Positions 1 through 64,000 of a stretch of 64,000 nucleotides of DNA are shown in pieces. Source of the stretch: Bacteroidales bacterium. Its GTDB lineage: Bacteria > Bacteroidota > Bacteroidia > Bacteroidales > GCA-2748055. Every line of letters starts with the position of its first letter. Position 1 is the first letter of the stretch. The stretch covers positions 1,722 to 65,721 of the forward strand of contig JAGLOO010000035.1 of the NCBI GenBank assembly GCA_023138875.1. Reading direction: 5' to 3'. The notes beneath the pieces are model-generated. The model was not told the DNA's origin, made no database searches, and worked only from the letters and a program-made list of their open reading frames with translations. Both the position numbers and the translations under genes were made by a program.

Positions 1-3000
1 GCAACAGGTACGGGAGGAGTTATAGAATGGTATGATGATCCCCGGCATAGAAATCCACCGGACCTGGTTCATACTGGTGCCTCTTTTACACATGGAGAAA
101 CTGCACCTGGGGTGTATAACTGGTGGGTAACAGAATCAAGAGACTATGGTTCTGGAGTTACATGCCCCAGTGATACATCCAGAAGTACTTTAACTATTAC
201 TCCCATCCCCAACAAACCTGACATTAGTGTTGCGGGTCCGACTGATTTCTGTTTTGATGGAGGTGTGACAAGCGTCACGCTGACCGCTAATCCAAATGAA
301 CCTCCCACCATCATTAGCTATCAGTGGTATAGAAATGGAATTTCTGTTGGCGGAGCGACATCCAATACGATTGTTCTTGATGCAATTGCAGAAACTGGAA
401 ATTATATTGTAAGAACTTACGGCGTTGCACCAACCAACTGCCCCAGTCCTTTTACTGATCCACAGGTTATTAATATTTACGCACTTGCCACAACTACCGA
501 TCCACCAAACAGAATGATTTGTGCTGATGACAATATGACCACCGGGAATACGACGTTTGGGGTGACGGTCGGGGGTGCGGCGCATGCCATTCAGTGGCAG
601 CGGTCCGACGGAGGACCATGGGTGAATATTACAGCTGCTGCTGCGCCAAATGATGGTTGTACATACGGTGGTTTTACTACGGCTACACTTTCGATTACCG
701 AGGCTGATTATGCAATCAACGGGTACCTCTATCGTGTTAAGCTTACCACTACAGCGGGTGCCTGTGAAATATTTTCCGGTTCGGGATTGCTTACTGTCAA
801 CCCAATTCCCAACATCACCACACAACCTGTTGACCAGACAGAGTGTGAGTTTAACAATGCTGCTTTTAATGTAGCTGCCAATATTGTGGCCGGTTCCATT
901 GACACTTATCAATGGCAGAGAGAGAATTCGGATATTAATGCCGGTACGGATGGGGGAGCTTATACTGGTTTTACGACAAGTACGCTGACGGTTAATAATC
1001 CTGACAGAACATTTGATAATAACCGTTACAGGGTTATAATTACAAGTGACCAGGGTTGTCCTTTGAGAAGTAATAACCAACGATTATACATCAATCCCCT
1101 TGCTGATATTACAACACAACCTGTGGCGGCTGAGATATGCGAAAATGACAATACTTCATTTTCGCTAGCTACTGACGGAAATCCTGCCGTTACCGGTTAC
1201 CAGTGGCAGGTGCAGACTGGAGGGGTCGGGCCATGGAATAATGCGGCAGGGATTGTTTACAATGGTGGTGCAACTGCTACACTCAACCTTACCGGTGTCC
1301 CCATAGGTTATAGCACAAACCTCTATAAATGTGTACTTACTACAAATGGTCCGTGTCCCATTGAATCCAACACGGCATTACTTACGGTTAATCCGAATCC
1401 GACAGCATCTATTAATCCTGCTGCACCTGCAGAACTGTGTACTGGAGATGTGATCAATTTTGACGGTCAGCCCGCAGGCGGAACAGGAGGCTATTCACAT
1501 AGCTGGACGGGTGATACGGGACCGCTCAGTGTCACAAATACGCAAACACCCAACTTTACCGCTCCCGTACTGGGAAGCCAGACTACCTATAACCTCACCT
1601 ATACAGTTACAGACGGCAAGACATGTACCGGTACGGATAATGTTGCAGTGGTTGTTAATCCAACGGTGACAGTAAACGTTATGGCCAGCCTGGCCGAGGT
1701 ATGTTCCAATGGTACAGTGAACCTCGATGGTGATCCGCAGGGCGGAACAGGCGCTATTACCAGTTTGTGGACCGGAACAGGAGCTGGGTTTCTTTCCGGA
1801 ACAGGAATAGCTACACCCACCTTTACTGCCCCTGTTGTAGTGGTCCAGACAACCTATACACTCACCTATAGAGCTACAGATACCAAAGGCTGTTATGCAG
1901 AACAATCCATCAATATCGATGTAAATCCCAATCCTTCAGCCTCAATCCTGCCCGGAGCACCGGGAGAACTCTGTTACAACGAAGTGCAAACGCTCGACGG
2001 GAATCCTTCAGGAGGTACTGGTGGGTATATACATGCCTGGACAGGCGATGTGACACCACTGGATGTTACAAACACAGTAGATCCTGATTTCACAGCTCCT
2101 TCAACCGGAGTGCAGACTACTTATAACCTCACATATACCGTACAGGACGGTAAGAGCTGTATGGGTACAGATGTAGTCACACTCACGGTAAATCCGGAAG
2201 TAGTAAGTGCAGTGCTGACCGGTGATGCCAGTATCTGCTCAGGCAACAACGCCGATCTGCAGGTAGCGATCACGGGTGGTACAGGCAACTTCACCGTAAC
2301 ACTCAGCGACCTTGTTCCGCCACTCATCACTACTGAGAATAACTATGTGAGCGGTGCCAATATCACTACAGGACCGCATACTGCTGCCACAAACACCTAT
2401 ACCATCAGTTCCGTTGTCGACAGCAAGGGTTGTCGCGCCACCTCGGAGACCGGATCGGCCACTATACTGGTTGGTTCCATACCAACCGCAGCAGTGCTTA
2501 CAGGCGGTACAGCAATTTGCCTGGGTCAAACCACACCTCTGCAGGTAAACATTACCGGTGGTGCACCTCCATATAAAGTGGTATTCGATGTGCTGCCGGA
2601 TGAAACCAATTACATTTCCGGAGCTGACATTGCCACTGGCATCCTCGGACTGGGCACCTGGGATTTCAATATCGTAAGTGTCACAGATAACTGCGGAGTC
2701 CTCATCAGCGGGGCAGCAGTTGCAGGTGGAAATCCGCAACAGATCACTATAAATCCGATCCCGGTTATCACAGCCACAAATAACGATGCAGTGATATGCA
2801 GCGACGGAACAACAAATATCGGTCTTGCTACATCAGTGGGAAATACCGTGTACAACTGGACGGTAAATGACGGCGGTGGTGTTACATGGGTAGGAGGAAG
2901 AGCGCCGGCAAACGGCAGTATCACGGATGGTGTTGGTGTACAGACCATACTCCAGAATCTGCAGCACACCATGAATACAACTGTTTCGGTGGTTTATACC

Positions 3001-6000
3001 ATTACATCTGCAGGGCCCCTTCCAACCACATGTGCAGGAAATACTGAAATAGAGACCGTCATTGTTGAACCGACTCCGGAGGCTGCTATTACAAACAGCA
3101 CGCAGACCATTTGTGATGGTGCAGCGCTGACCGGCATGGCTGTAAGCAGTGTGGTAACACACAACGGAGCACCAACTTTCGACATGGCGATTGTGGCTAC
3201 TACAGGGAACCTGGGTGATCTTACTGCAACCGGTGTGGCGCTTACTACTTTGTTGGGACAAGCCTATCCGTATACCATAACAGGTACCCTGACCAATAAT
3301 ACAAATGATGCCATTGTTATAGAGTACAGGGTAACACCCAAGCTGGCAGGCTGCAGCGACGGTGCCGTAGAGGTGGCTACAGTTACAATTGAGCCAACAC
3401 CAATAGCAGCGATCTCCAACAGTACACAGACCATTTGTGATGGTGCCGGATTCACCGACATGATCGTCTCCAATGTGGCTACCCACAGCGGAACACCGGA
3501 GTTTGACATGACCATTACAGCTACCACAGGAAACCTGGGTGATCTGACTGTCACCGGAAATGCGCTTACTCCGCGTACCGGAAGGGCATATCCTTATACC
3601 ATCAGTGGCACCCTAACCAACAACACCGATGATGCCATTGTCATAGAGTACAGGGTAACTCCGTTGTTACCAACTTGCAGCAATGGTGCAGATGTACTTG
3701 CAACAATTACCATTGAGCCGACACCGGTAGCAACCATAAGCAACAATGCACAGGTGTTGTGCGACGGAGGGGCGCTGACCGGTATGACCGTGAACACAGC
3801 AGCCAATCCAACAGGAGTTGAGACCTTCGACCTGACCATCGTGGCTACTACAGGGCTCCTGGCTGATCTTACAGCGACCGGACTGGCACTTACAACTGTA
3901 TCCGGACAGGCGTACCCATATACCATCAGTGGTACGCTGACCAACAATACAGATGATGCCATTGTAGTTGAATACAGGGTAGTACCCAAACTGGCAGGCT
4001 GTGGTGACGGAGCGCTGGTTACAGCAACTGTTACAGTGGAGCCCACACCGGTTGCCGCTATTTCGAATGCGGCTCAGACAATTTGCGATGGAGCATCCAT
4101 TGCAGATATGATCGTTTCTAATGAGGCCACTCATAACGGCACTCCGGAATTTAATCTGGTCATTACAGCTACCACAGGCAACCTGGGCGATCTGACAGCC
4201 ACCGGAAATGTGCTGACAGCTGTAGCCGGACAGGCCTATCCCTATACCATCAGTGGTTCGCTGACAAATAATACCGATGATGCCATTACAATTGAATACC
4301 AGGTAACTCCCGTGTTACCAGGTTGCACCAATGGTACAGATGTGTTTGCTACAATTACCATCGAACCGACACCTGTTGCCGCCATCTCCAATGCGGCTCA
4401 GACACTTTGTGATGGTGATGCGCTGACCGGAATGGTTGTAACAAGTGCAGCCAATCCTGCAGGAGCCGAAAGCTTTAACCTGGCCATTGTGGCCACCACA
4501 GGAAATGTTGGTGATCTGACAGGCACCGGGAACTCCCTGACCACTGTCCTGGGGAATGCTTATCCATACACCATCAGCGGTACACTTACCAACAACACCG
4601 ATGATGCCATTACCATTGAATACCGCATTACTCCCCTGCTGGCAGGATGCAGCAACGGTGCAGTTGAAACAGCCGTTGTAACTATTGAACCCACACCTGT
4701 TGCCGCGATTTCAAATGCGGTTCAGACACTGTGCGATGGTGATGCACTGGTCGGAATGGTGGTTTCCAATGAAGCTACCCACAGCGGGACACCTGTGTTC
4801 GATCTCTCTATTGTGGCTACCACAGGCAACCTGGGAGACCTCACAGCTACCGGCAATTCCCTGACCACACGGGTTGGAGAGAACTATCCTTATACGATCA
4901 GCGGTACGCTGACAAACAATACGGATGATGCCATTGTGATTGAATACAGAGTAATACCCACATTGCCCGGCTGCACAGATGGCGCTGAAGTAGTTGCTGA
5001 AGTAACTATCGAACCGACACCGATTGCGACTATAAGCAACAATGCACAGGTGCTTTGCGATGGTGATGCGCTGACAGGAATGATCATTGCCACTGCCGCC
5101 AATCCTTCAGGTGTTGAAACATTTAACCTGGATATCATTGCCACGGTTGGAAATCTTGGTGATCTGACTGCCACCGGTGGTGCCCTGACCACCGTTGCAG
5201 GTGGAGCTTATCCATATGCGATCAATGGTACGCTGACAAATGATACGGATGATGCCATTACGGTACAATACAGGGTGACTCCCCTGTTGGCAGGATGCAG
5301 CAATGGTACGGTAGTTACAGCCACTGTAACCATTGAGCCGACTCCTGTAGCCGCTATTTCGAATGCGGTTCAGACACTGTGCGATGGTGATGCATTGGTC
5401 GGAATGGCTGTTACCAATGAAGCCACACACAACGGCACACCGGAATTCGATCTCGTAATCGTTGCCACCACAGGGTTGCTGGGCGACCTGACGGCCACCG
5501 GTCTGGCACTTACTACTGTATCGGGACAGGCCTATCCATATACCATTAGCGGAACACTGACCAACAACACCGATGATGCCATTGTAATAGAGTACAGGGT
5601 AACTCCGCTGTTGCCTACCTGCGGTAATGGAGCTTTAGTAACCGCTGTTGTGACCATTGAGCCGACACCCAAAGCCGCGATTTCGAATGCGGCACAGACA
5701 CTATGCGATGGTGATGCGTTGACAGGAATGGCTGTAACAAGCGCAGCCAACCCGACCGGGGCTGAATCATTCAACCTGGCCATCGTGGCTACTACGGGCA
5801 ACCTGGCTGATCTAACGGCAACCGGACTGGCGCTTACTACTGTATTGGGACAAGCGTATCCATATACCATCAGTGGTACGCTGACCAACAATACAGATGA
5901 TGCGATCACCATTGAATACAGGGTTACTCCCCTGCTTGCAGGATGTGGAAATGGTGCAATGGAGACAGCAGTCATTACCATTGAACCAACTCCGATTGCC

Positions 6001-9000
6001 GCGATTTCGAACAATGCACAGACCATTTGTGACGGGGCTACGCTGACAGGCATGGTTGTTACCGATCAGGCTACACACAGTGGTGCACCGGCATTCGATC
6101 TCGCCATAGTTGCCACCACAGGCAACATTGGTAACCTGACAGCTACAGGAGTTGCACTTACCACACAGTCGGATCAGGCCTATCCTTACACCATCAGTGG
6201 TACACTGACGAACAATACCAATGCTGCCATTACCATTGAATACCGGGTAACACCGAAACTGACAGGTTGTGGCAATGGGGTGCTGGTTACTGCAGTTGTA
6301 ACCATTGAGCCGACACCTGTTGCCGCGATTTCCAACAATGTACAGACCATTTGTGACGGCGATGCCGTGACCGGCATGGTTGTTAGCAATCTGGCCACAC
6401 ATAGCGGTGCAGCAACATTTGATCTGGATATAGTGGCTACTACAGGGAACCTGGGAGATCTTAGTGCAACAGGTGTGGCGTTAACTACTGTTACAGGGGA
6501 AGCATATCCATATACGATCAACGGTACGATCACCAACAATACATTTGCCACGATAGTTATTGAATACAGGGTAACACCTCTGCTTGCAGGCTGTAGCGAT
6601 GGTGTTGTTGTAGTATCGGAAGTAACCATTTACCCGACTCCAACTGCCAATCCGGCTCCCCTGACACAGACCATACCGAATGGCTCCGCAACAGATATCA
6701 CCATGGGCGGAGATGTGGCAGGAACTACATTTGGATGGCGTGTGCTGAATCCGGGTACTACCAATGCAACCGATGGCGGACCTCTGAATATAGGTGAAAA
6801 GATAACGCAGACACTTGCCAATAATGGTGCTGTCCCAATCACTGTTACATACAGAATAGGGCCATCGGCCAACGGATGCACCGGCGATTCCACGGATGTG
6901 GTAATTACCATCGATCCTTCCGTTGATATGACCGTGGTGAACAATGCGCCTCATATCTGTACCACGGGAAGTTCGGACCTGGATCTTTCCAGTTCGGTGG
7001 CAGGAGCCACCTTTGCGTGGACAGTAACGGATCCGGGTGGTGCAGGGGCATCAGCCGGAAACGGCGGTCCCAATACCCATACCATCCAGCAACAGCTGTT
7101 TAATGTGACCACAGCTCCCATTACCGTCACCTATCATATTACCCCGACGGGACCAGGACCAACTTTTATTATTGGTACGACCCAGGATATTGATGTAACG
7201 GTCTATCCCAAACCGGTGGGAATCTATACCAACCGGGAACCGCAGATCTGTAACGGAAGTGCGGCAAATATTGAGTTGGACAGCGATGTGGCCGGCAGCA
7301 CCTTTACATGGACGGTGACCGATCCGAGTGGTGCTTCGGGTGCCACTCCTTCCGGGGCAGCCCTTGCCATTGGAGATTCGATCTTCCAGGTGCTGGCCAA
7401 CCTGGGAACAACGGCGTTTACGGTGACCTATCATATTCGTCCAACAGGACAGGGCGCTGTTACCTGTCCGGGCGATATCCTGGATGTGGATGTGATCGTC
7501 GATCCCACTCCGGTGGCTTCTGTTACCAATACAACTCCTGTTATTTGTAGTGGAGAGACAACGGATATTACCCTGAATGCTTCAGTGGTGGGTTCCACCT
7601 TTACTTATGCGGTTGCTGACCCGAAGGGTACCGGTGCCACAGGCGGAGTTGGTGTGATTGGCAGTGTGATCAGTCAGCTGCTGGTGAATGCCACCCAGAC
7701 ACCTGTTACCATTCAATACGAGATAATCCCATCAGGACCCGGAGCGACTGCCTGTCCGGGTGCAGCCGTGTATGAAAATGTGACGGTGAACCCGTTGCCC
7801 ATCACTTCGGCCATCACAGGCATTGATACGGTATGTGAGGGAACTGCCAACCTGGTGTTCTCGGTGGTCCATACGGCCGATTCATACTACGAGTGGAACG
7901 TTCCTGCCATTTTGGGAAATATTACCTTTGGCGGAAGCGGGCTTGACAGCTATGCCGCAATCGTCCTGGCAGCCAACACAGCGGTGCAGGTAACCGATTC
8001 CATCTGGGTATTCGAGACCAACCAGTACGGTTGTACAAAGGATACCATATACAAACCCATGACCATCATTCCGTTCCCGGTTCAGGTTAACATTACCGGG
8101 GATGCGGCGGTGTGTGCACTCACCACCCATACTTACAGTGTGCCCAACAACGTGGGTAGCACCTACCAGTGGTTCATTCCGCCGGGAGCAGGATTTGCCT
8201 CGGCCGATCCCACCATCAATACGGTGGATGTGACATTCGGACTTATATCCGGACAGGTGCGGGTGATCGAGACCAGTTCGGGAGGATGTGTGACCATACA
8301 CAATCCGCTGAATATAACTGTGAACCAGCTGCCCATCACCACACTGAATGCGGATAAGATCGCTGCATGTGATGGCGATACGATTACTTTCACAGCCGGA
8401 CCGGCCGCACAACTGAATTATGAGTTCTTTGTGAACGGGGGTTCTGAACAGAATGGTGTGTCCAATATCTTTAAGACGGCCGGCCTGGTGAACAACGACC
8501 AGGTGACCGTCAATGTGACCTCTGTGGACGGATGCGAGAATCTGAGCATGCCGCTGGCCATTACCATATACGATCCGCCGGTGGTGATCCTCTCCAGCTC
8601 GGATGCGGATAACATTATCTGTGCAGGTGAGAATGTCTCCTTCATGGGAACGTCCGGTTCCGCAGTTAATTACAACTTCTTCCTGAATGGTGTGTCGCAG
8701 CAGAGCGGAGCGCTGAACTTCTGGTCCACCATCGGACTGGTGGATGGAGACGAGGTACACGTGGAGGCACTCTCAGCATTCGGATGCTGGGGTGGAAGCG
8801 ATACAATTACCACGACCGTGAATGCGCTTCCGGTGGCGGTGATTTCGGGCGACAATACCATCTGTCCGGGCAACTCCACCGACCTGGCCGTGAACATTAC
8901 TGTGGGCGCTCCCAATTATGATGTGACCATTGACAACGGAGTGGGTTTGTTGAGTAATTATGTGAGCGGGACGGCCATCCCGGTTTCACCGGCCTTTACC

Positions 9001-12000
9001 ACTATCTATACGCTGGTATCTGTAGTAGATGCCAATGGTTGCTTGTCAGCCATCCTGACACCTTCTGCACCCAATCTGACAGGTTCAGCGGTGGTGACTG
9101 TAAGGGATACCGTTGAGATCCTTACCCAGCCCAGGCAGGCTGAAACATGCGAAGGCATCGATACCAGCTTCTCGGTGGGTGCCATCGGGGACGGACTCAC
9201 ATTCCAGTGGGAAACCACCGATGACCTGGCCAATCCGTTTGGAAACATAGGCGGAGCTACTGCGGCTACCTATTTCGTGGTTGGTCCGACGGCGGCCATA
9301 GACGGACACTACTACCGGGTAAGGGTATCCAGCTCCTTCTGTCCTGAGTTTGCCTATTCAGATACGGTACAGCTGACCCTGAAATATGATCCGGCACTGG
9401 TGGCCCATCCGGCCGATCAGACCATCTGTGAAGCAGACGGAACCGGATTTGCCGTGAATGCAGGCCTGACCAGCAATCCCATCTACCAGTGGCAGGTAAG
9501 TTACGATGGCGGAGGTGCATGGCTCGACCTGGGCGATACGGCTGTATACAACGGAACCTCCACCGACAGTGTGGCGGTGATATCCGCTGCCTCCAGGTTC
9601 AATGGTTACCAGTACAAGGTGGTGGTGACCGGTGAATGCGGAACGCCCATTGAGTCCAACGTGGCTACGCTGACCATTGATGAGCGGCCCGAGATACTTC
9701 AGCATCCATCGGATATCACCGTATGTGAGGGGTTGCCCGTTTCTTTCAGTGTAAATGCCGGGGTAACATCCGGTGTGGTTTACCAGTGGGAAGTGGATAT
9801 GGGATCCGGTTTCGTGGTCCTTGGTGATACGGCTCTTGTCTATTCCGGTACTGCAGCTGATGTGCTCAATGTACTCAACCCGGAAAGCCGTTTCAACGGA
9901 TACGAATACCGTGCAGTGGTCAGTGGTGTATGTCCTGTACCACAGACCTCCAACCCTGCCTTGCTGATTGTCAATGAAATTCCGGAAATTGTTACTCAAC
10001 CGCTGGATGCAACGATCTGTGAAAACGAGAGTCCGCTCTTTATAGTGAATGCAGGGGTCACCTCCGGGGCCTCCTACCAGTGGCAGGTAAGTTACAACGG
10101 TGGCGGAGCCTGGTCCGACCTGGGCGATACGGCCATCTATACGGGAACTGCCAGCAATACGCTGCGTCTGACAGGTGTTCCATCCACCAATGATGGCAAC
10201 CTCTACCATGTGGTAGTATCGGGACTCTGTGTTCCGGCGGTAACTTCCGCAGATGTTACCCTGACCGTTCGTGAACGGCCGGAGATTATACAGCAACCTT
10301 CCGACACCATCGTGTGTGAAGGCGTTCCTGCCCGCTTCGATGTGGATGCCGGTGTCACCGCCAATGCCGCCTACCAGTGGCAGGTGAACATGAACGACGG
10401 AAATGGTTTCAACGACTTTGGTGACACGTTGGGTATCTACACCGGTTCCAGTCAGGCTGTGCTCCAGATACTGGTGCCCGCCAGCAGGTTCAACGGCTAC
10501 CAGTACAGGGTGATCGTTTCAGGCGATTGCATACCACCGCAGGTATCCAATACGGCGACCCTGACGGTGAATGAACTGCCGGAGATCACTGTTGAACCGG
10601 TGGATAAGACCATCTGCGAGGAGCAGAATACCTTCTTTACCGTAAGCAGCGGTGTAACCACCAATCCGCTTTACCAATGGCAGGTGGATATGGGATCGGG
10701 ATTTGTGGACATTGGATCCGATACCGGTGTCTACAGCGGAACCGGATCGCCCAACCTGTTTATGACACTTGTGCCCTCTGATTATAATGGATACGTTTAT
10801 CATGTAGTGGTCAGCGGAGCCTGTGCTCCGGCGATGACTTCTGCCGATGTGTTGCTGACTGTCAATGAGAATCCGGAGATCATACTGCAGCCGGAGAACG
10901 ATACGATTTGCGAGGGCGATGTTGCCACATTTACCGTTGATGCCGGAGTGACAACTTCGGTGACATACCAGTGGCAGGTGAACCGGGTGGGATTATGGGA
11001 AGACCTGAATGATGGTTTGGATTATACCGGAACGGATACCGGTATACTGACGGTGAACAATCCTGTGACCACATACCATGGATACCGGTACAGGGTGATT
11101 GTGAGCGGTGTATGTAATCCGCCGGTCACCTCCGCCGAGGCATTGCTGGTAGTGGACGAGCGACCCGAGATCATTACCCAGCCCGTGGACCAGGCATTCT
11201 GTGAGGATGGTGATCTCTACTTCCACATCCATCCTGGCAATACAACCACACCGGTGATCCTGTGGGAATACAGTACCGACGGTGTTGCATGGAACCCGGC
11301 AGACGGACTGCCCGAGATCACCGATGCATCCAATGATACACTGTTCTTAAGTGCCATTCCATCCGCCTACGACGGATACATGTTCCATGCAGTGATAAGC
11401 GGTAAGTGTCCTGCTGTGGTCACCTCAGACCCGGCAGTGATGACTGTCTATGAAAAACCACAGATCGATACCCAGCCGGTGGATGTGGATGCCTGTGAGC
11501 AGGATACAGTGATGTTCTTTGTGGATGCAGGTGTGACCACCAACCCGGCCTACCAGTGGGAGATCTGGAACGGGGCAGCGTGGATCGTACCACCGCCCGA
11601 TATCTATTCGGGAGTGAACACCGACACCATGTACATCAATGGCATCCATTCGGGCATCGACGGACTGCAGATCAGGCTCAGGCTGAGCGGTAGCTGTGTA
11701 CCCGGACTGATCTCCGATACGGCCATGCTGACGGTCTATGAACGGCCTGAAGTTGTTGGTCAGCCGCTTGATGTTACAATCTGCGAAGGCGACAGTGCCC
11801 TGTTTGGTGTGGATGCAGGGGTGACCACCAATCCAACTTATACCTGGGAGTATTTCGATGGCGGAAGCTGGCAGACAGCCAGTGGCGGATTCTTTGCAGA
11901 TGAGACCACCGATACCCTCAAACTGGAAGGCGTGCCGGCCACATGGACCGGTACTGAGTTCCGTGCCATCATAAGCAACCTGTGCGGACCCAACGATACC

Positions 12001-15000
12001 TCCACGGTTGTTGATCTGGTGGTCAATGAAAGGCCCGGGATCGTTACCCAGCCGGTGGATGTAACCACCTGTGAGGGCATTGCTGCCGCCTTCTCCATGA
12101 ACGCGGGCGTAACCACCAATCCGGGTTACCTGTGGCAATACCACGGCGGTGTGACATGGTTGCCGGTGACCGGAGTACAGTACAGTGGTCAGGGTACCAA
12201 TACCCTGAACATCCTGAATCCTGTTTCGGCCATGAACGGGTATGCATTCCGGGTCATTGTTACAGGATACTGCGATCCGTTTGTGATATCCGACAGCGTG
12301 ATATTCACCGTGGAAGAGAATGCCGAGGTAATCCAGCAGCCTGTGTATGCCAGCATTTGTGAAAACGGGGATACTATCTTTACGGTGAATGCCGGGGTAA
12401 CCACCAATCCGACTTTCCAGTGGTATTACAACGACGGTGTAAGCGGATGGCTGGCGGTGACTGCCGATGGCGTACATGCCGGGTTCCTGACCAACACCCT
12501 TGTGTTGAACAGTGTGCCATGGAGCATGGACAACTGGCTGTACCGTGCTGAGGTGAGCGGGGATTGCGGATCGACAGTGATCTCCGATCCGGCCGGACTG
12601 GTGGTATACAAACTGCCTGAAATTGTTGCACAACCGGTTGATACTACTACCTGCGAACTGCTCAATGTCTCGTTCACCGTGGATGTGGGCGATACGGATG
12701 CACCCTTCCTGCAGTGGGAAGAGAATGATGGTGTAAGCGGATGGCAGTTGCTGAGCGATGGCGGGAACTACATCGGTACCAACTCCACCGAACTGAAGGT
12801 CTACGCCGTGGATTCGGCCATGACCGGATTCAGGTACCGCGTAAGCGTCCGGGGTGAGTGTGATCCGGAGGTGATCTCCGGTGAAGTAACGCTGACTGTC
12901 CAATCGGCTCCTGATATCTGGACCCAACCGGTGGATGAGACCATCTGTGAAGGCGATAATACCAGCTTTAGCATATTTGCCACGGGTACCGGCATTACTT
13001 ACCAGTGGCAGGTGGATGCAGGAAGCGGATTTACAGATATAACCGGTTCCAACGGCGGAGTATATGCCGGATGGGACTCCAATACCCTGGTGCTGACCGG
13101 GGCTGACCGTACTTTCAACTTTAATAGATACCGGATACGTGTTGAAGGTACCTGTGTACCCATGACCCTCTCCAACCTGGCTATTCTGTTCGTGCAGACC
13201 CCGCCGGAGATCCAGACCGAACCGGTGGACAACACCATCTGCGAGTTCGAAAATGCCGTCTACTCTGTTAATGCAACGGGTGAAGGACTCTCCTACCAGT
13301 GGCAGGAAAGTACCAATGGAGGCGGGAACTGGAATGTGCTTAGCGATGTAGGATTCTACATTGGCTCAGCCACACCCACACTGAGCGTTTTCAATGTGGA
13401 ACGCGGCTACGACGGTTACATGTACCGTGTGATCATTACGGGTGCATGTGGCGTTCCAGCCCAGTCGGTGGATGTGAACCTGACCGTGAGAACTGCTCCG
13501 GAGATCCTGACCCAGCCGGTGGCGCTGACCGCCTGTGAGAACCTTCCGGCCGGCTTTGGCCTTGAAGCGCAGGGAACAAACATCATCTACCAGTGGCAGG
13601 TGAATGAAGGAACCGGTTTCAATAACATCCTTTTGACCGATCCGCTCTACACCGGGGCCGATACGGACAGCCTTACCCTGCTCAGCGCGCAGCCAGCCCA
13701 GGCCGGATACAGTTTCCGGGCTATTGTGACGGGTGACTGTCCCCCTGCGGCTATTTCCAACCCGGTGATCATGCTGGTGAATGCCAACCCGGTGATCACG
13801 AGCGATCCGGTGGATGATGCAATCTGTGAGGACGGATCAACAGTATTCAGTGCCGGTGCAACCGGACCTGAACTGGTTTACCAGTGGTATGTGGACCGCA
13901 ATGACGGGAATGGATTTGTGGTGCTGACCGATGATGCGGTGCACCTGGGATCCAATACGGATCAGATAAATCTGACCAGTGTACCGGTGACGATGGACGG
14001 ATGGCAGTACCGGCTGGATGTGTTCAGTGTATGCATGCCCATCTCAACGGCGGTGGTGACCCTGACCGTTTGGCCCAATCCGACGTCATCCATATTGGGA
14101 GATCTGCCCAATTATCCGTTGATATGCGGTGGAGATCTGCTTACCCTCGACGGGAATCCATCCGGTGGATCGGGCACCTGGTCCCTGCACCAGTGGACCG
14201 GGGATATCGGACCACTCTCTGCCATCAATGAGCAGGTGGTTGAGTTTGAAACCCTCATCAAGGGTCAGTACAACCTGGCCTATCGCGTAACGGACGACCG
14301 CGGATGCGTGGGAACCGATGTGGTGACCATTGAAAATGACAGGCCAACGGCCCAGTTCAGTTCCGATGCAGTTCCATCATGCGGTTACATTGAGGTGAAC
14401 TTTATCAATAACTCTACCGCCGATGCGGTAACATTCCTGTGGGACTTCGGTGATGGTACAACCAGTACCCAGGAGGATGTGAGTCACGGATTTGATAATG
14501 TTGATCCGGGGGGACTGGTGGCATATTACCATGTGAAGTTGATTGCCAGCAGCGTGAACAGCTGCAGGGATACGGCGCAAAGTGTGATTACCATCTATCC
14601 CAAGGTGGTTGCTACCATCGACGCTGATACGACAGAGGGGTGTCATCCGCTGGCTGTGACCTTCCTGACCCAGCCCGGCGGTGCAAGCTACTACTGGGAC
14701 TTCGGTGACGGCAATGCAGAAGACGGAGGTTATCTGGCCCACCACCTGTATGAGAACTATACCACTGCGGCGGTAACCCGTACGGTTGAGCTTACAACCA
14801 CTTCGTTCTACGGTTGCCAGGATTCCGAGACGCTGGATATTACGATACAGCCCATTCCGGCACCCAATTTTACAGCGGTTCCGCTGGTACAGACCTATCC
14901 GGACGCTACGGTAGCCTTCACCAATGAAACAACTCCTGGTCCGTGGACCTACCTGTGGGACTTCGGTGATTCCCTCTCATCAACCGAGGAGAATCCGACA

Positions 15001-15945
15001 CACACTTACGCCGATCCGGGTACCTACCTGGTAAAGTTCTACGTGAACAATGGAAGCTGTATCGATAGCATCAGGACCTCTATCGTCATCCATCCGAGGA
15101 TACCCGAGGCCGACTTCGATGTGCCTGAGGGTGGTTGTACACCAATGGAGATCCAGTTTGTGAACCAGTCGCTCTGGGCTACGACCTACCTGTGGGACTT
15201 CGGTGATGGCTATGTCTCCACCAAGGAGCATCCGACACATACTTTCTACGATCCTGGTGAGGTAACCGTAAGGCTCCAGGCCACAGGTCCGGGTGGAACC
15301 GACTATGCTTCGCATACCATCAATGTATATGAGACTCCGAACATTGCGTTCAACTCGGCACCTGACTCGGTATTCGTGAAGGACAAGCCGGTAAGGTTCT
15401 TTAACCTGTCGGCAGGGGCTGATCAATACCTCTGGGACTTTGGTGATTATTTCGAGGATGGTACACCGGCTGAAGGCAATTTCACAGATGAGGAAGATCC
15501 GCAGCATATTTACTTCACCGAAGGGTGGAAGGATGTGAAACTGGTAGGGTGGAATGATCACTGTATAGATAGCCTGACCATGACGGTAGTGAAGGTGATC
15601 TCGGCCGGTGACATCCAGTTCCCGACGGTGTTCAGGCCTGATCCGGACGGACCATCAGGTGGATGGATCGATCCCAATGATCCGAACCTGGATCCCAACA
15701 TCAAGAACAGCATCTTCTTCCCGGGTGTGAACAGGCAGGTGGATGAATACCATCTGTACATTTACAGCCGCTGGGGAGACCTGATCTTCCAGAGCCATGA
15801 TATCAACCACGGCTGGGATGGTTACATCAAGGGATCGCTGGCCTCACAGGGTGTATATATCTGGAAAGTTACCCTCGTCTACAAGAACGGTTCACCTGAT
15901 AGCATGGCAGGTGACATCACCCTGATCTGGAAAAGACCGCAGTAG
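1..15945 (+). CDS. Giant repeat-built cell-surface adhesin-like protein, T9SS type B cargo (5' end lies upstream of the window; >5,300 aa)
   Basis: Frame 1 is open from nt 1 (no stop before the track's GTG at 112) to TAG at 15943-15945. The translation is continuous beta-sandwich modules: C-E-x...[YF]QW[QEY] Ig-like units, GG[TS]G.Y.H.WTGD SprB-like units and five [FY][LY]WDFGD PKD signatures. It ends in an FPTVFRP..DG...Y.L.IYSRWG.L.F....GWDG.....QGVY.W......G....AGDITLIW block typical of the gliding-motility/T9SS type B C-terminal domain. Confidence 0.93.
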   Translation, partial: ATGTGGVIEWYDDPRHRNPPDLVHTGASFTHGETAPGVYNWWVTESRDYGSGVTCPSDTSRSTLTITPIPNKPDISVAGPTDFCFDGGVTSVTLTANPNEPPTIISYQWYRNGISVGGATSNTIVLDAIAETGNYIVRTYGVAPTNCPSPFTDPQVINIYALATTTDPPNRMICADDNMTTGNTTFGVTVGGAAHAIQWQRSDGGPWVNITAAAAPNDGCTYGGFTTATLSITEADYAINGYLYRVKLTTTAGACEIFSGSGLLTVNPIPNITTQPVDQTECEFNNAAFNVAANIVAGSIDTYQWQRENSDINAGTDGGAYTGFTTSTLTVNNPDRTFDNNRYRVIITSDQGCPLRSNNQRLYINPLADITTQPVAAEICENDNTSFSLATDGNPAVTGYQWQVQTGGVGPWNNAAGIVYNGGATATLNLTGVPIGYSTNLYKCVLTTNGPCPIESNTALLTVNPNPTASINPAAPAELCTGDVINFDGQPAGGTGGYSHSWTGDTGPLSVTNTQTPNFTAPVLGSQTTYNLTYTVTDGKTCTGTDNVAVVVNPTVTVNVMASLAEVCSNGTVNLDGDPQGGTGAITSLWTGTGAGFLSGTGIATPTFTAPVVVVQTTYTLTYRATDTKGCYAEQSINIDVNPNPSASILPGAPGELCYNEVQTLDGNPSGGTGGYIHAWTGDVTPLDVTNTVDPDFTAPSTGVQTTYNLTYTVQDGKSCMGTDVVTLTVNPEVVSAVLTGDASICSGNNADLQVAITGGTGNFTVTLSDLVPPLITTENNYVSGANITTGPHTAATNTYTISSVVDSKGCRATSETGSATILVGSIPTAAVLTGGTAICLGQTTPLQVNITGGAPPYKVVFDVLPDETNYISGADIATGILGLGTWDFNIVSVTDNCGVLISGAAVAGGNPQQITINPIPVITATNNDAVICSDGTTNIGLATSVGNTVYNWTVNDGGGVTWVGGRAPANGSITDGVGVQTILQNLQHTMNTTVSVVYTITSAGPLPTTCAGNTEIETVIVEPTPEAAITNSTQTICDGAALTGMAVSSVVTHNGAPTFDMAIVATTGNLGDLTATGVALTTLLGQAYPYTITGTLTNNTNDAIVIEYRVTPKLAGCSDGAVEVATVTIEPTPIAAISNSTQTICDGAGFTDMIVSNVATHSGTPEFDMTITATTGNLGDLTVTGNALTPRTGRAYPYTISGTLTNNTDDAIVIEYRVTPLLPTCSNGADVLATITIEPTPVATISNNAQVLCDGGALTGMTVNTAANPTGVETFDLTIVATTGLLADLTATGLALTTVSGQAYPYTISGTLTNNTDDAIVVEYRVVPKLAGCGDGALVTATVTVEPTPVAAISNAAQTICDGASIADMIVSNEATHNGTPEFNLVITATTGNLGDLTATGNVLTAVAGQAYPYTISGSLTNNTDDAITIEYQVTPVLPGCTNGTDVFATITIEPTPVAAISNAAQTLCDGDALTGMVVTSAANPAGAESFNLAIVATTGNVGDLTGTGNSLTTVLGNAYPYTISGTLTNNTDDAITIEYRITPLLAGCSNGAVETAVVTIEPTPVAAISNAVQTLCDGDALVGMVVSNEATHSGTPVFDLSIVATTGNLGDLTATGNSLTTRVGENYPYTISGTLTNNTDDAIVIEYRVIPTLPGCTDGAEVVAEVTIEPTPIATISNNAQVLCDGDALTGMIIATAANPSGVETFNLDIIATVGNLGDLTATGGALTTVAGGAYPYAINGTLTNDTDDAITVQYRVTPLLAGCSNGTVVTATVTIEPTPVAAISNAVQTLCDGDALVGMAVTNEATHNGTPEFDLVIVATTGLLGDLTATGLALTTVSGQAYPYTISGTLTNNTDDAIVIEYRVTPLLPTCGNGALVTAVVTIEPTPKAAISNAAQTLCDGDALTGMAVTSAANPTGAESFNLAIVATTGNLADLTATGLALTTVLGQAYPYTISGTLTNNTDDAITIEYRVTPLLAGCGNGAMETAVITIEPTPIAAISNNAQTICDGATLTGMVVTDQATHSGAPAFDLAIVATTGNIGNLTATGVALTTQSDQAYPYTISGTLTNNTNAAITIEYRVTPKLTGCGNGVLVTAVVTIEPTPVAAISNNVQTICDGDAVTGMVVSNLATHSGAATFDLDIVATTGNLGDLSATGVALTTVTGEAYPYTINGTITNNTFATIVIEYRVTPLLAGCSDGVVVVSEVTIYPTPTANPAPLTQTIPNGSATDITMGGDVAGTTFGWRVLNPGTTNATDGGPLNIGEKITQTLANNGAVPITVTYRIGPSANGCTGDSTDVVITIDPSVDMTVVNNAPHICTTGSSDLDLSSSVAGATFAWTVTDPGGAGASAGNGGPNTHTIQQQLFNVTTAPITVTYHITPTGPGPTFIIGTTQDIDVTVYPKPVGIYTNREPQICNGSAANIELDSDVAGSTFTWTVTDPSGASGATPSGAALAIGDSIFQVLANLGTTAFTVTYHIRPTGQGAVTCPGDILDVDVIVDPTPVASVTNTTPVICSGETTDITLNASVVGSTFTYAVADPKGTGATGGVGVIGSVISQLLVNATQTPVTIQYEIIPSGPGATACPGAAVYENVTVNPLPITSAITGIDTVCEGTANLVFSVVHTADSYYEWNVPAILGNITFGGSGLDSYAAIVLAANTAVQVTDSIWVFETNQYGCTKDTIYKPMTIIPFPVQVNITGDAAVCALTTHTYSVPNNVGSTYQWFIPPGAGFASADPTINTVDVTFGLISGQVRVIETSSGGCVTIHNPLNITVNQLPITTLNADKIAACDGDTITFTAGPAAQLNYEFFVNGGSEQNGVSNIFKTAGLVNNDQVTVNVTSVDGCENLSMPLAITIYDPPVVILSSSDADNIICAGENVSFMGTSGSAVNYNFFLNGVSQQSGALNFWSTIGLVDGDEVHVEALSAFGCWGGSDTITTTVNALPVAVISGDNTICPGNSTDLAVNITVGAPNYDVTIDNGVGLLSNYVSGTAIPVSPAFTTIYTLVSVVDANGCLSAILTPSAPNLTGSAVVTVRDTVEILTQPRQAETCEGIDTSFSVGAIGDGLTFQWETTDDLANPFGNIGGATAATYFVVGPTAAIDGHYYRVRVSSSFCPEFAYSDTVQLTLKYDPALVAHPADQTICEADGTGFAVNAGLTSNPIYQWQVSYDGGGAWLDLGDTAVYNGTSTDSVAVISAASRFNGYQYKVVVTGECGTPIESNVATLTIDERPEILQHPSDITVCEGLPVSFSVNAGVTSGVVYQWEVDMGSGFVVLGDTALVYSGTAADVLNVLNPESRFNGYEYRAVVSGVCPVPQTSNPALLIVNEIPEIVTQPLDATICENESPLFIVNAGVTSGASYQWQVSYNGGGAWSDLGDTAIYTGTASNTLRLTGVPSTNDGNLYHVVVSGLCVPAVTSADVTLTVRERPEIIQQPSDTIVCEGVPARFDVDAGVTANAAYQWQVNMNDGNGFNDFGDTLGIYTGSSQAVLQILVPASRFNGYQYRVIVSGDCIPPQVSNTATLTVNELPEITVEPVDKTICEEQNTFFTVSSGVTTNPLYQWQVDMGSGFVDIGSDTGVYSGTGSPNLFMTLVPSDYNGYVYHVVVSGACAPAMTSADVLLTVNENPEIILQPENDTICEGDVATFTVDAGVTTSVTYQWQVNRVGLWEDLNDGLDYTGTDTGILTVNNPVTTYHGYRYRVIVSGVCNPPVTSAEALLVVDERPEIITQPVDQAFCEDGDLYFHIHPGNTTTPVILWEYSTDGVAWNPADGLPEITDASNDTLFLSAIPSAYDGYMFHAVISGKCPAVVTSDPAVMTVYEKPQIDTQPVDVDACEQDTVMFFVDAGVTTNPAYQWEIWNGAAWIVPPPDIYSGVNTDTMYINGIHSGIDGLQIRLRLSGSCVPGLISDTAMLTVYERPEVVGQPLDVTICEGDSALFGVDAGVTTNPTYTWEYFDGGSWQTASGGFFADETTDTLKLEGVPATWTGTEFRAIISNLCGPNDTSTVVDLVVNERPGIVTQPVDVTTCEGIAAAFSMNAGVTTNPGYLWQYHGGVTWLPVTGVQYSGQGTNTLNILNPVSAMNGYAFRVIVTGYCDPFVISDSVIFTVEENAEVIQQPVYASICENGDTIFTVNAGVTTNPTFQWYYNDGVSGWLAVTADGVHAGFLTNTLVLNSVPWSMDNWLYRAEVSGDCGSTVISDPAGLVVYKLPEIVAQPVDTTTCELLNVSFTVDVGDTDAPFLQWEENDGVSGWQLLSDGGNYIGTNSTELKVYAVDSAMTGFRYRVSVRGECDPEVISGEVTLTVQSAPDIWTQPVDETICEGDNTSFSIFATGTGITYQWQVDAGSGFTDITGSNGGVYAGWDSNTLVLTGADRTFNFNRYRIRVEGTCVPMTLSNLAILFVQTPPEIQTEPVDNTICEFENAVYSVNATGEGLSYQWQESTNGGGNWNVLSDVGFYIGSATPTLSVFNVERGYDGYMYRVIITGACGVPAQSVDVNLTVRTAPEILTQPVALTACENLPAGFGLEAQGTNIIYQWQVNEGTGFNNILLTDPLYTGADTDSLTLLSAQPAQAGYSFRAIVTGDCPPAAISNPVIMLVNANPVITSDPVDDAICEDGSTVFSAGATGPELVYQWYVDRNDGNGFVVLTDDAVHLGSNTDQINLTSVPVTMDGWQYRLDVFSVCMPISTAVVTLTVWPNPTSSILGDLPNYPLICGGDLLTLDGNPSGGSGTWSLHQWTGDIGPLSAINEQVVEFETLIKGQYNLAYRVTDDRGCVGTDVVTIENDRPTAQFSSDAVPSCGYIEVNFINNSTADAVTFLWDFGDGTTSTQEDVSHGFDNVDPGGLVAYYHVKLIASSVNSCRDTAQSVITIYPKVVATIDADTTEGCHPLAVTFLTQPGGASYYWDFGDGNAEDGGYLAHHLYENYTTAAVTRTVELTTTSFYGCQDSETLDITIQPIPAPNFTAVPLVQTYPDATVAFTNETTPGPWTYLWDFGDSLSSTEENPTHTYADPGTYLVKFYVNNGSCIDSIRTSIVIHPRIPEADFDVPEGGCTPMEIQFVNQSLWATTYLWDFGDGYVSTKEHPTHTFYDPGEVTVRLQATGPGGTDYASHTINVYETPNIAFNSAPDSVFVKDKPVRFFNLSAGADQYLWDFGDYFEDGTPAEGNFTDEEDPQHIYFTEGWKDVKLVGWNDHCIDSLTMTVVKVISAGDIQFPTVFRPDPDGPSGGWIDPNDPNLDPNIKNSIFFPGVNRQVDEYHLYIYSRWGDLIFQSHDINHGWDGYIKGSLASQGVYIWKVTLVYKNGSPDSMAGDITLIWKRPQ
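3067..6630 (+). repeat. 11 x 324-bp (108-aa) in-frame tandem repeat array inside the giant CDS
   Basis: Each unit begins EPTP[VI]A[AT]ISN..Q..CDG and ends YPYTISGTLTNNTDDAI.IEYRV.P.L..C..G....A.VTI. Units start at 3067, 3391 and so on, and a different module starts exactly at 6631 (3067 + 11x324). Two subtypes (EATH.GTP.FD versus AANP.G.E.FN) alternate through units 3-9, giving a 648-bp higher-order period. Confidence 0.9.
6631..7795 (+). repeat. Four divergent ~97-aa modules inside the giant CDS
   Basis: Recurring pattern ...AG[ST]TF.W.V.[DN]P.G...G.......I.Q.L.N....P.TVTY.I.P....C.G......V.V.P. Boundaries are approximate. Confidence 0.65.
9100..14070 (+). repeat. 17 consecutive ~95-aa Ig-like modules inside the giant CDS
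   Basis: Each module reads PE[IV]..QP.D.T.CE.....F.V.AGVT.....YQWQV...G..F.D.GD...Y.G.....L.......NGY.YR.V.SG.C.P...S..A.LTV. I counted 17 QP.D..CE starts. The units are divergent at DNA level. Boundaries are approximate. Confidence 0.8.
14341..15600 (+). other. PKD-domain region of the giant CDS (about five PKD-like units)
   Basis: Signatures FLWDFGDGTTS, YYWDFGDGNA, YLWDFGDSLSS, YLWDFGDGYVS and YLWDFGDYFEDG are spaced about 85-95 aa apart. Confidence 0.8.
15601..15942 (+). other. T9SS type B (gliding-motility-associated) C-terminal sorting domain of the giant CDS
   Basis: The terminal ~110 aa read FPTVFRPDPDGPSGG...YHLYIYSRWGDLIFQS.DINHGWDGYIKG..ASQGVYIWKV.L.YKNG....MAGDITLIWKRPQ. A clear paralogous block ends the protein at 24807-26147. 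Confidence 0.85.
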
Positions 15946-16015
15946 AATAGAAACAAGGGGTGTTTAAATGTATTATTCGTATCATTATAGTCAGGTTTAA
16001 GCTGATGTTTTAACT

Positions 16016-16837
16016 ATGAAACATAAATATATTTCAAAACAATCCAACGAACTTTTGTCTTACTTCAATGAAAAAGACAAAAAATGTTTTGGTTATTCAG
16101 AAGCATCTAATGCATTACCTCAATCAAGTGAAAGTGCCCTCAAAGAATTATTAAGCGACATGGCAAAGAGAGGGCTACTGATGCGATTGAAAAAAGGTTT
16201 ATATTACATTATTCCTTATGAACAAGAGGCAGAAACTTTTATGCCTGATTGGCATTTGATTGCTGAATATTTGGTGAAAGATGCCAAATACTACATTGGC
16301 TATTATTCGGCTTTGCAAATACACAATCTGATAACACAACCATCATTAAAAGAACAGATTGTTGTTTCAAAACAAATCAGACCGTCATCAATCAAGATAA
16401 AAAACGTTACGTTTCAATTTATTTATCACAATGAAGAACACTTCTTTGGTTTGAAGAAAACATGGATTGATAGTTTTCATAAGGTGATTTGCTCCGACCT
16501 TGAAAAAACTTTTATCGACTGCTTGTTCAAACCTGATTATGCTGGTGGCATTGTAGAAGTTGCCAGAGCAATCTACATATCAAACAATAAAATAAAGTAC
16601 GATAGGCTTCTGGAATATGTTGAAAAATTTAATTCGCAAGCAGTTATCAAACGGCTTGGATTCCTGCTGGAAACACTTGAGATTGAAACTGATATTATTG
16701 AAAAACTCCAAAAATCTAAAACAATATCATACGTTTTACTAGACACTGAATTGCCAAAAACAGGTAAAATGAATAGTCGATGGAGTATTCAACAAAATTT
16801 AGAAACAGAAACCATTAAATCAGCTATCTATACATGA
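16016..16837 (+). CDS. abiEi: AbiEi-family type IV toxin-antitoxin antitoxin / transcriptional regulator
   Basis: 273 aa. The N-terminal wHTH-like segment (..LLSDMAKRGLLMRLKKGLYYIIP) followed by YYIGYYSALQIHNLITQ is the AbiEi pattern. Its stop overlaps (ATGA) an ORF with an AbiEii N-terminus. The DNA is visibly more AT-rich than both flanks. Confidence 0.75.
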   Translation: MKHKYISKQSNELLSYFNEKDKKCFGYSEASNALPQSSESALKELLSDMAKRGLLMRLKKGLYYIIPYEQEAETFMPDWHLIAEYLVKDAKYYIGYYSALQIHNLITQPSLKEQIVVSKQIRPSSIKIKNVTFQFIYHNEEHFFGLKKTWIDSFHKVICSDLEKTFIDCLFKPDYAGGIVEVARAIYISNNKIKYDRLLEYVEKFNSQAVIKRLGFLLETLEIETDIIEKLQKSKTISYVLLDTELPKTGKMNSRWSIQQNLETETIKSAIYT

Positions 16838-17334
16838 TTAAGCCTGGAGAAATTCAGCAGAAAGCTCGTTGTGCTGGTGTACGTGACCAACAAATTGAGA
16901 AAGATTATGTCCTTTCTTAGAAATTATTGACAATAACGAGCATGATGATGGAGGAATTAACTTTTACATCAGTTATGTTGGACCATTAGGTGGCTTAGGA
17001 GCTAACAAAAAGGTAAAAATTGACATCGCCAGAAGTGAACAATTGGAATTTGCTCCTGTTTTAAAAAATATTATTCTAAGCTATTCTGACCAAAACAAAC
17101 ATCAGTTACTTTGTTACCAGTTGGAAGAAATTCTGGTAGAAAAAATACGTTCAGTTATGCAACGAATGCACCAGTAAGGAATTGAACGCTTCAGAATTTC
17201 ATGAGAAGCTAAGACAACGATTGCCACAATACAAAGGGCGATGGCAAAAATCAATGAACGAACAAATTCAGGACTTACCTGATTTTGAACAGGTAGAAAG
17301 GGAAACAATGAGGCATTTAAGAAAATTGGTGTGA
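16834..17334 (+). pseudogene. abiEii: Decayed AbiEii/AbiGii nucleotidyltransferase toxin gene (three out-of-frame fragments, catalytic core deleted)
   Basis: Fragment 1 (16834-16920) is MIKPGEIQQKARCAGVRDQQIEKDYVLS*. Fragment 2 (about 16899-17177, other frame) is ..FYISYVGPLGGLGANKKVKIDIARSEQLEFAPV..YQLEEILVEKIRSVMQR..*. Fragment 3 (17179-17334, third frame) is the C-terminal tail. The GGT...D.D nucleotidyltransferase block expected between fragments 1 and 2 is absent. Confidence 0.7.
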
Positions 17335-17487
17335 TGTACTTCAGTTATTACATCCCTGTTTCGCATATCATGCTCCCCTGTTCTGTTCCACGTTAATCAA
17401 GGATTTTATTGAATTGGCGTAAAAGAGGGGGTCGATGTAACCAAATCCCGGAAAACTCGTTTAATTTTATAATGCGGCCTGTGTTCA

Positions 17488-17495
17488 TAACTTTG
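17488..17495 (+). promoter_or_regulatory. Candidate Bacteroidota -7 promoter box (TAACTTTG) upstream of the PorP/SprF-like gene
   Basis: Exact match to TAnnTTTG about 80 nt upstream of the 17577 start, downstream of the AbiE insert. Confidence 0.3.
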
Positions 17496-17576
17496 ATTGA
17501 TTCTGGTTTAGAATCCAGATAACTTAACTGATTATCAAAAAAGTTATTAAATTTAGTAATTCAATAAGCCTGTATT

Positions 17577-18581
17577 TTGAAGAGACTTGCGCTTGTCATA
17601 TTGATAGTTGGTTTGTTTTCATGGGCAAAGGGTCAGGATCCGCAGTTCACTCAATTCTACGCAAATCCGCTCTACCTTGCCCCCTCCTTCGCAGGCGCAA
17701 CCGGACAGGACAGGATCACATCAGTATACAGGAACCAGTGGCCAGAGTTGAATAATGTTTTTGTCACCTACAGCTTTTCCTACGATCATTTCTTCGAGAA
17801 TTTCAACAGCGGGGTAGGCATTCTGCTGATAAGAGACGTTGCCGGATCGGGTAACCTTGGCATCCTCAACGCAGGGGTGATGTACTCCTATGATATCCAG
17901 GTAACCGACGAATTTCACCTGAGGCCAGGTATCCATTTCAATTACACACAGCAGGGGATTGATTACCACAAGCTCATCTGGAATGACCAGCTTTCCAGTG
18001 GGAGTACAGGAGGTGGTACCATTGAGCAACCCCCAACAGATCCCTACAAGCCCGATGTGGACTTTTCAGCCTCCCTGCTTGGATACACCGAACGGTTATG
18101 GTTTGGATTTGCGGTGGATCACCTTTTGAGACCCAATTATGGCCTGTATAACAACGATGCCCGATGGCCCATCAAGTACTCCGCATTTGGTGGAGCACAG
18201 ATCATCAAAAAGGGCAGGCTCCTTAACCCCATTGACGAAACGCTATCTCTCGCATTTCACTTCAGGCACCAGTATATCTATACCCAGCTGGACCTGGGCG
18301 TTTACTGGTATAAAGCACCTTTGATGCTTGGTTTCTGGTACAGGGGTATCCCCTTCTTCAAGGGATCCAATCCCGATTACCAGAAAGATCCCCGGGGTGA
18401 TGCCCTGGCATTCCTGGTGGGATACAAATTGGACCAGCTTCGCGTAGGATACAGCTACGACTTCACCATCTCCAACCTGGTCTCCTCCACCGGTGGTGCC
18501 CACGAGGTCTCGATCACCTACGAATTCAAGACCACCCGCAAAAAGCGCAACGCCCGCATGGTTCCCTGTCCGGAGTTTTAG
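17577..18581 (+). CDS. PorP/SprF-family type IX secretion system outer-membrane protein
   Basis: A signal peptide is followed by QDPQFTQFYANPLYLAPSFAG....R....YRNQWP, the hallmark N-terminus of PorP/SprF proteins. It lies downstream of a type B CTD cargo, as sprF does for sprB. The only in-frame start is TTG. Confidence 0.88.
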   Translation: MKRLALVILIVGLFSWAKGQDPQFTQFYANPLYLAPSFAGATGQDRITSVYRNQWPELNNVFVTYSFSYDHFFENFNSGVGILLIRDVAGSGNLGILNAGVMYSYDIQVTDEFHLRPGIHFNYTQQGIDYHKLIWNDQLSSGSTGGGTIEQPPTDPYKPDVDFSASLLGYTERLWFGFAVDHLLRPNYGLYNNDARWPIKYSAFGGAQIIKKGRLLNPIDETLSLAFHFRHQYIYTQLDLGVYWYKAPLMLGFWYRGIPFFKGSNPDYQKDPRGDALAFLVGYKLDQLRVGYSYDFTISNLVSSTGGAHEVSITYEFKTTRKKRNARMVPCPEF

Positions 18582-18673
18582 TGATAAAATAAGAATCAAA
18601 CATTTGCCACCTTTGGCGGTTTGCTGTCTTTTGTTAGATTTTACTATTTTTACAAAAAGTATCAAACAAACCC

Positions 18674-19429
18674 TTGGCAAAAGACTACATTATAGAACAA
18701 TTTAAAAGAGAATTCAAGGGAAGGGAATCCTTTTCCAGAGAAGAACTCTATGACTTTTATCGGCAATTTGAACCAGATTTGAAGGAGACCACATTCAGAT
18801 GGAGAATTTATTATCTGAAAACCAAGAAAATAATTGCTGTTATTTCAAGAAATCTTTTTACTCTTTCATACAAACCTGTCTTCAAACCAGAGGCTGGCGA
18901 TACAGAAAAACAGCTTTATTCAAAAATTGAGAAGCAATTCCCAACCCTAAAGCATTGTGTTTGGTCAACCAAAATTGTAAGTGAATTTATGCTTCATATT
19001 CCAGGTAGATCCATTACCATTTTGCAGGTTGAGACAGAGGCCCTAGAGCCTGTTTATGAGTTTTTAAAAGAACAAAAGTTCCGCAATGTTTTCATCCAAC
19101 CGGTTGAAAAGGAAATTGAACGCTATATATTTGAAAGCAAGACGGCTATTATTCTGCAATCGTTGATTTCAAAATCCCCGGTTCAAAGAATAAATGAAGT
19201 CGTTACAACAACGCTTGAAAAACTGATAGTTGATTTATATTGTGATAAAAAACTGTATAGTGCTTTTCAGGGCAGTGAATTGGTTCACATAATCAATTAT
19301 GCTTACAACCGCTATTCGATCGATTTTACAAAACTTTTTGGCTACGCTAAAAGAAGAAGAAAGGAAATTGAAATAATGGGCTTTCTATCAGATAAAACCG
19401 ATATACCAAAAAATGTATTGAATGATTGA
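18674..19429 (+). CDS. AbiEi-like antitoxin candidate, partner of the downstream AbiEii-family gene
   Basis: 251 aa with a TTG start. It overlaps the next gene by 8 nt. The N-terminal segment REELYDFYRQF....TFRWRIYYLKTKKII..ISRNLFTL looks like a wHTH. The role is inferred from its position upstream of an AbiEii-type nucleotidyltransferase. Confidence 0.55.
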   Translation: MAKDYIIEQFKREFKGRESFSREELYDFYRQFEPDLKETTFRWRIYYLKTKKIIAVISRNLFTLSYKPVFKPEAGDTEKQLYSKIEKQFPTLKHCVWSTKIVSEFMLHIPGRSITILQVETEALEPVYEFLKEQKFRNVFIQPVEKEIERYIFESKTAIILQSLISKSPVQRINEVVTTTLEKLIVDLYCDKKLYSAFQGSELVHIINYAYNRYSIDFTKLFGYAKRRRKEIEIMGFLSDKTDIPKNVLND

Positions 19430-20546
19430 CATTAAATCACTTTCAGCCGAATGGTTGGCTGAAAAGAGAAATATATATAACCAAGACCCTAACATAATGG
19501 AGAGCATGATACATGCACTGTATTTGTTAGAGCAATTAAAAATTACGGGGCTAGATTTCATATTTAAAGGGGGAACAAGTTTAATCCTACTGATGGAGCA
19601 ACCCAAAAGGTTTTCAGTAGATATTGACATCATTATTGATCCGAATCTACCTAAAGAAGAATTGGAAATCTATCTTTCAAAGATTGTTGATGCAAGCACA
19701 TTTGAAAGAATGGTATTAGATAGAAAGCGTAGTTATAAAGAAGGTATCCCCAAAGCACATTATAAGTTTATCTACAAGTCAAATTTTCCCAATAGAAACA
19801 AGGAAGGGGATGTAATATCCAATCCCGAAAGAGATATCTTACTTGATATTCTTTTTACGGAAAACCTTTACCCTGTACTGGTTAACAGACCGATTGAAAC
19901 AGAATGGTTGATTCAAAATGGTGATCCAGTAATCATTACAACACCCGACATTGACTCAATTGCAGGTGATAAACTCACCGCATTTGCTCCTAATACTACC
20001 GGTGTACCCTATGGTGTTGAAAAGGAAAAAGAAATCATAAAGCAATTGTTTGATGTTGCTTGCTTATTTGAACTATTGAATGACGTAGAAGTTTTTAAAA
20101 AATCATTTATAGAATCTGCAAACTGCGAAATCAAGTATCGACCTGAAAGGAACGTTACTTCATTCGAGCAAGTGTTACATGACACCATAAATACTGCCCT
20201 GCTTATTGCCAGGAAAGACATCTTGATTGACGAAGAGGACAAAGCAAAGTTCAATGAAATCAATATAGGCATTAATCAGTTTGGACACTTTGTGTACGTT
20301 GGGAAATTCGGGGTTTTAGAAGCACAAGTTGCAGGTGCAAAAGCCGCTTACTTAGCTGCAATAATTCTTACAGATAATAATGATAAGATTCAAACATTTA
20401 GTCCCGCAATTTCCTTAACAGACTATATGATAACAAACCTTGATTATAATTATCTGAATAAGCGATTGAAGTTTGTTGCACAAGGCGAAGCCCTTTTTTA
20501 CTGGCATCAAACAATCAGCCTGCTTTTTCCAGGAAATAAAAAATAA
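19422..20546 (+). CDS. abiEii: Nucleotidyltransferase AbiEii/AbiGii-family toxin
   Basis: 374 aa. FKGGTSLILLMEQPKRFSVDIDIII matches the G-G-[TS]...S.D[IL]D nucleotidyltransferase motif of AbiEii. It is translationally coupled to the upstream gene and sits in AT-rich DNA. Confidence 0.8.
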   Translation: MIDIKSLSAEWLAEKRNIYNQDPNIMESMIHALYLLEQLKITGLDFIFKGGTSLILLMEQPKRFSVDIDIIIDPNLPKEELEIYLSKIVDASTFERMVLDRKRSYKEGIPKAHYKFIYKSNFPNRNKEGDVISNPERDILLDILFTENLYPVLVNRPIETEWLIQNGDPVIITTPDIDSIAGDKLTAFAPNTTGVPYGVEKEKEIIKQLFDVACLFELLNDVEVFKKSFIESANCEIKYRPERNVTSFEQVLHDTINTALLIARKDILIDEEDKAKFNEINIGINQFGHFVYVGKFGVLEAQVAGAKAAYLAAIILTDNNDKIQTFSPAISLTDYMITNLDYNYLNKRLKFVAQGEALFYWHQTISLLFPGNKK

Positions 20547-20562
20547 AAACGTAAACCTATGA

Positions 20563-20688
20563 AAAGCAGATTTTGAGAAATATGCAATTAGTGATAGTAA
20601 AATGCTGCGATATGCTGATAGAAGGAGAAAGAAAAAAGAACTAAATGAATATTTAAATCAAGTCTCTAAATTTCGGCAGCAAATATAA
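20563..20688 (+). pseudogene. Remnant of the 3' end of a second AbiEi-like gene
   Basis: The 41-codon open frame KADFEKYAISDSKMLRYADRRRKKKELNEYLNQVSKFRQQI* aligns with the C-terminus of the 18674-19429 product (YSIDFTKLFGYAKRRRKEIEIMGFL...). I counted about 12 of 25 identical residues by eye. Confidence 0.35.
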
Positions 20689-20719
20689 AAATAAACGACT
20701 CTATCTTTGACCTGGAATA

Positions 20720-21262
20720 ATGCGCTTTTACCTGTACATACTCCCTTTTTTGTTGCTGACCGGTATCTGTTTTTGCCTGTCAGGACAGGGCCGGTTTACT
20801 CCCTGTGTGTATATTGAGGCGGGAACCGGGATCAACCTGTCCTATTTTGATGTGGGAGGTGGAAGTCCGGGGGTTTCCATCCAGGGGGGCGTGCTGTATG
20901 ACCTGGATCCGAACTGGCGGCTGGGAGCAAATATCGGAGTTCACCGAACCATGGGTACAGATACAGGGACCTCCGAAGCTGCCAGGGGGTATGCGTTCAG
21001 GGGCAACCTGAATGAAATAACAGCAAAAGGGGTGTATCTGTTCCGGTTCAAACCCTATCCTGCAAAGAAGTGGAAGACAAAACTTGAACCCCGTGCCTGG
21101 GCCATAGCAGAGGACCTATCCCTTTTGATCGAAGCCGGGGGCAATATGTCCACTTCGGATTACCTGGAGGGATTTGCTGACCCCGAAAACTCATTATTCA
21201 CAGATATATTTTTTACCATGCTTATGAAATTTATCTATAAAGTACCGAGGGTATGGAATTAG
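20720..21262 (+). CDS. Hypothetical exported protein (signal peptide; possible outer-membrane beta-barrel fragment)
   Basis: It has an N-terminal hydrophobic signal sequence, and alternating Gly/aromatic beta-strand-like segments in the first half. The C-terminal third has no recognisable motif and overlaps the next gene by 10 nt. Confidence 0.45.
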   Translation: MRFYLYILPFLLLTGICFCLSGQGRFTPCVYIEAGTGINLSYFDVGGGSPGVSIQGGVLYDLDPNWRLGANIGVHRTMGTDTGTSEAARGYAFRGNLNEITAKGVYLFRFKPYPAKKWKTKLEPRAWAIAEDLSLLIEAGGNMSTSDYLEGFADPENSLFTDIFFTMLMKFIYKVPRVWN

Positions 21263-22479
21263 ATCTGAAATATGGTTCCTCAGAGGTTTCACTTTCCATT
21301 CCATCGAAGGCTGTTGACCTGGTCCATTCCGAACCACCCCTTACAGTTGATTCTGAGAAGTTCAAACAGGATCTGCACTCCTTCCTCCATATGTGGGAAA
21401 AACGCATCAGCAGTGTGGGCATTGTGGTGAGTGACAAGACCCGGCTCTGTCAGTACCCGGTATACCTGCCGTTGCTGACAGAGGTTCTTTCGGAGTTTGG
21501 TGTGGATGAGAAGGACATCACCTTTTACATTGCATATGGAACCCATCCTGTCCAGACCAAGGAGGAGTGCCTCAACAGTTATGGAGAGACTTACAACCGG
21601 TTCAGATTTGTGCACCATAACAGCAAAGCGGACGACAGGCTTATTTCCCTGGGGACTACCGTCCGGGGAACCGGAGTAAAGATCCTGAAGGAAGTATTGG
21701 ACCACGATCTGCTGATCACTTTCGGGGCCGTTTTACACCACTATTTTGCCGGATTTGGAGGCGGTCGCAAGCTCCTGGTACCTGGTCTGGGGGGCTATGA
21801 AACCATCCTGCAGAACCACCAGCTGTTCCTTGATTTTGAAAACAGAAAACTGAGAGAGGGGTGTCAGTCGGGGAACCTGGACGACAATCCCCTTGCCCTG
21901 GACCTGGAAGAGATCAATACCCTTCTGCCCAAACGACTGGAGATCCATGCCATCCTCAACAGCCGGAAAGAAGTATGTGAGATCCATTTCGGAACCGGGT
22001 ATGACGATTTCAGGGATACCTGTGACCGGTACGACCTCTTCTTCAGATCGTCAGAGGAGAGGCAGTATGACATGGTGGTGGCCAGCGCAGGCGGTTATCC
22101 AAAGGACATTAATTTTATTCAGGCCCATAAATCCATTCATAACGCAGCCTCTTTTGTAAAGAACAATGGAACATTGATCATCTTTGCTGAGTGCAGGGAC
22201 GGGATCGGGAACCAGGCTTTTATGAACCTGTTTAAACTGGGGGGATGGGACCGGATCTTTGAGAAGATGGCATCAAGGTATGAAAACAATGCCGGTACGG
22301 CCCTGGCCATGATTCATAAATCCCGCCGGATAAAAATACATTTTGTGACTTCATTTGATAAAGAGACCTGCAACCTGATGGGGGCCGTTAAAACCTCCCC
22401 TGAGCAGGCGCAGCAATTAATTACCGATGAAACGGGTGATATGGCTTTAATTGAAAATGCAAGTCTGGTGTACAAATAG
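21253..22479 (+). CDS. LarA-like (lactate racemase N-terminal domain / DUF2088) protein
   Basis: Motifs VSDKTR, AYGTH......E and HHYFAGFGGGRKLLVPG match the conserved LarA N-domain blocks. Confidence 0.7.
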   Translation: MELDLKYGSSEVSLSIPSKAVDLVHSEPPLTVDSEKFKQDLHSFLHMWEKRISSVGIVVSDKTRLCQYPVYLPLLTEVLSEFGVDEKDITFYIAYGTHPVQTKEECLNSYGETYNRFRFVHHNSKADDRLISLGTTVRGTGVKILKEVLDHDLLITFGAVLHHYFAGFGGGRKLLVPGLGGYETILQNHQLFLDFENRKLREGCQSGNLDDNPLALDLEEINTLLPKRLEIHAILNSRKEVCEIHFGTGYDDFRDTCDRYDLFFRSSEERQYDMVVASAGGYPKDINFIQAHKSIHNAASFVKNNGTLIIFAECRDGIGNQAFMNLFKLGGWDRIFEKMASRYENNAGTALAMIHKSRRIKIHFVTSFDKETCNLMGAVKTSPEQAQQLITDETGDMALIENASLVYK

Positions 22480-22492
22480 AATGACTTTACAG

Positions 22493-24145
22493 ATGAAGAG
22501 GATCTATTTCATAGTGGTGATATCCGGGCTCTGGCTGGGCGGAGCGCTTCCATTATTCTCCCAGTATGTGCCCACCCATATTACCAATGAGGGGATCTAC
22601 CTCTTCCTGGATGAGCTGGCCACTAAAAAGGTTATTGATCTGTGTTCCCTGGTCAAACCCTATTCACGGCAAACCATTGCTGAGAAACTCCGGAAAGCTG
22701 ATTCTCTTCGGACGGGGCTCTCTTCCAGGCAACAGTCCGAACTTGACTTCTACCTGAAGGATTATATGAAGGAATTACCCGGGCCGGATCCGCATGTCCG
22801 CGCCACCAGCTGGTTCTGGCAGAAGAACCATGGCAACAAACGATTCGATGTATTCCATTACCGTGACTCCCTTTTTCAGATCACTGTCAACCCGATCCTG
22901 GGTTCGGATGTATGGGTGAATTCCAACGGATCATTTTATCACTGGTGGAACGGTGTGGAGGCGTGGTCCTGTGCCGGCAGGTTTGGAATCTGGGCCTCGC
23001 TCAGGGACAACCATGAATCGGTGGAGCTGACCGCAAGGGATTTCCAGAATCAACGGACCGGGGGTTCAAATTTCAAAATATTCTCGGGAGGGAAACGGGA
23101 CTACTGGGAACTCAGGGGAGGTATTACTTATGCGTGGGACTGGGGACATGTGGGACTGATCATGGGACAGTTTGCCTGGGGGGAAAACAATGCAGGATCC
23201 AATATCTATTCGGGCCGTACACCTGCCTTCCCCAGGATTGAACTATCCATGGATCCTGTCGACTGGTTCAGGTTTACTTATGTGCACGGGGCCCTCATCT
23301 CTGAAGTGGTGGATTCATCATTATCCTTCTACACCACAACTGCATATGGAACTGACTACAGGGAGGTATACCATCCTAAATATCTGGCAGCCAATTTATT
23401 CACCTTCATTCCGTGGACAGGACTACAGCTTTCTGTCGGGAATTCCGTGGTATACGACTACCGGCATCCCCATGCCGCATTCTTATTACCTGTGGCGTTT
23501 TACAAAGCCATCGATCACACACTGAATGCCAGGATCGACAACATGAATTCCCAGCTGTTCCTGTCTGTTTCATCCCGGAACCTCCGGGACTTTCATTTCT
23601 ACGGAACTGTTTTTCTCGATGAAGTGGCAGTTGACAGGATCTTTGACAGGCAGGAGTTCAACTTTGTCTCATATAAAGCCGGACTGGCCACCACCATCCT
23701 GCCCGATGCAAGGATCGTGGCTGAGTATACCTGGACAAATGCGCTCACATTTATGCATAATATTCCAACCACCACCTTCGAATCAAACCAATACAATCTG
23801 GGACACTACCTGGAGGACAATGCAAAGGACCTTTATGTGGGCATAGCATACCGTCCATTCAGAACCCTGAATATTAAATCTTATATAAATCACGCTGTGA
23901 AGGGTCCGGACCATACCGAAATGGGTACGGACCGGCTGGGTATTGTTCCTTTTGATCCCATTGTCTGGAAATCGGTCCGGTTCGGACTCCTTGCTAACCT
24001 GCAGGTGATCAATGACCTCTGCATCCGGCTGGGCTATGAATGGCGGGATGTGACAGGGGAGCAGGAGTACCTGGACCGGTGGACCCCGGAGGTATACCAC
24101 GGGCAAACGGGTACAGTAAGGATCGGGGTGAATTTCGGCTTTTAA
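22493..24145 (+). CDS. wzi: Capsule-assembly Wzi-family outer-membrane protein (candidate)
   Basis: A signal peptide is followed by EGIYLFLDELATKKVIDL..LVKPYSRQTIAEKL, the N-terminal helical motif I associate with Bacteroidota Wzi-like proteins. The rest is long and Tyr/Trp/Gly rich like a beta-barrel. I chose the start MKRIYF at 22493 over the track's TTG at 22451, which overlaps the previous gene. Confidence 0.55.
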   Translation: MKRIYFIVVISGLWLGGALPLFSQYVPTHITNEGIYLFLDELATKKVIDLCSLVKPYSRQTIAEKLRKADSLRTGLSSRQQSELDFYLKDYMKELPGPDPHVRATSWFWQKNHGNKRFDVFHYRDSLFQITVNPILGSDVWVNSNGSFYHWWNGVEAWSCAGRFGIWASLRDNHESVELTARDFQNQRTGGSNFKIFSGGKRDYWELRGGITYAWDWGHVGLIMGQFAWGENNAGSNIYSGRTPAFPRIELSMDPVDWFRFTYVHGALISEVVDSSLSFYTTTAYGTDYREVYHPKYLAANLFTFIPWTGLQLSVGNSVVYDYRHPHAAFLLPVAFYKAIDHTLNARIDNMNSQLFLSVSSRNLRDFHFYGTVFLDEVAVDRIFDRQEFNFVSYKAGLATTILPDARIVAEYTWTNALTFMHNIPTTTFESNQYNLGHYLEDNAKDLYVGIAYRPFRTLNIKSYINHAVKGPDHTEMGTDRLGIVPFDPIVWKSVRFGLLANLQVINDLCIRLGYEWRDVTGEQEYLDRWTPEVYHGQTGTVRIGVNFGF

Positions 24146-24200
24146 CTTTCACTTATTACAGCTATCTTTAATTAGAAATCACAATCAGACATTGAACAGG

Positions 24201-24797
24201 ATGGCAAAGAACATTTATCCCGTTTTCGACAGGATCTATGACAGGAAAGTGAAAGAGGAGATCCTTCGACAGAGCGCCAAGGTCATATGGTTTACAGGAC
24301 TCTCCAGCTCGGGTAAAACCACACTGGCTGCGAACCTTGAGAAGGAGTTGTTTTTCAGAAGGTTCTTCTGCCATGTGCTGGATGGAGATAATATCCGTAT
24401 GGGGATCAATAATAACCTGGGATTCAGCGAAGAGGACCGCATGGAGAACATCAGGCGGATTGCTGAAGCTTCCAAACTGCTGATCAATACCGGTATGATC
24501 ACCATCTGTTCATTCATCAGTCCGACCAACGCAATCAGGAGCCTTGCCCGCAAGATCATTGGAGAGGATGATTTCATTGAAATCTTCCTGAATCCACCCC
24601 TGGAAGTGTGTGAAAATCGGGATACAAAAGGGCTTTATAAGAAAGCCCGGGCCGGGCTCATCCAGGATTTTACCGGTATCTCCTCCCCTTTCGAAGCTCC
24701 GGAGAACCCGGACCTGGAGATCGATACATCTACCATAAGCATCAAAGATTCGGTGGATCTGATCTTCAATAAGATTATTGACCGGATTACGTTGTGA
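24201..24797 (+). CDS. cysC: Adenylyl-sulfate (APS) kinase
   Basis: It has the P-loop FTGLSSSGKTTLA plus LDGDNIR.G.N..LGFS..DR.ENIRR. The start is moved to the first ATG (24201). Confidence 0.9.
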   Translation: MAKNIYPVFDRIYDRKVKEEILRQSAKVIWFTGLSSSGKTTLAANLEKELFFRRFFCHVLDGDNIRMGINNNLGFSEEDRMENIRRIAEASKLLINTGMITICSFISPTNAIRSLARKIIGEDDFIEIFLNPPLEVCENRDTKGLYKKARAGLIQDFTGISSPFEAPENPDLEIDTSTISIKDSVDLIFNKIIDRITL

Positions 24798-24806
24798 TAA
24801 GTTTCC

Positions 24807-26147
24807 TTACCTCTGATCATCCCAGATCAGGGTTACATCGCCCCGGAGCTTGAATTCTTCTCCATTTTCCCGGATTCCTTCAGCCATCCAGACGTAAACT
24901 CCGCCTGCTGACCGCTCCTGAAGTATATATCCGTCCCAACCCTTATAAATATCCCTTGTTTCATAGACGAGTTCACCCCTTCTGGTATAGATCCTCAGGT
25001 TGTATTCCCTGGGAACATCTTCAAAAACAGGGTGGAACAGATCAATGCGTTTTTCGTGGGGGCTATAGCTGCCGCCTCCCGGACCTGTGGGATTTGGACT
25101 AAAAGCAGTTGGGAATCTGAGAGTGGTGGCAGAACCCTGATAAACCGGAATTACCTGGATTGAAGAATCGGTGCAAGCAAATCCGGTGGTGGCCACCAGT
25201 CTGAGGTATGTAGCATCTTGATTAATATCAGAAAGTTTAATTGAAGGTTGAAATTCGTTTGATGACCAATTGCTGCAAATGATATTGCTCTTTCCGATTA
25301 AACTCCACGAAAATGAAAATGCTCCAGCTGAGTAGTTGAGGAGGTTCAGCTCTTCAACACCATCGATGCTTTCTAATCCTTCTTCAATTTCAAATTCAGC
25401 CACCGGAGAGGGATATACTTCAATGATCTGATGATACGATGAAGTTTGACCTTTTGCATTGTCCGCAGTCAGTGTAACTGCGTATTTACCGGGTTCCTTA
25501 AATATATAAACAGGGTCCTTCATCAGAATTCTTTCACTTTTTCCGAAAGACCAATGAAAGGATTCTTCGTTTACGCTCTGGTTAAAGAACTGTACTGTTA
25601 AGGGAGCACAGCCGGATTGAACTGAACATGTAAAGTAGGTGATCAGGGTGTTGTAAGCCATCTCTTCCTGAACCACGTCCATGGATCTGTCATCATCAGT
25701 GATGATTTCAATTTCTTCCGGATCAGATACCTTGCTGTTTTCGGATTGTTCCGCAACATGCCCGGGTACACCGTTGGCAGACTTTTGCCTCTCCGGCGCT
25801 GAACCGATCTTCTTATCATTCACATCACCCTGATCATTTTCTGCGATCTCAACGGCTGACTCCTTACCCTGATCAGTAATGATCCCGGGGTGACCGGATT
25901 CAGGTTCCGGGGCCCGGACCACTCCTCCACTATCCGGTCTGTTCGTGGTAATCAGCGCGATCAATCCGGCACCAATGATCAGCAATCCTCCAACGTAGAA
26001 AATATTGAGTTTCCGCGGATTAAAGCGATTAAACTGCCTCCAGCGAAGTTTTCGATCTATTTTCTTCCATGAATCCGGAGAAGGCGTCATTTCCGCCTCT
26101 CCAAGTTTGGTGCTGAAGAGTTGTTCTATGTTGAGTTTGTCACTCAT
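24807..26147 (-). CDS. Membrane-anchored anti-sigma-like protein with PKD domain and T9SS type B C-terminal sorting domain
   Basis: Its start overlaps the upstream ECF sigma stop by 4 nt. The N-terminus (..P.PDSWKKI.. then the TM segment IFYVGGLLIIGAGLIALI) parallels the ECF-linked protein at 57112-57657. The middle holds a PKD-like block (CAPLTVQFFNQS...WSFG..). The last 102 aa (24810-25115) are FPTAFSPNPTGPGGG...YNLRIYTRRGELVYE....KGWDGY.....AGGVYVW.....NG......GDVTLIW, paralogous to the giant protein's CTD. Confidence 0.8.
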   Translation of the reverse strand: MSDKLNIEQLFSTKLGEAEMTPSPDSWKKIDRKLRWRQFNRFNPRKLNIFYVGGLLIIGAGLIALITTNRPDSGGVVRAPEPESGHPGIITDQGKESAVEIAENDQGDVNDKKIGSAPERQKSANGVPGHVAEQSENSKVSDPEEIEIITDDDRSMDVVQEEMAYNTLITYFTCSVQSGCAPLTVQFFNQSVNEESFHWSFGKSERILMKDPVYIFKEPGKYAVTLTADNAKGQTSSYHQIIEVYPSPVAEFEIEEGLESIDGVEELNLLNYSAGAFSFSWSLIGKSNIICSNWSSNEFQPSIKLSDINQDATYLRLVATTGFACTDSSIQVIPVYQGSATTLRFPTAFSPNPTGPGGGSYSPHEKRIDLFHPVFEDVPREYNLRIYTRRGELVYETRDIYKGWDGYILQERSAGGVYVWMAEGIRENGEEFKLRGDVTLIWDDQR

Positions 26148-26698
26148 TGTGGTGAAGTTTCACTTGCTTTTAGTTTAATCAACCGTTCCTGAAGCCAGCG
26201 TCTGGCTCTGCTGTATTGTGATTTGCTCGTATTCTCATCTATTTTAAGGATCTCTGCAATCTCCCGGTGTTTGTATCCTTCAACCGCATAGAGGCTAAAA
26301 ACCATCCTGTAACCGTCTGGCATCTGCCGGATCACATTAAACAGCTCCTCCTTGCTAAAATCGGCTTCACCCCAATATGTCTCCTCAAATCTGAACTCTT
26401 TGATGTCATCGATATCGTCGTGGTACCGATGTTTTCGCATCTTGTGATAATGGGTGATCGCTGTATTAATCATGATCCTGCGCATCCAGGCCAGCAAAGA
26501 GCCATCTCCCTTGAAATCCTTAATATTCAGGAAGATCTTCACAAAACCTTCCTGCATGATATCTTCAGCTTCTTCTATACTCTGGGCATAACGATTACAA
26601 ACAGCCAACAGCAACCGGGAATAGGTCTCAAACAGCTTCCGCTGGGCTGTATGTTTGCCTTTCTTGCATCCCGCAAGTATGTCCTTATCACCGTTCAT
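26144..26698 (-). CDS. ECF-type RNA polymerase sigma-70 family factor
   Basis: Region 2 reads AEDIMQEGFVKIF......F.G.GSLLAWMRRIMINTAI. Region 4 reads PDGYRMVFSLYAVEGYKHREIAEILKIDENTSKSQYSRARRWL. Confidence 0.9.
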   Translation of the reverse strand: MNGDKDILAGCKKGKHTAQRKLFETYSRLLLAVCNRYAQSIEEAEDIMQEGFVKIFLNIKDFKGDGSLLAWMRRIMINTAITHYHKMRKHRYHDDIDDIKEFRFEETYWGEADFSKEELFNVIRQMPDGYRMVFSLYAVEGYKHREIAEILKIDENTSKSQYSRARRWLQERLIKLKASETSPQ

Positions 26699-26748
26699 CC
26701 GTTGGTTCAGTATTTAAGACCAGTGGTTATGCGGATTGGTTGCACCAT

Positions 26749-27543
26749 TTATCTTACAACAAAATAGGGATTCAGCAGGTTCTCCTTGTTGTATTCCATC
26801 TCTTCACCCGTATCCACCCGGAACACATTTTTGCCGGCAGCTTTCACAACAGCATGGGCAGCTGCAGTATCCCATTCCATGGTGGGTCCGAGGCGTGGGT
26901 AAACTTCGGCATCTCCCGAGGCCACCATGCATAACTTCAGGGAACTGCCCTTGTTTACCAGTGATAGCTCTTTTCCTCCCTTGTCCAACGCGTTAACAAA
27001 AGCTTCGGTCTCTTCGTTGTAGTGGGACCGGCTTGCCACCACCCTGAAAAACCGGTTATCCTCGTTTTCGCGGGGCAACTTTTCTGAGAACTGGAGCAGG
27101 TAATCCAGGGGCTGATTAAAATTCTTCTCCTTGCTGCACAGGTATGCCCCCCTTCCGGAAATACCCACGTACAGATTGTTCAGTACAGGGGCAAAGACCA
27201 CCCCGAACAGCGGTTTCCCCTCCTCCACAAGGGCAATATTCACGGTGAATTCGCCATTGCGTTTGATAAATTCTTTGGTCCCGTCCAGCGGATCCACCAG
27301 CCAGAATTTCGTCCACATTTTCCGCTCTGCGTAGGGAATGCTTTTTCCTTCTTCACTTAAGACAGGAATCCCGGTCTTCATCAGAGCATCGGCTATGATC
27401 TCATGAGCTCTCCTGTCCGCGATGGTCAGGGGTGAATCATCGGCCTTGGATTCGATCCCAAAATCCTCCCCTCCGTATACCTCCATGATAGCCTTTCCAG
27501 CTTTAACGGCTGCCTGAATGGCATGGGCATAGTTGTTTTTCAT
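26749..27543 (-). CDS. cysQ: 3'(2'),5'-bisphosphate nucleotidase
   Basis: Inositol-monophosphatase fold motifs are present: SEE...., WLVDPLDGTKEF and WDTAAAHAV. Confidence 0.85.
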   Translation of the reverse strand: MKNNYAHAIQAAVKAGKAIMEVYGGEDFGIESKADDSPLTIADRRAHEIIADALMKTGIPVLSEEGKSIPYAERKMWTKFWLVDPLDGTKEFIKRNGEFTVNIALVEEGKPLFGVVFAPVLNNLYVGISGRGAYLCSKEKNFNQPLDYLLQFSEKLPRENEDNRFFRVVASRSHYNEETEAFVNALDKGGKELSLVNKGSSLKLCMVASGDAEVYPRLGPTMEWDTAAAHAVVKAAGKNVFRVDTGEEMEYNKENLLNPYFVVR

Positions 27544-27666
27544 GAATACGAAGATATTAAATATAAACTTTGGCCGGTTACACCTTTCATCTGCAACCTT
27601 ACTTCATCTCTCTTTTGTCTTTATTATTAAGAAATTCTTTCTAATTTCACGCGATAACACTGACCT

Positions 27667-29190
27667 ATGAAACGCCCCAAGGCCGGACTCATTATTATCG
27701 ACCTGATTATTCTCTCAGGGGCATATATATTTACAGCCGGCCTTAAGCCGGTAATGGCTTCCTACCTCTCCCCAAAATACCTCATAGGTTTTGGGATTAC
27801 AATGGTACTGTGGGTGATCTGTTCGTTCTATTTTAAAAAGTACCACATCTCGAGAAGGGAGAAAGCAACTTTCCTGATCCGGAATGTTGCCTACCCGAAC
27901 CTCATCGCACTGGCATTTGTGGCTTTTATCATCTATGCTTTCAATACCACCTATTTTTCCAGGATGATGGTATTCGGCACCTTTGGTGTAGCCACCGTGT
28001 TAGAGATGATCTTCCTGAGTTTGTATACTTACCTGCTTGTTTCCCCGGAATACGATGTGGCCTCGGCTTTCCTTGATATGCCTCCGACAACCCGGGATAA
28101 GCGAAAGATGAAAGAAGCTGTGATACACAGCGATCTGCATGTTGAGGCGAAGTACCTGCGGGAAGCAATCATCGAGGAGTGCGGAGAAAAAGCGGATGCA
28201 TACATCGAGGATCATGTGAACCTGGAGGATAAAAGGACACTGGTTATTTCCACCCTCACACGGTTTAATATCCTGCGCCAACCTGAGAATCATTTTGAAA
28301 CCATTGTCAACCTGCGAAGGATCAATGACATCCAGCACCTGAATAGGTTTTTTGAGGCGGTGAACCACAAGCTTCCGCATGAGGGTAGGTTTATCGGGTG
28401 CGCAGAAACAGCCAGACAGCGATTGCGCAGGATCCTCCGGAAATATCCGCCGGTCATCAACTGGATCATTTACACGCTTGATTATATTGTGAAAAGGATT
28501 TTTCCAAAATTTTACCCTACAAGATGGATCTACTTTTTCCTTACCCGCGGAAACAACAGGGTCCTTACACAGGCAGAAATACTGGGACGCCTTTATGCCT
28601 GTGGATTTGAAGTTACGCAAGAGAATTTTGTAAACGGTTTGTACTTTTTCGTAACAAAACGGATCAAGGAACCGGCATTTGACATCAATCCTACCTATGG
28701 TCCCTTTATCAAGCTGAAAAGGGTGGGCAAAGGAGGAGAATACATCAAGGTCTATAAGCTGCGAACAATGTACCCCTATGCGGAATACCTGCAGGATTAT
28801 GTCCATAAACTCAACAGCCTGGAGAACGGCGGAAAATTCAAAAATGATTTCAGGGTTGCACGCTCACGCTCTTTTCTCCGCAGGTTATGGATTGATGAAC
28901 TACCCATGATCCTCAACCTCTTTCGCGGTGACCTGAAACTGGTTGGGGTGCGCCCGTTGAGTCAGCACTATTTTGACCTCTATTCCAAAGAGCTCCAGGA
29001 AAAACGCACGAAGTACAAGCCGGGGCTGATCCCTCCCTTCTACGCCGATCTTCCGGAAACCCTGGAAGAGATCCAGGAATCTGAAATGCGCTACCTGGAT
29101 TCTTTTGAAAAAAGACCTTTTCGCACCCAGTGGAAATACTTCTGGAAAGCTCTGAAGAATATTCTCTTTAAGAAGGTGCGATCCGCATAA
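27667..29190 (+). CDS. Initiating polyprenyl-phosphate sugar transferase (bacterial sugar transferase family)
   Basis: The N-terminus has multiple TM helices. The C-terminal block is KFKNDFRV.....LRRLWIDELPMILNLFRGDLKLVGVRP. Confidence 0.85.
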   Translation: MKRPKAGLIIIDLIILSGAYIFTAGLKPVMASYLSPKYLIGFGITMVLWVICSFYFKKYHISRREKATFLIRNVAYPNLIALAFVAFIIYAFNTTYFSRMMVFGTFGVATVLEMIFLSLYTYLLVSPEYDVASAFLDMPPTTRDKRKMKEAVIHSDLHVEAKYLREAIIEECGEKADAYIEDHVNLEDKRTLVISTLTRFNILRQPENHFETIVNLRRINDIQHLNRFFEAVNHKLPHEGRFIGCAETARQRLRRILRKYPPVINWIIYTLDYIVKRIFPKFYPTRWIYFFLTRGNNRVLTQAEILGRLYACGFEVTQENFVNGLYFFVTKRIKEPAFDINPTYGPFIKLKRVGKGGEYIKVYKLRTMYPYAEYLQDYVHKLNSLENGGKFKNDFRVARSRSFLRRLWIDELPMILNLFRGDLKLVGVRPLSQHYFDLYSKELQEKRTKYKPGLIPPFYADLPETLEEIQESEMRYLDSFEKRPFRTQWKYFWKALKNILFKKVRSA

Positions 29191-29229
29191 GCGATAATAT
29201 CAGTATATTCACCAAAATCCTGATTTGAG

Positions 29230-30243
29230 ATGATATTAGTTACCGGCGGAACCGGACTCCTGGGCTCGCACCTGCTGCTTGAGCTGGTCAGGAAGCATGA
29301 AGAGGTGGTGGCCCTGAAGCGTCCATCCTCCGGCCTGGAAGAGGTAAAGCGTGTTTTCTCTTACTACTCCAATGAGGCCGAAGAGCTGTTCAGGCTGATC
29401 GACTGGGTGGATGCGGACCTGATGAACTATGCCGAGGTGGAGCGGGTGATGATCGACATCGACCAGGTTTACCACTGTGCAGCCATGGTCTCATTCCGGC
29501 CGCGCGACCGTAAAAAGATGATCAATTTTAACACGGAGTGCACCACCAACATTGTCAATGCCTGCATTGAGATGAGGGTGGATAAGCTGTTGCATGTCTC
29601 CTCCTCCTCTGCCATAGGAAAGGCCCCGGAAGGATCACCGGCTGATGAATCGAAGATCTGGGCCCGCACTAAAACCAGCACCAGCTATTCTGTTTCCAAG
29701 TTCCGTTCGGAGATGGAAGTCTGGAGAGGCATAGAAGAAGGACTGAAGGCAGTGATTGTTAACCCCACCATTATCCTGGGACCGGGATTCTGGGACCGGG
29801 GAAGTTCATCCATGTTCGGCCGGGTTGCGGGCGGAATGCGATATGCCACCCCGGGTGTGACCGGATATGTGGGTGTACAGGATGTGGTATTGGCCATGAC
29901 CCGGTTGATGGCTTCTGATGTTTTTGGAGAACGGTATATTGTGAGTTCGGGGGATTTTTCTTACCGGGAGATGCTGGAGATGATTGCCGGTGCACTCGGT
30001 AAACCACGTACCCTGAAACCCGTTTCTCCCTCAACCCTTCGGTTCCTTTCAAGGGTCGATGCGGTGGCCGGATTCTTTACTGGCAAACGGCGCATTACCG
30101 GAGAGCAGGCCAAGGCTGCTTATCATAAAGCACGGTTTTCCAGTCAGAAAGTGATCGAAGCGACCGGGATGGAGTTTACCCCGGTGGAGAAGGCCATTGA
30201 ACATGTGGCGGGATATTACAGGGCGGATCATCCCCGGTTTTAA
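29230..30243 (+). CDS. NAD-dependent epimerase/dehydratase family (extended SDR) protein
   Basis: Rossmann motif ILVTGGTGLLGSHL and catalytic Y..SK (YSVSK). Confidence 0.85.
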   Translation: MILVTGGTGLLGSHLLLELVRKHEEVVALKRPSSGLEEVKRVFSYYSNEAEELFRLIDWVDADLMNYAEVERVMIDIDQVYHCAAMVSFRPRDRKKMINFNTECTTNIVNACIEMRVDKLLHVSSSSAIGKAPEGSPADESKIWARTKTSTSYSVSKFRSEMEVWRGIEEGLKAVIVNPTIILGPGFWDRGSSSMFGRVAGGMRYATPGVTGYVGVQDVVLAMTRLMASDVFGERYIVSSGDFSYREMLEMIAGALGKPRTLKPVSPSTLRFLSRVDAVAGFFTGKRRITGEQAKAAYHKARFSSQKVIEATGMEFTPVEKAIEHVAGYYRADHPRF

Positions 30244-30434
30244 AAGAAATCCCCCTCCCGGTATATATGAAAACCCCTGTTGCGTCGGAAGGGGGATCAG
30301 ATGCTTACGTTGATTCATTTGTTAATGTGTTCCGGTGAGATATATCAGCGTGAACTTCCGGTTTATTTCGACTGACTTCTAACTTTTTCTGCTATATTTG
30401 TTGCCCGATAACAAACAAATAATCAGTTAGTAAA

Positions 30435-31049
30435 ATGAAAATCGCAAACATCGTAACGAATGCAGTCCTTGGAGCTGCTGTTATTGTACTTTTCATATTC
30501 CATTTTACCGGCAACGGCAAGCACGATGGTGACAGTAAGCGTGCTGTTTCCGCCGAAATAGCCGATCCATCCGACATAAGCATCGCCTATTTCAATATGG
30601 ATTCTGTCATGTCGCAGTGGGACCTCTATTTTGAATACCAGCAAGAACTGGGACAGAAGCAGGCCAAGATGGAAGCTGATTTTGCAGGAAGAACTGAAAC
30701 CTTCTACCAGAGTGTTCAGGATGCACAGTATAAGATCCAGCGCCAACTTGTGACCAGGAGTGAAGCCGAACAGCTTCAGCAGCAGCTGGCCACAGAAGAA
30801 CAGAACCTGATGACCCTGCAGAATCAATATAGTGCTGAACTGCAGGAAGAGGGAATGGTCAAGAACCGGCAGATGCTCGATATGATCGAACGTTATGTGT
30901 CAGAATTGAGTCAGGAGAAAGGATACAGCTACGTCTATTCATATCAGTTTGGCGGAAACCTCATTTACGGGGCAAAGCCTTACGACATCACCAATGCAAT
31001 TGTAACAGGATTGAACGAAAAATACCAATCGGGAACCGAACTGCAGTAA
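30435..31049 (+). CDS. OmpH/Skp-family periplasmic chaperone
   Basis: It has an N-terminal anchor and a long Gln/Glu-rich coiled-coil. The C-terminal block GYSYVYSY....LIYG is typical of Bacteroidota OmpH proteins. Confidence 0.7.
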   Translation: MKIANIVTNAVLGAAVIVLFIFHFTGNGKHDGDSKRAVSAEIADPSDISIAYFNMDSVMSQWDLYFEYQQELGQKQAKMEADFAGRTETFYQSVQDAQYKIQRQLVTRSEAEQLQQQLATEEQNLMTLQNQYSAELQEEGMVKNRQMLDMIERYVSELSQEKGYSYVYSYQFGGNLIYGAKPYDITNAIVTGLNEKYQSGTELQ

Positions 31050-32464
31050 TGGGCTTTGGGGATGCATACCTGCTCAAAGCTGGTTTGCGGGATAAGCTTA
31101 TTCAACCTGAATCCCATCCCGGTCTTAAGATAATAGTTACCATACCGGTATACAATGAATCCGGGCTCGAAAGATGCCTGGATTCTTTGTTTCAATGCCG
31201 CATGTCTGCAGCGATCCAGGCAGATGCGATCCAGGCAGATGCGATCCGGGCAGATGCGATCCGGGCGGAGGTACTGGTGCTTATTAATGCCTCTGCTGAT
31301 TCCGGCCCTGAGATCCTTAAGCAGAACAGGGCGACCTGTGACGCCACGCGTTCCTGGATTGCTGCGCATCCCCATCCTTCCATTTCATTCTTTGTGTTGC
31401 TTGATCAAAGTTTTGGAAAGAAAGAGGCAGGTGTGGGAATGGCCCGAAAGATCCTTATGGATGAAGCGGTACGGAGGTTTAGTTCTATTGGCGCGCCAGA
31501 CGGGATCATTGCCTCCATGGATGCTGATGCGGTGGTGGAAAAGAATTACCTGGAGGCGATTGTGGGGCATTTTAAGTCTGGTCTGTCTGATGGATGCTCG
31601 ATCTATTTTGAGCATCCCCTGTCTGTAGGAACCGGTGATTCCAATGTTTCTGAGGATACCGGTGATTCCAATGTTTCTGAGGGTACCGGTGATTCCAATG
31701 TTTCTGAGGGTACCGGCGAAGCGTTTGGACCTGAAGTGTACTATGCCGTTACCCAGTACGAACTGCACCTGCGCTATTACCTTCAGTCGGTCCGTTCTAC
31801 CGGCTATCCCTACGCCTTCCATACCGTGGGATCCTCGTTTGCTGTGATAGCTGATGTGTACTGCAAAGAGGGAGGAATGAACCGCCGGCAGGGCGGAGAA
31901 GATTTCTATTTCATCCAGAAAGTGGCCCAGCGGGGCAACTTCAACGAGTGCAACGCGACCTGTGTGTTCCCCTCACCCCGGCCATCGGAGAGGGTTCCCT
32001 TTGGGACCGGACCGGTTGTCGCAAAATTGATTGATCAGATGCAAGGCGCCCAACTCACCACCTATGATCCGCGCCCCTTCAGCATGCTGAGGCAACTCTT
32101 TAGCGGACTGGAGTTGATGCATAGTGCAAACGACCTGGACCATTTCATGAAATCGCAACCTGAAGTATTGATCGGATTCCTGGAAGAAAACCAGTTCGGG
32201 GAAGCCCTTATGGAGATTCGGAAAAATAGTGCCTCCTTCGAGGCCTTCCAAAAACGCTTCTGGCGCTGGTTCAATATGTTCAGGATCATGAAGTTCCTTC
32301 ACCATGCCAGGGAGAAAGGCTATCCGGATATACCCGTTGGTGCAGCCTCCCTGAAGCTGCTTTCACAGATCAATCCAGAGGGAGTTGAGATTCCTCCTGA
32401 TGGCTCCGACCTTAAAGAGTTATTGGAAATATTCCGGAAGTTGGACCGATCTTCGCCTCGTTAA
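31049..32464 (+). CDS. Family 2 glycosyltransferase carrying two in-frame tandem-repeat insertions
   Basis: GT-A motifs IIVTIPVYNE and MDADAVV are present. The start overlaps the OmpH stop (TAATG). Confidence 0.7.
   Translation: MGFGDAYLLKAGLRDKLIQPESHPGLKIIVTIPVYNESGLERCLDSLFQCRMSAAIQADAIQADAIRADAIRAEVLVLINASADSGPEILKQNRATCDATRSWIAAHPHPSISFFVLLDQSFGKKEAGVGMARKILMDEAVRRFSSIGAPDGIIASMDADAVVEKNYLEAIVGHFKSGLSDGCSIYFEHPLSVGTGDSNVSEDTGDSNVSEGTGDSNVSEGTGEAFGPEVYYAVTQYELHLRYYLQSVRSTGYPYAFHTVGSSFAVIADVYCKEGGMNRRQGGEDFYFIQKVAQRGNFNECNATCVFPSPRPSERVPFGTGPVVAKLIDQMQGAQLTTYDPRPFSMLRQLFSGLELMHSANDLDHFMKSQPEVLIGFLEENQFGEALMEIRKNSASFEAFQKRFWRWFNMFRIMKFLHHAREKGYPDIPVGAASLKLLSQINPEGVEIPPDGSDLKELLEIFRKLDRSSPR
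31211..31270 (+). repeat. 4 x 15-bp in-frame tandem repeat (AIQAD/AIRAD pentapeptide) within the GT2 gene
   Basis: The sequence is gcgatccaggcagat x2, then gcgatccgggcagat, then gcgatccgggcggag. Phase was checked against the ORF frame. Confidence 0.9.
31631..31720 (+). repeat. 3.3 x 27-bp in-frame tandem repeat (TGDSNVSE[DG]) within the GT2 gene
   Basis: accggtgattccaatgtttctgagg[ag]t occurs three times, followed by a partial accggcgaa. Confidence 0.9.
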
Positions 32465-32552
32465 TCACACTAACTACTAAAGAAATCAATGGATAAATCC
32501 ACTTAAGGAGTTTCATGTCTGATATTAGTTTCCATTTATAGCAACTTTTTCT

Positions 32553-32560
32553 TATCTTTG
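32553..32560 (+). promoter_or_regulatory. Candidate -7 promoter box (TATCTTTG) upstream of a 19-codon ORF and the XRE gene
   Basis: Exact TAnnTTTG match 17 nt upstream of ATG 32577 and 86 nt upstream of ATG 32646. Confidence 0.3.
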
Positions 32561-32645
32561 CATTTATTAACTAACAATGAGAGAATACTATGAAATTCTG
32601 CTTTCCAATGAATCAGAACGTATTATTTTAATATAATTAAGTAGG

Positions 32646-32972
32646 ATGAAACCAAATGATATTCAATTCAAGAGTTTTGAGAATATTAAGGATAAATATT
32701 TAGGTGAAATTGGAACAGTTGAACGTGACCAATATGAATTTGAATTAAGACTTGACATTCTTGGTGAAATAATAAAGCAAACCAGGAAGGAAAGAAACTT
32801 AACTCAGGAGCAGCTTGGTAAACTTGTAGGGGTAAAAAAATCTGAAATTTCAAAACTCGAAAGAAATGCCAGAAACATGACAATTGGCACCGTCCTGAAG
32901 GTATTTAGAGCAATGAGAGCTAATGTTAAGTTCATGGTTAAACTTGATGATAATGAGTTAATTGTTACATGA
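32646..32972 (+). CDS. XRE-family helix-turn-helix protein (HigA-like antitoxin architecture, no toxin partner)
   Basis: The HTH reads RKERNLTQEQLGKLVGVKKSEISKLERN. A ~45-aa N-terminal extension resembles many HigA-type antitoxins. It lies in an AT-rich island. Confidence 0.7.
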   Translation: MKPNDIQFKSFENIKDKYLGEIGTVERDQYEFELRLDILGEIIKQTRKERNLTQEQLGKLVGVKKSEISKLERNARNMTIGTVLKVFRAMRANVKFMVKLDDNELIVT

Positions 32973-33024
32973 GTCTTTTGAAAACTTTGCTGATGATTTG
33001 CCGGAAGTTGGACAGGATAAGGAG

Positions 33025-33330
33025 TTACTCCTCCACCTCAATAACCACAAACACATCCTCATTCTCTTTTTTCATAAGGAATTGTTCGCGGGCATACTTC
33101 TCCAGGTTATCCTTATCGGTGGTGAGTTCGTGAAGCCGGGTGGAATCCTTCCGGATCTGCTCATTGTAGTACTGACTGTCCTGTTCAAGTTGCCTGATCT
33201 CGCCTGACATCTTCATGCGGTCGACCATGTTGTTCTGGTCGAAGAAAAGTATCCAGATAGCGAACACAAAAATAGTGAGCACATACTTGTTCTTCAACCA
33301 GGGCCATATCTTCAGGAAAAACTGTTTCAC
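33025..33330 (-). CDS. Septum formation initiator (FtsB/DivIC-like) protein
   Basis: A single N-terminal TM (VLTIFVFAIWILFF) is followed by a coiled-coil ending EKYAREQFLMKKENEDVFVV, the conserved FtsB/DivIC tail. The start is GTG. Confidence 0.7.
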   Translation of the reverse strand: MKQFFLKIWPWLKNKYVLTIFVFAIWILFFDQNNMVDRMKMSGEIRQLEQDSQYYNEQIRKDSTRLHELTTDKDNLEKYAREQFLMKKENEDVFVVIEVEE

Positions 33331-33341
33331 ACTCCAAAGCT

Positions 33342-33375
33342 AAAAAAAAACGCCCCCCGGTGGAAGGCGATTTTT
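33342..33375 (-). terminator. Rho-independent terminator downstream of the P5C dehydrogenase gene
   Basis: The minus-strand RNA is aaaucgccuucc-acc-ggggggcg followed by U9. That is an 8-bp stem including two G-U pairs. Confidence 0.65.
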
Positions 33376-33430
33376 CAACACTCTCATGCAAGTGCCATGT
33401 CAAGACATGATCCTGGTTCCTTTCAGATTT

Positions 33431-35062
33431 CTACTCCTCGTCCATGTAAGGATACCTGTAATCTTTCGCTGGCACGAAAGTCTCCTTGATGGTGCGGGGC
33501 GATACCCAGCGCAGCAGGTTGATCATGGAACCTGCCTTGTCATTGGTCCCCGATCCGCGGGCTCCGCCAAAAGGTTGCTGTCCCACTACGGCACCTGTGG
33601 GCTTGTCATTGATATAGAAGTTTCCGGCACAGTTGGATAATTTTTCTGTAAGACATTCAATGGCATAGCGGTCCTGGGCAAAAATGGCCCCGGTGAGGGC
33701 ATACATAGAAGTTTCGTCCAGCAGAGCTACTGTTTCAGGCACCTTATCATCCGCATAGACATAGATGGTCAGCACCGGTCCGAACAGCTCTTCCTCCATG
33801 GTGACGTATTTGGGATCGGTGGTGAGGATCACGGTGGGCTCAATAAAGTAGCCTTCCGACTTGTCATATCCACCTCCGATAATAACTTCAGCATCGGTAT
33901 CATTTTTGGCCCTGTCGATAAAACCGGCCAGCTTGTCGAAAGTAACCTCATCGATAACCGCATTGAAGAAGTTGGTGAAGTCTTCCGGCGGTCCCATCTT
34001 GATCCCCTTCATTGTGTTCTCCATCTGTTCCCTCACTTCGGGCCACATGCTTTCAGGGATATAGGCCCTCGATGCGGCTGAGCATTTCTGACCCTGGTAC
34101 TCAAAGGCACCCCTGACCATGGCCACTACCAATGCTTTTCTGTCAGCTGAAGGATGAGCGAAGATAAAGTCCTTCCCGCCGGTCTCACCCACAATGCGGG
34201 GATAGGATTTATAAATCTCAATATTGTTGCCTATAGTCTTCCAAATGTGCCGGAACACTTCAGTGGAGCCGGTATAATGGATCCCTGCAAATTCGGGATG
34301 GGAGAAGATCTCACTCCCGGCCACCGGTCCCGATACAAACATCAGGTTGATCACGCCGGGAGGTACTCCGGCCTCGATAAATACATCCATCAGCACTTTG
34401 GCTGAATAGACCTGGGTATTGGAACACTTCCATACCACTGTATTACCCATCATGGCTGGTGCAGTGGGAAGGTTACCGGCAATGGAGGTGAAATTGAAAG
34501 GGGTTAACGCAAAGATAAATCCTTCCAGTGGACGCTGCTCCACACGGTTCCATATACCTTCTGATGAATCGGGTTGCTGTTTATAAATCTCGGTCATGTA
34601 CTGCACATTGAACCGGAGGAAATCGGCCATCTCGCATGCACTGTCGATCTCTGCCTGGATTACGTTCTTGGATTGTCCCAGCATGGTGGCTGCATTGATG
34701 GTGTCGCCGTAGGGTCCTGAAAGCAGATCAGCAGCTTTCAGAAAGATGGATGCACGGTGCTCCCATGAGAGGGCTGCCCACTTCTCTTTGGCCTCCAGGG
34801 CAGCTTCAATGGCCATCTTTACGTGGCTGGCATCGCCTTTGTGGAAGTGGCCCAGCAGGTGTTTCCTGTCGTGTGGAGGGTGAATGGGAACACGGTTCTC
34901 GGTTCTTACCTCTTTACCTCCGATCACCATAGGTATATCCATCACCTGTGACCTCAGATTGTCTATCTCTTTTTTTAGTGTCGCACGATCGTGAGTCCCT
35001 GGAGCATAGTGCCTTACCTGTTCATTTTTCGCAACCGGAACCTTATAAAAACCTTTTGACAT
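33431..35062 (-). CDS. pruA: L-glutamate gamma-semialdehyde (1-pyrroline-5-carboxylate) dehydrogenase
   Basis: 543 aa. It has the aldehyde dehydrogenase core (ETGGKDF, QKCSA catalytic Cys region) and the characteristic N-terminus MSKGFYKVP...NE.V..YAPG...R..L. Confidence 0.88.
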   Translation of the reverse strand: MSKGFYKVPVAKNEQVRHYAPGTHDRATLKKEIDNLRSQVMDIPMVIGGKEVRTENRVPIHPPHDRKHLLGHFHKGDASHVKMAIEAALEAKEKWAALSWEHRASIFLKAADLLSGPYGDTINAATMLGQSKNVIQAEIDSACEMADFLRFNVQYMTEIYKQQPDSSEGIWNRVEQRPLEGFIFALTPFNFTSIAGNLPTAPAMMGNTVVWKCSNTQVYSAKVLMDVFIEAGVPPGVINLMFVSGPVAGSEIFSHPEFAGIHYTGSTEVFRHIWKTIGNNIEIYKSYPRIVGETGGKDFIFAHPSADRKALVVAMVRGAFEYQGQKCSAASRAYIPESMWPEVREQMENTMKGIKMGPPEDFTNFFNAVIDEVTFDKLAGFIDRAKNDTDAEVIIGGGYDKSEGYFIEPTVILTTDPKYVTMEEELFGPVLTIYVYADDKVPETVALLDETSMYALTGAIFAQDRYAIECLTEKLSNCAGNFYINDKPTGAVVGQQPFGGARGSGTNDKAGSMINLLRWVSPRTIKETFVPAKDYRYPYMDEE

Positions 35063-35336
35063 ATCTGTTTACATTTTACTTGTTAATTGATACGTTCAAC
35101 TGTGGCAAATATAGCAGGTTAGCTGCGGCAGTCCCACATATTCTACAGCAGTTCACATAAGCAAGAAAATCAAATGAAGGCTTAAAAACACTGGTAAATC
35201 TCATGTTTTTGTTTCAATTCATAGAAAAGGAAATGTTACATAACAGGAAATTCTTTGATGCAATGAACAAATTGCAATGGGGGCTGTTATTTGTATTACG
35301 TCTAAATAAAGTTCTAACCAATTAAAAACCTTGAAA

Positions 35337-35936
35337 ATGTCATTTAAATTACCCGATTTAAGCTACGATTATAACGCACTGGAGCCTTACATTGATGCAA
35401 GGACCATGGAGATCCATCATTCAAAGCATCATGCAGCTTATACTGCAAACTTTAATAAAGCTGTAGAGGGTTCTTCCCTTGAGGGAAAAGCCATCGAAGA
35501 GATCCTCGCAGGTGTATCCGCAGGATCAGCAGCTGTCAGGAATAACGGAGGCGGATATTATAACCACGTCCTCTACTGGTCTATAATGGGACCAGGAGGG
35601 GGAGGTGAACCCTCTGGAGAGTTGCTGGATGCCATCAATGGTGCATTTGGTTCATTTGCCGATTTTAAATCCCAATTCAGTACCGCTGCAGCTACCAGGT
35701 TTGGTTCAGGATGGGCCTGGCTTGTAAAGGCAGCAGACGGTTCACTGGTAGTCAGCTCCACACCCAACCAGGACAATCCGTTAATGGATCTGGCCGAGGT
35801 GAAGGGAACACCATTACTGACAATTGATGTATGGGAACATGCATATTACCTGAATTATCAGAACCGCAGACCGGAATACATTGAAGCCTTTTGGAATGTA
35901 ATCAACTGGGAAGAAGTTGCCAGCAGGTTTAAATAA
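35337..35936 (+). CDS. Fe/Mn-family superoxide dismutase
   Basis: [29 protein letters not shown] and DVWEHAYYL are present. The start is moved to ATG 35337. Confidence 0.93.
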
Positions 35937-35969
35937 AAAATCAATTAGGATTAGTTAGGTGCTTGTTTG

Positions 35970-36001
35970 GAGGCGCTCCTATTTGGGGCGTCTCTTTTTT
36001 A
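35970..36001 (+). terminator. Rho-independent terminator after the SOD gene
   Basis: gaggcgc-(11 nt loop)-gcgtctc (7-bp stem with one G-U) followed by tttttt. Confidence 0.55.
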
Positions 36002-36015
36002 TATTCATGTGATTT

Positions 36016-36069
36016 GTTTGTTTTTCAATCTTTACAATGTTTGTTTTTCAATCTTTTTTCGTAACTTTG
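36016..36069 (+). promoter_or_regulatory. Candidate promoter with an 18-bp direct repeat upstream of the XRE-Panacea gene
   Basis: gtttgtttttcaatcttt occurs at 36016-36033 and 36039-36056 (23-bp period). A TTTG at 36040-36043 precedes an exact -7 box TAACTTTG at 36062-36069, 17 nt before ATG 36086. Confidence 0.4.
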
Positions 36070-36085
36070 AGAAAAACACGGCCGC

Positions 36086-36895
36086 ATGAACAGACAACTG
36101 ACACCTCAGCAATTGGGGAAAAAACTGAAAGGTATCCGGATGGAAAGTGGCTTTTCGCAGGAGGATATCGCCAGGATGCTGCAGATCTCCAGGTCATCGG
36201 TGGTGCAGATTGAGAAAGGGAACCGACAGATCTCCGCAATTGAATTAGGCATGCTTTCGGAAGCCCTTGGTTTCTCAGCAGATGAATTCCTTTCAGCGGA
36301 GTATGAGGCTTCGACTACGATGACTATCGTCGAAGAACCCGGTGTTGAGACTGATTTGGAGGTAATGAGAGATTCAGTGCCAAAGTTGAAAAGGGCAAAG
36401 CTGGAAATTGTGATTCTTTATATCACAGGCAAATGTGGTGCATTACCGAGGATGGATGTCAACCTGCTTATAAATCTGCTTTATCTCTGTGATTTTAACC
36501 ATTATGAGCTCCATGAGGAGCAGCTTACAGGTCTGCTCTACACCAGACAGGCATTTGGCCCCTCCCCTGAAAATATCACCGGAATCCTGAAAGAAATGGA
36601 AAAGGATGGCAAATTACAGAGGTTCAAAGGCAACTATAAAGGCATTCCGCTTATCAAGTACCTGCCCGGGGTTCATGCCAACCTGATGAGCCTAAGCGCA
36701 GCCGAAAAGGAGGTGATAGACCGGGTGCTTGAGCAGTTCTCTCACTGGCCGGCCAGCGCGCTTAATGCTTATACCCGGGATGAGATTCCTCTGAGGGCAA
36801 CGAAACAGGGAGAGGCGATTAGCTATGAGCTTGCGTTCTATAGGAAATCTCCTCACTCTGTCAGGATCTATGATGAAGACTGGTATGAGTCATGA
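36086..36895 (+). CDS. XRE HTH fused to a Panacea (DUF4065/SocA-like) domain; PanA-type antitoxin architecture
   Basis: The N-terminal HTH reads GFSQEDIARMLQISRSSVVQIEKGNR. The C-terminal block KLEIVILYITGKCG.L.RMDVNLLINLLYLCDFNHYELHEEQLTGLLYTRQAFGP.P has the DUF4065 pattern. Confidence 0.7.
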   Translation: MNRQLTPQQLGKKLKGIRMESGFSQEDIARMLQISRSSVVQIEKGNRQISAIELGMLSEALGFSADEFLSAEYEASTTMTIVEEPGVETDLEVMRDSVPKLKRAKLEIVILYITGKCGALPRMDVNLLINLLYLCDFNHYELHEEQLTGLLYTRQAFGPSPENITGILKEMEKDGKLQRFKGNYKGIPLIKYLPGVHANLMSLSAAEKEVIDRVLEQFSHWPASALNAYTRDEIPLRATKQGEAISYELAFYRKSPHSVRIYDEDWYES

Positions 36896-37000
36896 CCTTT
36901 GATGAGATCATAGAATTCCGGACTCAGGCTAATCTATGCATACTTCAAAGAGGAATCCAGGATCTTAAAATATTTCAAATAGAGGGTCACCCCCCTCCGG

Positions 37001-38227
37001 TCAGATTGCTGCTGCCTCCACCTCGCTGAGAACCCGCGTGAGGTTGCCACCCCAGATCTTCTTGATCTCTTTGGAGGTATAGCCGCGCCGAACCAGTTCC
37101 AGGGTGATGTTGCCTATCTGGCTCACGTCGTAACAATCGGACAGAGCGCCTCCACCGTCAAAATCGGTACCGATCCCCACATGGTTAATTCCCACTAGTT
37201 CAACAACATGGTCGATATGGTCCACCAGATCCCTCACTGTTGCCAGTTCCCTTGGAAAATTCCTGTCCACATCAAACCAGTCCACAAGGAAGGCCTCCTT
37301 CCCTTTCTCATCCAGATCGTAATAATTGCCATGTTTCATCCGCACGGCCATTCTGGCTGAATCGTGCCGGGGATTGGGAACCAGAGTTTTCACATAGAAG
37401 CTCACGAGGCACATCTGGATTACCCCGCCATTCTCTTTGAGCTTCAGAAGCATATCGTCGGTGAGGTTCCGTGGATTATCGCACAGGGCACGGACACAGG
37501 AATGGGAGGCAATAATGGGAGCCCGGCTTTGCTGAATCACATCGTAAAAGCCATCGTCCGATGTATGGGAAACATCGATCATGATCCCAAGGTCGTTCAT
37601 CCGGGCCACAGCCTGTTCACCAAAGGACGACAGACCACCATGTTCAATGGAATCAGAAGACGAGTCGCAGATATCATTGTTATTAGTGTGCACAATGGTA
37701 ACGTAACGGATTCCCCTGTCATAATATTTATCCAGCAGTCCGATCTCTTTTCCAATGGGATATCCGTTCTCCATGCCCAGGTAGATGGCATGTTTTCTTT
37801 TCCTTGCAATCCGTTTCAGGTCCGCCGCAGTTGTTGCAATTTCCAGGTCCTCCGAAAAGCGGTCCACCACAGCATAGATGGAGTCGGTGATCCTCAGGGC
37901 CTCCAGCATCGCTTTTTCGTTGCCCTCCGGGGTTCTTTCACCCTGACCCACAAAAACTACAAACCAGATCCCGTCCATTCCTCCTTCTTTCATCCTGGGC
38001 AGATCGATCTTGCTGTGGGCTTCCTGTGGATCGTTCCGCTGCCCGAAATCAAATCCGGGCCTCATGAAATGCAGAGGGGTATCGCTATGACTGTCCACAG
38101 TGAGTGATGCAGCGTGGATCCGGGCTGCTTTTTTTTCAAGTTTCGTTTCACTGTCAGCGCAGCCGGCAACGGCCATGGCCACTGCCACTGCCACTGCCAC
38201 TGCCAGGAGGATAAGAATAGGTCGCAT
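37001..38227 (-). CDS. Membrane dipeptidase (peptidase M19) lipoprotein
   Basis: The start MRPILILLAVAVAVAVAMAVAGC contains a lipobox. It has the VDSHSDTP zinc-ligand motif and renal-dipeptidase-like blocks (HTSD, ASHS, GIGTDFDG). The track's upstream extension to 38392 overlaps the preceding gene and was trimmed. Confidence 0.85.
   Translation of the reverse strand: MRPILILLAVAVAVAVAMAVAGCADSETKLEKKAARIHAASLTVDSHSDTPLHFMRPGFDFGQRNDPQEAHSKIDLPRMKEGGMDGIWFVVFVGQGERTPEGNEKAMLEALRITDSIYAVVDRFSEDLEIATTAADLKRIARKRKHAIYLGMENGYPIGKEIGLLDKYYDRGIRYVTIVHTNNNDICDSSSDSIEHGGLSSFGEQAVARMNDLGIMIDVSHTSDDGFYDVIQQSRAPIIASHSCVRALCDNPRNLTDDMLLKLKENGGVIQMCLVSFYVKTLVPNPRHDSARMAVRMKHGNYYDLDEKGKEAFLVDWFDVDRNFPRELATVRDLVDHIDHVVELVGINHVGIGTDFDGGGALSDCYDVSQIGNITLELVRRGYTSKEIKKIWGGNLTRVLSEVEAAAI
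38178..38204 (-). repeat. (GCCACT)4.5 hexanucleotide repeat encoding (Ala-Val)n in the lipoprotein signal peptide
   Basis: gccactgccactgccactgccactgcc on the plus strand. It is in frame with the dipeptidase signal peptide. Confidence 0.85.
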
Positions 38228-38228
38228 G

Positions 38229-40046
38229 TCAGTCTGATTTGGAAATGAACCGCTCCAGGATCGAGTCGTCGTTGATCTCTTTGGAAAGGGATGAGATGGT
38301 TTCCATGGGCACATCATACAGGTCCAGGACCAGCAATCCGTCCAGGGCATTGTTGAATTTAGGATCGAGGTTGAATCCAATGATCTTGCCATTCAGTTTC
38401 AGGTACCTTTTGAGCAGGATGGGCATGGTGTAATCGTTGGGCTCCACCTCCTTGATAAACCGGTCGAACTTATTCAGGTCATCGGCATTTTCGAGGATGA
38501 TCTCCTCATCCACATTGAACCCGCGTACATTGTATTTTGTACGGGGCCTGACATAGCGTGCCAGTTTGGCATCCAAATGATACTCCTTGATGTACTGCAT
38601 GATTAGTCCGCGTGAGAACTGAGAGAAGTTGTTGCTGATGCTCACCGGTCCGATCAGGTACCTGTACTCGTTGTGCTTCAGCAGGAAATAGAGGATCCCT
38701 TTCCACAGAAGGAAAAGTGGAAGGGGCCTGCGCTGGTACTCCTGCACGATAAATGAACGTCCCAGCTCAAGGGACTGCCTGAGGATGGGAATAAAGCGAC
38801 GGTTCATCCTGAACAGGCTCTGAAGGTAAAATCCCTTGAGCCCGTACCTTCTCAGGATCTCCTTTCCCTTTCCAACCCGGTATGCTCCCACAATTTTATG
38901 ATCCTGGTTATCCCACACAAATAGCTGGTTGTAATAAAGGTCGTACTCATCTAAATCCATGGAATGATTGGTCCCCTCTCCCACTGCCCGGAAGGTCACC
39001 TCCCGCAACCTTCCCAGTTCACTCATGATCCGGGGGATCTCAATACTGGGTGTACAGAACACCTCAAAATTATCGCTGGTAAAGAGTGTGTATTCCTCCC
39101 TGATTTTTTCAATCTCCCGGGAGATCGCATCGGACGGGACTGCATCGGCAATGGGTTCAACCCTTTTTCCCCTGTTGATCCGGGGCCTGAAGAATTTCTT
39201 TACTTCAAGCACTGAACCCAGCGCATAGGTTTTTGCACGCAGGTAGCGTCCATAGGTACTGATATCGGAAAAGTTGTCCTGCTCTTTTACGGTGATGGGA
39301 TTCCCGATGCGGATCCGGATCTTCTTCTGTTTTTTATTGAATATTTCAGATGGAAGGCGAACGGTCCTCAGGGAGGGATGGATCAGTCCCAGGATATGGA
39401 ACAGCCGGGAATTGGATCCCTGGAAATAGACCGGTACAACTGGGACCCTTGCTTTTTTGATCATTTTCATGGCAGGATACTGCCACTCCCTGTCACTGAT
39501 GCCATAGTTATCTTCGTTATAACTGGATACCTCTCCCGCCGGAAAGATCCCCAGCACCTTGCCCATATTTAAATGCTCCAGGGCCATCTTGACCCCTGTC
39601 AGGCTCGAGGCTGCATCCTTTCTTCTTTCGAACGGATTGACCGGAAGCATGTATTCTGAAACCGGTTCGATCTTATTGAGAATGAAATTGGACATCACCT
39701 TGATATCGGGCCTGACCCCGGTGAGTATCTTCACCAGGAGCATGCCGTCAATTCCTCCAAACGGATGGTTTGAAACGGTGATAACGGATCCTTCCAGTGG
39801 GATCTTCTTCAGCTCATCGTCACTCACCTTGTATTCCAGCTGTAATTTTTCGATGAGCGCATCAATGAAATCAAGACCCTGGTGCTGGCTCACCTCGTCG
39901 TATAATTTGTTGATCTTGTTGATGCGGAGTATGGTCATCAACACCTTGGCGGCACTGGTCCCGCCAAACCGCTTCAGCCTGGCAGCCTTAATAATCTCAT
40001 CGGTCTCTATAAGTTTCAATGTTATGGTTTTGGTTTTGCGCATCAC
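38229..40046 (-). CDS. olsF: Bifunctional acyltransferase, OlsF-like (N-terminal PlsC-type O-acyltransferase plus C-terminal GNAT/OlsB-like N-acyltransferase)
   Basis: 605 aa. The N-terminal half carries VSNHPFGGIDG and IFPAGEVS acyltransferase blocks. The C-terminal half has the OlsB/hemolysin-like GNAT pattern (AYRVGKG.EI......GLY.QSLF). The domain order matches the OlsF architecture described in Serratia and Flavobacterium. Confidence 0.65.
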   Translation of the reverse strand: MMRKTKTITLKLIETDEIIKAARLKRFGGTSAAKVLMTILRINKINKLYDEVSQHQGLDFIDALIEKLQLEYKVSDDELKKIPLEGSVITVSNHPFGGIDGMLLVKILTGVRPDIKVMSNFILNKIEPVSEYMLPVNPFERRKDAASSLTGVKMALEHLNMGKVLGIFPAGEVSSYNEDNYGISDREWQYPAMKMIKKARVPVVPVYFQGSNSRLFHILGLIHPSLRTVRLPSEIFNKKQKKIRIRIGNPITVKEQDNFSDISTYGRYLRAKTYALGSVLEVKKFFRPRINRGKRVEPIADAVPSDAISREIEKIREEYTLFTSDNFEVFCTPSIEIPRIMSELGRLREVTFRAVGEGTNHSMDLDEYDLYYNQLFVWDNQDHKIVGAYRVGKGKEILRRYGLKGFYLQSLFRMNRRFIPILRQSLELGRSFIVQEYQRRPLPLFLLWKGILYFLLKHNEYRYLIGPVSISNNFSQFSRGLIMQYIKEYHLDAKLARYVRPRTKYNVRGFNVDEEIILENADDLNKFDRFIKEVEPNDYTMPILLKRYLKLNGKIIGFNLDPKFNNALDGLLVLDLYDVPMETISSLSKEINDDSILERFISKSD

Positions 40047-40353
40047 ATATTACGTCAAGCGCACTACAAAGATAGGGAAAGTCGGTTGTGTGTGGCTCAT
40101 AAAAAAACCTTCCTGTTTTTTTTAATATTCAGATATAACAGAGTTGTTACATTTATCCCTGTGAACAGTACCTCTAAAAATACTCGTATCAGGCTGTCTG
40201 TCTGGTGCTTGTCTCTTCATCTAAAGCTTTGCAGAACCCTCCTGTGTGTAACAAACCTGTTACATTCTGTTTTCGAAAAACGGACCCTGGTCATTTCAAA
40301 CCACAGAGGTTTTCTCCTATCTTTACACACCATTGGAAATCTATTCTTATCTG

Positions 40354-41973
40354 ATGAAACGAATTCACAGGATCCTGCTGGCTCTGTTGTCAGCATTATT
40401 GCTTTCTATCCCTTTTTTCCGTTGGGGTACGGGACTGCTGCTCATGGTTGCATTTGTTCCGTTGCTCTTTGTGGAGGATGCCATAGCCAGGCAGAAAAGT
40501 GAGAAGAAAAAGGACTCCGGGAAGCAAAGTGGATCTGTTGTTTGGTGCACGATCCTCACGTTTGCCGTGTTCGTTATTCTTACAACCTACTGGGTAAAAC
40601 ATGCTGCCCTGGTGGGTATCATTGCGTCGGTGATCGTAAACACAACCTACATGACGCTGACTTTCTGGTTGTTTCATTTCACCAGGCGGAAACTGGGGGA
40701 CCGGTTGGGGTATGCCTCACTGGTGGTTTACTGGATGGCATTTGAATTCCTCTACCTGAGGGCAACCATTAATTTCCCCTGGCTGGTGCTGGGGAATGGA
40801 TTTGCCAATGATGTGATGCTGATCCAGTGGTACGAGGTGACCGGCACACTGGGCGGATCGCTGTGGGTTCTGCTGATGAACCTGCTGATATTCAAACTGA
40901 TCAGGGGATGGCTGACCAACCGTTCATTTGCCGCAAACAGAACACGGATTAGCTGGGTGGTGGGACTATTCCTGATCCCTTTCCTTTTTTCAATGATCAG
41001 GTACATAACCTATGAAGAGCAGGAGGATCCCTATGAAATTGTGGTATTGCAACCCAATATTGACCCCTACCTGAAATTTTCCGATATGCCCCAGGAGGTG
41101 CAAACCTCTCTCCTTCTCCGGATAGCCGATTCTCTGATCACCCCTCAGACAGATTATATTGTTGGGCCGGAGACATTCATTAACAGTGGTGTCTGGGAGG
41201 CGGGGATCGACCGGCATAAGGATGTGGTGGCCCTCAGACAATTTCTCTCTGATTACCCCGACGCCAAACTGGTCATAGGTGCCTCCACCCTTAGGTTGTA
41301 TACCGAGCCATCCCTGTACACATCCACCAGCCGGCCCATCCATAATGGAGAGTACCAGTACGATAGTTTCAACAGTGCATTTCAGCTCGACTCCTCCGGG
41401 GTAATCCCAATTTATCATAAATCGATGCTGGTGGCGGGTGTTGAACACATGCCGTATACACAGTTGCTCGGCTTTCTTAAAAAACTGACCTTAAAACTGG
41501 GAGGAGCCTTTCGCAGCAATGGCACCCAGGAATACCGGGAGGCCTTTGTCTCTCCACAGGATAGTACAAAGGTGGGGCCGGTGATCTGCTGGGAATCAGT
41601 ATTCGGGGAGTATGTGACCGAATATGTGAAGGATGCCGGAGCCCATTTCCTGTTTATTGTGACCAACGACGGATGGTGGAAGAATACCCCGGGCCACCGC
41701 CAGCACAACAGTTATGCCAGGCTGCGGGCCATAGAGACTAGGCGCAGCATTGCACGGAGTGCCAATACCGGCATCAGCTCGCTGATCAACCAGCGGGGCG
41801 AGGAACTGGCACGTGTGGGATGGTGGCAGCGATCCGGCCTGCGCGGCAACCTTAACAAGAACGGCCACATCACCTTCTACGTAAAACACGGCGACTACCT
41901 TGGGCGGATCGGTGTGTTCCTGACGGTTATCCTGCTTCTTTACAGTGTGGTGATCAGGTATATCAGGAGATAA
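40354..41973 (+). CDS. lnt: Apolipoprotein N-acyltransferase
   Basis: The N-terminal half has multiple TM helices. The C-terminal half is a CN-hydrolase domain with the catalytic Cys context VICWESVFGEY and ARSANTGISS. The start could be 40333 or 40354. Confidence 0.85.
   Translation: MKRIHRILLALLSALLLSIPFFRWGTGLLLMVAFVPLLFVEDAIARQKSEKKKDSGKQSGSVVWCTILTFAVFVILTTYWVKHAALVGIIASVIVNTTYMTLTFWLFHFTRRKLGDRLGYASLVVYWMAFEFLYLRATINFPWLVLGNGFANDVMLIQWYEVTGTLGGSLWVLLMNLLIFKLIRGWLTNRSFAANRTRISWVVGLFLIPFLFSMIRYITYEEQEDPYEIVVLQPNIDPYLKFSDMPQEVQTSLLLRIADSLITPQTDYIVGPETFINSGVWEAGIDRHKDVVALRQFLSDYPDAKLVIGASTLRLYTEPSLYTSTSRPIHNGEYQYDSFNSAFQLDSSGVIPIYHKSMLVAGVEHMPYTQLLGFLKKLTLKLGGAFRSNGTQEYREAFVSPQDSTKVGPVICWESVFGEYVTEYVKDAGAHFLFIVTNDGWWKNTPGHRQHNSYARLRAIETRRSIARSANTGISSLINQRGEELARVGWWQRSGLRGNLNKNGHITFYVKHGDYLGRIGVFLTVILLLYSVVIRYIRR
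41913..41966 (+). repeat. Direct repeat copy 1 (last 54 nt before the final two codons of lnt)
   Basis: tgtgttcctgacggttatcctgcttctttacagtgtggtgatcaggtatatcag matches 43201-43254 at 52 of 54 positions. The last 41 nt are identical. Confidence 0.9.
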
Positions 41974-43200
41974 ATACGCATAACGCATAACGCAACTTGC
42001 GTAATAAATAATATATAACTATCTTTACACAAAAAGTGTAAATGAATCCATTTTTATTAAAGGGGTATAAAAGCCCGGAGTATTTCTGTGATAGGGAAGC
42101 AGAAACAGAAACAATCCTCAGAGCAATCAAAAATCAGCAGGATATCACCTTATTTGCGGTTCGAAGAATCGGTAAATCAACATTACTTCACCATGTTTTT
42201 TTTAATTTAAAGAAGGAATTTGATTGTATCTATGCTGATATTTGGGGAACTACCTCTCTTAATGGATTCATTACTGAAACGGCAAACGCAGTTATTCAAA
42301 GCTCAGTATTCTCAAAAAGAAGTATTGGTAGAAAACTGACGGACTTTATAAAATCTATTGGTGCTTCTTTAAGTGTGGGAGTTGACGGAAAACCTTCTCT
42401 AGATATCATGTTCCACGATAAACAACAGGTTTTTAACAGATTGGAAGAGATTTTTATGCTTTTAGAGAACAATAAATTACCGGTAATTCTTGCTTTTGAT
42501 GAATTTCAGGAAATTAAAAATTACTCTGACGGGGTGCCGCTTGAAGCAAAATTGAGGAGTTTAGTACAAAAATATCAGAATATCAGATTTATTTTCAGTG
42601 GTAGTGAACAACATCTTCTGGCAGATATTTTTTCCGATTTACGTAAACCGTTTTATCAATCCACACGAATGATAGAATTGAAGAAAATAGCGGATGAGGA
42701 TTATCAAAACTTTATTCTTAATCACTTTTTAAAAGGGAAAAAGCGAATTAAGGATCAAATTATTGGTTATATATTATCTATTTGTCATGGACATACTTAT
42801 TATATTCAGGCCATCTGCAATTTCCTTTACAGCCAAACCAAAATGCCTGAATCCATTGCTGAGTTTGAAAGACTATATCTTGAATTCATTGCTGAAAAAC
42901 GAGTTTTTTACAGTGAGCTTCCCCAGCGATTAACAAAGCACCAATTCACAACCGTTAAAGCCATTGCCCGTAAAGGCGGTGTTAAAAGTCCAACTTCGGC
43001 TGACTTCATTAAGGAGGCTGAAGTAAATGGAGCAAGCAGCATGCAAAGGATATTAAAGGCTTTAAGAGAAAAACAGGTTATTATCAAAGATCAGGATTCA
43101 TATCGTTTATATGATGTTTTTCTTGAACACTATCTAAAATATATTGTTTGACCAGATCCAATCTAATCAAAACACCAGTGTACTAAACCGAATAACCAAC
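41967..43200 (+). mobile_element. Putative inserted gene cassette (AAA ATPase) bracketed by the 54-bp direct repeats; no recombinase inside
   Basis: The segment between the repeats is visibly AT-rich and holds one gene. Copy 2, read in the lnt frame, encodes VFLTVILLLYSVVIRYIRK plus a stop, which is a displaced alternative lnt 3' end. Confidence 0.4.
42042..43151 (+). CDS. AAA+ ATPase of the archaeal-ATPase/DUF234-like family with a C-terminal wHTH
   Basis: The N-terminus reads NPF...Y.SPEYFCDRE.E. Walker A is VRRIGKSTLL and Walker B is ILAFDEFQE. The C-terminal segment looks like a winged helix (TTVKAIARKGGVKSP...MQRILKALREKQVI). Confidence 0.8.
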   Translation: MNPFLLKGYKSPEYFCDREAETETILRAIKNQQDITLFAVRRIGKSTLLHHVFFNLKKEFDCIYADIWGTTSLNGFITETANAVIQSSVFSKRSIGRKLTDFIKSIGASLSVGVDGKPSLDIMFHDKQQVFNRLEEIFMLLENNKLPVILAFDEFQEIKNYSDGVPLEAKLRSLVQKYQNIRFIFSGSEQHLLADIFSDLRKPFYQSTRMIELKKIADEDYQNFILNHFLKGKKRIKDQIIGYILSICHGHTYYIQAICNFLYSQTKMPESIAEFERLYLEFIAEKRVFYSELPQRLTKHQFTTVKAIARKGGVKSPTSADFIKEAEVNGASSMQRILKALREKQVIIKDQDSYRLYDVFLEHYLKYIV

Positions 43201-43254
43201 TGTGTTTCTGACCGTTATCCTGCTTCTTTACAGTGTGGTGATCAGGTATATCAG
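43201..43254 (+). repeat. Direct repeat copy 2 (displaced lnt 3'-end fragment)
   Basis: See copy 1. It lies 34 nt upstream of the WYL regulator's ATG. Confidence 0.9.
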
Positions 43255-43287
43255 AAAGTAGCACTGCAATGCTATAGTCCAAGGAAA

Positions 43288-43983
43288 ATGAAACGAATTG
43301 AACGTCTAACTGGTATCATAACTTTCCTTCAATCAAGGAATTATACACCCATTGAAAGACTGATTGACAAATTCAATGTGAGTGAAAGAACAATTTACAG
43401 GGATATGGTTTCACTTCATGAGATTGGAGTCCCGATAACATATGAACAAAGCCACGGGTATTATATTCTCGATGATCACTTTATTCCACCTGTTTCATTC
43501 TCGGAAGAAGAGGCCGTGGCCCTGACACTGGCGGGCAGATTAATGAAAAGGTTTTCAGACAATAAGACCAATGAACATTTTGACAATGCGCTTGATAAGA
43601 TTAAATACGCCCTTAGTTCCCGGCAGAAAGAGATTATCGAAACAATCACCGATACAGTCAGGTTCCCTGCACTTGAATCAAGAAGCAATACAGAGAACCA
43701 TCTATATGCGGTTCAGAATGCGATCATTAAAAAGCGGATCCTGCATATTACTTATTTAAACAGACTGGATGAACTGTCTGAAAGAGAGATTGAACCTATT
43801 GGGCTCACTTTCTACTCGAATCAGTGGCACACCATTGCATTTTGCTGGAAAAGAGAAGCCTACAGGGACTTTATTATTTCCAGTATCCAGCAAATCAATA
43901 GCACATCAGTATCGTTTCGAAAACCGGATCACATTACACTGGATGAATATATCCTGGAACTGATAAATTCTTCAGGGCCCTGA
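43288..43983 (+). CDS. YafY-family transcriptional regulator (HTH plus WYL domain)
   Basis: The HTH reads MKRIERLTGIITFLQSR.YTPIERLIDKFNVSERTIYRDM..L.E.GVPI. The WYL block reads ILHITYLNRLDELSEREIEPIGLTFYSNQWHTIAFCWKREAYRDF. The track's upstream extension (43144) is created by the duplicated lnt fragment and was trimmed. Confidence 0.85.
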   Translation: MKRIERLTGIITFLQSRNYTPIERLIDKFNVSERTIYRDMVSLHEIGVPITYEQSHGYYILDDHFIPPVSFSEEEAVALTLAGRLMKRFSDNKTNEHFDNALDKIKYALSSRQKEIIETITDTVRFPALESRSNTENHLYAVQNAIIKKRILHITYLNRLDELSEREIEPIGLTFYSNQWHTIAFCWKREAYRDFIISSIQQINSTSVSFRKPDHITLDEYILELINSSGP

Positions 43984-44039
43984 CATACTGTTGTCAGTAT
44001 GAAGCTCTATATTTACTTACGGACCAATACTATTATATC

Positions 44040-44297
44040 ATGAAAACTTACAGAAACTGCCAAAGCTGCGGAATGCCGATGAAAAAAGATCCTCAGGGTG
44101 GCGGAACAGATTCAGACGGTTCCCGGAACCCGAAATTTTGTAGTTATTGTTATGTATCCGGGGCTTTTGTCCAGCCTGAAATGACAGTGGATGAAATGAA
44201 AGTCCTTGTTAAAGGAAAAATGATAGAGATGGGATTCCCAAAATTCCTTTCAGGTTTCTTCACCAAAGGCATCCCAAAACTTGAACGATGGAAATAA
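44040..44297 (+). CDS. Putative zinc-ribbon domain protein
   Basis: C.SCGMPM......GG.......N..FCSYCY..G.F....T..EM is the pattern of the small 'putative zinc ribbon' family. Confidence 0.65.
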   Translation: MKTYRNCQSCGMPMKKDPQGGGTDSDGSRNPKFCSYCYVSGAFVQPEMTVDEMKVLVKGKMIEMGFPKFLSGFFTKGIPKLERWK

Positions 44298-44392
44298 GCA
44301 ATCGCCATGTCAATTATTGATTTACTTGCCTCATCTCAGGGATCGAGAAAGCATCTCAAAGAAAGAGGCTGGAAAAGATCTTAAAATCCATA

Positions 44393-46768
44393 TCATAAGA
44401 CCACCATCGACCTGCTGGTTGATCCTTCCTTTGTTATCAGTCTATAAATGTATACTCCTGGTCTGACTGGCTGGTTATAATCATCTGTCCTGTCCCAGAC
44501 CATGTGATGTATTCCTTTATCTCTGAACCCTTCAAGAAGCGTTTTGATCTTTCTCCCACTCATATCATATACAGCCAAAGAGGCTGTGCCCGGTTCTGTC
44601 ATCCTGAAACGAATTTCAGTTTGCATGGAGAAAGGATTGGGATGGTTTTGTAATAATTGTATTGACGGATTTGTTACAGATGGCTGATAAACAGAGGAAA
44701 CAGTAGAAAGATCAATATGGACAATTGTTCCTGCCCGGCCTGCAGTCCACCCGGTTTTAGCATCAGGGAAGGATACAGATTTCAGGGCGGTCAGGGTTGC
44801 TTCATGATCAATCTTCTCCCATGAGGCTCCGCCATCCAATGTATGGTAGATATTGCCCCACTCTCCCACCATCCAACCGTTTAAGGAATCTATAAAACAG
44901 AGATCGGTGAAGGTCCGGCCGGTTACATAATTCTCAGTCCAGTTCTCACCCCCATCGGTTGTATTAAAAGTGCTACCACCACATATTGTACCATGAAGAT
45001 TATTGGAAAAACCGATATCATATGCATTTCTCCAAAATTCGGGTTTCGGTATTTCCATCCATGTGTCTCCTCCATCCTCTGTTTTCAACAGGTCTTGCTG
45101 AGCTCCAAGGATCCAACCGGTGTTCTCGTCCTGGAAAAGGAGGGTGCCTGATTTGATGGCAAATCCGACGGTAATGGTTGCCTGCTGACCTGTACTCACC
45201 ATTTCCCAGGTTGCACCGGCATTGATGGTTTTAAGGAGCTGTACATGGCCCTCCGGATAAGTGAATACATCCGTCAGTGCCCATCCGTTCTGATTGTCAA
45301 GAAAAAAGAGGTCGACGATTTGACCCTCGGAAACGCCCTGACCCTGTTGTGTCCATGTTTTGCCTCCATCGCCGGTAAACAATATTCCCGAAGTTTGAGA
45401 TGCACTGACATCCACTACATATCCCACCGCCCAGCCGGTGGTTTCGTTCACAAATTGAACCGCATTAAGTCTGAGAGCGACAGCCCACACATCCGATCGA
45501 AAAGAGTACTGTTCCTTCCAGTGCTCTCCGCCGTCATCGGTATGCAGGATGACCTGCGCCCACTTGTCGGGACTGGTACTTTTCCGACCGACCACCCACC
45601 CAAGAGAGGGCGTGATAAAGAACACATCCTCAAAATTGTACAGTGTATCGATCAGGACCTGTGTGAATAAATGTTCTCCATATCTATCCCCATAATCTCC
45701 CCAGGGATCGGTTGATTCCACCTTGTATCCGTCATCTCCCATCGCAATGACCTTATCTTCAAATACAGCCAGTCCGTACAATCCCAGAGAATAGTTCTCT
45801 TCCATCCGGATTTTTTGCCATGTATCTCCTCCATCCATGGTCCTGAATACGGGCGGTCCCCACGCGGCAATATAGTCCGCTCCCACTGCATAACCTTTCA
45901 GCGAATCGACAAAATCAACCTGCCAGAGAACTTTATCTTCTCCCATACGCTCCCAGCTATCCCCGCCATCTGAAGTCCGGAATATGGCTCCTCCTTTTTC
46001 ATCCGAGCGCGATGCAAAACCAACCATAAAACCATGGGCCTCATCCGGGAATTCAATATCGGTAAAAACCATTTTCAGATCAGGACTATACTTTTCTATC
46101 CATGTCTCACCTCCATCATCGGTAAAGTAAGCCGCACAATAGGTATCGGCAAATACATCGATATTTTCATTCTTCACTCCCAGCGCCCAACCTTCCATGT
46201 TGTTTTTAAAATAGAGGCGGTGAATAATCCCGGCATCAGGCGGAAGGTCCTGCTCCACCCAGTTTTCTCCGCCATTTGAAGTATGCCATACCCTGCCTCT
46301 CCACGCATCGGGTTCATCAAAAAGATAATGTATCTCCTCATTGGCCACCACCCATCCATGGGATGCATCTGGAAAATAGATGGTTTTAAAATTCAGTGCC
46401 GTACCAATATCCTTTTTGCTCCAGCTGGTCCCCCCATCGTCAGAATGCAAAAGAAGTCCGGTATTGCCAGCTGCCCAGCCATGGTCCGGGTCCGGGAAAT
46501 AAACATCCCACAGATCATCCGATACAGATACACCTTGCCGGTTCCAGCTGAGGCCTCCGTCGATGGTCTTCAGAATGGTACTTCTGTAAGCTTTCAGCGA
46601 CTGATCCCAGTGGGATTCACCAACAGCTATGCCCACATCACTATCGATCATGTGAAGTCCTTTTATATCATATTCCGTTTGCATAAATTGTTGGGTAACT
46701 GTCTGGGCATATAGTACGATGGAACTGCTCAATGCCAGAAGGTAAAGCATATGTCTAAGTCTATTCAT
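44393..46768 (-). CDS. Double beta-propeller BNR/Asp-box (Ycf48/sortilin-like) protein with T9SS type A C-terminal sorting domain
   Basis: It has a signal peptide and about 12 Asp-box motifs (S.DGG.[ST]W). The terminal ~89 aa (44396-44662) are LLQNHPNPFS..TEIRFR.......LAVYDMSGRKI..L........H...WD.......PGVYIYRL........RSMVVL. Confidence 0.88.
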   Translation of the reverse strand: MNRLRHMLYLLALSSSIVLYAQTVTQQFMQTEYDIKGLHMIDSDVGIAVGESHWDQSLKAYRSTILKTIDGGLSWNRQGVSVSDDLWDVYFPDPDHGWAAGNTGLLLHSDDGGTSWSKKDIGTALNFKTIYFPDASHGWVVANEEIHYLFDEPDAWRGRVWHTSNGGENWVEQDLPPDAGIIHRLYFKNNMEGWALGVKNENIDVFADTYCAAYFTDDGGETWIEKYSPDLKMVFTDIEFPDEAHGFMVGFASRSDEKGGAIFRTSDGGDSWERMGEDKVLWQVDFVDSLKGYAVGADYIAAWGPPVFRTMDGGDTWQKIRMEENYSLGLYGLAVFEDKVIAMGDDGYKVESTDPWGDYGDRYGEHLFTQVLIDTLYNFEDVFFITPSLGWVVGRKSTSPDKWAQVILHTDDGGEHWKEQYSFRSDVWAVALRLNAVQFVNETTGWAVGYVVDVSASQTSGILFTGDGGKTWTQQGQGVSEGQIVDLFFLDNQNGWALTDVFTYPEGHVQLLKTINAGATWEMVSTGQQATITVGFAIKSGTLLFQDENTGWILGAQQDLLKTEDGGDTWMEIPKPEFWRNAYDIGFSNNLHGTICGGSTFNTTDGGENWTENYVTGRTFTDLCFIDSLNGWMVGEWGNIYHTLDGGASWEKIDHEATLTALKSVSFPDAKTGWTAGRAGTIVHIDLSTVSSVYQPSVTNPSIQLLQNHPNPFSMQTEIRFRMTEPGTASLAVYDMSGRKIKTLLEGFRDKGIHHMVWDRTDDYNQPVRPGVYIYRLITKEGSTSRSMVVL

Positions 46769-47090
46769 ATCTGAGATGTTTTGGATTTATCAATAAAGGA
46801 TCCATTATAAGATGATATGTCTAAGGAATTAAAAACGTTAGCAATTTGAAGAACAGAATTGAAACTAAATATAGAATTTGTTGCATTTATATCATAAATT
46901 GTAATATCCATCAATTTTGATTGATTAAACCACTACCTATGATCCTTTAGCAACAAAAAATGATGCTAATAATAATTAGAAACGAATTCGATATCCAATA
47001 CTGTACAGATTATAAGGCTTTTCGTTTTGTTCATGACATTGATTTCAATTCTCCAAAAAACTATTTTTATACCCTAACTCAACTATCCTC

Positions 47091-50000
47091 ATGCAATTAA
47101 GTCGAAAATTTCTCTTGCCGGTATCTATATCTGTACTGCTATTCTTCATTCAGCCAGGTGCATTTGCATTTAACGGATATTCCCCTCCCGATACAACCAA
47201 AGCACATCATATCTATACGAAAGCTATTGAGAAGTATGAAGAGGGTGATCTTTCTGAGGCTATAGGAATGTTTGATGACGCAGCCAGGCAGTTCAGGAAA
47301 AAAAAGATGTGGGAAAGGGTGATTGATTGTCACCTGTACATAATCAAAGCCAGGAGTTTGAATGCAGATGAGGAGGGGCTTATCGACTTCTGCAGGGCGA
47401 CTCAGGAATTATCTGAGGAGAAGCTTGGAGAAGACCACCCGGTTACAGGAGATTGCCACAACAGGCTTGGAGAACTTTACTACTATGGGCATCAGCATGA
47501 CCTGGCAAAGAAAAGCTTTGAAAGTGCCATGAAAATCTACTCCTGTGATCCGGGTCCTGAATCATTGGCTATGGCAAAGCTTTATTCAAATATGGGAGGA
47601 TTGAAAATGAATCTTTCTGAATACGACAGTGCAAAGATCTTTATTCAAAAGGCACTCGATATACAATTGGAACTGCTTGATACACTGGATATAAAATTAT
47701 TGCACACCTATAATACATATGGGATTTTGCACTATTATCTGGGGAATATGGACCAGGCCATTGACAATTTCGATAAGACTTTACAAATTCGACTTAATAA
47801 ATATGGAGAAACCCACCACGAGGTTGCTAAGAGCTACAATAACCTTGGTAGTGCCTATGAGAAAAAGAAGGCGTTTCAAAGGGCAGTGGACCTTCATCAA
47901 AATGCATTGAATATCCGCAGGACTACGCTTGATAGCCTGCATCCAAATATTGCATTGTCATTGAATAACCTCGCGAATGCCTGGTTCGGTCTGGGCGAAT
48001 ATGAAAAATCGAACGAATACCATTTTGAAGCATTGCGGTTAAGAAGAAGGATCTTTGGCGACGATCACAGAGATATCGCCATGAGTTATGCAAACATTGG
48101 ACATAATTTGCTCCTGCAGGACGATCCGGTTCAAGCAACATACTATTTCAGGAAGGTAGTCCCCATCATGATCAACCTTTACGGAACTGATCATCTGTTA
48201 ACCTCGGATGCATACGCAAACACAGGATTACCTTTCTACTATACCGGTGCGTATGACAGTGCATTCCATTACCTGTTCAAGGCGCTGAGGATCAGGGAAA
48301 ATATTCAGGATGGCATCAATTTGAGTGTGGCCAGGAGTTATAATAATATCGGAGCCCTGTATAAAGAAAACCGTGATTACGAGCTCGCGTTATCCTATTA
48401 CAACAAAAGTGCTGAGATCTATGAAATCCTTCTCGGTGAGAATTGTAATCCTTTGGCCGGATCCTATAATAACATAGGGGAAGTATACCTTGAAACAGGC
48501 GACTTGGATATATCTTATGATTATTTCAGGAAATCATTGGATATTGACATTTCGAATTTCGGTCCCGATAATCCTCAGTTGGCCGGCAGATACCTTAATC
48601 TGGGAGCGGTAGCTGCCGAGATGGGCAGACATGCAGAATCAATTGAATATAATAAAAAGGCCCTGAAATACCATGTAAGCGCTTATGGTGAGAATAACAC
48701 GCTGGCCAGCTCTATCTATAGCAATATGGCCATGGATTATGTTGAGATGGATAGCCTTGATATAGCTTTGGAATACCTGGACCATGCCATTGACATACTA
48801 AAAGAGATCCATGGCGAAAACCATTTTGGCCTCTCCTCTCATTATACAAAACTGGGACAAGTACTGGCAGATATTGGTGAAAATGAGGAAGCTTTGAAGA
48901 TTTTTCTGAAGGGATTGTCGGTTAATTATTTCGGGGAAATAGATGTGGCTAACCTGGAGGATACGGATACTGAAAAGATAAAGGACAAAAACCGGTTTAT
49001 TGAATCCCTGGTTGCCATCACCGAGTTTAATAAGTCACAACTCTCTGAAAATGATAGAAGTAAGCTGCTGGCAAAGAACCTGATTCTTTACGAACTTATC
49101 GCCGATATTACTGTAAAACTCCGGGAGACATACAAGTTGGAAATATCGAAGTTACAAGCTTTAAATGAGTGGGATTACCTCTATTCGAAAGCCTTTGAAA
49201 CAGCAGCCGGCTTGTATGAAATAACTGGTGATGAGCTTGATTTCAATAAAGCATTTCGTTTTGCAGGCCTGAAGAAGAGTTCCGCTTTAACTGATGCAAT
49301 TCTTATGAGCCAGGCGATGGAGAATTCAGGTATTCCTGATACTGTTGTCCTCGCAGAAAAATCCCTTCATTCAAGATTGGAAGGGCTAAGGCAAAACCTT
49401 CTTGAAACAGACAACACCGATGTTGCAGGTGACAGGATCAAGACAATTGAAAACGAGATAAACAGCACAACCATCAAGCTAAATGAGTTATATATTTTCA
49501 TCGAGAAGGAGTATCCGGATTACAACAACCTTAGATCCCGTTATCCTGAATATATGCCTGCAGAGATCAGTGAATTATTGGATAACAAAACTCTGTTGCT
49601 TGATTTTATTGTTGTCGAATCTTCCGTTTATTCACTGGTAATAAGCAAAAAAGGCAGGTGGCTTGAAAAAGCAGAGGTACCGGCAGATTTCAATGTCAGG
49701 GTGAACGACCTTCTCAGATCGGTGAAGAAATATCGAACAGGAGACTTCATTTCTCAATCAAAGGAGGTTTACAACATGCTGCTACAACCCCTGGAAAAAC
49801 ATTTCACGGGAATTGAAAAAATCATTACAATCCCGGATAGTTATCTGCTCTTATTGCCATTCGACATATTGATCAATAGTGAGAATACAGAGAACAACCT
49901 TGACCTGACATCCCAGGACTATCTCATTAAACGGTTCGAAACTGTTTCACACTACTCCACCGACCTGTGGGTAAGATCTTACCATAAAAATCATACTGAA

Positions 50001-50741
50001 AGCACAGTTGATTCATGCTTTTCAGGATTCCTTGGATTCGCTCCAGTATTTGATGCCAGCCCGGATAATCAGGAGGTTATCATGACTGAACGAGGCTCTT
50101 TATATACCGACAGGGCCGTGGTAGACAGGATGTCACTGCGGGAACTGCCTTTTTCCGGGCAGGAGATTGATACTCTCGTGTCTCTGTTTTCCCGACATGG
50201 AATAGAGGCCAGGGGAGTGTTAAGATCCGAAGCTACTGAAGAGATGTTCAGGGCATCCTCAGGGAACTATAAGTATGTCCACCTCGCAACTCATGGATTG
50301 ATAAATCCTGAAAAACCGGAACTATCAGGACTGGTTTTCTGGAAAGAGACCGTTGATACTATTGGTGATATGTCACAATTACTTATAGCCGAGAAAGAGA
50401 ATGACGGGGTGCTCTATACAAAGGAGATCTATAACCTTGATCTGAATGCCAGCCTGGTTACACTTAGCGCATGTGAAACAGGTGCCGGTAAGCTGGTAAA
50501 AGGGGAAGGGTTGCTGTCATTTGTTCGGGGATTCACCTATTCGGGGATTCCCAACATGTTGATCTCCTACTGGAAAGTTAATGATAAAACCACTGTAGAT
50601 TTTATGTATGATTTCTACGAGGGAGTACTTTCGGGAGACTCATACTCAGCGGCTTTAAGAAAGGCTAAACTTGCTGCCATATCAAACAAATCCACATCAT
50701 TCCCCGCCTCGTGGGGAAACTTTGTTCTTATCGGAAACTGA
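47091..50741 (+). CDS. Exported tetratricopeptide-repeat protein with C-terminal CHAT (caspase-like) protease domain
   Basis: The N-terminal signal peptide is MQLSRKFLLPVSISVLLFFIQPGAFA. About 550 aa of TPR units follow (recurring A.SYNN[IL]G..Y....Y..A..Y). The C-terminal CHAT domain has a His/Cys dyad context YVHLATHG and LVTLSACETG. Confidence 0.85.
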   Translation: MQLSRKFLLPVSISVLLFFIQPGAFAFNGYSPPDTTKAHHIYTKAIEKYEEGDLSEAIGMFDDAARQFRKKKMWERVIDCHLYIIKARSLNADEEGLIDFCRATQELSEEKLGEDHPVTGDCHNRLGELYYYGHQHDLAKKSFESAMKIYSCDPGPESLAMAKLYSNMGGLKMNLSEYDSAKIFIQKALDIQLELLDTLDIKLLHTYNTYGILHYYLGNMDQAIDNFDKTLQIRLNKYGETHHEVAKSYNNLGSAYEKKKAFQRAVDLHQNALNIRRTTLDSLHPNIALSLNNLANAWFGLGEYEKSNEYHFEALRLRRRIFGDDHRDIAMSYANIGHNLLLQDDPVQATYYFRKVVPIMINLYGTDHLLTSDAYANTGLPFYYTGAYDSAFHYLFKALRIRENIQDGINLSVARSYNNIGALYKENRDYELALSYYNKSAEIYEILLGENCNPLAGSYNNIGEVYLETGDLDISYDYFRKSLDIDISNFGPDNPQLAGRYLNLGAVAAEMGRHAESIEYNKKALKYHVSAYGENNTLASSIYSNMAMDYVEMDSLDIALEYLDHAIDILKEIHGENHFGLSSHYTKLGQVLADIGENEEALKIFLKGLSVNYFGEIDVANLEDTDTEKIKDKNRFIESLVAITEFNKSQLSENDRSKLLAKNLILYELIADITVKLRETYKLEISKLQALNEWDYLYSKAFETAAGLYEITGDELDFNKAFRFAGLKKSSALTDAILMSQAMENSGIPDTVVLAEKSLHSRLEGLRQNLLETDNTDVAGDRIKTIENEINSTTIKLNELYIFIEKEYPDYNNLRSRYPEYMPAEISELLDNKTLLLDFIVVESSVYSLVISKKGRWLEKAEVPADFNVRVNDLLRSVKKYRTGDFISQSKEVYNMLLQPLEKHFTGIEKIITIPDSYLLLLPFDILINSENTENNLDLTSQDYLIKRFETVSHYSTDLWVRSYHKNHTESTVDSCFSGFLGFAPVFDASPDNQEVIMTERGSLYTDRAVVDRMSLRELPFSGQEIDTLVSLFSRHGIEARGVLRSEATEEMFRASSGNYKYVHLATHGLINPEKPELSGLVFWKETVDTIGDMSQLLIAEKENDGVLYTKEIYNLDLNASLVTLSACETGAGKLVKGEGLLSFVRGFTYSGIPNMLISYWKVNDKTTVDFMYDFYEGVLSGDSYSAALRKAKLAAISNKSTSFPASWGNFVLIGN

Positions 50742-50747
50742 TTTGTC

Positions 50748-51290
50748 TCAGAACCGGTATCCAACTTTAATCCCGGCTTTATCCATGTAGGCCTTAGGAT
50801 CAAAGAAAAGAAATACACCCCTGGTAGCTGAAATACCGACATAGAAATCCCTAATAAAATACTGGAAGGATACCTCAACCGCCCAATAGGACCAGATCTC
50901 ATTATAATCATCAGGAAATAACACATCATAAAGAAAGTTCAGCTGGAATCTGAAATTCTTTGAGAAATGAAGCATATATGACGGCGAGAGACCCAGGAAG
51001 AACCTGTTTTTCTCCGGATGACTCCAACCATCACCCGTAAGAACATACTCGCGATAAAAACCGGTACGTACACCGGCATAAAAGCGGTGATCTCCAAAAC
51101 CGAAAATGTCCCGCTCGTAACCAATGGAAAAGTCAGGATTGGAAGTATAATACTTCTCAGTTCCTCTTTTTTCAAGGTGATGATTCAGAAGTATGAATAC
51201 ATTGTTCTTCTGAAGGTATTCTTCCTTTGGCTGCCCTGTGGCAGTCTGGAAAAGAAAAACGAAGATGAGTATGACCGGTATCTTCTTCAT
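50748..51290 (-). CDS. Small exported protein, outer-membrane beta-barrel-like (hypothetical)
   Basis: It has a signal peptide, alternating aromatic/Gly strands and a C-terminal ..GIKVGYRF with terminal Phe. Confidence 0.55.
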   Translation of the reverse strand: MKKIPVILIFVFLFQTATGQPKEEYLQKNNVFILLNHHLEKRGTEKYYTSNPDFSIGYERDIFGFGDHRFYAGVRTGFYREYVLTGDGWSHPEKNRFFLGLSPSYMLHFSKNFRFQLNFLYDVLFPDDYNEIWSYWAVEVSFQYFIRDFYVGISATRGVFLFFDPKAYMDKAGIKVGYRF

Positions 51291-51321
51291 GGTTATTGCT
51301 CTGATTTTGCTGTTTCAATAA

Positions 51322-51888
51322 TCAGTTGAGAATAAATCTGTATCCGATTGAAGCCGTTATCGGGAATAAACCGGTTTGAAACTCAGCACCATAGTCGTTC
51401 TCCAGGTGCTCTATATAATCATCGACCTCTGAACTTCTGATGGGCACAAATATGGCAAATGACCAATAGCCCCTTTTCAAAGGATTGAGGTGAAAGTCAA
51501 TCCCACCCCCCAGGGTGGGACCATAAAACAGTCTGTTGTGCTGCGATGCATTCAATACAGCTATGGCTGCATTGTATCCATACATGACCAGTCCAAATGG
51601 GTGAACTTTAGAATCAGGCTTATCAGGTACATACCTGAATTTCACACCTGCGTTAAATCCCACGCCGGCAAGGGCATACCCCACTCCACCAAACAGTCCG
51701 ACACTTTTAGCCGGATAATACGTCACATTTCCCCCAAAGCCTCCATAATCCAGCCCTCCGCCAATTCCGATTGATATCTGATCCAATTGCCTGGTTGTTT
51801 GAAATGGATATTGTATTGATGCATCTTGGGCATTTAGCTGAAATGCCAGCAGCAAGATCAATGCAGTAATTTTGAGGTTTCTCATCAT
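51322..51888 (-). CDS. Small exported protein, outer-membrane beta-barrel-like (hypothetical)
   Basis: It has a signal peptide, Gly/Tyr-rich strands (GGGLDYGGFGGNVTYY, GVGYALAGVGFNAGVKFRY) and the C-terminal SIGYRFILN. Confidence 0.55.
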   Translation of the reverse strand: MMRNLKITALILLLAFQLNAQDASIQYPFQTTRQLDQISIGIGGGLDYGGFGGNVTYYPAKSVGLFGGVGYALAGVGFNAGVKFRYVPDKPDSKVHPFGLVMYGYNAAIAVLNASQHNRLFYGPTLGGGIDFHLNPLKRGYWSFAIFVPIRSSEVDDYIEHLENDYGAEFQTGLFPITASIGYRFILN

Positions 51889-51927
51889 GCTTTTTTTAGG
51901 TTCAGTATTTATGTTTATAAGCCAGGT

Positions 51928-52581
51928 TCACCTGTTAAGTAAGTCAAACCTAACCATTATTTTTAATAATGTCCAACTGCTATTTAAGTCATTATCACCA
52001 AAAAAGTACCGGTAGGATGTTCCGACACCAATCAGATTCTGAAAGAAAAAAAAGTTTATTTCAGGTTCCACAAAGAACCCACCTTTGAACTTGAATTTCT
52101 CCACCTCACAGTCCTTACAATTTACAATCTCCTTCCGTCCGGAAAAACCTTCAAATCCAAAAGAGGTTCCTGCAGATACATTGAGATTCCGGTCTTTAAT
52201 CAATCCGAGCCCGGGTGTCCATATTCCGGCTTTGAAATCGTAGCTTAAGGTAGTAAACGAAGATTCTAATGTCCCCCAGGTTGTACTTTGTGTAAATGTG
52301 TTATAGTCTTTTATTCCTCCATACCCTAACGCACCAGAAATTCCTATCAAATGATATAATTTTGTGCATATCCCAATCTCGGTCATCCATGCTTTATTTG
52401 CAATATCCAGTTCATCAGATTTTCCATCCCTGATCGTTGTCATCGTAGGGGTTGTCATATACATGATAAACTGATGCTTTCCCCCATGTTCCTGGCATAA
52501 GGCATCGGGATGGATGGCGGACATTAAGAATATCAAAACATTCAAAAAAAGGATCCGGATTTCAGGTCTGGTATTCATCAT
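51928..52581 (-). CDS. Small exported protein, outer-membrane beta-barrel-like (hypothetical)
   Basis: It has an N-terminal hydrophobic leader and beta-strand periodicity. It is co-directional with its neighbours and separated from them by short gaps. Confidence 0.5.
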   Translation of the reverse strand: MMNTRPEIRILFLNVLIFLMSAIHPDALCQEHGGKHQFIMYMTTPTMTTIRDGKSDELDIANKAWMTEIGICTKLYHLIGISGALGYGGIKDYNTFTQSTTWGTLESSFTTLSYDFKAGIWTPGLGLIKDRNLNVSAGTSFGFEGFSGRKEIVNCKDCEVEKFKFKGGFFVEPEINFFFFQNLIGVGTSYRYFFGDNDLNSSWTLLKIMVRFDLLNR

Positions 52582-52692
52582 AGCTGTTCAGTTTTAAAGG
52601 TCAGTTTTCAACATTGCTTTCTTTTGATATGTTACGGGAATAGAAAACGTTACTTTAATCTGTACAACAATAAAGATAGTAACGGAATAGAT

Positions 52693-53451
52693 TTACCGGA
52701 TATAGATCTTTCCCGTGTGCAATGTCTCCTCATCATCGGTCAGTTGCCAGTAATACAAACCTTTTGGAAACTGCATGCAGATTATATAGGGTGAGGCTAT
52801 TTTGTCCTCGCGGAGAACTACGCCGCTGTTATTCAGGATTGCAAGAAATAGGGAATCGTTTTCCACTCCCCGAAATCTGACTTCAACAGATGAACCGGAT
52901 ATGCATTCGACACTGTCAGCTGGTGATTCCACTGTCAGATTACCAGAGCGTATATTAATCCCTATCTGGTTTTCATAGAAGGGATAAGCCTGGTATTCTG
53001 CCAGATATGTAATTTCCTTTTTTGGGATTATAATGACCTCCTCCTCACTTTTTTCAGTCAGGCCGGGAACATCATCCTCAGCTGGCTGAGGAGCCTTTAA
53101 TGTATCCGTTTGAATCTCTTCTAAAGCAATTTGAGAGGATCTGGATGGTGTGTCGCGGTTTGGAAGAAGGAAGAGTCCGACCACCAATGCTACACCTGCC
53201 GCGGCAGCAACATACCAGAAAATGAAAAAATGTTTTTTTAAGAGATCCCCTTTATGCCCACCAGTACGAAATGTTTCTCCGGCCGAATATTTCTGAATGG
53301 CATTGATGATCTCTTCCCTTTCCATCAGTTCGTTTCGGCATACAGCACAAGACAACAGATGCTCTTCAAAAATGACAGCCTCCTGATCTGATAACTCATT
53401 TCTGATAAACCTGTCAATCAATTCATCTCTATCTATCTTATTACAATCCAT
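52693..53451 (-). CDS. zf-HC2 anti-sigma factor with one TM helix and a C-terminal beta-sandwich resembling a T9SS type A sorting domain
   Basis: The zinc motif is EEHLLSCAVCRNEL and the TM is FFIFWYVAAAAGVALVVGLFLL. The last ~65 aa (VEVRFRG....LFLAILNNSGVVL.......PKGLYYWQL.......TGKIYIR) follow the strand pattern of the in-window type A CTD but lack its NPF motif. Confidence 0.7.
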   Translation of the reverse strand: MDCNKIDRDELIDRFIRNELSDQEAVIFEEHLLSCAVCRNELMEREEIINAIQKYSAGETFRTGGHKGDLLKKHFFIFWYVAAAAGVALVVGLFLLPNRDTPSRSSQIALEEIQTDTLKAPQPAEDDVPGLTEKSEEEVIIIPKKEITYLAEYQAYPFYENQIGINIRSGNLTVESPADSVECISGSSVEVRFRGVENDSLFLAILNNSGVVLREDKIASPYIICMQFPKGLYYWQLTDDEETLHTGKIYIR

Positions 53452-53473
53452 TGTCAGCAGCTATTTGATCTGT

Positions 53474-54340
53474 TCATTCCTTGATATGACTTTGTAGTTG
53501 CATGGCTTCAATCCTATGGCATATATCTGCAATTCTCCTGAGGGCATGATACTTTTTTAGTCTGCAATTGCCATCGGAGATATGAAGGGCTTTAGCAATG
53601 TTGGATAGTTTCTCTTCGTGGAAATAATAGTGTTTCAGTATATATCTTTCATCTTTCGAAATCGAATCATGCATGGCTTTTTCAATATAATAGTACCTGT
53701 CATCTGCCTCAGATCTTTCTTCTTCAAAAGGTGTCAGCAAATGGTCCAATTCCATCTCTGTCGATCTTTTGTTGTGCTGCATTTTCTTCCTGTAGTATTC
53801 AAAGGTTTTGAGTTCAAGTATCCTGAAATAGTAGGATTTAAATGCCCGGGAAGTTTCAAAACAGAGTTTTTTTGCTGCTATCTTCTCAACGAATGTCAGC
53901 ATCGATTCCTGAAAGATTTCTCTGGCAACATCGGCCACTATTTTCTTGTCTGAAAGCCATTTGGCTGCGTATATGAATAATCTTTCATTTACCCTCCTCC
54001 AGGCAACGCTATCATTCACTGTTATCAAATTGTAAAACCCCTTAAACTGACCTGTGACAATCTCATTGGTATACTTCAAAATTACCTCTTTGTACTCTTG
54101 GTATTTATCAATTCTCAGCTTTCCGGACAACACTTCATGTCTGAACCTTGAATAAACCTTCTTGATGATATATTCAGAATCTCCGATCCCATCTTCCGTT
54201 GCAATCCAACCTGTTTCTATCCTTTCACTCCTTGCCCACCTGGAAATAATAATTCCAATATGTGACCTTATGCTCAGCCACGTGTTTTCATTGAGACCCG
54301 TAAGCTCATTTATGACTGTATTGAAATCATCAAGTTCCAT
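53474..54340 (-). CDS. Sigma-70-family (ECF-like) factor with a ~125-aa N-terminal extension
   Basis: The region 2-like block is DVAREIFQESMLTFVEKI......F....AFKSYYFRILE. Region 4 is ISKDERYILKHYYFHEEKLSNIAKALHISDGNCRLKKYHALRRI. The first ~125 aa have no motif I recognise. Confidence 0.65.
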   Translation of the reverse strand: MELDDFNTVINELTGLNENTWLSIRSHIGIIISRWARSERIETGWIATEDGIGDSEYIIKKVYSRFRHEVLSGKLRIDKYQEYKEVILKYTNEIVTGQFKGFYNLITVNDSVAWRRVNERLFIYAAKWLSDKKIVADVAREIFQESMLTFVEKIAAKKLCFETSRAFKSYYFRILELKTFEYYRKKMQHNKRSTEMELDHLLTPFEEERSEADDRYYYIEKAMHDSISKDERYILKHYYFHEEKLSNIAKALHISDGNCRLKKYHALRRIADICHRIEAMQLQSHIKE

Positions 54341-54642
54341 AAGGAGATGACAGATCTGGCTAAAATGTTAACACAAGCCGGCGAATGCTTTCTTGAGCCC
54401 GCATACCGGTCCTGTAGTTAAAGGTAGTAAATCAACTAATATCTTCATCCCGTTAACATCATATCGAATCTCTAAGGGGTATGTTCTCCATCGTTTGTGG
54501 TGGGTTAGTTCATTCTTAAGATAAAGCTTCATAGTCAATCGTGTGATTATTCTCTATATTTATATCCGGTAAGTACTACTGCTAGATCTTTATACGATTA
54601 GAAATGTCGTTGTTTCTATTCATTATATAACAAACCGATATC

Positions 54643-54879
54643 ATGGAAAAACAATCGATGGCTTTACCGGGAGAAAAAACAGGAATCCTCTCTATTGTTT
54701 TTATCAGCCTGGCTGTAATATTATTTACGAGAAGTCGTGCCACCGATGATCTTGGACTATGCACAATCAAGATGTCGGGCGATGATCTTATCTATGAAGA
54801 GATCTCCATCGAGGAGTGTCAGGAGATCTTCGGCAATACCACCGGTGCAGGAGGCTGGAGCTGGGACCCACAGGACTAA
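54643..54879 (+). CDS. Hypothetical small membrane protein
   Basis: 78 aa with one TM (GILSIVFISLAVILF) and an acidic Cys-containing tail. Its stop lies 1 nt before the ATG of the flavin reductase gene. I have no homology support. Confidence 0.3.
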   Translation: MEKQSMALPGEKTGILSIVFISLAVILFTRSRATDDLGLCTIKMSGDDLIYEEISIEECQEIFGNTTGAGGWSWDPQD

Positions 54880-54880
54880 C

Positions 54881-55480
54881 ATGAAAAAATTCAAAGAGAT
54901 CAAGCCCACTGAGATCACCGACAATGTATTCAAACTGCTTGACAAAGACTGGATGCTCGTAACAGCGGGTACCCTGGAAGATTACAACACCATGACTGCC
55001 AGCTGGGGTCACATGGGCATCCTCTGGAACCTGCCTGTGGCCATTGCCTACATCCGTCCGCAAAGACACACCTATGGATTCGCCAACAGGTACGGGGATT
55101 ATACCCTGTCCTTTTTTACCGAGGCATACCGCTCGGCTCTCCAGTTCTGCGGGACCAGGTCGGGCCGTGACTGCGACAAAGCGGCCGAGACGGGCCTTAC
55201 TGCAATCCAGACCCAAAGGGGAAATGTAATTTTCCAGGAGGCAAGGCTGGTACTGGAATGCCGGAAGATTTACGAAGACAACCTGAAAAAGAAAAACTTC
55301 CTCCTCCCCGAGGTAGCCAAAAAGAACTATCCCAAAAACGATTTCCACCGCTTCTACATGGGTGAAATAGTAAGAAAGAGGGAACGCTATTTCAACCAGG
55401 ATCTTCATCAACCATTGCAAGTTGATCCTTCGTTAGTTTCAAGCTATGAAATACCCGAGATTTTCCCTGGTGATGCTTAA
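54881..55480 (+). CDS. Flavin reductase-like (FMN-binding split-barrel) protein with an atypical C-terminal tail
   Basis: The sequence MKKFKEIKP.EI.DNVFKLL.KDWMLVTAGT...YNTMTASWG..G.LWN.PVA..YIRPQR.TY.F matches the Bacteroidota flavin reductase family. After FYMGEIV the last ~30 aa are unrecognisable and overlap the antisense defence-gene remnant. Confidence 0.8.
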   Translation: MKKFKEIKPTEITDNVFKLLDKDWMLVTAGTLEDYNTMTASWGHMGILWNLPVAIAYIRPQRHTYGFANRYGDYTLSFFTEAYRSALQFCGTRSGRDCDKAAETGLTAIQTQRGNVIFQEARLVLECRKIYEDNLKKKNFLLPEVAKKNYPKNDFHRFYMGEIVRKRERYFNQDLHQPLQVDPSLVSSYEIPEIFPGDA

Positions 55481-56406
55481 TCATCTTTCTATTAAACCCA
55501 AGCTTTGTAACCAGAACTTCATCCGGACGACACTCTACATGAACCACTTTCATAGATTGAGAATTCTGATCATTATTCAACTTTGTGACAATGGTCTGGT
55601 AATCTTCCATCTGGGTAATAAAAACATTAAGGTCTTCAATTTTTGACTTCTCAATAAGACTAAGTAACAGATATGGATTATGCGTTGTTATGAAAAATTG
55701 ATTCGTTTCATCCAATGCTATTCTTTCTGCGAGGAATTTTGTGTAGAATGGAAATGTATTGCTATCCGGTTCGTCGAAGAGTATCAGGCTTTCTTTATTG
55801 CTCTTTATTGCTATTGTATAAAAGATAATTCTCTGTTGGCTTGATTGTCAGTGTTAATTCTTTGGATTTTAGGAACTCTGAAACCCACTTTTTGTATTCC
55901 TTATTTGATAATAGAAGGGATGGCAGATTTTCTCCGTATGGAACAGAAAGATGAGGCATATAATCATATGAAAAACTGGAAAGTCTCTTATATTCGTACA
56001 GATGAACATTGGTGCGCCCCTGATTACCCTAATCCTGAACCTTTCCATCATGTAACAAGATAGCCGGCCGTTCTACAGATTCCACGAAATCCAGGAAGAA
56101 ATGGAATTGATTCTCCGGGGTGCCATCCTCACGAACAGCATATTTAAGCATGGTATTGCGATCACCGGTTTTAACCTCAATAGGCAGATTGATATCAAAA
56201 TCGTAGAATAGGTCTCCAATTGTCTTATATCGGAACATCTGATTATTGAGAGTTTCCCCAAGTGTATTTTGACTCTGTAGAGATAATGCCTCGATAATAT
56301 TACTCTTCCCACCATTAGGTTCACCAATGAAAACATTTAACTTCTTACAGGATATTGATAAATCCTTAATTGATTTGAAGTTTCTTATGGTTAAATCGTT
56401 TATCAT
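55392..56406 (-). pseudogene. Disrupted ABC/AAA_15-21-type ATPase with a truncated Toprim (DUF4435-like) tail; OLD/PARIS-like defence remnant
   Basis: The N-terminal fragment (56406-56029) is MINDLTIRNFKSIKDL......LNVFIGEPNGGKSNIIEAL, containing Walker A. It ends in a stop. The C-terminal fragment, in another frame (55847-55392), is SSQQRIIFY....ESLILFDEPDSN.....FITTHNPYLL, then MKVVHVECRPDEVL...GKSRVF.....LAMVDEDPG (E...D.D Toprim-like), cut off at the flavin reductase gene. Confidence 0.65.
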
Positions 56407-56570
56407 ATCAGTCTTTTATACAAATTTATAATTTATCCTGAGCTTCACCTCAACAATTTTTTCCACTGCTGTCGGGTTGGTCTTTCCGTCTTTCCAGTTT
56501 TTTCATTTTTTTCCTCTGTTATGCAACCTCGGAAACCCTAACTTGTCTTTCCAATTGAAAGCATAATACT

Positions 56571-57119
56571 TTGACGATAAAATACGAGGAAATACACAGG
56601 GATGTGATCGAATCGTGCATGAAAGGTGATGTTCGGGCGCAGTACCAGTTATACAGTCTCTATTCAAAGGCCATGTATAACATCTGTTACCGGATGACCG
56701 GACAGCAGGAGGAGGCGGAAGACATGCTTCAGGAATCTTTTTCCTATGCTTTCAGAAAACTGGGTTCTTTCAGGTTTGAGTCTTCCTTCGGAGCATGGTT
56801 GAAGCGCATTGTTGTGAATACCTGTATCAATCACCTTAAGAAAAGAAAGGTGGACCTCGTATACACGGACCAACACAACGATCCGGCACCAGATGACGAT
56901 TTTGTCGATTACGGAGAAATCCGGCTGCGGGCGGAAGGGGTGATGAAGGCAATGGGGAAGTTATCCCAGGGCTACCGGATCGTATTCTCTCTCTATCTGC
57001 TCGAGGGGTATGACCACAAGGAGATCTCGGAGATAATGGGTATTTCCGAATCGACCTCGAAAAGCCAGTTTTTAAGAGCTAAACAAAAAATTAAGGAAAT
57101 CTTGATGAGCCATGAGTGA
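56571..57119 (+). CDS. ECF-type RNA polymerase sigma-70 family factor
   Basis: Region 2 is AEDMLQESFSYAFRKL.SFR.ES.FGAWLKRIVVNTCI. Region 4 is GYRIVFSLYLLEGYDHKEISEIMGISESTSKSQFLRAKQKI. The start codon is uncertain (TTG 56571, or a downstream ATG). Confidence 0.88.
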   Translation: MTIKYEEIHRDVIESCMKGDVRAQYQLYSLYSKAMYNICYRMTGQQEEAEDMLQESFSYAFRKLGSFRFESSFGAWLKRIVVNTCINHLKKRKVDLVYTDQHNDPAPDDDFVDYGEIRLRAEGVMKAMGKLSQGYRIVFSLYLLEGYDHKEISEIMGISESTSKSQFLRAKQKIKEILMSHE

Positions 57120-57657
57120 CAGGTTAGAAGAATTTGTGAAGCAGCACCGGGAACAGTTTGATCTCCACGAGCCGGATCCATCCATCTGGTTGAAGATCAA
57201 TCCTGCCAATGCACCCGTTGTGAGGGAACATAGGCCGATGCGTTGGTTATGGGTGGCAGCTGCCATTGCGGTAATCTTTACAGGGTTCACAGCAGGCATC
57301 TATTTCCTCACAGGAAGTAATGCTGGCGAGGATCTGTACAGCAGCAAGCTGTTTATGGAGATCCGGGAAACCGAACAGTATTACAGCCGGATGGTTTCCC
57401 AGCGTTACGATGAACTCAGGCCCTACCTGGCAAGTGATCCGGTTGCTGAAGAGATGCTCACGGCCGACATGGAAGAACTGGATGAGGTCTATAACGAGTT
57501 GAAGAATGATCTGAAGGACAATGTATCAAACTCCGAGGTAATCGAAGCGATGATACTTAATTACAGGGTGAAACTGGAGATTCTGGAAGACCTGCTTAAT
57601 CAATTAAACGAAAAGGAGAATCAAGATTATGAGAACAATGAATCATATTCTCTATAA
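57112..57657 (+). CDS. ECF-associated membrane protein (anti-sigma-like)
   Basis: It overlaps the sigma gene stop by 8 nt. The N-terminus reads F..HEPDPSIWLKI, followed by the TM segment WLWVAAAIAVIFTGFTAGIYF and an acidic coiled-coil tail. Confidence 0.6.
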   Translation: MSDRLEEFVKQHREQFDLHEPDPSIWLKINPANAPVVREHRPMRWLWVAAAIAVIFTGFTAGIYFLTGSNAGEDLYSSKLFMEIRETEQYYSRMVSQRYDELRPYLASDPVAEEMLTADMEELDEVYNELKNDLKDNVSNSEVIEAMILNYRVKLEILEDLLNQLNEKENQDYENNESYSL

Positions 57658-58741
57658 ACCCGCACAGCTACTTTTCCTGCTGGCACTGATGCTGGGGACT
57701 TCTGTCTCCGCCCAGAGTCACACGGACAAGCGCAGTGTGAGCAGGAGTTTTCCTGCGTCACGAGAGACAACCCTGGAGGTTCAGAATAAATACGGGAAGA
57801 TACAGATAGTCACATGGGAAAAGGATTCCGTTGCGGTGGATGTGGATATCTACCTGACCGAGTCCAGTGCCTCCAAACTCAGGAAACTGAAAGAGGACAT
57901 TCGCATCAACTTCACAGGAACCAAAACCTTTATCATTGCCAAAACCACCATCGAGAGTGAAAGCGGACGGCTGGCCTCCGAGTTAAAAAACATTAGCAAT
58001 ACCATTACCGGAACGAACAAACAGGTTGAGATCAATTATATGGTGCATGTACCGGAGTACATGGACGTGGTCCTGCAAAACAAGTTCGGGGATATCTATA
58101 TGGACGACCTGAGCGGTCAGGTAGACATTAAATTGTCCAATGGAGTGCTGAAGGCCAACCGGCTGGAGGGAAACTCATCCATAGCACTCAGTTTTGCCAA
58201 CGGGATGATCAAATCCCTGGGCTCAGCCACAATGAAGCTTTCCTACTCCGACCTGGTGCTGAGTGAGGTGAACCAGCTTGACCTGAACAGTAAATCTTCC
58301 AAGCTGAATGTGGATAAGGTGAATGTGCTGAAGATCAATTCACGGCGCGATAAACTATATTTCAAGGAGGTGGAGTATTTCTATGGGAAAAGCAATTTCA
58401 CCCAGGTCTGGGTTTACGATTTCATCAGGGAGTGCGATGTTTATATGAAATACGGGAAGCTGACCATTGAGCATGTACAGCCCGATTTCACCAAGATCTA
58501 TGTGGAATCGGACTATACCGATATAACACTCTATTTCGACAGGGAAACTGCGTTTGCATTTGACATCCTTCACCACGAAAAGTCGGTATTGAGATTGCCA
58601 GGTGATGTGGCGACCCCGGAGGAGACATTTGACGGGAAGAACCACTTTCAGACCGTGGGTAAGATAGGTGAAGGAGAACCGGTGGGCCGACTGAATATTG
58701 ATGCCCTGCAAAAGTGTTATATCAACATCTCTATCAAGTAG
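57629..58741 (+). CDS. DUF4097-like beta-strand-repeat ('putative adhesin') exported protein
   Basis: It has a signal peptide and repeated ..G.I.[IV]... strand units (VQNKYGKIQIVTWEKDSVAVDVDI, LQNKFGDIYMDDLSGQVDIKLSNG). This family commonly follows Bacteroidota ECF/anti-sigma pairs. Confidence 0.6.
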   Translation: MRTMNHILYKPAQLLFLLALMLGTSVSAQSHTDKRSVSRSFPASRETTLEVQNKYGKIQIVTWEKDSVAVDVDIYLTESSASKLRKLKEDIRINFTGTKTFIIAKTTIESESGRLASELKNISNTITGTNKQVEINYMVHVPEYMDVVLQNKFGDIYMDDLSGQVDIKLSNGVLKANRLEGNSSIALSFANGMIKSLGSATMKLSYSDLVLSEVNQLDLNSKSSKLNVDKVNVLKINSRRDKLYFKEVEYFYGKSNFTQVWVYDFIRECDVYMKYGKLTIEHVQPDFTKIYVESDYTDITLYFDRETAFAFDILHHEKSVLRLPGDVATPEETFDGKNHFQTVGKIGEGEPVGRLNIDALQKCYINISIK

Positions 58742-58748
58742 AACAGTT

Positions 58749-59246
58749 ATGAGAAATCTTTACATCATCATACTCCTCTGCCTCTCCACCAACGTCTTTT
58801 CACAATTCTATGCGAAAGAGTTCGGGATGCGTGGGGGATATACAGCCGGATTCACATTCCGGGTGAATATCGAAGACGCCCTCTCCTATGAGGGACAACT
58901 GACATACCGTGACAAGGGTGCCATATTCAACCTGTTCAGGCAACAGCACCTTGAAATTGGAATGGACAAGCATGGAAACTGGGATTTCATCTATGGATTT
59001 GGTGCCCACACCGGCTTTTACTTTACTGATTACTACCGCATATTCTTCAGAGAGATCTACTTTGGCAGGGAAATTTTCACCCCGGTCATCGGATTTGACG
59101 GATACCTGGGGGTTGAATACCAACTGGTGAATGCACCGGTGAGTTTTGGTGTTAATTTCCAGCCCTTTATGGAGATCTCACTGAAGCAGATCTTTGGAGT
59201 TAATTTATGGGATTTTGGAATAAGTGTGAAATACAGATTTAATTAA
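58749..59246 (+). CDS. Small exported protein, outer-membrane beta-barrel-like (hypothetical)
   Basis: The start MRNLYIIILLCLSTNVFSQ is a signal peptide. It has Gly/aromatic strand periodicity and the C-terminal ISVKYRFN. Confidence 0.5.
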   Translation: MRNLYIIILLCLSTNVFSQFYAKEFGMRGGYTAGFTFRVNIEDALSYEGQLTYRDKGAIFNLFRQQHLEIGMDKHGNWDFIYGFGAHTGFYFTDYYRIFFREIYFGREIFTPVIGFDGYLGVEYQLVNAPVSFGVNFQPFMEISLKQIFGVNLWDFGISVKYRFN

Positions 59247-59247
59247 A

Positions 59248-59997
59248 ATGAAAATAGTTATGAAACGGATAATTACTTTGATCGCAGTGATGGCAATGGC
59301 AGTTCTATCGCTCATGGCCCAGGAGCCAGCAGAAGAGCCACAGGAAGTACAGGAGGCCCAGGAGCCAGCAGAAGAGCCACAGGAAGTACAGGAGGCCCAG
59401 CAACCTGAAGGAAAACAAAGGAGAAAACCCGGAGAGGTGCAGACCCTTTTTGACAGCAACCGCGGAAGTGGTGGTTACGGAGCTTTTACCATCGGATATA
59501 CACAGATCGACGGGCGCGATGCCTTTCTCATGGGCGGACGTGGAGCATGGGTGATCGGTCACGGATTCGGACTGGGCCTCGGGGGTTATGGTTTTGTAAA
59601 CGATCCTGTGTATGATGCCGTTGATGATCTGAATTATTCTCTGATGGGTGGCTACGGAGGACTGGTAATGGAACCGATCATTATGGGCTGGTTACCGGTC
59701 CACCTCTCCTTCCCCATTCTTATAGGAGCAGGCGGGGTGGCGAACACTTCTTACAGTGCCAACTGGAACGACCCATATGAGCACCATCCGGGGAGTTTTG
59801 AAGGTGCCACGGCATTTTTCGTTGCCGAAGGAGGAATTGAACTGGAGTTCAACCTGGTCCGCTTTTTCAGGCTGGCCCTGTACAGTTCCTACCGGTACAC
59901 TTCCGATATCATCATGCCAAATACATCGATGGATACACCGGTGGATGCACTGAAGGGTTGGAGCTACGGGATTACATTTAAGTTTGGGAGTTTCTAA
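59248..59997 (+). CDS. Exported Gly-rich protein with an acidic tandem repeat (hypothetical, beta-barrel-like C-terminus)
   Basis: It has a signal peptide, a QEPAEEPQEVQEA x2 repeat and Gly-rich segments. It ends in WSYGITFKFGSF with terminal Phe. Confidence 0.5.
   Translation: MKIVMKRIITLIAVMAMAVLSLMAQEPAEEPQEVQEAQEPAEEPQEVQEAQQPEGKQRRKPGEVQTLFDSNRGSGGYGAFTIGYTQIDGRDAFLMGGRGAWVIGHGFGLGLGGYGFVNDPVYDAVDDLNYSLMGGYGGLVMEPIIMGWLPVHLSFPILIGAGGVANTSYSANWNDPYEHHPGSFEGATAFFVAEGGIELEFNLVRFFRLALYSSYRYTSDIIMPNTSMDTPVDALKGWSYGITFKFGSF
59320..59397 (+). repeat. 2 x 39-bp perfect in-frame tandem repeat (QEPAEEPQEVQEA)
   Basis: caggagccagcagaagagccacaggaagtacaggaggcc occurs twice. Phase was checked against ORF 59248. 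Confidence 0.9.
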
Positions 59998-60006
59998 CGA
60001 TTACTT

Positions 60007-62013
60007 TCAGCTTTTGACCTTCCCTTCCTTTAACCAGCTGAGATAACTCTGTACATCCAGGTCCGTGCCTTTGGGGGGATTGACCACATTGCCCTCCGCA
60101 TCCATGATCACATAGAGGGGGATGGTGTTGGTCTGGAAGTGACCGATCTCAAAGTCGATGTTTTGCTGACCAATGGTCTTTTTTATCTTTCCGTCCACAT
60201 CAGAAGTGTACCATTCCGATTCGGGCAGTTTGGTACGGTCGTCGGTGTATAGTGCCACGATCACAAAGTCGTTCCGAAGCATGTTCAGTACTTCCGGATC
60301 GGACCAAACAGCAGCTTCCATCTTTTTGCAGTTGCTGCAAAAGTGTCCCTTGAAATCGATGAGGACCGGTTTACCGGAAGCCTCTGCACACGCCAGTCCC
60401 TCCTCCAGGTCATAGAAGCCTTTCAGGCCAAAGGGCATGTGGAACAGGTCCGTATATTTTGTGGGTGCACACCCCTCCTGGTCAGTTGTTGCTGCAACGG
60501 GTGCTCCCGAATAGACTGCTCTTTGTGTCAGGTCAATGCCATTGGGAGATTTGGGAGGCAGCAAAGGTGCAATATTTTTCAGCTCGTACCCGAAGAGTCC
60601 CATGAACAGGTAAACCACGAAGGTGAATGATGCCACGCTCAGCAGGAGCCTGGGTACGGTCACGTGCGACAGATCGCTGTCGTGTGAGAACCTGAGCTTT
60701 CCAAGGAAATAGATCCCCAGCATGAAGAAAAGGACGATCCATACGGCCAGGTAAAGCTCCCGGGTAAGAATTTTGTTGGCAGGATCCAGCGCCAGTAAGA
60801 ATTTCATACTGAACGCGAGTACGAGAAATCCGAGTACCACCTTTACCGCATTGAGCCAGCCACCCGATTTGGGCAGTCCCTTCAGCCAGGATGGGAATAT
60901 GGCAAACAGGGTAAACGGGATGGCAAAGGCCAGGGCAAATCCGAACATTCCCAGGATAGGTTTCAGGGCAAGTCCGCCTGCAGCCTCCACCAGCAGGGCG
61001 CCCACAATGGGACCCGTGCAGGAAAAGGATACAAGTACGGTGGTCAGAGCCATGAAAAAAGCCCCTCCAAATCCACCCTTATCGGCCCTGCTGTCTGCTT
61101 TATTCACCCAGCGTGAGGGCAGCACCAGCTCGAACATGCCGAAAAATGAAAAGGCAAACAGCACGAACAGCGCAAAGAAGATCAGGTTGGGGATCCAGTG
61201 CGTACTGAGCGCATTGGCTGCATTGGGACCCACGTTGGAAATGCTCACGATCACTCCCAGGGAAGTATAGATGGCTACAATGGAGAGTCCGAAGACCAAT
61301 CCCCGCAAAAACCCCTTTGCTTTGCTGCCATTTCCCTGCATGAAGAAACTGACGGTCATGGGGATCATGGGGAATACACAGGGTGTAAGCAACGCCAGCA
61401 ACCCAAGTCCGAATGCCAGCCAGAAAAATCCCCATAACGACCTCTCATCCTCCATGGCCGGAACGCCGGGTACTGTTAGTTTGGATTCAGTTTCTGTGGA
61501 TAGAGTTTCCGTTGTTTCCTCTATCTGAGCTGAAGTTGCTGCTCCGCCATCCCCCGGCAGGGTTACTGTAAAGGAGAACTCTTCATACTTGGGAGGAAGA
61601 CAGATGACATCGTCGCACACCTGGAACTCGATCTCACCGGTAATGGTGTGGGTGCCGGGACCATTCAGTTTCACTCTCTGCCTCAGCTCTGCTTTTCCCG
61701 AGATGGTTCCCAGTTCCATCTGGAATCCTTCGTCAAATTTCTTTTTAGGCTTTGTAACCTCAACGATCCCGTCCACAAGGGAGTAGGCCTCCGACTCATT
61801 GAAATAGGGTTTGGTGGCAATGGGGCCTCCGGACGGCAGGTATGCCGAATAGAGGTGCCAAGGCGGATCGATAATGGCCTTGAATACCAGTTCCACTTCC
61901 TGGTCTCCAATACTTTCATGTGAGAAAGTCCACTTAACCGGATCGGCTATCTGCGCATTGACGTTGAAAACCATCCAGAGGGTCAGGCCCGTCAATATGA
62001 GTATCTTTTTCAT
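60007..62013 (-). CDS. dsbD: Thiol:disulfide interchange protein DsbD family (N-terminal domain, CcdA-like TM core, C-terminal thioredoxin)
   Basis: The TM core carries the LTPCVFPMIP and FSCTGP motifs. The C-terminal thioredoxin domain has the CSNC (C..C) motif. The start is moved to MKKILIL (62013). Confidence 0.88.
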   Translation of the reverse strand: MKKILILTGLTLWMVFNVNAQIADPVKWTFSHESIGDQEVELVFKAIIDPPWHLYSAYLPSGGPIATKPYFNESEAYSLVDGIVEVTKPKKKFDEGFQMELGTISGKAELRQRVKLNGPGTHTITGEIEFQVCDDVICLPPKYEEFSFTVTLPGDGGAATSAQIEETTETLSTETESKLTVPGVPAMEDERSLWGFFWLAFGLGLLALLTPCVFPMIPMTVSFFMQGNGSKAKGFLRGLVFGLSIVAIYTSLGVIVSISNVGPNAANALSTHWIPNLIFFALFVLFAFSFFGMFELVLPSRWVNKADSRADKGGFGGAFFMALTTVLVSFSCTGPIVGALLVEAAGGLALKPILGMFGFALAFAIPFTLFAIFPSWLKGLPKSGGWLNAVKVVLGFLVLAFSMKFLLALDPANKILTRELYLAVWIVLFFMLGIYFLGKLRFSHDSDLSHVTVPRLLLSVASFTFVVYLFMGLFGYELKNIAPLLPPKSPNGIDLTQRAVYSGAPVAATTDQEGCAPTKYTDLFHMPFGLKGFYDLEEGLACAEASGKPVLIDFKGHFCSNCKKMEAAVWSDPEVLNMLRNDFVIVALYTDDRTKLPESEWYTSDVDGKIKKTIGQQNIDFEIGHFQTNTIPLYVIMDAEGNVVNPPKGTDLDVQSYLSWLKEGKVKS

Positions 62014-62083
62014 CTGTAAGCGATTATTTGCAATACTTAACAACAGGTTGGTCGGAAAGGTTTAAGGGAAATTACAGAAAATC

Positions 62084-63772
62084 CTAACGGCGTTTCCGCA
62101 GAAGCTCTTCGCCATCGTCATTGTACACCCTGTACTCCAGGAAATGAAGCGATTCCCCCGGCTGGATCTTTATCCTGCAACCCAATTCCCTTTTCCACTT
62201 TTTCTCCTCGGAATTGAATCCCTTCTTCAGGTATGTAGCAACAAAAGGATGAAGTTTAAGCTGCACCTGCGAAAGATTGTGCTCTTTGATCAGCACTGAT
62301 AGTTCATTCTTGACCATCTCCGGGAAGAGGATGGCGGGTTGAACCTTTCCACTGCCGGCGCACGTGGGACAGTTTTCTTCAGTTTCGATATGCATTTCGG
62401 GCCGTACCCGCTGGCGGGTGATCTGCATCAGTCCGAATTTGCTCAGCGGAAGGATGTTGTGTTTGGTCTTGTCTGCCGACATGGCCTCTTTCATGCTATC
62501 AAATAACTTCTGCTTGTGCTCGTGTTTGTGCATATCGATGAAGTCCACCACGATGATCCCACCCATGTCACGCAGGCGCAGTTGCCTGGCAATCTCATCT
62601 GCCGCAGACAGGTTCACTTCCACAGCGTTGGTCTCCTGGTCGTTTACCGACCTGGAACGGTTCCCGCTGTTCACATCGATCACGTGCAGTGCTTCGGTAT
62701 GTTCTATGATCAGGTATGCACCCTGTTTGAAGGAGACTGTCTTTCCAAAGGAAGCCTTGATCTGCTTCACAATGCCCATTTTTTCAAAAATGGATTCCTT
62801 GCCCGAATAGAGTTTGACGATCTTCTCTTTCTCCGGGGCCACTTTCCTGATGTAATCCTTGATCTCGTTATAAACCTTCTCGTCACTGATGTGAATCCCG
62901 TCGAAATCCACATTGAGGTGGTCCCTCACCACAGCCGATTCACGGCTGAGCTCGCTGATCACCAGCTTGGGTATGTTTTTAATGGTCAATTGCTCAAATG
63001 CCTTATCCCATTTCTTAACCAGTGAACGCAATTCAGAATCCAGTTCGGCCACCTTTTTCCCTTCGGCAACGGTACGTACAATAATGCCAAAATTTTGTGG
63101 CCTGATGGCCTGGAGCAGATGCTTCAACCGGTCTTTTTCCTCCTGGGAGGATATTTTCGAAGAGACAGATATCTTGTCGGCAAAGGGGATCAGTACGATG
63201 TTCCTTCCTGCAATGGAGATTTCGGAACTGAGCCTGGGTCCTTTCGTAGAGATGGGCTCCTTGGATATCTGCACAAGAATATACTGGCCCGACTTGAGGA
63301 CCTCGTTGATCTTTCCGTGCTTGTTGATGTCAGTTAAGCGCTTAAATTTGCTGATGGGAATGGGTCTGCCCTTCTTTGAAGTGGTCTGTCCCAGGTACTT
63401 GTTTAGAGAACTGAACTGAGGTCCCAGGTCAAGGTAGTGAAGGAAAGCATCCTTCTCATATCCCACATTAATGAATGCAGCATTGAGGCCCGGCATGATC
63501 TTTTTGACCTTTGCCAGGTAGATGTCCCCTACTGAAAATTGCTGCTTAAGTGATGATTGATTTAATTCAACGAGCTTACCATCTTCAAGTAGTGCAATCG
63601 AAACTCTTTCATTGTTGGAGTTGATTACCAGTTCACTGCTCACAATATTCGCATTTACGAAGATTAAGCTTAAACCTTTACGGTTCGATTTGATTCCATC
63701 GAGCTCGCCAGCTCGGTTGATTCCATCGAGCTCGCCAGCTCGGTTCTCGCTGTTTGCAGTGAGAAGAATCAA
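62084..63772 (-). CDS. rng: Ribonuclease E/G family protein (RNase G-like); start codon uncertain
   Basis: The S1 domain reads VGDIYLAKVKKIMPGLNAAFINVGYEKDAFLH and the catalytic core reads IIEHTEALHVIDVNSG, GGIIVVDFIDM. The conserved protein begins near SSELVINSNNERVSIALLEDG, where GTG 63643 is a plausible start. The track's TTG 63772 adds 43 aa containing a 27-bp duplication. Confidence 0.88.
   Translation of the reverse strand: MILLTANSENRAGELDGINRAGELDGIKSNRKGLSLIFVNANIVSSELVINSNNERVSIALLEDGKLVELNQSSLKQQFSVGDIYLAKVKKIMPGLNAAFINVGYEKDAFLHYLDLGPQFSSLNKYLGQTTSKKGRPIPISKFKRLTDINKHGKINEVLKSGQYILVQISKEPISTKGPRLSSEISIAGRNIVLIPFADKISVSSKISSQEEKDRLKHLLQAIRPQNFGIIVRTVAEGKKVAELDSELRSLVKKWDKAFEQLTIKNIPKLVISELSRESAVVRDHLNVDFDGIHISDEKVYNEIKDYIRKVAPEKEKIVKLYSGKESIFEKMGIVKQIKASFGKTVSFKQGAYLIIEHTEALHVIDVNSGNRSRSVNDQETNAVEVNLSAADEIARQLRLRDMGGIIVVDFIDMHKHEHKQKLFDSMKEAMSADKTKHNILPLSKFGLMQITRQRVRPEMHIETEENCPTCAGSGKVQPAILFPEMVKNELSVLIKEHNLSQVQLKLHPFVATYLKKGFNSEEKKWKRELGCRIKIQPGESLHFLEYRVYNDDGEELLRKRR
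63692..63745 (-). repeat. 2 x 27-bp perfect tandem duplication in the rng 5' region
   Basis: gattccatcgagctcgccagctcggtt occurs twice on the plus strand. It would encode NRAGELDGI x2 if translated. Confidence 0.9.
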
Positions 63773-63786
63773 TGTTATACAGAAAT

Positions 63787-63819
63787 AAACCTAAAGACCA
63801 ATGAAGGTGCTTTAGGTTT
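63787..63819 (-). terminator. Perfect 10-bp stem hairpin between the bS22-like gene and rng (terminator or processing/regulatory hairpin)
   Basis: aaacctaaag (63787-63796) pairs with ctttaggttt (63810-63819) around a 13-nt loop. On the minus strand it is followed by a moderately U-rich tract. Confidence 0.45.
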
Positions 63820-63846
63820 AGATCATTAAAAGAGAAATGAGTGTGT

Positions 63847-63939
63847 CTATTTCCTCTTCTTGTGTCTGTTCTTCCTCAAACGCTTCTTGCGCTTGTGGGT
63901 CGCCATCTTATGTCTTTTTCTTTTCTTTCCGCTTGGCAT
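63847..63939 (-). CDS. Tiny arginine/lysine-rich ribosomal protein bS22-like (AURKAIP1/COX24-domain type)
   Basis: A 30-codon ORF, MPSGKKRKRHKMATHKRKKRLRKNRHKKRK*, not in the supplied track because it is under 60 aa. To my memory this is essentially the conserved Bacteroidota sequence of that small protein. Confidence 0.6.
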   Translation of the reverse strand: MPSGKKRKRHKMATHKRKKRLRKNRHKKRK

Positions 63940-63951
63940 GATCACTACACT

Positions 63952-64000
63952 TTACTTCACGTTGGTCTTCACCTTGCTAACAAAAGTTTTAGCAGGCTTG
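63952..64000 (-). CDS. 3' end of an HU-family DNA-binding protein gene (partial; continues beyond the window)
   Basis: The minus-strand frame reads ..KPAKTFVSKVKTNVK*, resembling the ..FKPAK.F...V C-terminus of Bacteroidota HU proteins. Only 16 codons are visible. Confidence 0.35.
   Translation of the reverse strand, partial: KPAKTFVSKVKTNVK

Follow-up and report, generated by a model that had tools for sequence, protein, structure and literature searches.

A putative Dma-like anti-sigma factor with a type B T9SS C-terminal domain, encoded beside an ECF sigma factor gene in Bacteroidales

The analysed DNA is a stretch of 64,000 nucleotides from a Bacteroidales bacterium (assembly GCA_023138875.1, contig JAGLOO010000035.1), which we refer to as the window. 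It carries a tight pair of minus-strand genes, a sigma factor gene followed by the gene of a membrane protein (Table 1). The plus strand reads TCAT at 26144–26147, which is ATGA on the coding strand. The start codon of the partner therefore overlaps the stop codon of the sigma gene by 4 nt, as the preliminary description of this locus had stated. The sigma factor matches Sigma70_r2 (56.5 bits), r4_2 (54.6 bits) and TIGR02937 (100.6 bits). At 184 aa, it has the size (~180–200 aa) and the composition, regions 2 and 4 only, of an ECF sigma factor, and its closest relatives in the PDB are ECF sigmas. Its orthologs at 21 related loci are 73–84% identical.

Table 1. Features of the sigma/anti-sigma locus and of related genes in the window.
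Feature	Position	Strand	Remarks
Giant adhesin type B CTD	15628..15945	+	Closest in-window paralog of the anti-sigma CTD
PorP/SprF-family outer-membrane shuttle gene	17577..18581	+	PF11751 198.5 bits, TIGR03519 214.6 bits
Anti-sigma partner gene	24807-26147	-	446 aa
Type B T9SS CTD (CHU_C-like), by homology	24810..25124	-	Residues 342-446
Second Ig-like beta-sandwich domain	25125..25394	-	Residues 252-341
PKD domain	25395..25646	-	Residues 168-251; pLDDT above 90
Acidic disordered periplasmic tether	25647..25943	-	Residues 69-167
Single TM helix, N-in/C-out	25944..26003	-	Residues 49-68
Cytoplasmic N-terminal domain	26004..26147	-	Residues 1-48; predicted helices ~7-15, ~24-40
ECF sigma factor gene	26144..26698	-	184 aa
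Candidate ECF-type autoregulatory promoter TGCAACCAATCCGCATAACCACTGGTC	26718..26744	-	-35 TGCAACC, -10 GTC
Second ECF-type motif copy	27592..27619	+	Exact pattern match, upstream of glycosylphosphotransferase gene
Polyprenyl-glycosylphosphotransferase gene, divergent	27667-29190		

The sigma gene lies directly upstream of the anti-sigma gene in all 29 loci examined, and the two genes overlap or abut (gaps of −17 to +1). These loci span four architecture classes and five gene neighbourhoods. They comprise 21 loci of the family itself (L001–L021) with two of the close family (L051 and L052), a divergent CTD class (1/1), a class that ends in a beta-barrel (3/3), and a second CTD class with a duplicated N-terminal motif (2 proteins in 3 loci). 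A survey for genes that follow an ECF sigma gene and code for a TM helix and a T9SS CTD had been suggested, and the pairing is indeed conserved in relatives. Together with a conserved N-terminus that does not resemble a signal peptide, this bears out the earlier placement of the partner in the position of a cognate anti-sigma factor.

The N-terminal domain of the partner is well conserved (mean pairwise identity 0.59), with many invariant residues, and the AF2 model places two helices in it. A phmmer search with residues 1–72 retrieved 198 clusters (50% identity level), and almost every full-length match has the same order of parts, namely the N-terminal domain, a TM helix, a linker, a PKD domain and a CTD. 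Across 106 homologs, an uncharged hydrophobic span of 19–23 aa begins at about residue 49. On average, the preceding 15 aa contain 4.0 K/R vs 0.25 D/E and the following 15 aa contain 1.5 K/R vs 3.75 D/E, which is a positive-inside bias. The AF2 model shows a helix at residues 48–67 (alignment numbering). Charge bias and helix both support the single TM helix that had been proposed after a cytoplasmic N-terminus. One earlier detail lacks statistical support. The motif P.PD.W.KI was thought to be common to this protein and the ECF-linked protein at 57112–57657; the family N-terminal HMM gives no match there, and BLASTP of the two N-termini gives an E value of 0.034.

The hydrophobic segment could also be read as a long signal peptide, and the protein as an ordinary T9SS cargo whose gene follows a sigma gene by chance. 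Homologs are annotated as 'PKD domain-containing protein' or 'gliding motility-associated C-terminal domain-containing protein', as such a cargo might be. However, our own analysis of charge and span finds no cleavable Sec signal peptide: a span of ~20 aa with a strong positive-inside bias is preceded by 47 aa whose conservation ranks with the highest in the protein. The sigma gene is the partner in 29/29 loci with different neighbourhoods, and homology links the N-terminal module to that of the barrel-ended anti-sigmas described below. Conservation, charge bias, pairing and homology contradict this reading, and we regard it as extremely improbable. The assignment of the downstream protein as an anti-sigma factor is well supported on sequence grounds.

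The TM helix is followed by a long region that appears to be a disordered tether. The pLDDT is below 50 at residues 71–162, and the composition is acidic, with E, S, A, P and T abundant. The mean pairwise identity of the tether is only 0.13, yet its length is kept at 98–139 aa (median 107).

The sister class provides a link to a known system. PF13568 matches 10 of the 19 barrel-class members. The AF2 model of this class has a disordered linker and then about 8 long strands, and Foldseek matches it to OmpA, OmpX, NspA and OpcA. This sigma-linked class matches the published definition of Dma. The N-terminus and TM helix of our protein align with those of the barrel class at 98.8% hhalign probability (E 6.5e-17, 70 columns). 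Between the sigma factor and those that accompany barrel-type and other CTD-type anti-sigmas, identity is 43–53%; for the barrel-class partner sigmas it is 48–51%, and the -35 element TGCAACCAAT is in common.

The Reo/Dma family, with an N-terminal domain, a TM helix, a disordered tether and an end targeted to the outer membrane, was published in 2022–2024. Das1 is captured in pull-downs with the fragment Dma1(1–40), and the complete Dma1 protein extends to both membranes (PMC10927553; 10.1101/2025.09.27.678952). Outer-membrane stress and BamA inhibition trigger a response of Reo/EcfO, whose regulon alters LPS glycan length (PMC9308784, PMC13114119). ECF21 is the ECF group of Das1/EcfO. Our protein shares with this family a gene directly after an ECF sigma gene, a short N-terminal segment, a single alpha-helical TM segment, a long intrinsically disordered tether, an end predicted to be destined for the outer membrane, and a distribution confined to Bacteroidota. 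The homology of the N-terminus and TM helix is to the barrel class of Dma architecture; the comparison with Dma1 and Reo was made by their description. From homology to proteins of Dma1 architecture, we infer that residues 1–48 are the sigma-binding segment.

The C-terminal end is different. The 8-stranded, OmpA-like beta-barrel of Dma is missing here (no match to PF13568, OMP_b-brl_2), and the C-terminal 280 aa form three beta-sandwich domains, a PKD domain, an Ig-like domain and a predicted type B CTD. The tether of the barrel class is also longer, with a median of 150 aa vs 107 aa here. With the barrel replaced by a CTD, it would be the T9SS or PorP/SprF, and not insertion by BAM, that provides contact with the outer membrane. 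The Dma papers do not mention the PKD-Ig-CTD variant, and our literature search found no paper in which the barrel gives way to PKD, Ig-like and type B CTD domains. The preliminary description knew of no such module at all. The N-terminal, TM and tether parts had in fact been published; the swap is the new part of the architecture.

The three C-terminal domains differ in how clearly they are recognized. PKD_4 matches residues 183–240 with 31.1 bits (cutoff 27), and a PKD match is present in all 24 family members scanned. The second Ig-like domain consists of beta-strands in the AF2 model (pLDDT about 90–98). For the last domain, CHU_C (PF13585) matches residues 378–426 with 24.7 bits (E 2.6e-5), just under its cutoff of 27, and TIGR04131 gives 13.6 bits (cutoff 35). 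The HMM check that had been proposed thus came out above the cutoff for PKD and below it for the type B models. All 24 scanned members match CHU_C at E≤0.01, the best at 1.7e-8. BLASTP aligns the last 103 aa with the giant adhesin's CTD at 40% identity (E 2e-28), and the family CTD HMM gives the adhesin CTD 90.2 bits. In view of the CHU_C matches throughout the family and this identity, we assign the domain to the type B CTDs by homology; the curated thresholds do not call it. A PKD-like domain followed by a CTD paralogous to that of the adhesin, as first described, is what we find. The adhesin CTD itself passes CHU_C (33.9 bits) and fails TIGR04131 (28.5 bits), so type B CTDs of this lineage are simply divergent from TIGR04131. 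The second anti-sigma in the window, at 52693–53451, had been credited with a type A-like tail; TIGR04183 gives it 12.1 bits (E 0.14, cutoff 23), which does not sustain that claim.

The adhesin ORF (112–15945) extends beyond the left end of the window. With a PorP/SprF gene downstream, the giant adhesin is surely a T9SS cargo. Type B CTDs bind PorP-like barrels (PMC9143113), and the anti-sigma CTD may dock on the PorP/SprF product. The preliminary description noted that no porP/sprF-like gene is adjacent. This is imprecise: one lies 6.2 kb from the anti-sigma stop codon and is a conserved neighbour in relatives: orthologs that are 74–88% identical lie 3.5–4.6 kb past the anti-sigma gene in L008, L016, L019, L051 and L052. 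Common descent of these close relatives may be all that lies behind this synteny. No sign of co-evolution within genomes is seen between the CTDs of anti-sigma and adhesin, which are 36–40% identical both within and between genomes.

Does the CTD face the T9SS at all? The protein could be a Dma-like anti-sigma whose PKD-Ig-CTD part stays in the periplasm as a sensor, with the CTD co-opted for binding a ligand or protein and the T9SS uninvolved. The scores under the curated type B cutoffs are consistent with this, as is an inner-membrane tether that is incompatible with normal export. Foldseek with the full-length model gives only generic tandem Ig-like adhesin stalks, with GhpA fragments at the top and no match specific to the CTD. 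In the divergent classes, there is no PorP/SprF gene within 4 kb. We also compared the CTD motifs with conventional type B cargo CTDs from related loci. The motif blocks align, and relative to these cargos the CTD has an 11-residue insertion in the first block and an extension of 4–5 residues beyond the usual C-terminal LIR. However, the same insertion and extension are found in the CTD of the giant adhesin. The CTD is also the most conserved domain of the anti-sigma (mean pairwise identity 0.61), and it is in the type B motif blocks that this conservation lies. Two independent architecture classes end in CHU_C-like domains. The sister class likewise ends in an outer-membrane-targeted domain, although of another kind, and we therefore argue that reaching the outer membrane is a conserved theme. 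On balance, a purely periplasmic sensor seems somewhat unlikely.

We favor, with a probability of about 0.55, a Dma-like, envelope-spanning anti-sigma factor whose CTD docks at the T9SS and which reports the state of the T9SS or of the outer membrane. In such a protein, the two-helix cytoplasmic N-terminus would hold the sigma factor. The chain would cross the inner membrane once, and the acidic disordered tether of ~100 residues would span the periplasm. The CTD would guide the protein's far end to the outer-membrane site of the T9SS, where it could dock on, or be passed to, a PorP/SprF-type shuttle. So bridged, the protein would sense the state of the T9SS or outer membrane. If the contact were lost, overloaded or pulled, the tether or juxtamembrane region might open to proteolysis. 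Intramembrane cleavage would come next and free the sigma factor, which would transcribe its own operon and, in some genomes, perhaps also a divergent envelope-glycan operon. Our inferred steps are the engagement of T9SS/PorP, the release by proteolysis and the signal's direction, and coupling of sigma control to the T9SS is plausible.

Once its signal peptide has been cleaved, canonical T9SS cargo exists as a soluble periplasmic protein. A substrate tethered to the inner membrane would be unable to clear the SprA channel unless it were cut, and this had been called a topological paradox. The paradox is softened for the favored architecture, since experiments on Dma have shown a single polypeptide with tethers to both membranes. 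A more specific proposal is that the T9SS takes hold of the inner-membrane-anchored substrate, with its proton-driven machinery and PorP/SprF gripping the CTD end. One possible outcome would be that the pull snaps the tether and the sigma factor is freed. We put this forward tentatively and consider it unlikely.

In a special case of the favored explanation, which was the model of the preliminary description, the ectodomain would be genuine cargo, severed from its membrane anchor whenever the T9SS takes it up. Every molecule exported would set one sigma molecule free, and sigma activity would then report secretion flux. In favour of this, the CTD belongs with those of type B cargo. A site-1 cut could be made by signal peptidase or another protease. 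Signal peptidase is the site-1 protease for RsiV. FlgM, the anti-sigma of sigma-28, and BtrA, that of BtrS, are soluble cytoplasmic proteins exported by type III systems, so that the secretion machine reports its own activity by removing an anti-sigma. The anti-sigma described here differs from these in being membrane-anchored, and the T9SS acts at the outer membrane only. C-terminal fragments of Dma1, cut within the tether, are present in vivo (PMC10927553). Against release by export, no conserved cleavage motif follows the TM helix, and the juxtamembrane sequence varies among homologs. The conserved length of the tether also fits spanning better than a disposable linker. We consider release by export quite improbable.

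Three further systems can be compared with the envelope-spanning anti-sigma. The first is conventional type B cargo with its PorP/SprF partner, as in SprB-SprF and PG1035-PorP (PMC9143113, PMC12618676). As in such cargo, the CTD follows Ig/PKD domains, and the C-terminal ~100 aa can be aligned with conventional type B CTDs one motif block after another. A PorP/SprF gene and a giant type B adhesin are conserved neighbours. Our protein differs from such cargo in its conserved, predicted cytoplasmic domain and membrane anchor in place of a cleavable signal peptide, in its scores under the curated cutoffs, in a shuttle gene that is non-adjacent and in its sigma factor partner.

The second is the PorA/PorXY-SigP pathway of Porphyromonas gingivalis, in which signalling by a T9SS CTD also ends at an ECF sigma (PMC7712824, PMC12152298). 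The CTD of PorA serves as a periplasmic signalling ligand, even if it carries a tether to the inner membrane (PMC12152298). PorA differs in that it is a soluble cargo with a type A CTD, is confined to Porphyromonas, and acts via the histidine kinase PorY and the response regulator PorX rather than as an anti-sigma.

The third is FecA-FecR-FecI, where an inner-membrane anti-sigma touches an outer-membrane protein with its periplasmic end and release occurs by regulated proteolysis. Here, the proposed outer-membrane partner is a T9SS component. The anti-sigma has no match to FecR or a related domain in Pfam/NCBIfam at E≤1, and the locus has no TonB-dependent receptor gene. It also does not resemble a zinc-binding (ZAS, class I) protein, which is recognized by zf-HC2 or an HxxxCxxC motif: there is no zf-HC2 match and no Cys/His motif in residues 1–48, and its N-terminal segment has only about 45 aa and two helices, vs the four-helix ZAS domain.

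The intergenic region upstream of the sigma gene contains a candidate promoter through which the sigma factor may regulate itself. TGCAACCA and GTC are kept in 20/20 aligned cysQ-sigma intergenic regions, which are variable elsewhere, and TGCAACC-N17-GTC is invariant in all of them. The pattern occurs 4 times in the window (0.5 expected), and related motifs precede the sigma genes of other architecture classes. A copy lies upstream of the glycosylphosphotransferase gene. Because its position, at −72 to −74 from the start codon, is conserved in only 5 of 15 loci, we keep this gene as a possible regulon member.

What is established on sensing and regulation of the T9SS in Bacteroidota comes largely from Porphyromonas, with its PorXY-SigP-PorA pathway. 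The family described here joins a T9SS sorting domain directly to the predicted control of a transcription factor, and it is widespread and unannotated. If the link is functional, it would offer a simple genetic handle on T9SS status, consisting of a promoter motif, a sensor that is a single protein, and a PorP/SprF protein as candidate partner. It would also widen the Dma idea to a modular design in which an N-terminal module and a tether are combined with varied outer-membrane-targeting ends. If the T9SS does take hold of the anchored substrate, then with the barrel class taken into account, Bacteroidota would fuse an anti-sigma module to client domains of both BAM and the T9SS, and these domains would serve as built-in reporters of how well the two machineries work. 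For the mechanism of secretion, the point at issue is whether a client that is still tethered to a membrane can be handled by the T9SS. Public records label the family only as 'PKD domain protein' or 'hypothetical', and naming it as an anti-sigma factor is warranted. Clustering divides the family into no fewer than 120 groups at the 90% identity level and into dozens at 50%.

The plus strand reads TCAT at 26144–26147, which is ATGA on the coding strand, so the start codon of the partner gene overlaps the stop codon of the ECF sigma gene by 4 nt. The sigma protein matches Sigma70_r2 (56.5 bits), r4_2 (54.6 bits) and TIGR02937 (100.6 bits). The core observation of the preliminary description, a sigma gene overlapping that of a membrane protein with a PKD domain and a C-terminal domain (CTD) of type B for type IX secretion (T9SS), was confirmed in its coordinates, overlap, domain matches and identity to the CTD of the adhesin. 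A search with the partner gave 249 homologs. Almost all of the top 120 (E ≤ 1e-87) span the full length, ~445–450 aa, and come from uncultured Bacteroidales/Bacteroidota; they are labeled at most "PKD domain-containing protein" or [quoted passage not shown]. Anti-sigmas with a T9SS CTD form a large, unannotated family, which directly connects two active fields and yields simple experiments.

Positions of the features discussed (nucleotides of the window, or residues of the partner where stated) and sequence blocks of the CTD
Feature	Position	Strand	Detail
Adhesin ORF	112–15945	+	> 5,277 aa, off the left end of the window; PKD repeats and type B CTD
AbiEi-like gene	16016–16837		
PorP/SprF gene	17577–18581	+	PF11751 198.5 bits, TIGR03519 214.6 bits; downstream of the adhesin
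DUF6577/AbiEii pair	18674–20546		
564-aa ORF	22451–24145	+	no Pfam or NCBIfam match; ends ...GVNFGF
cysC (APS kinase)	24192–24797	+	
Partner (anti-sigma) gene	24807–26147	−	446 aa
ECF sigma gene	26144–26698	−	184 aa
ECF-type promoter candidate of the sigma	26718–26744		conserved TGCAACCA and GTC
CysQ-type gene	26749–27543	−	inositol-phosphatase family
Promoter pattern copy	27592–27619	+	upstream of divergent polyprenyl-glycosylphosphotransferase gene (27667–29190)
TPR/CHAT protein gene	47091–50741	+	1,216 aa
Zinc-finger (zf-HC2) anti-sigma gene	52693–53451	−	
Promoter pattern copy	56522–56547		upstream of second ECF sigma of the window
Second ECF sigma gene	56571–57119	+	
Partner gene of second ECF sigma	57112–57657	+	181 aa, single TM
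Secreted protein gene	57629–58741	+	370 aa
Cytoplasmic N-terminus	residues 1–48		strongly conserved; two helices, about 7–15 and 24–40
Hydrophobic span	from near residue 49		19–23 uncharged residues
Linker			98–139 aa, median 107; pLDDT < 50; E/S/A/P/T-rich
Beta-sandwich domains	residues about 168–446		PKD, second Ig-like, CTD; pLDDT mostly > 90
CTD block 1			cargo TAF(S/T)PN...D.F.P; anti-sigma family TAFSPNP.GP..G...R.D.FHP
CTD block 2			cargo (Y/F)..RWG.LVF; anti-sigma family Y(T/S)RRGEL.FE
CTD block 3			cargo GWDG; anti-sigma family GWDGY
CTD block 4			cargo GVYVW..EG; anti-sigma family VYVW..EG
CTD block 5			cargo G.VTLI; anti-sigma family GDVTL.W

A sigma ortholog, 73–84% identical, lies directly upstream of the partner in all 21 family loci fetched (L001–L021). 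The intergenic gap is −17 to +1, and the genes overlap or abut. Two further loci of the close family (L051 and L052) keep the same order. The partners in these loci are merely 40–60% identical, against 73–84% for the sigmas. The preliminary description had allowed that a cargo gene might simply happen to follow a sigma gene, with a pairing not conserved in related genomes; its retention in every fetched family locus removes this objection.

One metagenome-assembled genome (MAG042, JBDLIQ01) carries two paralogous pairs, at L004 and L005, whose anti-sigmas are 53% and 45% identical to that of the window; this is either a true duplication or a mixed bin. In the long-read MAG of L018, the sigma ortholog (3438–4000) matches as three pieces in differing frames, from a frameshifted pseudogene or an assembly error. 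The pair is flanked in every close relative by cysC and the CysQ-type gene, and in some genomes an NTP_transf_5 gene has been added after the anti-sigma. Conceivably, these flanking genes have to do with the sulfation of some component of the envelope.

The anatomy of the partner was derived from alignments of 24 and 106 homologs, hydropathy and charge analysis, and an AlphaFold2 model built from the 106 sequences (mean pLDDT 78), all of which agree; alignment numbering is the true residue number minus one. Ahead of the hydrophobic span, 15 residues contain a mean of 4.0 K/R versus 0.25 D/E, and the 15 past it 1.5 K/R versus 3.75 D/E, which identifies the span as a predicted N-in membrane anchor. 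Mean pairwise identity is 0.59 in the N-terminus, 0.47 in the TM, 0.13 in the linker, 0.51 in the PKD, 0.46 in the Ig-like domain, and 0.61 in the CTD. The two ends are thus the most constrained parts, and the linker is conserved in length, not in sequence. The conserved 47-residue leader speaks against a signal peptide at the N-terminus, and in the homolog alignments no conserved cleavage motif follows the membrane anchor.

The partner matches PKD_4 at residues 183–240 (31.1 bits, cutoff 27). Its CHU_C (PF13585) score at residues 378–426, 24.7 bits, falls just short of the cutoff of 27, and its TIGR04131 score is only 13.6 bits (cutoff 35). Over the last 103 residues it shares 40% identity (E 2e-28) with the adhesin C-terminus; the latter passes CHU_C (33.9 bits) and itself fails TIGR04131 (28.5 bits). 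The type B CTDs of this lineage therefore lie far from the TIGR04131 model. CHU_C is matched by 24/24 family members scanned. We aligned the CTDs of the family with that of the adhesin and with those of conventional type B cargo encoded in Chitinophagaceae loci, and the conserved blocks coincide. In F. johnsoniae, five motifs of the type B CTD are each required for secretion (PMC12618676). The anti-sigma CTDs depart from conventional cargo in two ways: 11 residues are inserted into the first block, and the chain runs slightly beyond the usual end. Both are present in the adhesin CTD as well, and the adhesin has a PorP/SprF gene downstream, so these are probably lineage traits of functional CTDs and not decay. 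The type B CTD that the preliminary description read on the partner is thereby borne out by homology, with profile scores of the protein itself below cutoff.

An exhaustive phmmer search with residues 1–72 against 1.84 billion representatives gave 198 clusters, and the matches were scored with domain HMMs built from the family. In nearly every full-length match of 420–480 aa, the N-terminal domain is followed by TM, linker, PKD, (PKD or Ig), and CTD. Proteins of ~530–550 aa form a second class, in which the N-terminal motif is duplicated, the domains that follow resemble PKD, and the end resembles CHU_C (30.2 bits in P0222, over the cutoff). The third, the barrel class, has the duplicated N-terminus of the second, a TM helix, a 128–167-aa linker, and a C-terminal domain that matches PF13568 (OMP_b-brl_2) in 10/19 members. 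This domain is modeled with about eight long strands, and Foldseek matches it to the OmpA TM domain, OmpX, NspA, and OpcA. Profile–profile comparison aligned the anti-sigma family with the barrel class over the N-terminus and TM (70 columns, 98.8% probability, E 6.5e-17, 40% identity). An ECF sigma gene lies directly ahead of the barrel-class gene in 3/3 loci, of the second CTD class in three loci (two proteins), and of the one divergent PKD-PKD-CTD member with a locus. These sigma-linked genes sit in differing gene neighborhoods; their sigmas are 43–53% identical to that of the window, with TG(C/T)AAC(C/T)-N17-(G/A)TC upstream.

The barrel class has exactly the published architecture of the Dma family, whose definition calls for an anti-sigma domain at the N-terminus, then a TM helix, a long intrinsically disordered tether, and a beta-barrel at the C-terminus, alongside an ECF21 sigma (PMC10927553; 10.1101/2025.09.27.678952); the tie to Dma1 and Reo themselves is by architecture and context, and on this tie the N-terminal module would define a superfamily with Dma/Reo as its known members. 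Residues 1–40 of Dma1 (WP_008766767.1) pull down its sigma partner Das1, and full-length Dma1 is found in total membranes and its C-terminal fragments in outer-membrane vesicles (PMC10927553; 10.1101/2025.09.27.678952). The ortholog Reo/EcfO reacts to outer-membrane stress and to inhibition of BamA by a compound; its regulon makes the O-antigen longer (PMC9308784, PMC13114119). By sequence comparison, the cytoplasmic end of the partner is homologous to that of the barrel class, whose architecture matches an anti-sigma for which sigma binding has been proven by experiment. The CTD-type anti-sigma probably works like Dma/Reo and is evolutionarily related to them through the barrel class, which shares their architecture. 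However, it lacks the defining barrel, and we therefore set it apart from Dma as a variant. It is also distinct from type B cargo, to which it is homologous at the C-terminus but whose definition it fails at the N-terminus. That it is plain cargo with a long signal peptide is highly improbable, being contradicted by the N-terminal anatomy, the conserved sigma pairing and the homology to the barrel-class N-terminus. Our literature search found no paper on an anti-sigma with a T9SS CTD. In L044 (1–5398), from a 3.9-Mb contig, sprA, the gene of the T9SS translocon (SprA_N match), stands three genes upstream of the barrel-type (Dma-like) sigma/anti-sigma pair; this adjacency may be coincidence.

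The spacer between cysQ and the sigma gene is short and variable except for TGCAACCA, followed after 16–17 nt by GTC; both are kept in 20/20 aligned loci. The exact pattern occurs four times in the window versus 0.5 expected, a count reached in 0/100 shuffles; the fourth copy is intragenic. These features indicate that the sigma gene, coupled to the membrane-protein gene, is autoregulated. The copy ahead of the glycosylphosphotransferase gene (GCAACC-N17-GTC) lies 48 nt ahead of the gene start; next after this gene (Bac_transf) come genes for an epimerase and OmpH. In 5/15 related loci the motif stands at −72 to −74 relative to the start codon. This envelope-glycan operon is a possible member of the sigma regulon, not in all genomes, which would echo the O-antigen effect of Reo/EcfO.

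The preliminary description saw no porP/sprF-like gene adjacent. There is one 6.2 kb past the anti-sigma stop, and orthologs 74–88% identical lie 3.5–4.6 kb away in related genomes. The conserved order is adhesin, PorP, LarA-like gene, 560-aa ORF, and cysC, with anti-sigma, sigma, and cysQ on the opposite strand; AbiE-type genes interrupt this stretch in the window. The AbiEi-like gene is inserted between the adhesin and its PorP/SprF gene, and the DUF6577/AbiEii pair between PorP and the LarA-like gene, which abut in related genomes (e.g., L016, L052). This synteny nominates PorP/SprF as a candidate docking partner of the anti-sigma CTD. Because the genomes are related, it may be inherited rather than selected. 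No PorP gene lies within 4 kb in the divergent classes, and anti-sigma and adhesin CTDs are 36–40% identical within as between genomes, hence no sign of co-evolution. The 564-aa ORF, conserved between cysC and the LarA-like gene (553–559 aa in the relatives L002 and L052), ends like an outer-membrane-protein C-terminus.

On its extracytoplasmic side, the partner carries a PKD/Ig stalk tipped with what is by homology a type B T9SS CTD, and a disordered tether of conserved length holds both. PorP-like barrels are bound by type B CTDs (PMC9143113), and most likely the CTD would bring the far end of the protein to the outer membrane and the T9SS there. The anti-sigma would then bridge the envelope as Dma/Reo do, via the T9SS rather than BAM. 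A disturbed outer-membrane contact would lead to a cut in the tether or juxtamembrane region, then to intramembrane proteolysis and sigma release. The active signal could be that a working T9SS engages or pulls on the anti-sigma, the flux model of the preliminary description, or that engagement fails, a Reo-like stress model. A genuine topological problem remains: unless cut, or docked from the periplasmic side, a tethered substrate cannot get completely out of the SprA channel. The CTD of PorA signals in the periplasm even with PorA locked to the inner membrane (PMC12152298), which shows that a tethered CTD can act as a signaling element. A particular form of this model, in which cleavage is followed by export and release, is rather improbable. 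Somewhat less unlikely, though still doubtful, is that the CTD-like domain is a co-opted periplasmic sensor without a T9SS role; against this, conservation falls on the cargo motif blocks, and the sister barrel class likewise ends in an outer-membrane-targeted domain. The functional link between the anti-sigma and the T9SS is still an inference.

The second ECF sigma is 36% identical to the first, with a TGCAACC...GTC motif ahead. Its single-TM partner had been thought to share an N-terminal motif with the CTD-type anti-sigma; this similarity did not hold, and no homology to the Dma-like N-terminus was detectable in that protein. The secreted protein overlapping it has no Pfam match. The zf-HC2 anti-sigma has a beta-rich C-terminal tail, whose supposed type A character was not significant (TIGR04183 12.1 bits, E 0.14). 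Upstream of it (region 52693–54340, −) is a 288-aa sigma-like protein with an N-terminal extension of ~110 aa and weak region 4 and ECF matches. The TPR/CHAT protein, which has numerous TPR repeats and ends in a domain resembling a CHAT protease, is unrelated to the sigma/anti-sigma pair.

Follow-up and report, generated by a model that had tools for sequence, protein, structure and literature searches.

An accessory AAA+ ATPase gene between two copies of an lnt tail in a Bacteroidales genome: a real insertion that looks like a recombination scar

In the 64-kb stretch of Bacteroidales DNA analysed in this study (64,000 nt, hereafter the window), a foreign AAA+ ATPase gene lies directly behind lnt, the gene for apolipoprotein N-acyltransferase, and is followed by a second copy of the lnt 3' tail. 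The insertion is real, but it looks like a scar left by recombination and not like a new kind of mobile cassette. The explanation that we favour, with modest confidence, is a one-off, homology-anchored insertion that displaced the 3' end of the resident gene at a variable hot spot 3' of lnt. The features of the locus are listed below, where gene identities are those given by Pfam and NCBIfam profile matches.

40354..41973, plus strand: lnt, apolipoprotein N-acyltransferase (TIGR00546, 201 bits; LNT_N and CN_hydrolase)
41913..41966, plus strand: repeat copy 1, inside the working lnt 3' tail (repeat search, shuffles)
41967..41976, plus strand: lnt end found only at copy 1 (…G AGA TAA) plus ATA; contiguous with the ATPase segment in L001, and also aligning with the native lnt end of L011
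41977..42041, plus strand: upstream region of the ATPase gene (89% identity between the window and L001)
42042..43151, plus strand: AAA+ ATPase gene with a C-terminal winged helix, 369 aa, 34% GC (PF01637, AAA_14)
43152..43200, plus strand: 49-nt spacer from the ATPase stop to copy 2 (last 12 nt kept in L107)
43201..43254, plus strand: repeat copy 2, a 5'-truncated lnt tail (repeat search; junction common to L107)
43255..43261, plus strand: end of the displaced tail, a K codon and a TAG stop (…A AAG TAG), matching the pre-WYL lnt end in empty-site genomes
43288..43983, plus strand: HTH_11 and WYL regulator, 231 aa (Pfam; PADLOC WYL model PDLC01457, E = 1e-46)
44040..44297, plus strand: Zn_ribbon_2 protein, the constant partner of WYL (Pfam; paired with WYL in L103, L104, L105 and L108)
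41977..54879, no strand: variable block of 12.9 kb from the lnt stop to the flavin-reductase gene, absent from the closest relatives, with the ATPase insertion nested at its left edge

A repeat search of the window found a single direct repeat of 54 nt (41913-41966 and 43201-43254) with 96% identity, or 52 of 54 positions. The 64-kb window contains its distal 41-mer exactly two times, against an expectation of 0.00 from 100 dinucleotide shuffles, and when the 400 nt to the left of the ATPase gene were compared with the 400 nt to its right, the repeat was by far the top match (score 48, with shuffles reaching at most 11). The search and the shuffles thus bear out the duplication, including its 41 identical nucleotides, that was described in the initial annotation. 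Both mismatches between the copies (TTC/TTT and ACG/ACC) are synonymous in the lnt frame. Translated in that frame, copy 2 reads VFLTVILLLYSVVIRYIRK and then meets a TAG stop (43259-43261), while the working lnt protein ends in ...IRYIRR before a TAA (41971-41973); its reading frame is open from a TTG at 40333, and the starts of homologues agree with the ATG at 40354. On its left side, copy 2 is bounded by a novel junction (…CGAATAACCAAC|TGTGTT…) and not by a k-mer switch, with zero lnt homology to the left of 43201 at the junction 43200|43201. The repeat search identified no terminal inverted repeats of the ATPase segment.

In the related contigs L103, L104 and L105/L106, lnt is followed after 6-24 nt by the orthologous WYL and Zn_ribbon genes with no ATPase gene between them, which is the empty site that had been predicted from the window. 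Past the Zn_ribbon gene, L104 carries the same BNR (minus strand) and TPR-CHAT genes as the window, and the collinear proteins share 83% (acylT), 67% (lnt), 69% (WYL), 81% (Zn_ribbon), 62% (BNR) and 74% (TPR-CHAT) amino acid identity. Relative to this empty site, the ATPase gene and one tail copy constitute an insertion. The K-stop tail of copy 2 stands before WYL at the position where the empty-site genomes have their true lnt end (…CAGGTATATCAGAAAATCATAG in L105), in keeping with its earlier description as a displaced lnt 3' end; most lnt homologues end in RYIRK or RYIKK. The same comparison shows that a proposed side effect of the insertion, in which an lnt fragment became the promoter region of the WYL gene, was misframed: an lnt tail has always been located just upstream of WYL, and the duplication kept it there. 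A closer empty site was not found in any relative with more than 90% identity, and the nearest backbone relatives, L009 and L011, are without the whole block.

The ATPase segment has a GC content of 34%, compared to 51% for the lnt gene of the window and 51-52% for host lnt genes. Because its nucleotide identity to a second copy of the segment, in L001, is 93.4% and exceeds the 71-73% of the flanks, the segment has moved between genomes; it is foreign in origin and was horizontally transferred. In L001 the insertion point of the segment is the 5' leader of lnt rather than its tail, and no flanking repeat accompanies it, but the ATPase promoter is preceded by a 33-nt piece of lnt tail (TATACCCTTGTAATCAGGTATATTAGGAGATAA). 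The window and L001 have in common the cassette together with the final 21 nt of lnt, and their homology ends at the ATPase stop codon, with unrelated right flanks beyond it and no shared right end (global alignment, p = 0.9). The stub in L001 encodes YTLVIRYIRR and therefore came from elsewhere, as lnt ends in YSIVFRYIKK in L102, the nearest sampled relative of the L001 host. Since lnt adjoins both known ATPase insertions, in the window and in L001, targeting by lnt homology fits. Two other accounts of L001 were considered. The hexamer ATCAGG at both of its junctions was rejected as a common crossover core, as the 14 nt to the left (TTATACCCTTGTAA) match the lnt tail of L011 exactly and are thus lnt tail and not host leader. 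A tandem lnt-ATPase-lnt duplication is unlikely, given that the contig runs across the ATPase gene and that L102 has an lnt end unlike the stub.

The contig L107, which was independently assembled from another sample, has the same junction as the window (CGAATAAYCAAC|TGTGTT), and the WYL genes of the two are 87% identical at the nucleotide level, with a dS of 0.59. Copy 2 differs between L107 and the window at 16 of 54 positions, compared to only 2 of 54 between the two copies within the window (Poisson P about 0.005-0.02). Because L107 has the same junction even though its copy 2 differs to this extent, the event is old and not recent. The window and L107 share an old junction, and on the strength of this common junction the filled state of L107 fits the same event as that of the window and not an independent insertion. 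In addition, a block (TACAGTGTGGTGA) that is present in both window copies was found in no relative, and the two copies look homogenised by gene conversion between them. A single insertion would have preceded the split of the window and L107 lineages, and gene conversion between the copies may have kept the pair in the window nearly identical after the event.

In the homology-anchored insertion that we favour, the incoming DNA would have carried an lnt-tail stub beside the ATPase gene, and this stub would have paired with the resident lnt tail as a homology anchor. The route may have been either a single crossover of a circular molecule or the homology-facilitated illegitimate recombination (HFIR, as defined in PMC3240628) of a linear one. 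The other end would have been joined without homology at 43200|43201, leaving a complete lnt, the cargo and a displaced, 5'-truncated tail that still stands before WYL. On this reading, a dedicated site-specific recombinase would have had no part in the event. As HFIR requires, an anchor stretch of lnt tail is attached to the segment in the window and in L001 (33 nt, foreign to the host), and the second junction is without homology, inverted repeats or a short target duplication.

For T6SS effector arrays and Rhs orphans, displacement has been modelled as HFIR (PMC5361080). The window resembles these cases of 3'-end displacement (Rhs/CdiA orphan tips and the T6SS effector-immunity arrays of Vibrio cholerae; PMC5361080) in that the incoming DNA has homology to the end of a resident gene and brings a new gene end together with cargo, while the former 3' end is retained and shifted downstream together with its neighbour, all without a recombinase, inverted repeats or a short target duplication. 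Unlike in those systems, the DNA entered a housekeeping gene for a lipoprotein acyltransferase rather than one for a polymorphic toxin, the duplication spans only 54-62 nt, there is one displaced tail and not an array, and the single ATPase gene carried as cargo has no link to the function of lnt.

Several points weigh against this explanation. A single old pair of junctions fits HFIR or a single crossover and site-specific recombination alike, and an anchor of 54-62 nt is short for RecA-dependent recombination. The model also needs a prior host in which the ATPase gene stood just after an lnt, and it leaves the first such junction unexplained. In L001, where the tail stub lies 5' of lnt, possibly with a 4-nt AATT microhomology, a separate illegitimate event is needed. 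Finally, the three WYL lineages are nearly equidistant (86-88% nucleotide identity of WYL in all pairs) with two filled and one empty, a pattern that repeated excision and integration would fit as well.

It is possible, although unlikely, that the two tails are attL and attR for a tyrosine or serine recombinase whose gene lies elsewhere, and that a decayed or trans-mobilised site-specific element excises from and re-integrates at the lnt tail. Such an element would be similar to CIMEs, in which attL and attR are retained and the integration genes are lost (PMC5704250). As in CIMEs and other integrative islands in gene 3' ends (PMC5704250), the foreign DNA in the window is bracketed by a direct repeat of a gene 3' end, the target gene is left complete, and there is no integrase inside. 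Empty sites exist (L103, L104, L105/L106), and filled (window, L107) and empty (L105) states occur among nearly equidistant lineages; the near-identity of the copies could mean recent recombination between them; the last 21 nt of lnt travel with the cassette in L001 as well; and a distant homologue of the ATPase (33% identity) adjoins a site-specific integrase on a Bacteroides plasmid. However, no integrase or transposase domain was found in approximately 40 large ORFs scanned across the 64-kb window, which agrees with the earlier statement that none lies between the copies, and no cognate ICE, IME or recombinase was seen in the window. A second lnt tail was found at 0 of 66 other lnt loci (own-tail matches within 4 kb downstream were at most 15 nt), so that recurrent use of the site was not observed among them, and flanking repeats were present at 0 of 17 other loci of the ATPase family. 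The copy in L001 is not at an lnt tail, has no flanking repeat and has no right end in common with the window, in contrast to the conserved ends of CIMEs, and the one junction common to the window and L107 fits a single old event. Thus, of the attL/attR reading in the initial annotation, the 3'-end repeat and the unoccupied site stand, while a recombinase (window ORFs), the same ends and insertion point (L001) and recurrent site use (66 lnt loci) do not; element-like ends are absent, and an attL/attR signature of a trans-mobilised cassette is not supported. The RR-TAA end of lnt is a candidate for a gene end supplied by the element, but judging from the alignment it also matches the lnt end of the ATPase-free L011 to 3 nt past the stop. 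Other element types were rejected: an integron gene cassette, given that there is no inverted repeat at the cassette ends, no integrase was found and the ATPase gene has its own promoter region; and an IS, MITE or transposon, given the lack of terminal inverted repeats, a short target-site duplication and a transposase, with the 54-nt repeat being target coding sequence.

The locus has a larger context that the initial annotation overlooked, in that BLAST of L009, L011 and six other relatives against the window showed the stretch 41977-54879 to be absent from the closest relatives. In L009 and L011, which are closest by flanking sequence (85-97% nucleotide identity) and whose lnt proteins are 82% identical to that of the window, lnt is followed by 9 nt and then flavin reductase, and the alignment of L011, which has no ATPase gene, runs through the lnt stop and 3 nt further, to 41976. 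Other relatives carry glyoxalase and VWA genes (L012) or an IS91-type transposase fragment (L010) downstream of lnt. Where the 12.9-kb block ends on the right (43300-56000, both strands), a search for another copy of the lnt tail, which would be the third, gave only chance 9-10-mers, and tandem accretion of lnt tails was rejected accordingly. A mosaic lnt was also rejected: in sliding-window comparisons of the gene with its counterparts in L011 and L105, the affinity did not change upstream of the last ~35 nt. Rfam matches were absent from 39900-44500 at E ≤ 1, and a scan for sigma-70 promoters and terminators stayed at background level; lnt, the ATPase gene and WYL are not separated by any terminator.

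These relatives bear on the reverse order of events, which we consider doubtful. In this scenario the ATPase gene would have come first, after a native lnt (…RR-TAA-ATA), and the WYL block would have arrived later with a 62-nt stub of a donor lnt, now copy 2, which was then overwritten by copy 1 through gene conversion. The donor would be a genome with lnt and WYL adjacent, and the absence of 41977-54879 from L009 and L011, with the alignment through the lnt stop to 41976, agrees with this order, as does the hot spot 3' of lnt seen in L012 and L010. Compared to L105, WYL is 85% identical but lnt only 71% (amino acids), which suggests that the WYL block was exchanged between lineages. Against this, the even collinearity of L104 from acylT to TPR-CHAT (62-83% amino acid identity) fits a history in which lnt and the WYL block were long inherited vertically together, a genome with lnt, ATPase and flavin reductase in succession was not found, and the end of L011 could equally be the deletion scar of a filled ancestor.

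The ATPase itself was described in the initial annotation as an archaeal-ATPase/DUF234-like AAA+ protein, and both profile and fold agree: it matches PF01637 (ATPase_2) with 38.5 bits against a cut-off of 33.2, in addition to AAA_14, and its AF2 model (pLDDT 83) retrieved 2QEN and 2FNA with Foldseek (E = 5e-16 and 3e-14, TM 0.65), followed by Orc1/Cdc6, while the sequence alone matched PDB entries at 7e-5 and 3e-4. Like the archaeal-type AAA+ ATPases PAB2304 (2QEN) and SSO1545 (2FNA), it has an AAA+ core, a lid and a C-terminal winged helix in a predicted Orc1/Cdc6-like fold; unlike them, its family is bacterial (Bacteroidota), with approximately 19% identity to the solved proteins. The dN/dS relative to L001 is 0.13. 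Upstream of the gene are operator- or iteron-like repeats (CGCATAA CGCATAA CGCAACTTGCG, 41977-42001) and a TATCTTTACAC box (42020-42030), which we take to be a Bacteroidota-type -7 promoter element; from the sequence, the gene is predicted to have its own promoter and operator. Repeat motifs of the CGCATAA or iteron-like kind precede the gene at 18 of 18 family loci examined, and a TTTACAC-type box at 10 of 18. To our knowledge, such conserved upstream motifs have not been described for archaeal proteins of the PAB2304/SSO1545 type. The PADLOC PDC-S01 models gave only 20-24 bits, confined to the N-terminal P-loop region and without a full-length match; plasmid and phage collections contained only distant homologues (<40% identity); and a literature search on PF01637/DUF234 returned only unrelated DUF234x papers.

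It is conceivable, but very improbable, that the ATPase unit is a minimal selfish episome in which an ORC/Cdc6-like initiator and the iteron-like repeats directly before it can form a small circle that uses a captured piece of a host gene's tail to enter chromosomes. If true, this would explain the travelling stub, the near-identical tails, and the filled and empty sites among near relatives. An assembly artefact, in which two strains were mis-joined at a common k-mer, is the least credible account: the window comes from a short-read metagenome bin, and the 100% identical L007 and L008 are from the same assembly and are not independent support, but a strain switch cannot make the novel left junction of copy 2, the copies differ at two positions, and both the junction and the tail before WYL recur in L107, which stems from another sample and assembly.

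There are several implications of these findings. A direct repeat of a gene 3' end around foreign DNA is insufficient for an attL/attR call in genome scans, and short duplicated tails can stay near-identical long after the duplication event. The spot directly 3' of lnt is a gene-exchange hot spot in this group of Bacteroidota, and the widespread ORC/Cdc6-like ATPase family with its conserved upstream repeats merits a functional test. Finally, the locus provides a natural example of an accessory gene slotted behind an essential-type gene with neither neighbour damaged, where the tail copy keeps lnt complete and preserves the native upstream sequence of WYL.

The 3' end of lnt occurs twice in the window: a repeat search matched 41913-41966 (copy 1) to 43201-43254 (copy 2) at 52 of 54 bases, exactly the repeat that the initial annotation described, and neither mismatch changes an amino acid when read in the lnt frame. 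The distal 41-mer of the repeat is found twice in the window against zero occurrences expected from shuffles, and apart from the lnt-tail repeat, the flanks of the intervening ATPase gene share no significant match (the repeat scores 48, shuffles no more than 11). A complete lnt (TIGR00546, 201 bits) ends in copy 1, terminating in …IRYIRR-TAA, while copy 2 translates in the lnt frame as …IRYIRK-TAG, with its stop 26 nt upstream of the ATG of an HTH+WYL regulator. The GC content is 34% for the ATPase gene versus 51% for lnt.

42042-43151: ATPase gene, the sole gene between the copies (369 aa, Pfam ATPase_2/AAA_14)
3' of copy 2: HTH+WYL regulator gene, then a Zn_ribbon_2 gene

The insertion and empty site predicted by the initial annotation were found in contigs reached via WYL homologues. 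In these, an orthologous WYL-Zn_ribbon pair directly follows lnt, with a lnt-to-WYL gap of 24 nt in L103, 14 nt in L104, and 6 nt in L105 and L106, and the L105 lnt end (…GGTCAGGTATATCAGAAAATCATAG) occupies the place of copy 2 in the window (…TGATCAGGTATATCAGAAAGTAG). These junctions indicate an insertion of the ATPase gene and one tail copy (1,288 bp in all) relative to a real lnt-WYL junction. Beyond the pair, L104 carries the same minus-strand BNR/T9SS gene and TPR-CHAT gene as the window, with even identity across the block (62-83% aa). A WYL-Zn_ribbon_2 pair sharing 81% and 90% aa identity with that of the window also lies after a methyltransferase gene, not lnt, at 4418-6012 of contig L108; the pair thus has more than one context.

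A second contig, L001, contains an ATPase gene 93.4% identical in nucleotides (94% aa) to that of the window, compared to 73% for the neighboring acyltransferase gene and 71% for lnt. This difference bears out the earlier claim of a moved segment and indicates that the ATPase segment is horizontally mobile; the two copies differ by a dS of 0.24 with a dN/dS of 0.13, which points to a functional gene. In L001 the gene lies between a divergent acyltransferase gene and the lnt start, not 3' of lnt. Homology with the window starts in the final 21 nt of lnt (ATCAGGTATATYAGGAGATAA) and stops at the ATPase stop codon, past which the sequences show no relation (p = 0.9). In L001, the 13 nt to the left of this homology (TATACCCTTGTAA) match the lnt tail of L011, a close backbone relative of the window, at every position, so L001 has a 33-nt lnt-tail stub (YTLVIRYIRR-stop). 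Since the closest sampled relative of the L001 host has an lnt ending in YSIVFRYIKK and no ATPase gene on either side of it, the stub appears to be foreign to its host and to have travelled with the ATPase gene. An additional ATPase copy (86% identical) between GH28 and carbonic anhydrase genes at 1127-2155 of contig L005 is disrupted by either an internal deletion or a frameshift and called as 304 aa, showing that copies of this gene decay.

We consider homology-anchored recombination a reasonably probable origin of this layout. Incoming DNA would have carried an lnt-tail stub beside the ATPase gene; the stub would have paired with the resident lnt tail and the other end would have been joined without homology at 43200|43201, leaving lnt complete and followed by the cargo and a displaced tail. 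Displacement of the same type, by homology-facilitated illegitimate recombination (PMC3240628), has been put forward for T6SS effector arrays as well as Rhs orphans (PMC5361080). The initial annotation instead read the copies as attL and attR bracketing a site-specific cassette, and a recombinase acting in trans, as for cis-mobilizable elements that have attL/attR but no integration genes (PMC5704250), is an unlikely source of such a structure. A domain scan of approximately 40 large ORFs in the window identified no integrase or transposase domain, and the L001 ATPase gene, which does not lie at an lnt tail, lacks a flanking repeat. Flanking repeats were also absent from 17 further ATPase-family loci, all in unrelated contexts, with the sole exception of L099, where the repeat is an operator motif. 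Conservation outside the family gene is limited to approximately 100 nt upstream (promoter and operator-like repeats), with no conserved sequence downstream, and in all 66 other lnt loci the local lnt tail lacked a second copy within 4 kb. Together, these comparisons argue against a site-specific cassette. On a Bacteroides plasmid (pCACC737_3, 3995-6152), a distant ATPase homologue (33% identity) is directly followed by an annotated site-specific integrase gene.

The AlphaFold2 model of the ATPase (pLDDT 83, pTM 0.79) predicts an AAA+ core, lid, and C-terminal winged helix. Its best matches are the archaeal AAA+ ATPases 2QEN (E = 5e-16) and 2FNA (3e-14), with a TM of 0.65, followed by Orc1/Cdc6 and ORC subunits; it is not a recombinase. 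Every ATPase-family gene examined (window 41977-42030 and the upstream regions of L001-L006 and L089-L101) has two to three copies of a CGCA-N3-TGCG-type motif within approximately 100 nt upstream, in the form CGCATAA CGCATAA CGCAACTTGCG in the window and 3 × TTTCRCATATTGCG in more distant family members, and a TATCTTTACAC-type box is present in the window and in roughly half of the loci. These repeats are probably an operator, perhaps bound by the ATPase's own winged helix. They may also be iteron-like in role, the basis for a low-probability reading of the segment as a minimal selfish episome. Bacteroides plasmids contain only distant ATPase homologues, and PADLOC matches to the candidate system PDC-S01 were weak and partial.

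A wider context was missed by the initial annotation. In L009 and L011, the closest relatives by backbone (flanks 85-97% nt, lnt 82% aa), a flavin-reductase gene begins 9 nt after the lnt stop, and this gene is just 3' of lnt in six other relatives as well. The window flavin-reductase gene starts at 54881, and a 12.9-kb block is wholly absent from L009 and L011.

41977-54879: ATPase gene, tail copy 2, WYL, Zn-ribbon, BNR, and TPR-CHAT genes
41977-54879, also: three genes of unknown function; anti-sigma-like and sigma-like genes

No repeat was found at the right edge of this block. At the same spot, L012 carries glyoxalase and VWA genes and L010 a fragment of an IS91-type transposase (Y2_Tnp), and this differing gene content makes the position directly 3' of lnt a hot spot of gene gain and loss. 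The alignment of the window and L011 lnt ends reaches 3 nt past the stop (AGGAGATAAATA versus AGGAATTAAATA), giving two options for the RR-TAA end. We tentatively favor its arrival with the ATPase gene, followed by a later deletion in L011, because the window and L104 are collinear. The reverse order, with a native RR-TAA end and later arrival of the WYL block, carrying along a stub of lnt from its donor, would fit the alignment with the ATPase-less L011 but is disfavored by the collinearity with L104, and seems improbable.

Relative to L011, the window also has 1.17 kb extra between the flavin-reductase and ECF-sigma genes (55372-56538), where two ORF fragments on the minus strand, one containing a GEPNGGKSN P-loop (56029-56406) and one containing TTHNP (55392-55715), resemble a broken AAA_15/21-type ATPase gene. 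Between the acyltransferase gene and lnt, approximately 200 nt that L009/L011 lack (40105-40304) include a pair of 18-nt palindromic boxes (TAACARNNYTGTTACATT, at positions 40136 and 40249) and have no Rfam match; similar boxes occur in L014. Other accessory genes in the window (18674-20546, 36086-36895, 47091-50741, and 112-15945) comprise a DUF6577 + AbiEii toxin-antitoxin-like pair, an HTH_3-SocA/Panacea antitoxin-like gene, a 1216-aa TPR-CHAT protein beside the sigma- and anti-sigma-like genes, and a 5277-aa ORF starting near the window's left edge.

The structure 5' of WYL is the same in the window and in L107, a filled contig from another sample whose WYL gene is 87% identical in nucleotides (dS 0.59). 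The junction reads …CGAATAATCAAC|TGTGTTCATGACGG…CAGATATATCAGAAAGTAA in L107 and …CGAATAACCAAC|TGTGTTTCTGACCG…CAGGTATATCAGAAAGTAG in the window, and its presence in both suggests that the insertion predates the split of these lineages; that assembly created the duplication is barely credible. Copy 2 differs between the window and L107 at 16 of 54 positions, while the two window copies differ at 2 positions versus 8-9 expected (Poisson P ~0.005-0.02) and share a block (TACAGTGTGGTGA) seen in no relative. The simplest reading would be gene conversion between the two window copies. WYL nucleotide identity barely varies among the window, L107 (both filled), and L105 (empty), at 86-88%, so some lineages may have lost the insertion through recombination between the repeats. 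The locus is a new example of an already known kind of recombination scar, and this scar provides a nice case of concerted evolution between two lnt tails.

Follow-up and report, generated by a model that had tools for sequence, protein, structure and literature searches.

[quoted passage not shown] The question is raised by a locus in the 64,000-nucleotide stretch of Bacteroidales DNA analysed here (the window), for which a first-pass annotation had proposed such a site-1 role.

Layout of the locus and its proteins

ORF calling returned the six open reading frames of the first-pass annotation with exactly the same coordinates, and the domains assigned there (TPR/CHAT, zf-HC2 and sigma70-ECF) hold against Pfam and NCBIfam. 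The minus-strand genes form a run with intergenic gaps of 22, 111, 39 and 31 nt, and the TPR-CHAT gene meets it tail-to-tail, its stop codon lying 6 nt from that of sm180, as had been described. The features are the following:

47091..50741, plus strand: predicted secreted TPR-CHAT protein, 1216 aa (Pfam, signal-peptide-like N-terminus)
50292..50294, plus strand: codon of the predicted catalytic His1068 (HLATHG; H432 of ortholog alignment A2)
50472..50474, plus strand: codon of the predicted catalytic Cys1128 (LSACETG; C492 of ortholog alignment A2)
50748..51290, minus strand: sm180, small secreted protein, 180 aa (ORF, signal peptide)
51322..51888, minus strand: sm188, small secreted protein, 188 aa (ORF, signal peptide)
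51928..52581, minus strand: sm217, small secreted protein, 217 aa (ORF, signal peptide)
52693..53451, minus strand: single-pass anti-sigma factor, 252 aa (Pfam zf-HC2, TM helix, AF2 model)
52696..53004, minus strand: beta-sandwich ectodomain of the anti-sigma factor (AF2, Foldseek, hhalign)
53005..53166, minus strand: disordered linker of the anti-sigma factor, ~aa 96-149 (low pLDDT), candidate site-1 cleavage region
53474..54340, minus strand: ECF-type sigma factor, 288 aa (NCBIfam TIGR02937, AF2 model)
54011-54340, minus strand: helical N-terminal extension of the sigma factor, ~110 aa, conserved in relatives
53477-54010, minus strand: sigma2, disordered linker and sigma4 (TIGR02937, AF2 model)

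The TPR-CHAT protein is composed of a signal peptide (~aa 1-26), a TPR array (~100-610; Pfam TPR_12 in 8 stretches, 6e-78), a helical region (~620-890) and the CHAT domain (891-1216; Pfam, 1.5e-56). The His/Cys dyad, which had been called intact from its two motifs (HLATHG and LSACETG), is indeed present, and both His1068 and Cys1128 are invariant in the 15 orthologs of alignment A2 and in all complete orthologs. The Sec signal peptide assigned earlier is likewise borne out by a hydrophobic N-terminal segment conserved in orthologs: the N-terminus of this protein (MQLSRKFLLPVSISVLLFFIQPGAFA/FN) and that of every full-length ortholog is signal-peptide-like, as are the N-termini of 12 of the 13 complete metagenomic CHAT ORFs. 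Judged from its sequence, the protein therefore looks exported and catalytically competent, and not cytoplasmic or dead, either of which the first-pass annotation had named as fatal to its hypothesis. Some relatives of the CHAT family stand in other contexts, at one locus without a sigma factor (L022) and at another with a LytTR membrane regulator (L025).

The description of the sigma factor as N-extended and sigma-70/ECF-like also stands. It matches TIGR02937 over residues 118-270 with 44.1 bits (cut-off 42.9), the extension of ~110-115 aa is conserved in 20 of 20 aligned relatives, and the best structural matches of the AF2 model (pLDDT 80.9) are all ECF sigmas. Its family comprises 32 proteins of ~288 aa.

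The anti-sigma factor, as annotated, is a single-pass zf-HC2 protein (27.4 bits against a Pfam cut-off of 22.2; each of the 21 orthologs has a single TM helix). The ZAS/zf-HC2 domain (aa 8-62) is followed by the TM helix (73-95), a linker (~96-149) and a beta-sandwich (150-252), which ends in GLYYWQL...GK; the zinc-finger residues H31, C35 and C38 and the GLYYW motif are invariant. The linker is acidic and Pro-rich, ~50 aa long, and disordered according to the AF2 model (pLDDT <50 for residues 102-148). Its sequence and length vary in the family, and the family alignment of the tether contains no conserved motif readable as a cleavage site; the best-conserved part is the folded beta-sandwich and not the tether. 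This ectodomain is modelled as an 8-stranded Ig-like beta-sandwich (pLDDT >90). No Pfam model covers it and Por_Secre_tail gives no match, while the predicted fold matches FN3/Ig folds and a T9SS substrate CTD (8glk_D) in Foldseek, and hhalign matches it to a T9SS CTD alignment with a probability of 86.7% (E 4e-6; controls <=0.4%). The beta-sandwich ectodomain is the family-defining module, and the family counts at least 510 clusters at E<=1e-30.

Conservation of the sigma, anti-sigma and TPR-CHAT genes

The convergent arrangement proved to be conserved when it was checked across genomes with two anchors. Among the sigma-anchored loci (L001-L021; sigma identity 26-51%), all 19 that are assessable, having enough DNA present, carry the sigma gene followed by the zf-HC2 anti-sigma gene and a convergent TPR-CHAT gene. 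The second anchor, a metagenome scan with the anti-sigma ectodomain motif, gave 69 loci, 55 of them assessable. TPR-CHAT adjoins the anti-sigma factor in 47 of the 55 (~85%; 37/43 after de-duplication): it is convergent in 41 and co-directional in 6, directly downstream of the anti-sigma gene, and the remaining 8 have none. The median stop-to-stop gap at the metagenome loci is ~12 nt, the convergent ones usually having 0-30 nt. The same triad is found in a KSB1 MAG (L095), an Acidobacteriota MAG (L024) and two more long contigs (L096 and L097). The sigma partner differs between loci, falling into classes of ~190, ~250 and ~280 aa, with the ectodomain and CHAT constant. Locus L038 is an exception, with a secreted S8 subtilase in the place of CHAT, a swap that fits the protease as a required partner.

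The three small proteins behave differently. Each has a signal peptide and they are mutually unrelated by hhalign, as their look had suggested. The OMP-like character ascribed to them found no confirmation: the C-terminus of sm180 (GYRF) is OMP-like, but none of the three has a Pfam, NCBIfam or PDB match. Homologs of sm180 (53-83% identity) occur in both Bacteroidales clades and those of the Gly-rich sm188 in the close clade only. The sm217 protein has an invariant CxxC (C155, C158); its homologs lie between the anti-sigma and CHAT genes in L001 and are divergent, upstream of sigma, in L007, L008, L010, L014, L016 and L017. The CHAT and anti-sigma genes meet stop to stop in the more distant Bacteroidales clade, where the small genes are upstream and divergent, or absent; outside Bacteroidales no homologs were found in the loci surveyed. 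Therefore, the small proteins are not part of the core. They are clade-specific extras and possibly regulon output, with sm217 a clade-specific accessory or candidate regulon member. Since the triad stays intact while these genes move or vanish, it is the triad that selection keeps together, and the core of the locus is sigma, anti-sigma and TPR-CHAT.

One would argue that the adjacency is only synteny inherited within related genomes, as the flanking flavin reductase, second ECF module and Lnt genes are also syntenic in the close clade. This is highly improbable: flanks and small genes change while the triad persists, the triad recurs with other sigma classes, phyla and neighbours, and an anchor independent of CHAT recovers it in 85% of assessable loci. 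A functional link between the TPR-CHAT protein and the sigma/anti-sigma pair is thus strongly supported by conservation, as read from gene neighbourhoods.

The block lies in this same chromosomal synteny (Lnt, flavin reductase, second ECF module), and the accessory island that had been deduced from base composition could not be demonstrated. The block is AT-richer than its flanks, with a GC of 0.406 compared to 0.44 on the left, 0.468 on the right and 0.467 in the whole window, but its right-hand edge is blurred (54-57 kb is also ~0.41) and parts of the window elsewhere are far more AT-rich. A GC dip of 2-7 points recurs at the syntenic loci of other genomes; it is thus a lasting trait of the genes themselves and cannot be taken as a sign of recent acquisition, and the reading of an AT-rich island is weakly supported.

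Proposed action of the TPR-CHAT protein on the anti-sigma factor

In the canonical pathways (DegS/RseA/RseP, PrsW/RsiW/RasP) site-1 cleavage of the anti-sigma factor is followed by site-2 cleavage, which frees the ECF sigma factor. The present case resembles them in having a single-pass anti-sigma factor, the extracytoplasmic part of which is removed there by a signal-activated site-1 protease. It differs in that the candidate is a clan-CD caspase-like enzyme with a TPR sensor array, instead of a PDZ serine protease or a membrane metalloprotease, and is encoded beside its presumed substrate. The succession of TM helix, disordered linker and folded ectodomain provides the geometry needed for site-1 cleavage, and by analogy with the linker of DdvA, discussed below, we propose the linker as the region that is cut.

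We give a probability of about one half to a three-component envelope signalling module in which the TPR-CHAT protein cuts the anti-sigma factor in trans at site 1. We infer here the cleavage by CHAT, its position, the identity of the signal and the regulon content, and the events would be the following. In the resting state the sigma factor would be held at the inner membrane by the anti-sigma factor, whose ectodomain would be recognised by the periplasmic TPR-CHAT protein. Binding of a ligand or protein to the TPR array would activate CHAT, which would then cut the disordered tether. A site-2 (RseP-type) protease would next take the remaining stub as its substrate, and with that the sigma factor would be freed; in this Bacteroidales clade it would probably drive the operon that encodes it, the genes of the three small secreted proteins included. 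Conserved linkage, the export signal, the dyad and the site-1 geometry all speak for this hypothesis of the first-pass annotation, from which the small proteins, being outside the core, and the absence of precedents have to be removed. Several observations count against it: due to the convergent orientation CHAT and the sigma and anti-sigma genes are in most cases transcribed separately, no CHAT gene adjoins the anti-sigma gene at 8 of the 55 assessable loci, relatives of the CHAT family stand in the other contexts named above, the tether has no motif readable as a cleavage site, and no promoter motif common to sigma, CHAT and small genes was established.

It could be that the coupling is real, but reversed or exerted without proteolysis of the anti-sigma factor, which we regard as possible though unlikely. 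The TPR-CHAT protein would then be a periplasmic sensor or co-receptor binding the ectodomain, as CnrX and RseB are, or the ectodomain would be a tethered, securin-like pseudosubstrate or inhibitor of CHAT, in which case the true substrates would be other envelope proteins and sigma release would only report CHAT engagement. The linkage is compatible with this to an equal degree, TPR arrays are protein-binding scaffolds, separase, a relative of TPR-CHAT, is held by a pseudosubstrate inhibitor (PMC11506125), and a conserved beta-sandwich on a variable tether suggests recognition over a specific cut site. However, the dyad invariant across orthologs argues that proteolysis is essential, and a disordered tether between TM helix and domain is classic site-1 substrate geometry. 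Still more doubtful is a TPR-CHAT protein which is the output, switched on by the sigma factor together with the small genes while the anti-sigma factor senses the signal alone, and whose targets are envelope proteins or foreign ones, as in defence or programmed cell death. Adjacent genes are often under ECF sigma control, CHAT probably lies in the anti-sigma operon at the six co-directional loci, CHAT proteases are effectors in several conflict systems, and DdvS governs a defence island with CHAT effectors (PMC11506125). On the other hand, CHAT is convergent in 41 of the 47 positive loci and would need a promoter of its own there, and no CHAT promoter like the sigma-upstream element was found. 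PADLOC models matched the six proteins only through generic TPR, with no defence system. Moreover, one ectodomain family tracks CHAT while the sigma type changes, which speaks for a partnership in the periplasm rather than for control at the promoter.

Relation to known systems

The TPR-CHAT protein as site-1 protease for this anti-sigma factor is plausible by analogy, and the earlier statement that such a module had not been seen described has to be withdrawn in view of two precedents, DdvA (PMC11506125) and Craspase/Csx30. DdvA of M. xanthus is a ZAS anti-sigma factor with a fused periplasmic TPR-CHAT, which faces the flexible linker beside the TM helix and is proposed, still as a hypothesis, to be its own site-1 protease; without TPR-CHAT, DdvA becomes exposed to RseP (PMC11506125; DdvS/DdvA structures, PDB 8rot/8rw5). 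The two systems share an ECF sigma factor, an N-terminal zinc-finger anti-sigma domain (H-x3-C-x2-C), one TM helix leading into a flexible periplasmic linker, a periplasmic TPR-CHAT with the His/Cys dyad, and the proposed logic of CHAT site-1 cleavage before RseP. Contrastingly, TPR-CHAT is here a separate, Sec-exported product of a convergent gene, DdvA has no T9SS-CTD-like beta-sandwich ectodomain, and the two CHAT domains are only marginally similar in sequence (profile E = 0.26). Fused DdvA-like proteins are reported only in Myxococcota and one Comamonas (PMC11506125), a narrower range than that of the present module (Bacteroidota, KSB1 and Acidobacteriota, at least 510 clusters), and the DdvS defence island has no equivalent adjoining our locus. 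The locus is best seen as a previously uncharacterised, widespread module, the split two-gene counterpart of the fused Myxococcus DdvA. In Actinobacteria, ECF54 has genes for CHAT, subtilase or carboxypeptidase in its context, and for this sigma factor, which has a CHAT protease as a conserved neighbour, regulation by proteolysis was proposed; it has no anti-sigma factor, the proposed action is directly on sigma, and both phylum and sigma lineage are different (PMC8999054).

Craspase of type III-E CRISPR (Cas7-11, the TPR-CHAT protein Csx29, Csx30, Csx31, RpoE) also links TPR-CHAT to an ECF-type sigma factor (RpoE) through a sigma-binding protein, Csx30, which it cleaves; here such a target is presumed. 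It is, however, cytoplasmic, RNA-guided and Cas7-11-bound, whereas our CHAT protein has a signal peptide, and Csx30 is unrelated to the membrane ZAS anti-sigma factor. Neither cas genes nor a CRISPR array are present at the locus, and the sigma factor does not match the III-E sigma model significantly (E 0.028).

The last comparison concerns the ectodomain. PorU, a clan-CD C25 peptidase, removes the C-terminal sorting domains of T9SS cargo, and in our case a clan-CD cysteine protease is again the candidate for cutting just upstream of a CTD-like domain. Here, however, the domain hangs on a tether from an inner-membrane protein and is not part of secreted cargo, and its family has members in MAGs that carry an Acidobacteriota label, this phylum not being known to have a T9SS. 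The likeness to the T9SS CTD may be restricted to the level of fold or superfamily.

The convergent gene block and its products

The six open reading frames (ORFs) that the first-pass annotation had placed in this block were recovered by ORF calling with exactly the same coordinates, and its domain assignments (TPR-CHAT, zf-HC2 and sigma factor) were matched by Pfam and NCBIfam searches.

Open reading frames of the block (window coordinates)
47091-50741, plus strand: TPR-CHAT protein, ORF of 1216 aa
50748-51290, minus strand: sm180, small secreted protein, ORF
51322-51888, minus strand: sm188, small secreted protein, ORF
51928-52581, minus strand: sm217, small secreted protein, ORF
52693-53451, minus strand: anti-sigma factor, ORF of 252 aa
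53474-54340, minus strand: sigma factor, ORF of 288 aa

The five minus-strand genes form a co-directional run in the order sigma, anti-sigma, sm217, sm188 and sm180, with intergenic gaps of 22, 111, 39 and 31 nt; the anti-sigma gene is thus directly downstream of the sigma gene. The run meets the TPR-CHAT gene tail to tail, and the distance between the stops of sm180 and CHAT, measured here, is the 6 nt noted earlier.

The TPR-CHAT protein contains eight stretches matching Pfam TPR_12 (6e-78) followed by a CHAT domain (PF12770, residues 891-1216, E 1.5e-56, 192 bits against a cut-off of 24). Its predicted catalytic pair, His1068 in HLATHG and Cys1128 in LSACETG, is intact as the first-pass annotation had stated, and the dyad shows no variation across all complete orthologs. 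The N-terminus, MQLSRKFLLPVSISVLLFFIQPGAFA/FN, is built like a Sec signal peptide, and signal-peptide-like N-termini were found in all full-length CHAT orthologs at sigma-anchored loci as well as in 12 of 13 complete metagenomic CHAT ORFs, when GTG and TTG starts were allowed besides ATG. By these features the protein has the predicted properties of an exported, catalytically intact cysteine protease, in agreement with the earlier proposal.

The sigma factor passes the NCBIfam model TIGR02937 (sigma70-ECF) marginally over residues 118-270 (44.1 bits; cut-off 42.9), its Pfam Sigma70_r4_2 score of 22.9 bits is under the cut-off of 25.7, and Sigma70_r2 was not detected. The AF2 model (pLDDT 80.9) consists of a helical N-terminal extension (residues 3-107), sigma2, a disordered linker (192-215) and sigma4, and its best Foldseek matches are all ECF sigmas (SigL, sigmaE, SigH, BldN, CnrH, SigW), albeit weak ones (E ~2e-3). 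The extension of ~110 aa is conserved throughout a family of 32 N-extended sigma proteins, all of ~288 aa and 48-83% identical, and has no recognisable relative in our searches, Foldseek included. The nearest named homologs of the sigma and anti-sigma factors (P0003 / P0158, 81-83% identity) are labelled as belonging to a 'Methanosarcinaceae archaeon' MAG; this contig is probably mis-binned, because all other evidence indicates Bacteroidales.

The anti-sigma factor matches zf-HC2 (PF13490) with 27.4 bits against a cut-off of 22.2. The residues of its zinc motif H-x3-C-x2-C (H31, C35 and C38) are invariant over 50 family members, and a single TM helix is present in 21/21 orthologs. From family membership alone we infer that it would bind and inhibit its cognate sigma factor. 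An AlphaFold model built on a 50-sequence alignment (pLDDT 74.7) places a helical ZAS domain at residues 8-62, the TM helix at 73-95, a disordered segment with pLDDT below 50 at 102-148 and a confident (pLDDT above 90) eight-stranded beta-sandwich at ~150-252. This model shows the extracytoplasmic part as a folded, putatively recognition-type domain on a disordered tether. The tether is acidic and Pro-rich, it differs in length and sequence across the family, and no conserved cleavage motif was found in it by alignment. Exhaustive HMMER searching yielded 510 family clusters at 50% identity for E<=1e-30 and 1,451 for E<=1e-10, with members nearly all of 215-340 aa; a word-indexed search returned at least 338 clusters at 90% identity. 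The anti-sigma factor belongs to a newly delineated, sizeable and so far unannotated family with a dedicated protease partner.

The three small proteins had been described as OMP-like and unrelated-looking. All of them do have a signal peptide, and they are mutually unrelated by hhalign profile-profile comparison, but a match to a known OMP family is missing: profile searches gave no Pfam or NCBIfam hit up to E = 1 and no PDB sequence match. Their C-termini are F in sm180, ...GYRFILN in sm188 and ...DLLNR in sm217 of the window; among the distant Bacteroidales, sm217 has a terminal F or Y. Residues 155-158 of sm217 form a C-x-D-C (CxxC-like) motif, invariant in all homologs within an otherwise variable region, which suggests a disulfide, redox or metal site in a putative secreted protein.

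Conservation of sigma, anti-sigma and TPR-CHAT across genomes and metagenomes

The same six-gene block is found at loci L001-L005, where the sigma factor is 48-51% identical to ours and the gene beyond CHAT varies (Lnt in some, a BNR protein in others). A scan with the sigma alignment, taking one genome per species, added a further 16, all of them from Bacteroidales MAGs and with sigma factors 26-50% identical. When the six window proteins were mapped onto all 21 sigma-anchored loci, the order sigma, zf-HC2 anti-sigma and convergent TPR-CHAT was present in 19/19 loci with enough downstream DNA. In the distant clade, whose sigma factors are 26-34% identical, the CHAT and anti-sigma stops are no more than tens of nucleotides apart, and homologs of sm217 and sm180 are either upstream of and divergent from the sigma gene or absent. 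The triad is kept while the small genes move or vanish, therefore the triad is the unit that selection keeps together; judging from gene order, the small genes are movable accessories, peripheral to it.

We also approached the question from the side of the protease. A profile of the C-terminal 580 aa of CHAT has at least 929 homologs in Bacteroidota, Ignavibacteriales, KSB1 and Acidobacteriota, and four CHAT-anchored contexts were sampled. In Rhodocytophaga rosea (CP048222), a plain 184-aa ECF gene and, after it, the gene of a 228-aa single-TM protein run convergently towards CHAT; in an Acidobacteriota MAG a zf-HC2/TM protein gene does so; and an Ignavibacteriales MAG has CHAT with no regulator nearby. 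In Ekhidna lutea (FZPD01000007.1, L025:6001-9538) a related secreted TPR-CHAT is directly followed by a co-directional three-TM LytTR protein, with no sigma/anti-sigma pair, so TPR-CHAT proteases may partner other membrane-tethered transcription regulators too. The anti-sigma C-terminal end reads GLYYWKLEDKENLYHVGKF in the Acidobacteriota protein and GLYYWQLTDDEETLHTGKI in the window, and alignment of the anti-sigmas delimits a conserved C-terminal module of ~100 aa.

A motif from this ectodomain, GLYYW[QK]L-x3-[DE][EQ]-x4-[GA]K, was back-translated to a degenerate DNA pattern and scanned on metagenome contigs. It returned 69 loci, and all but one of the motif-bearing ORFs (68/69) match the anti-sigma profile. 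A TPR-CHAT gene is convergent at 41 of these loci, co-directional and directly downstream at 6 (one of which is backed by Pfam, 6e-41) and lacking at 8; the contig was too short at the other 14. TPR-CHAT thus adjoins the anti-sigma gene at 47/55 assessable loci (85%), or at 37/43 (86%) after clustering of the ectodomains at 80% identity, and the median stop-to-stop gap is ~12 nt. Conservation of the convergent arrangement, which the first-pass annotation had chosen as a test of its idea, is borne out by the sigma-anchored and ectodomain-anchored loci alike. The triad appears again on three more long contigs, one of them from KSB1. At representative loci the gene upstream of the anti-sigma is sigma-like and encodes ~190 aa (plain ECF), ~250 aa or ~280 aa (window type); the sigma class varies between loci, therefore the ectodomain and CHAT are the constant partners. 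At the CHAT-less metagenome locus L038 (Ga0209516_1000376) the CHAT position is held by a secreted S8 subtilase with a T9SS tail, and at L032 and L061 the neighbours are a PKD/T9SS protein and, after it, an M16 peptidase; the protease may have been swapped at these three loci.

Proposed function and relation to known TPR-CHAT systems

The genetic coupling of the three genes is tight, and we put the probability that sigma factor, anti-sigma factor and TPR-CHAT protein form one functional module at about 0.85. With such conservation, plain synteny of genes that have no functional link is hardly credible. The specific mechanism is another matter, and we give even odds to CHAT being the site-1 protease for the anti-sigma factor. 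In this model, a three-component envelope switch and the simplest account of the data, TPR-CHAT would dock on the beta-sandwich of the anti-sigma factor, a signal engaging the TPR array would cause CHAT to cut the tether, and an RseP-type site-2 protease would then clear the anti-sigma stub and free the sigma factor. Three facts argue against it: the convergent orientation means that protease and anti-sigma are not co-transcribed, the tether carries no common cleavage motif, and CHAT is missing from 15% of assessable loci. The relationship may instead be non-proteolytic or reversed, with CHAT in the part of a sensor or co-receptor, or with the ectodomain acting as a pseudosubstrate on a tether, which we find unlikely on balance. 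It is less probable still that CHAT is an effector output under the control of the sigma factor.

The ectodomain itself (52696-53004, minus strand) offers a further possibility. No Pfam model covers it, and it gave no match to Por_Secre_tail (PF18962) at E <= 0.1. Compared by hhalign with seven bona fide T9SS C-terminal domains (CTDs) from the same loci, its family nevertheless aligned over 55 columns with a probability of 86.7% (E 4e-6), which fell to 81% after re-ordering and to 72% with distant members only; the reversed and column-shuffled controls gave 0.4% or less. Foldseek with the beta-sandwich returned generic FN3/Ig folds and the C-terminal domain of a T9SS substrate (8glk_D, TMt 0.68). 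Profiles and model together point to a remote homology or fold likeness to T9SS CTDs. A sorting role is doubtful, because the anti-sigma factor has its anchor in the inner membrane. PorU, the peptidase that removes T9SS CTDs, belongs to clan CD, as does CHAT. It could be that the ectodomain is a true T9SS-type sorting domain repurposed as a tethered decoy, which is cut by a PorU-like TPR-CHAT or engaged by the T9SS machinery, and we consider this very unlikely. If it were true, cutting or pulling of the tether would report the outer-membrane secretion state or foreign periplasmic proteins, and the locus would encode a sigma switch gated by a caspase and coupled to secretion, in loose analogy to FlgM export and common in the FCB superphylum and beyond. 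The likeness in any case suggests that envelope secretion and sigma-factor control may be linked.

The closest described system is DdvS/DdvA of M. xanthus, in which a ZAS domain, a TM helix and a flexible linker are fused to a periplasmic TPR-CHAT of ~900 aa; for this CHAT, autoproteolysis in trans at site 1 ahead of RseP has been proposed, though not proved, and fusions like DdvA have been reported from Myxococcota and a single Comamonas only (PMC11506125). The present triad would work like a split DdvA. In contrast to the ZAS/TPR-CHAT fusion, the two parts are separate genes here: 41 of the 47 CHAT-positive metagenome loci are convergent and 6 co-directional, and no fusion was seen. The likeness of the CHAT domains is marginal (C-terminal 580-aa profile against PDB 8rot_B, E 0.26, ~80 residues around the Cys), searches of PDB sequences with full-length CHAT found TPR proteins only, and the present anti-sigma, unlike DdvA, has its own ectodomain. 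Membership in the DdvA family was rejected on these three grounds: no fusion, the E 0.26 similarity and the separate ectodomain.

A second precedent is the type III-E Craspase, a TPR-CHAT that acts on a sigma-binding protein and is cytoplasmic and bound to Cas7-11. Assignment to this class (Csx29) was likewise rejected: the window has no CRISPR array, no cas genes were found in it, the flanks encode Lnt, a BNR protein and flavin reductase, and our protein has a signal peptide. The ECF54 group has CHAT or subtilase neighbours and no anti-sigma factor (PMC8999054). The first-pass interpretation is supported in part. Its claim that such a module had not been seen described is overstated in view of DdvS/DdvA (PMC11506125) and Craspase, and the small proteins which it had made sensors or output are peripheral; its functional link between TPR-CHAT and anti-sigma is strong, given the conserved triad. 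The split arrangement itself was not described in the literature we searched, and descriptions outside it are possible. We classify the locus as a widespread split variant of the DdvA-type TPR-CHAT/anti-sigma switch.

The pairing of a periplasmic TPR-CHAT with an ECF sigma/anti-sigma pair, known so far only as fused DdvA, is therefore not a Myxococcus oddity: it recurs as a design in Bacteroidota, KSB1 and Acidobacteria-labelled MAGs. For some of the very many orphan TPR-CHAT proteins of bacteria it also suggests a concrete role in physiology. Since the protease and its presumed substrate are separate proteins, the hypothesis of CHAT as a site-1 protease is testable in trans, which is difficult with DdvA.

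Upstream elements, composition and neighbouring genes

A sigma-70 consensus scan returned 26 sites against 23.2 +/- 4.5 in shuffled sequence, hence no excess, and the convergent genes are not separated by any convincing terminator. In the close clade a conserved GT(T)AAC...CATATCCTT block (TAAC...CATATCCTT) immediately precedes the sigma start codons (~54341-54380 in the window). The distant-clade sigma genes are preceded at ~40-80 nt by the element GTGTTACAAAAAGC...TTGTAATC, with a partial inverted repeat TTACAA/TTGTAA.

Regions with the GTGTTACAAAAAGC...TTGTAATC element, conserved in the distant Bacteroidales clade
L017:9798-9967
L010:9735-9922
L008:9655-9925

Both elements are candidate autoregulatory promoters or operators, and no counterpart of either was found ahead of CHAT or the small genes.

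The block had also been read as an AT-rich accessory island. Its GC content (0.406) is indeed lower than that of the flanks (0.44 and 0.468) and of the window (0.467), but the right edge is not sharp, syntenic loci in other genomes have a similar modest dip, and the chromosomal neighbours (Lnt, flavin reductase, a second ECF module, DsbD, RNase G) show conserved synteny. For these reasons recent acquisition is not supported, and an island is not demonstrable.

Other features of the window
112-15945, plus strand: giant ORF of 5277 aa, GC 0.52
42042-43983, plus strand: AT-rich pair (GC 0.34, 0.40) of an ATPase_2/AAA_14 protein and an HTH-WYL regulator, downstream of Lnt
55392-55715 and 56029-56406, minus strand: two short ORFs resembling the C- and N-terminal parts of AbiL/OLD/GajA/PtuA-type ATPases (PADLOC AbiLi 8e-14)
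56571-58741, plus strand: second, ordinary ECF module

The ATPase/WYL pair, rather than the CHAT block, looks like an insertion; the BNR gene and a small ORF (44040-44297) accompany it downstream of Lnt, and at L001-L004 Lnt is directly beside CHAT. The second ECF module, syntenic with the CHAT triad at L001-L004, encodes a 182-aa ECF sigma (Sigma70_r2 9e-16, r4_2 1e-14), a probable-looking 181-aa single-TM anti-sigma and a 370-aa secreted protein, whose L001 counterpart has 295 aa and carries DUF4097. Between this module and the flavin reductase gene, the two short ORFs occupy an AT-rich stretch (GC 0.36-0.37) and seem to be the pieces of a defence ATPase gene that was broken or frameshifted. 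For the six proteins of the locus PADLOC gave no meaningful match, and a classified defence system was rejected. In the giant ORF a unit of 324 nt (108 aa) is present in 6.7 tandem copies at 4171-6332, and the ORF presumably encodes a huge repetitive surface or adhesin-like protein.
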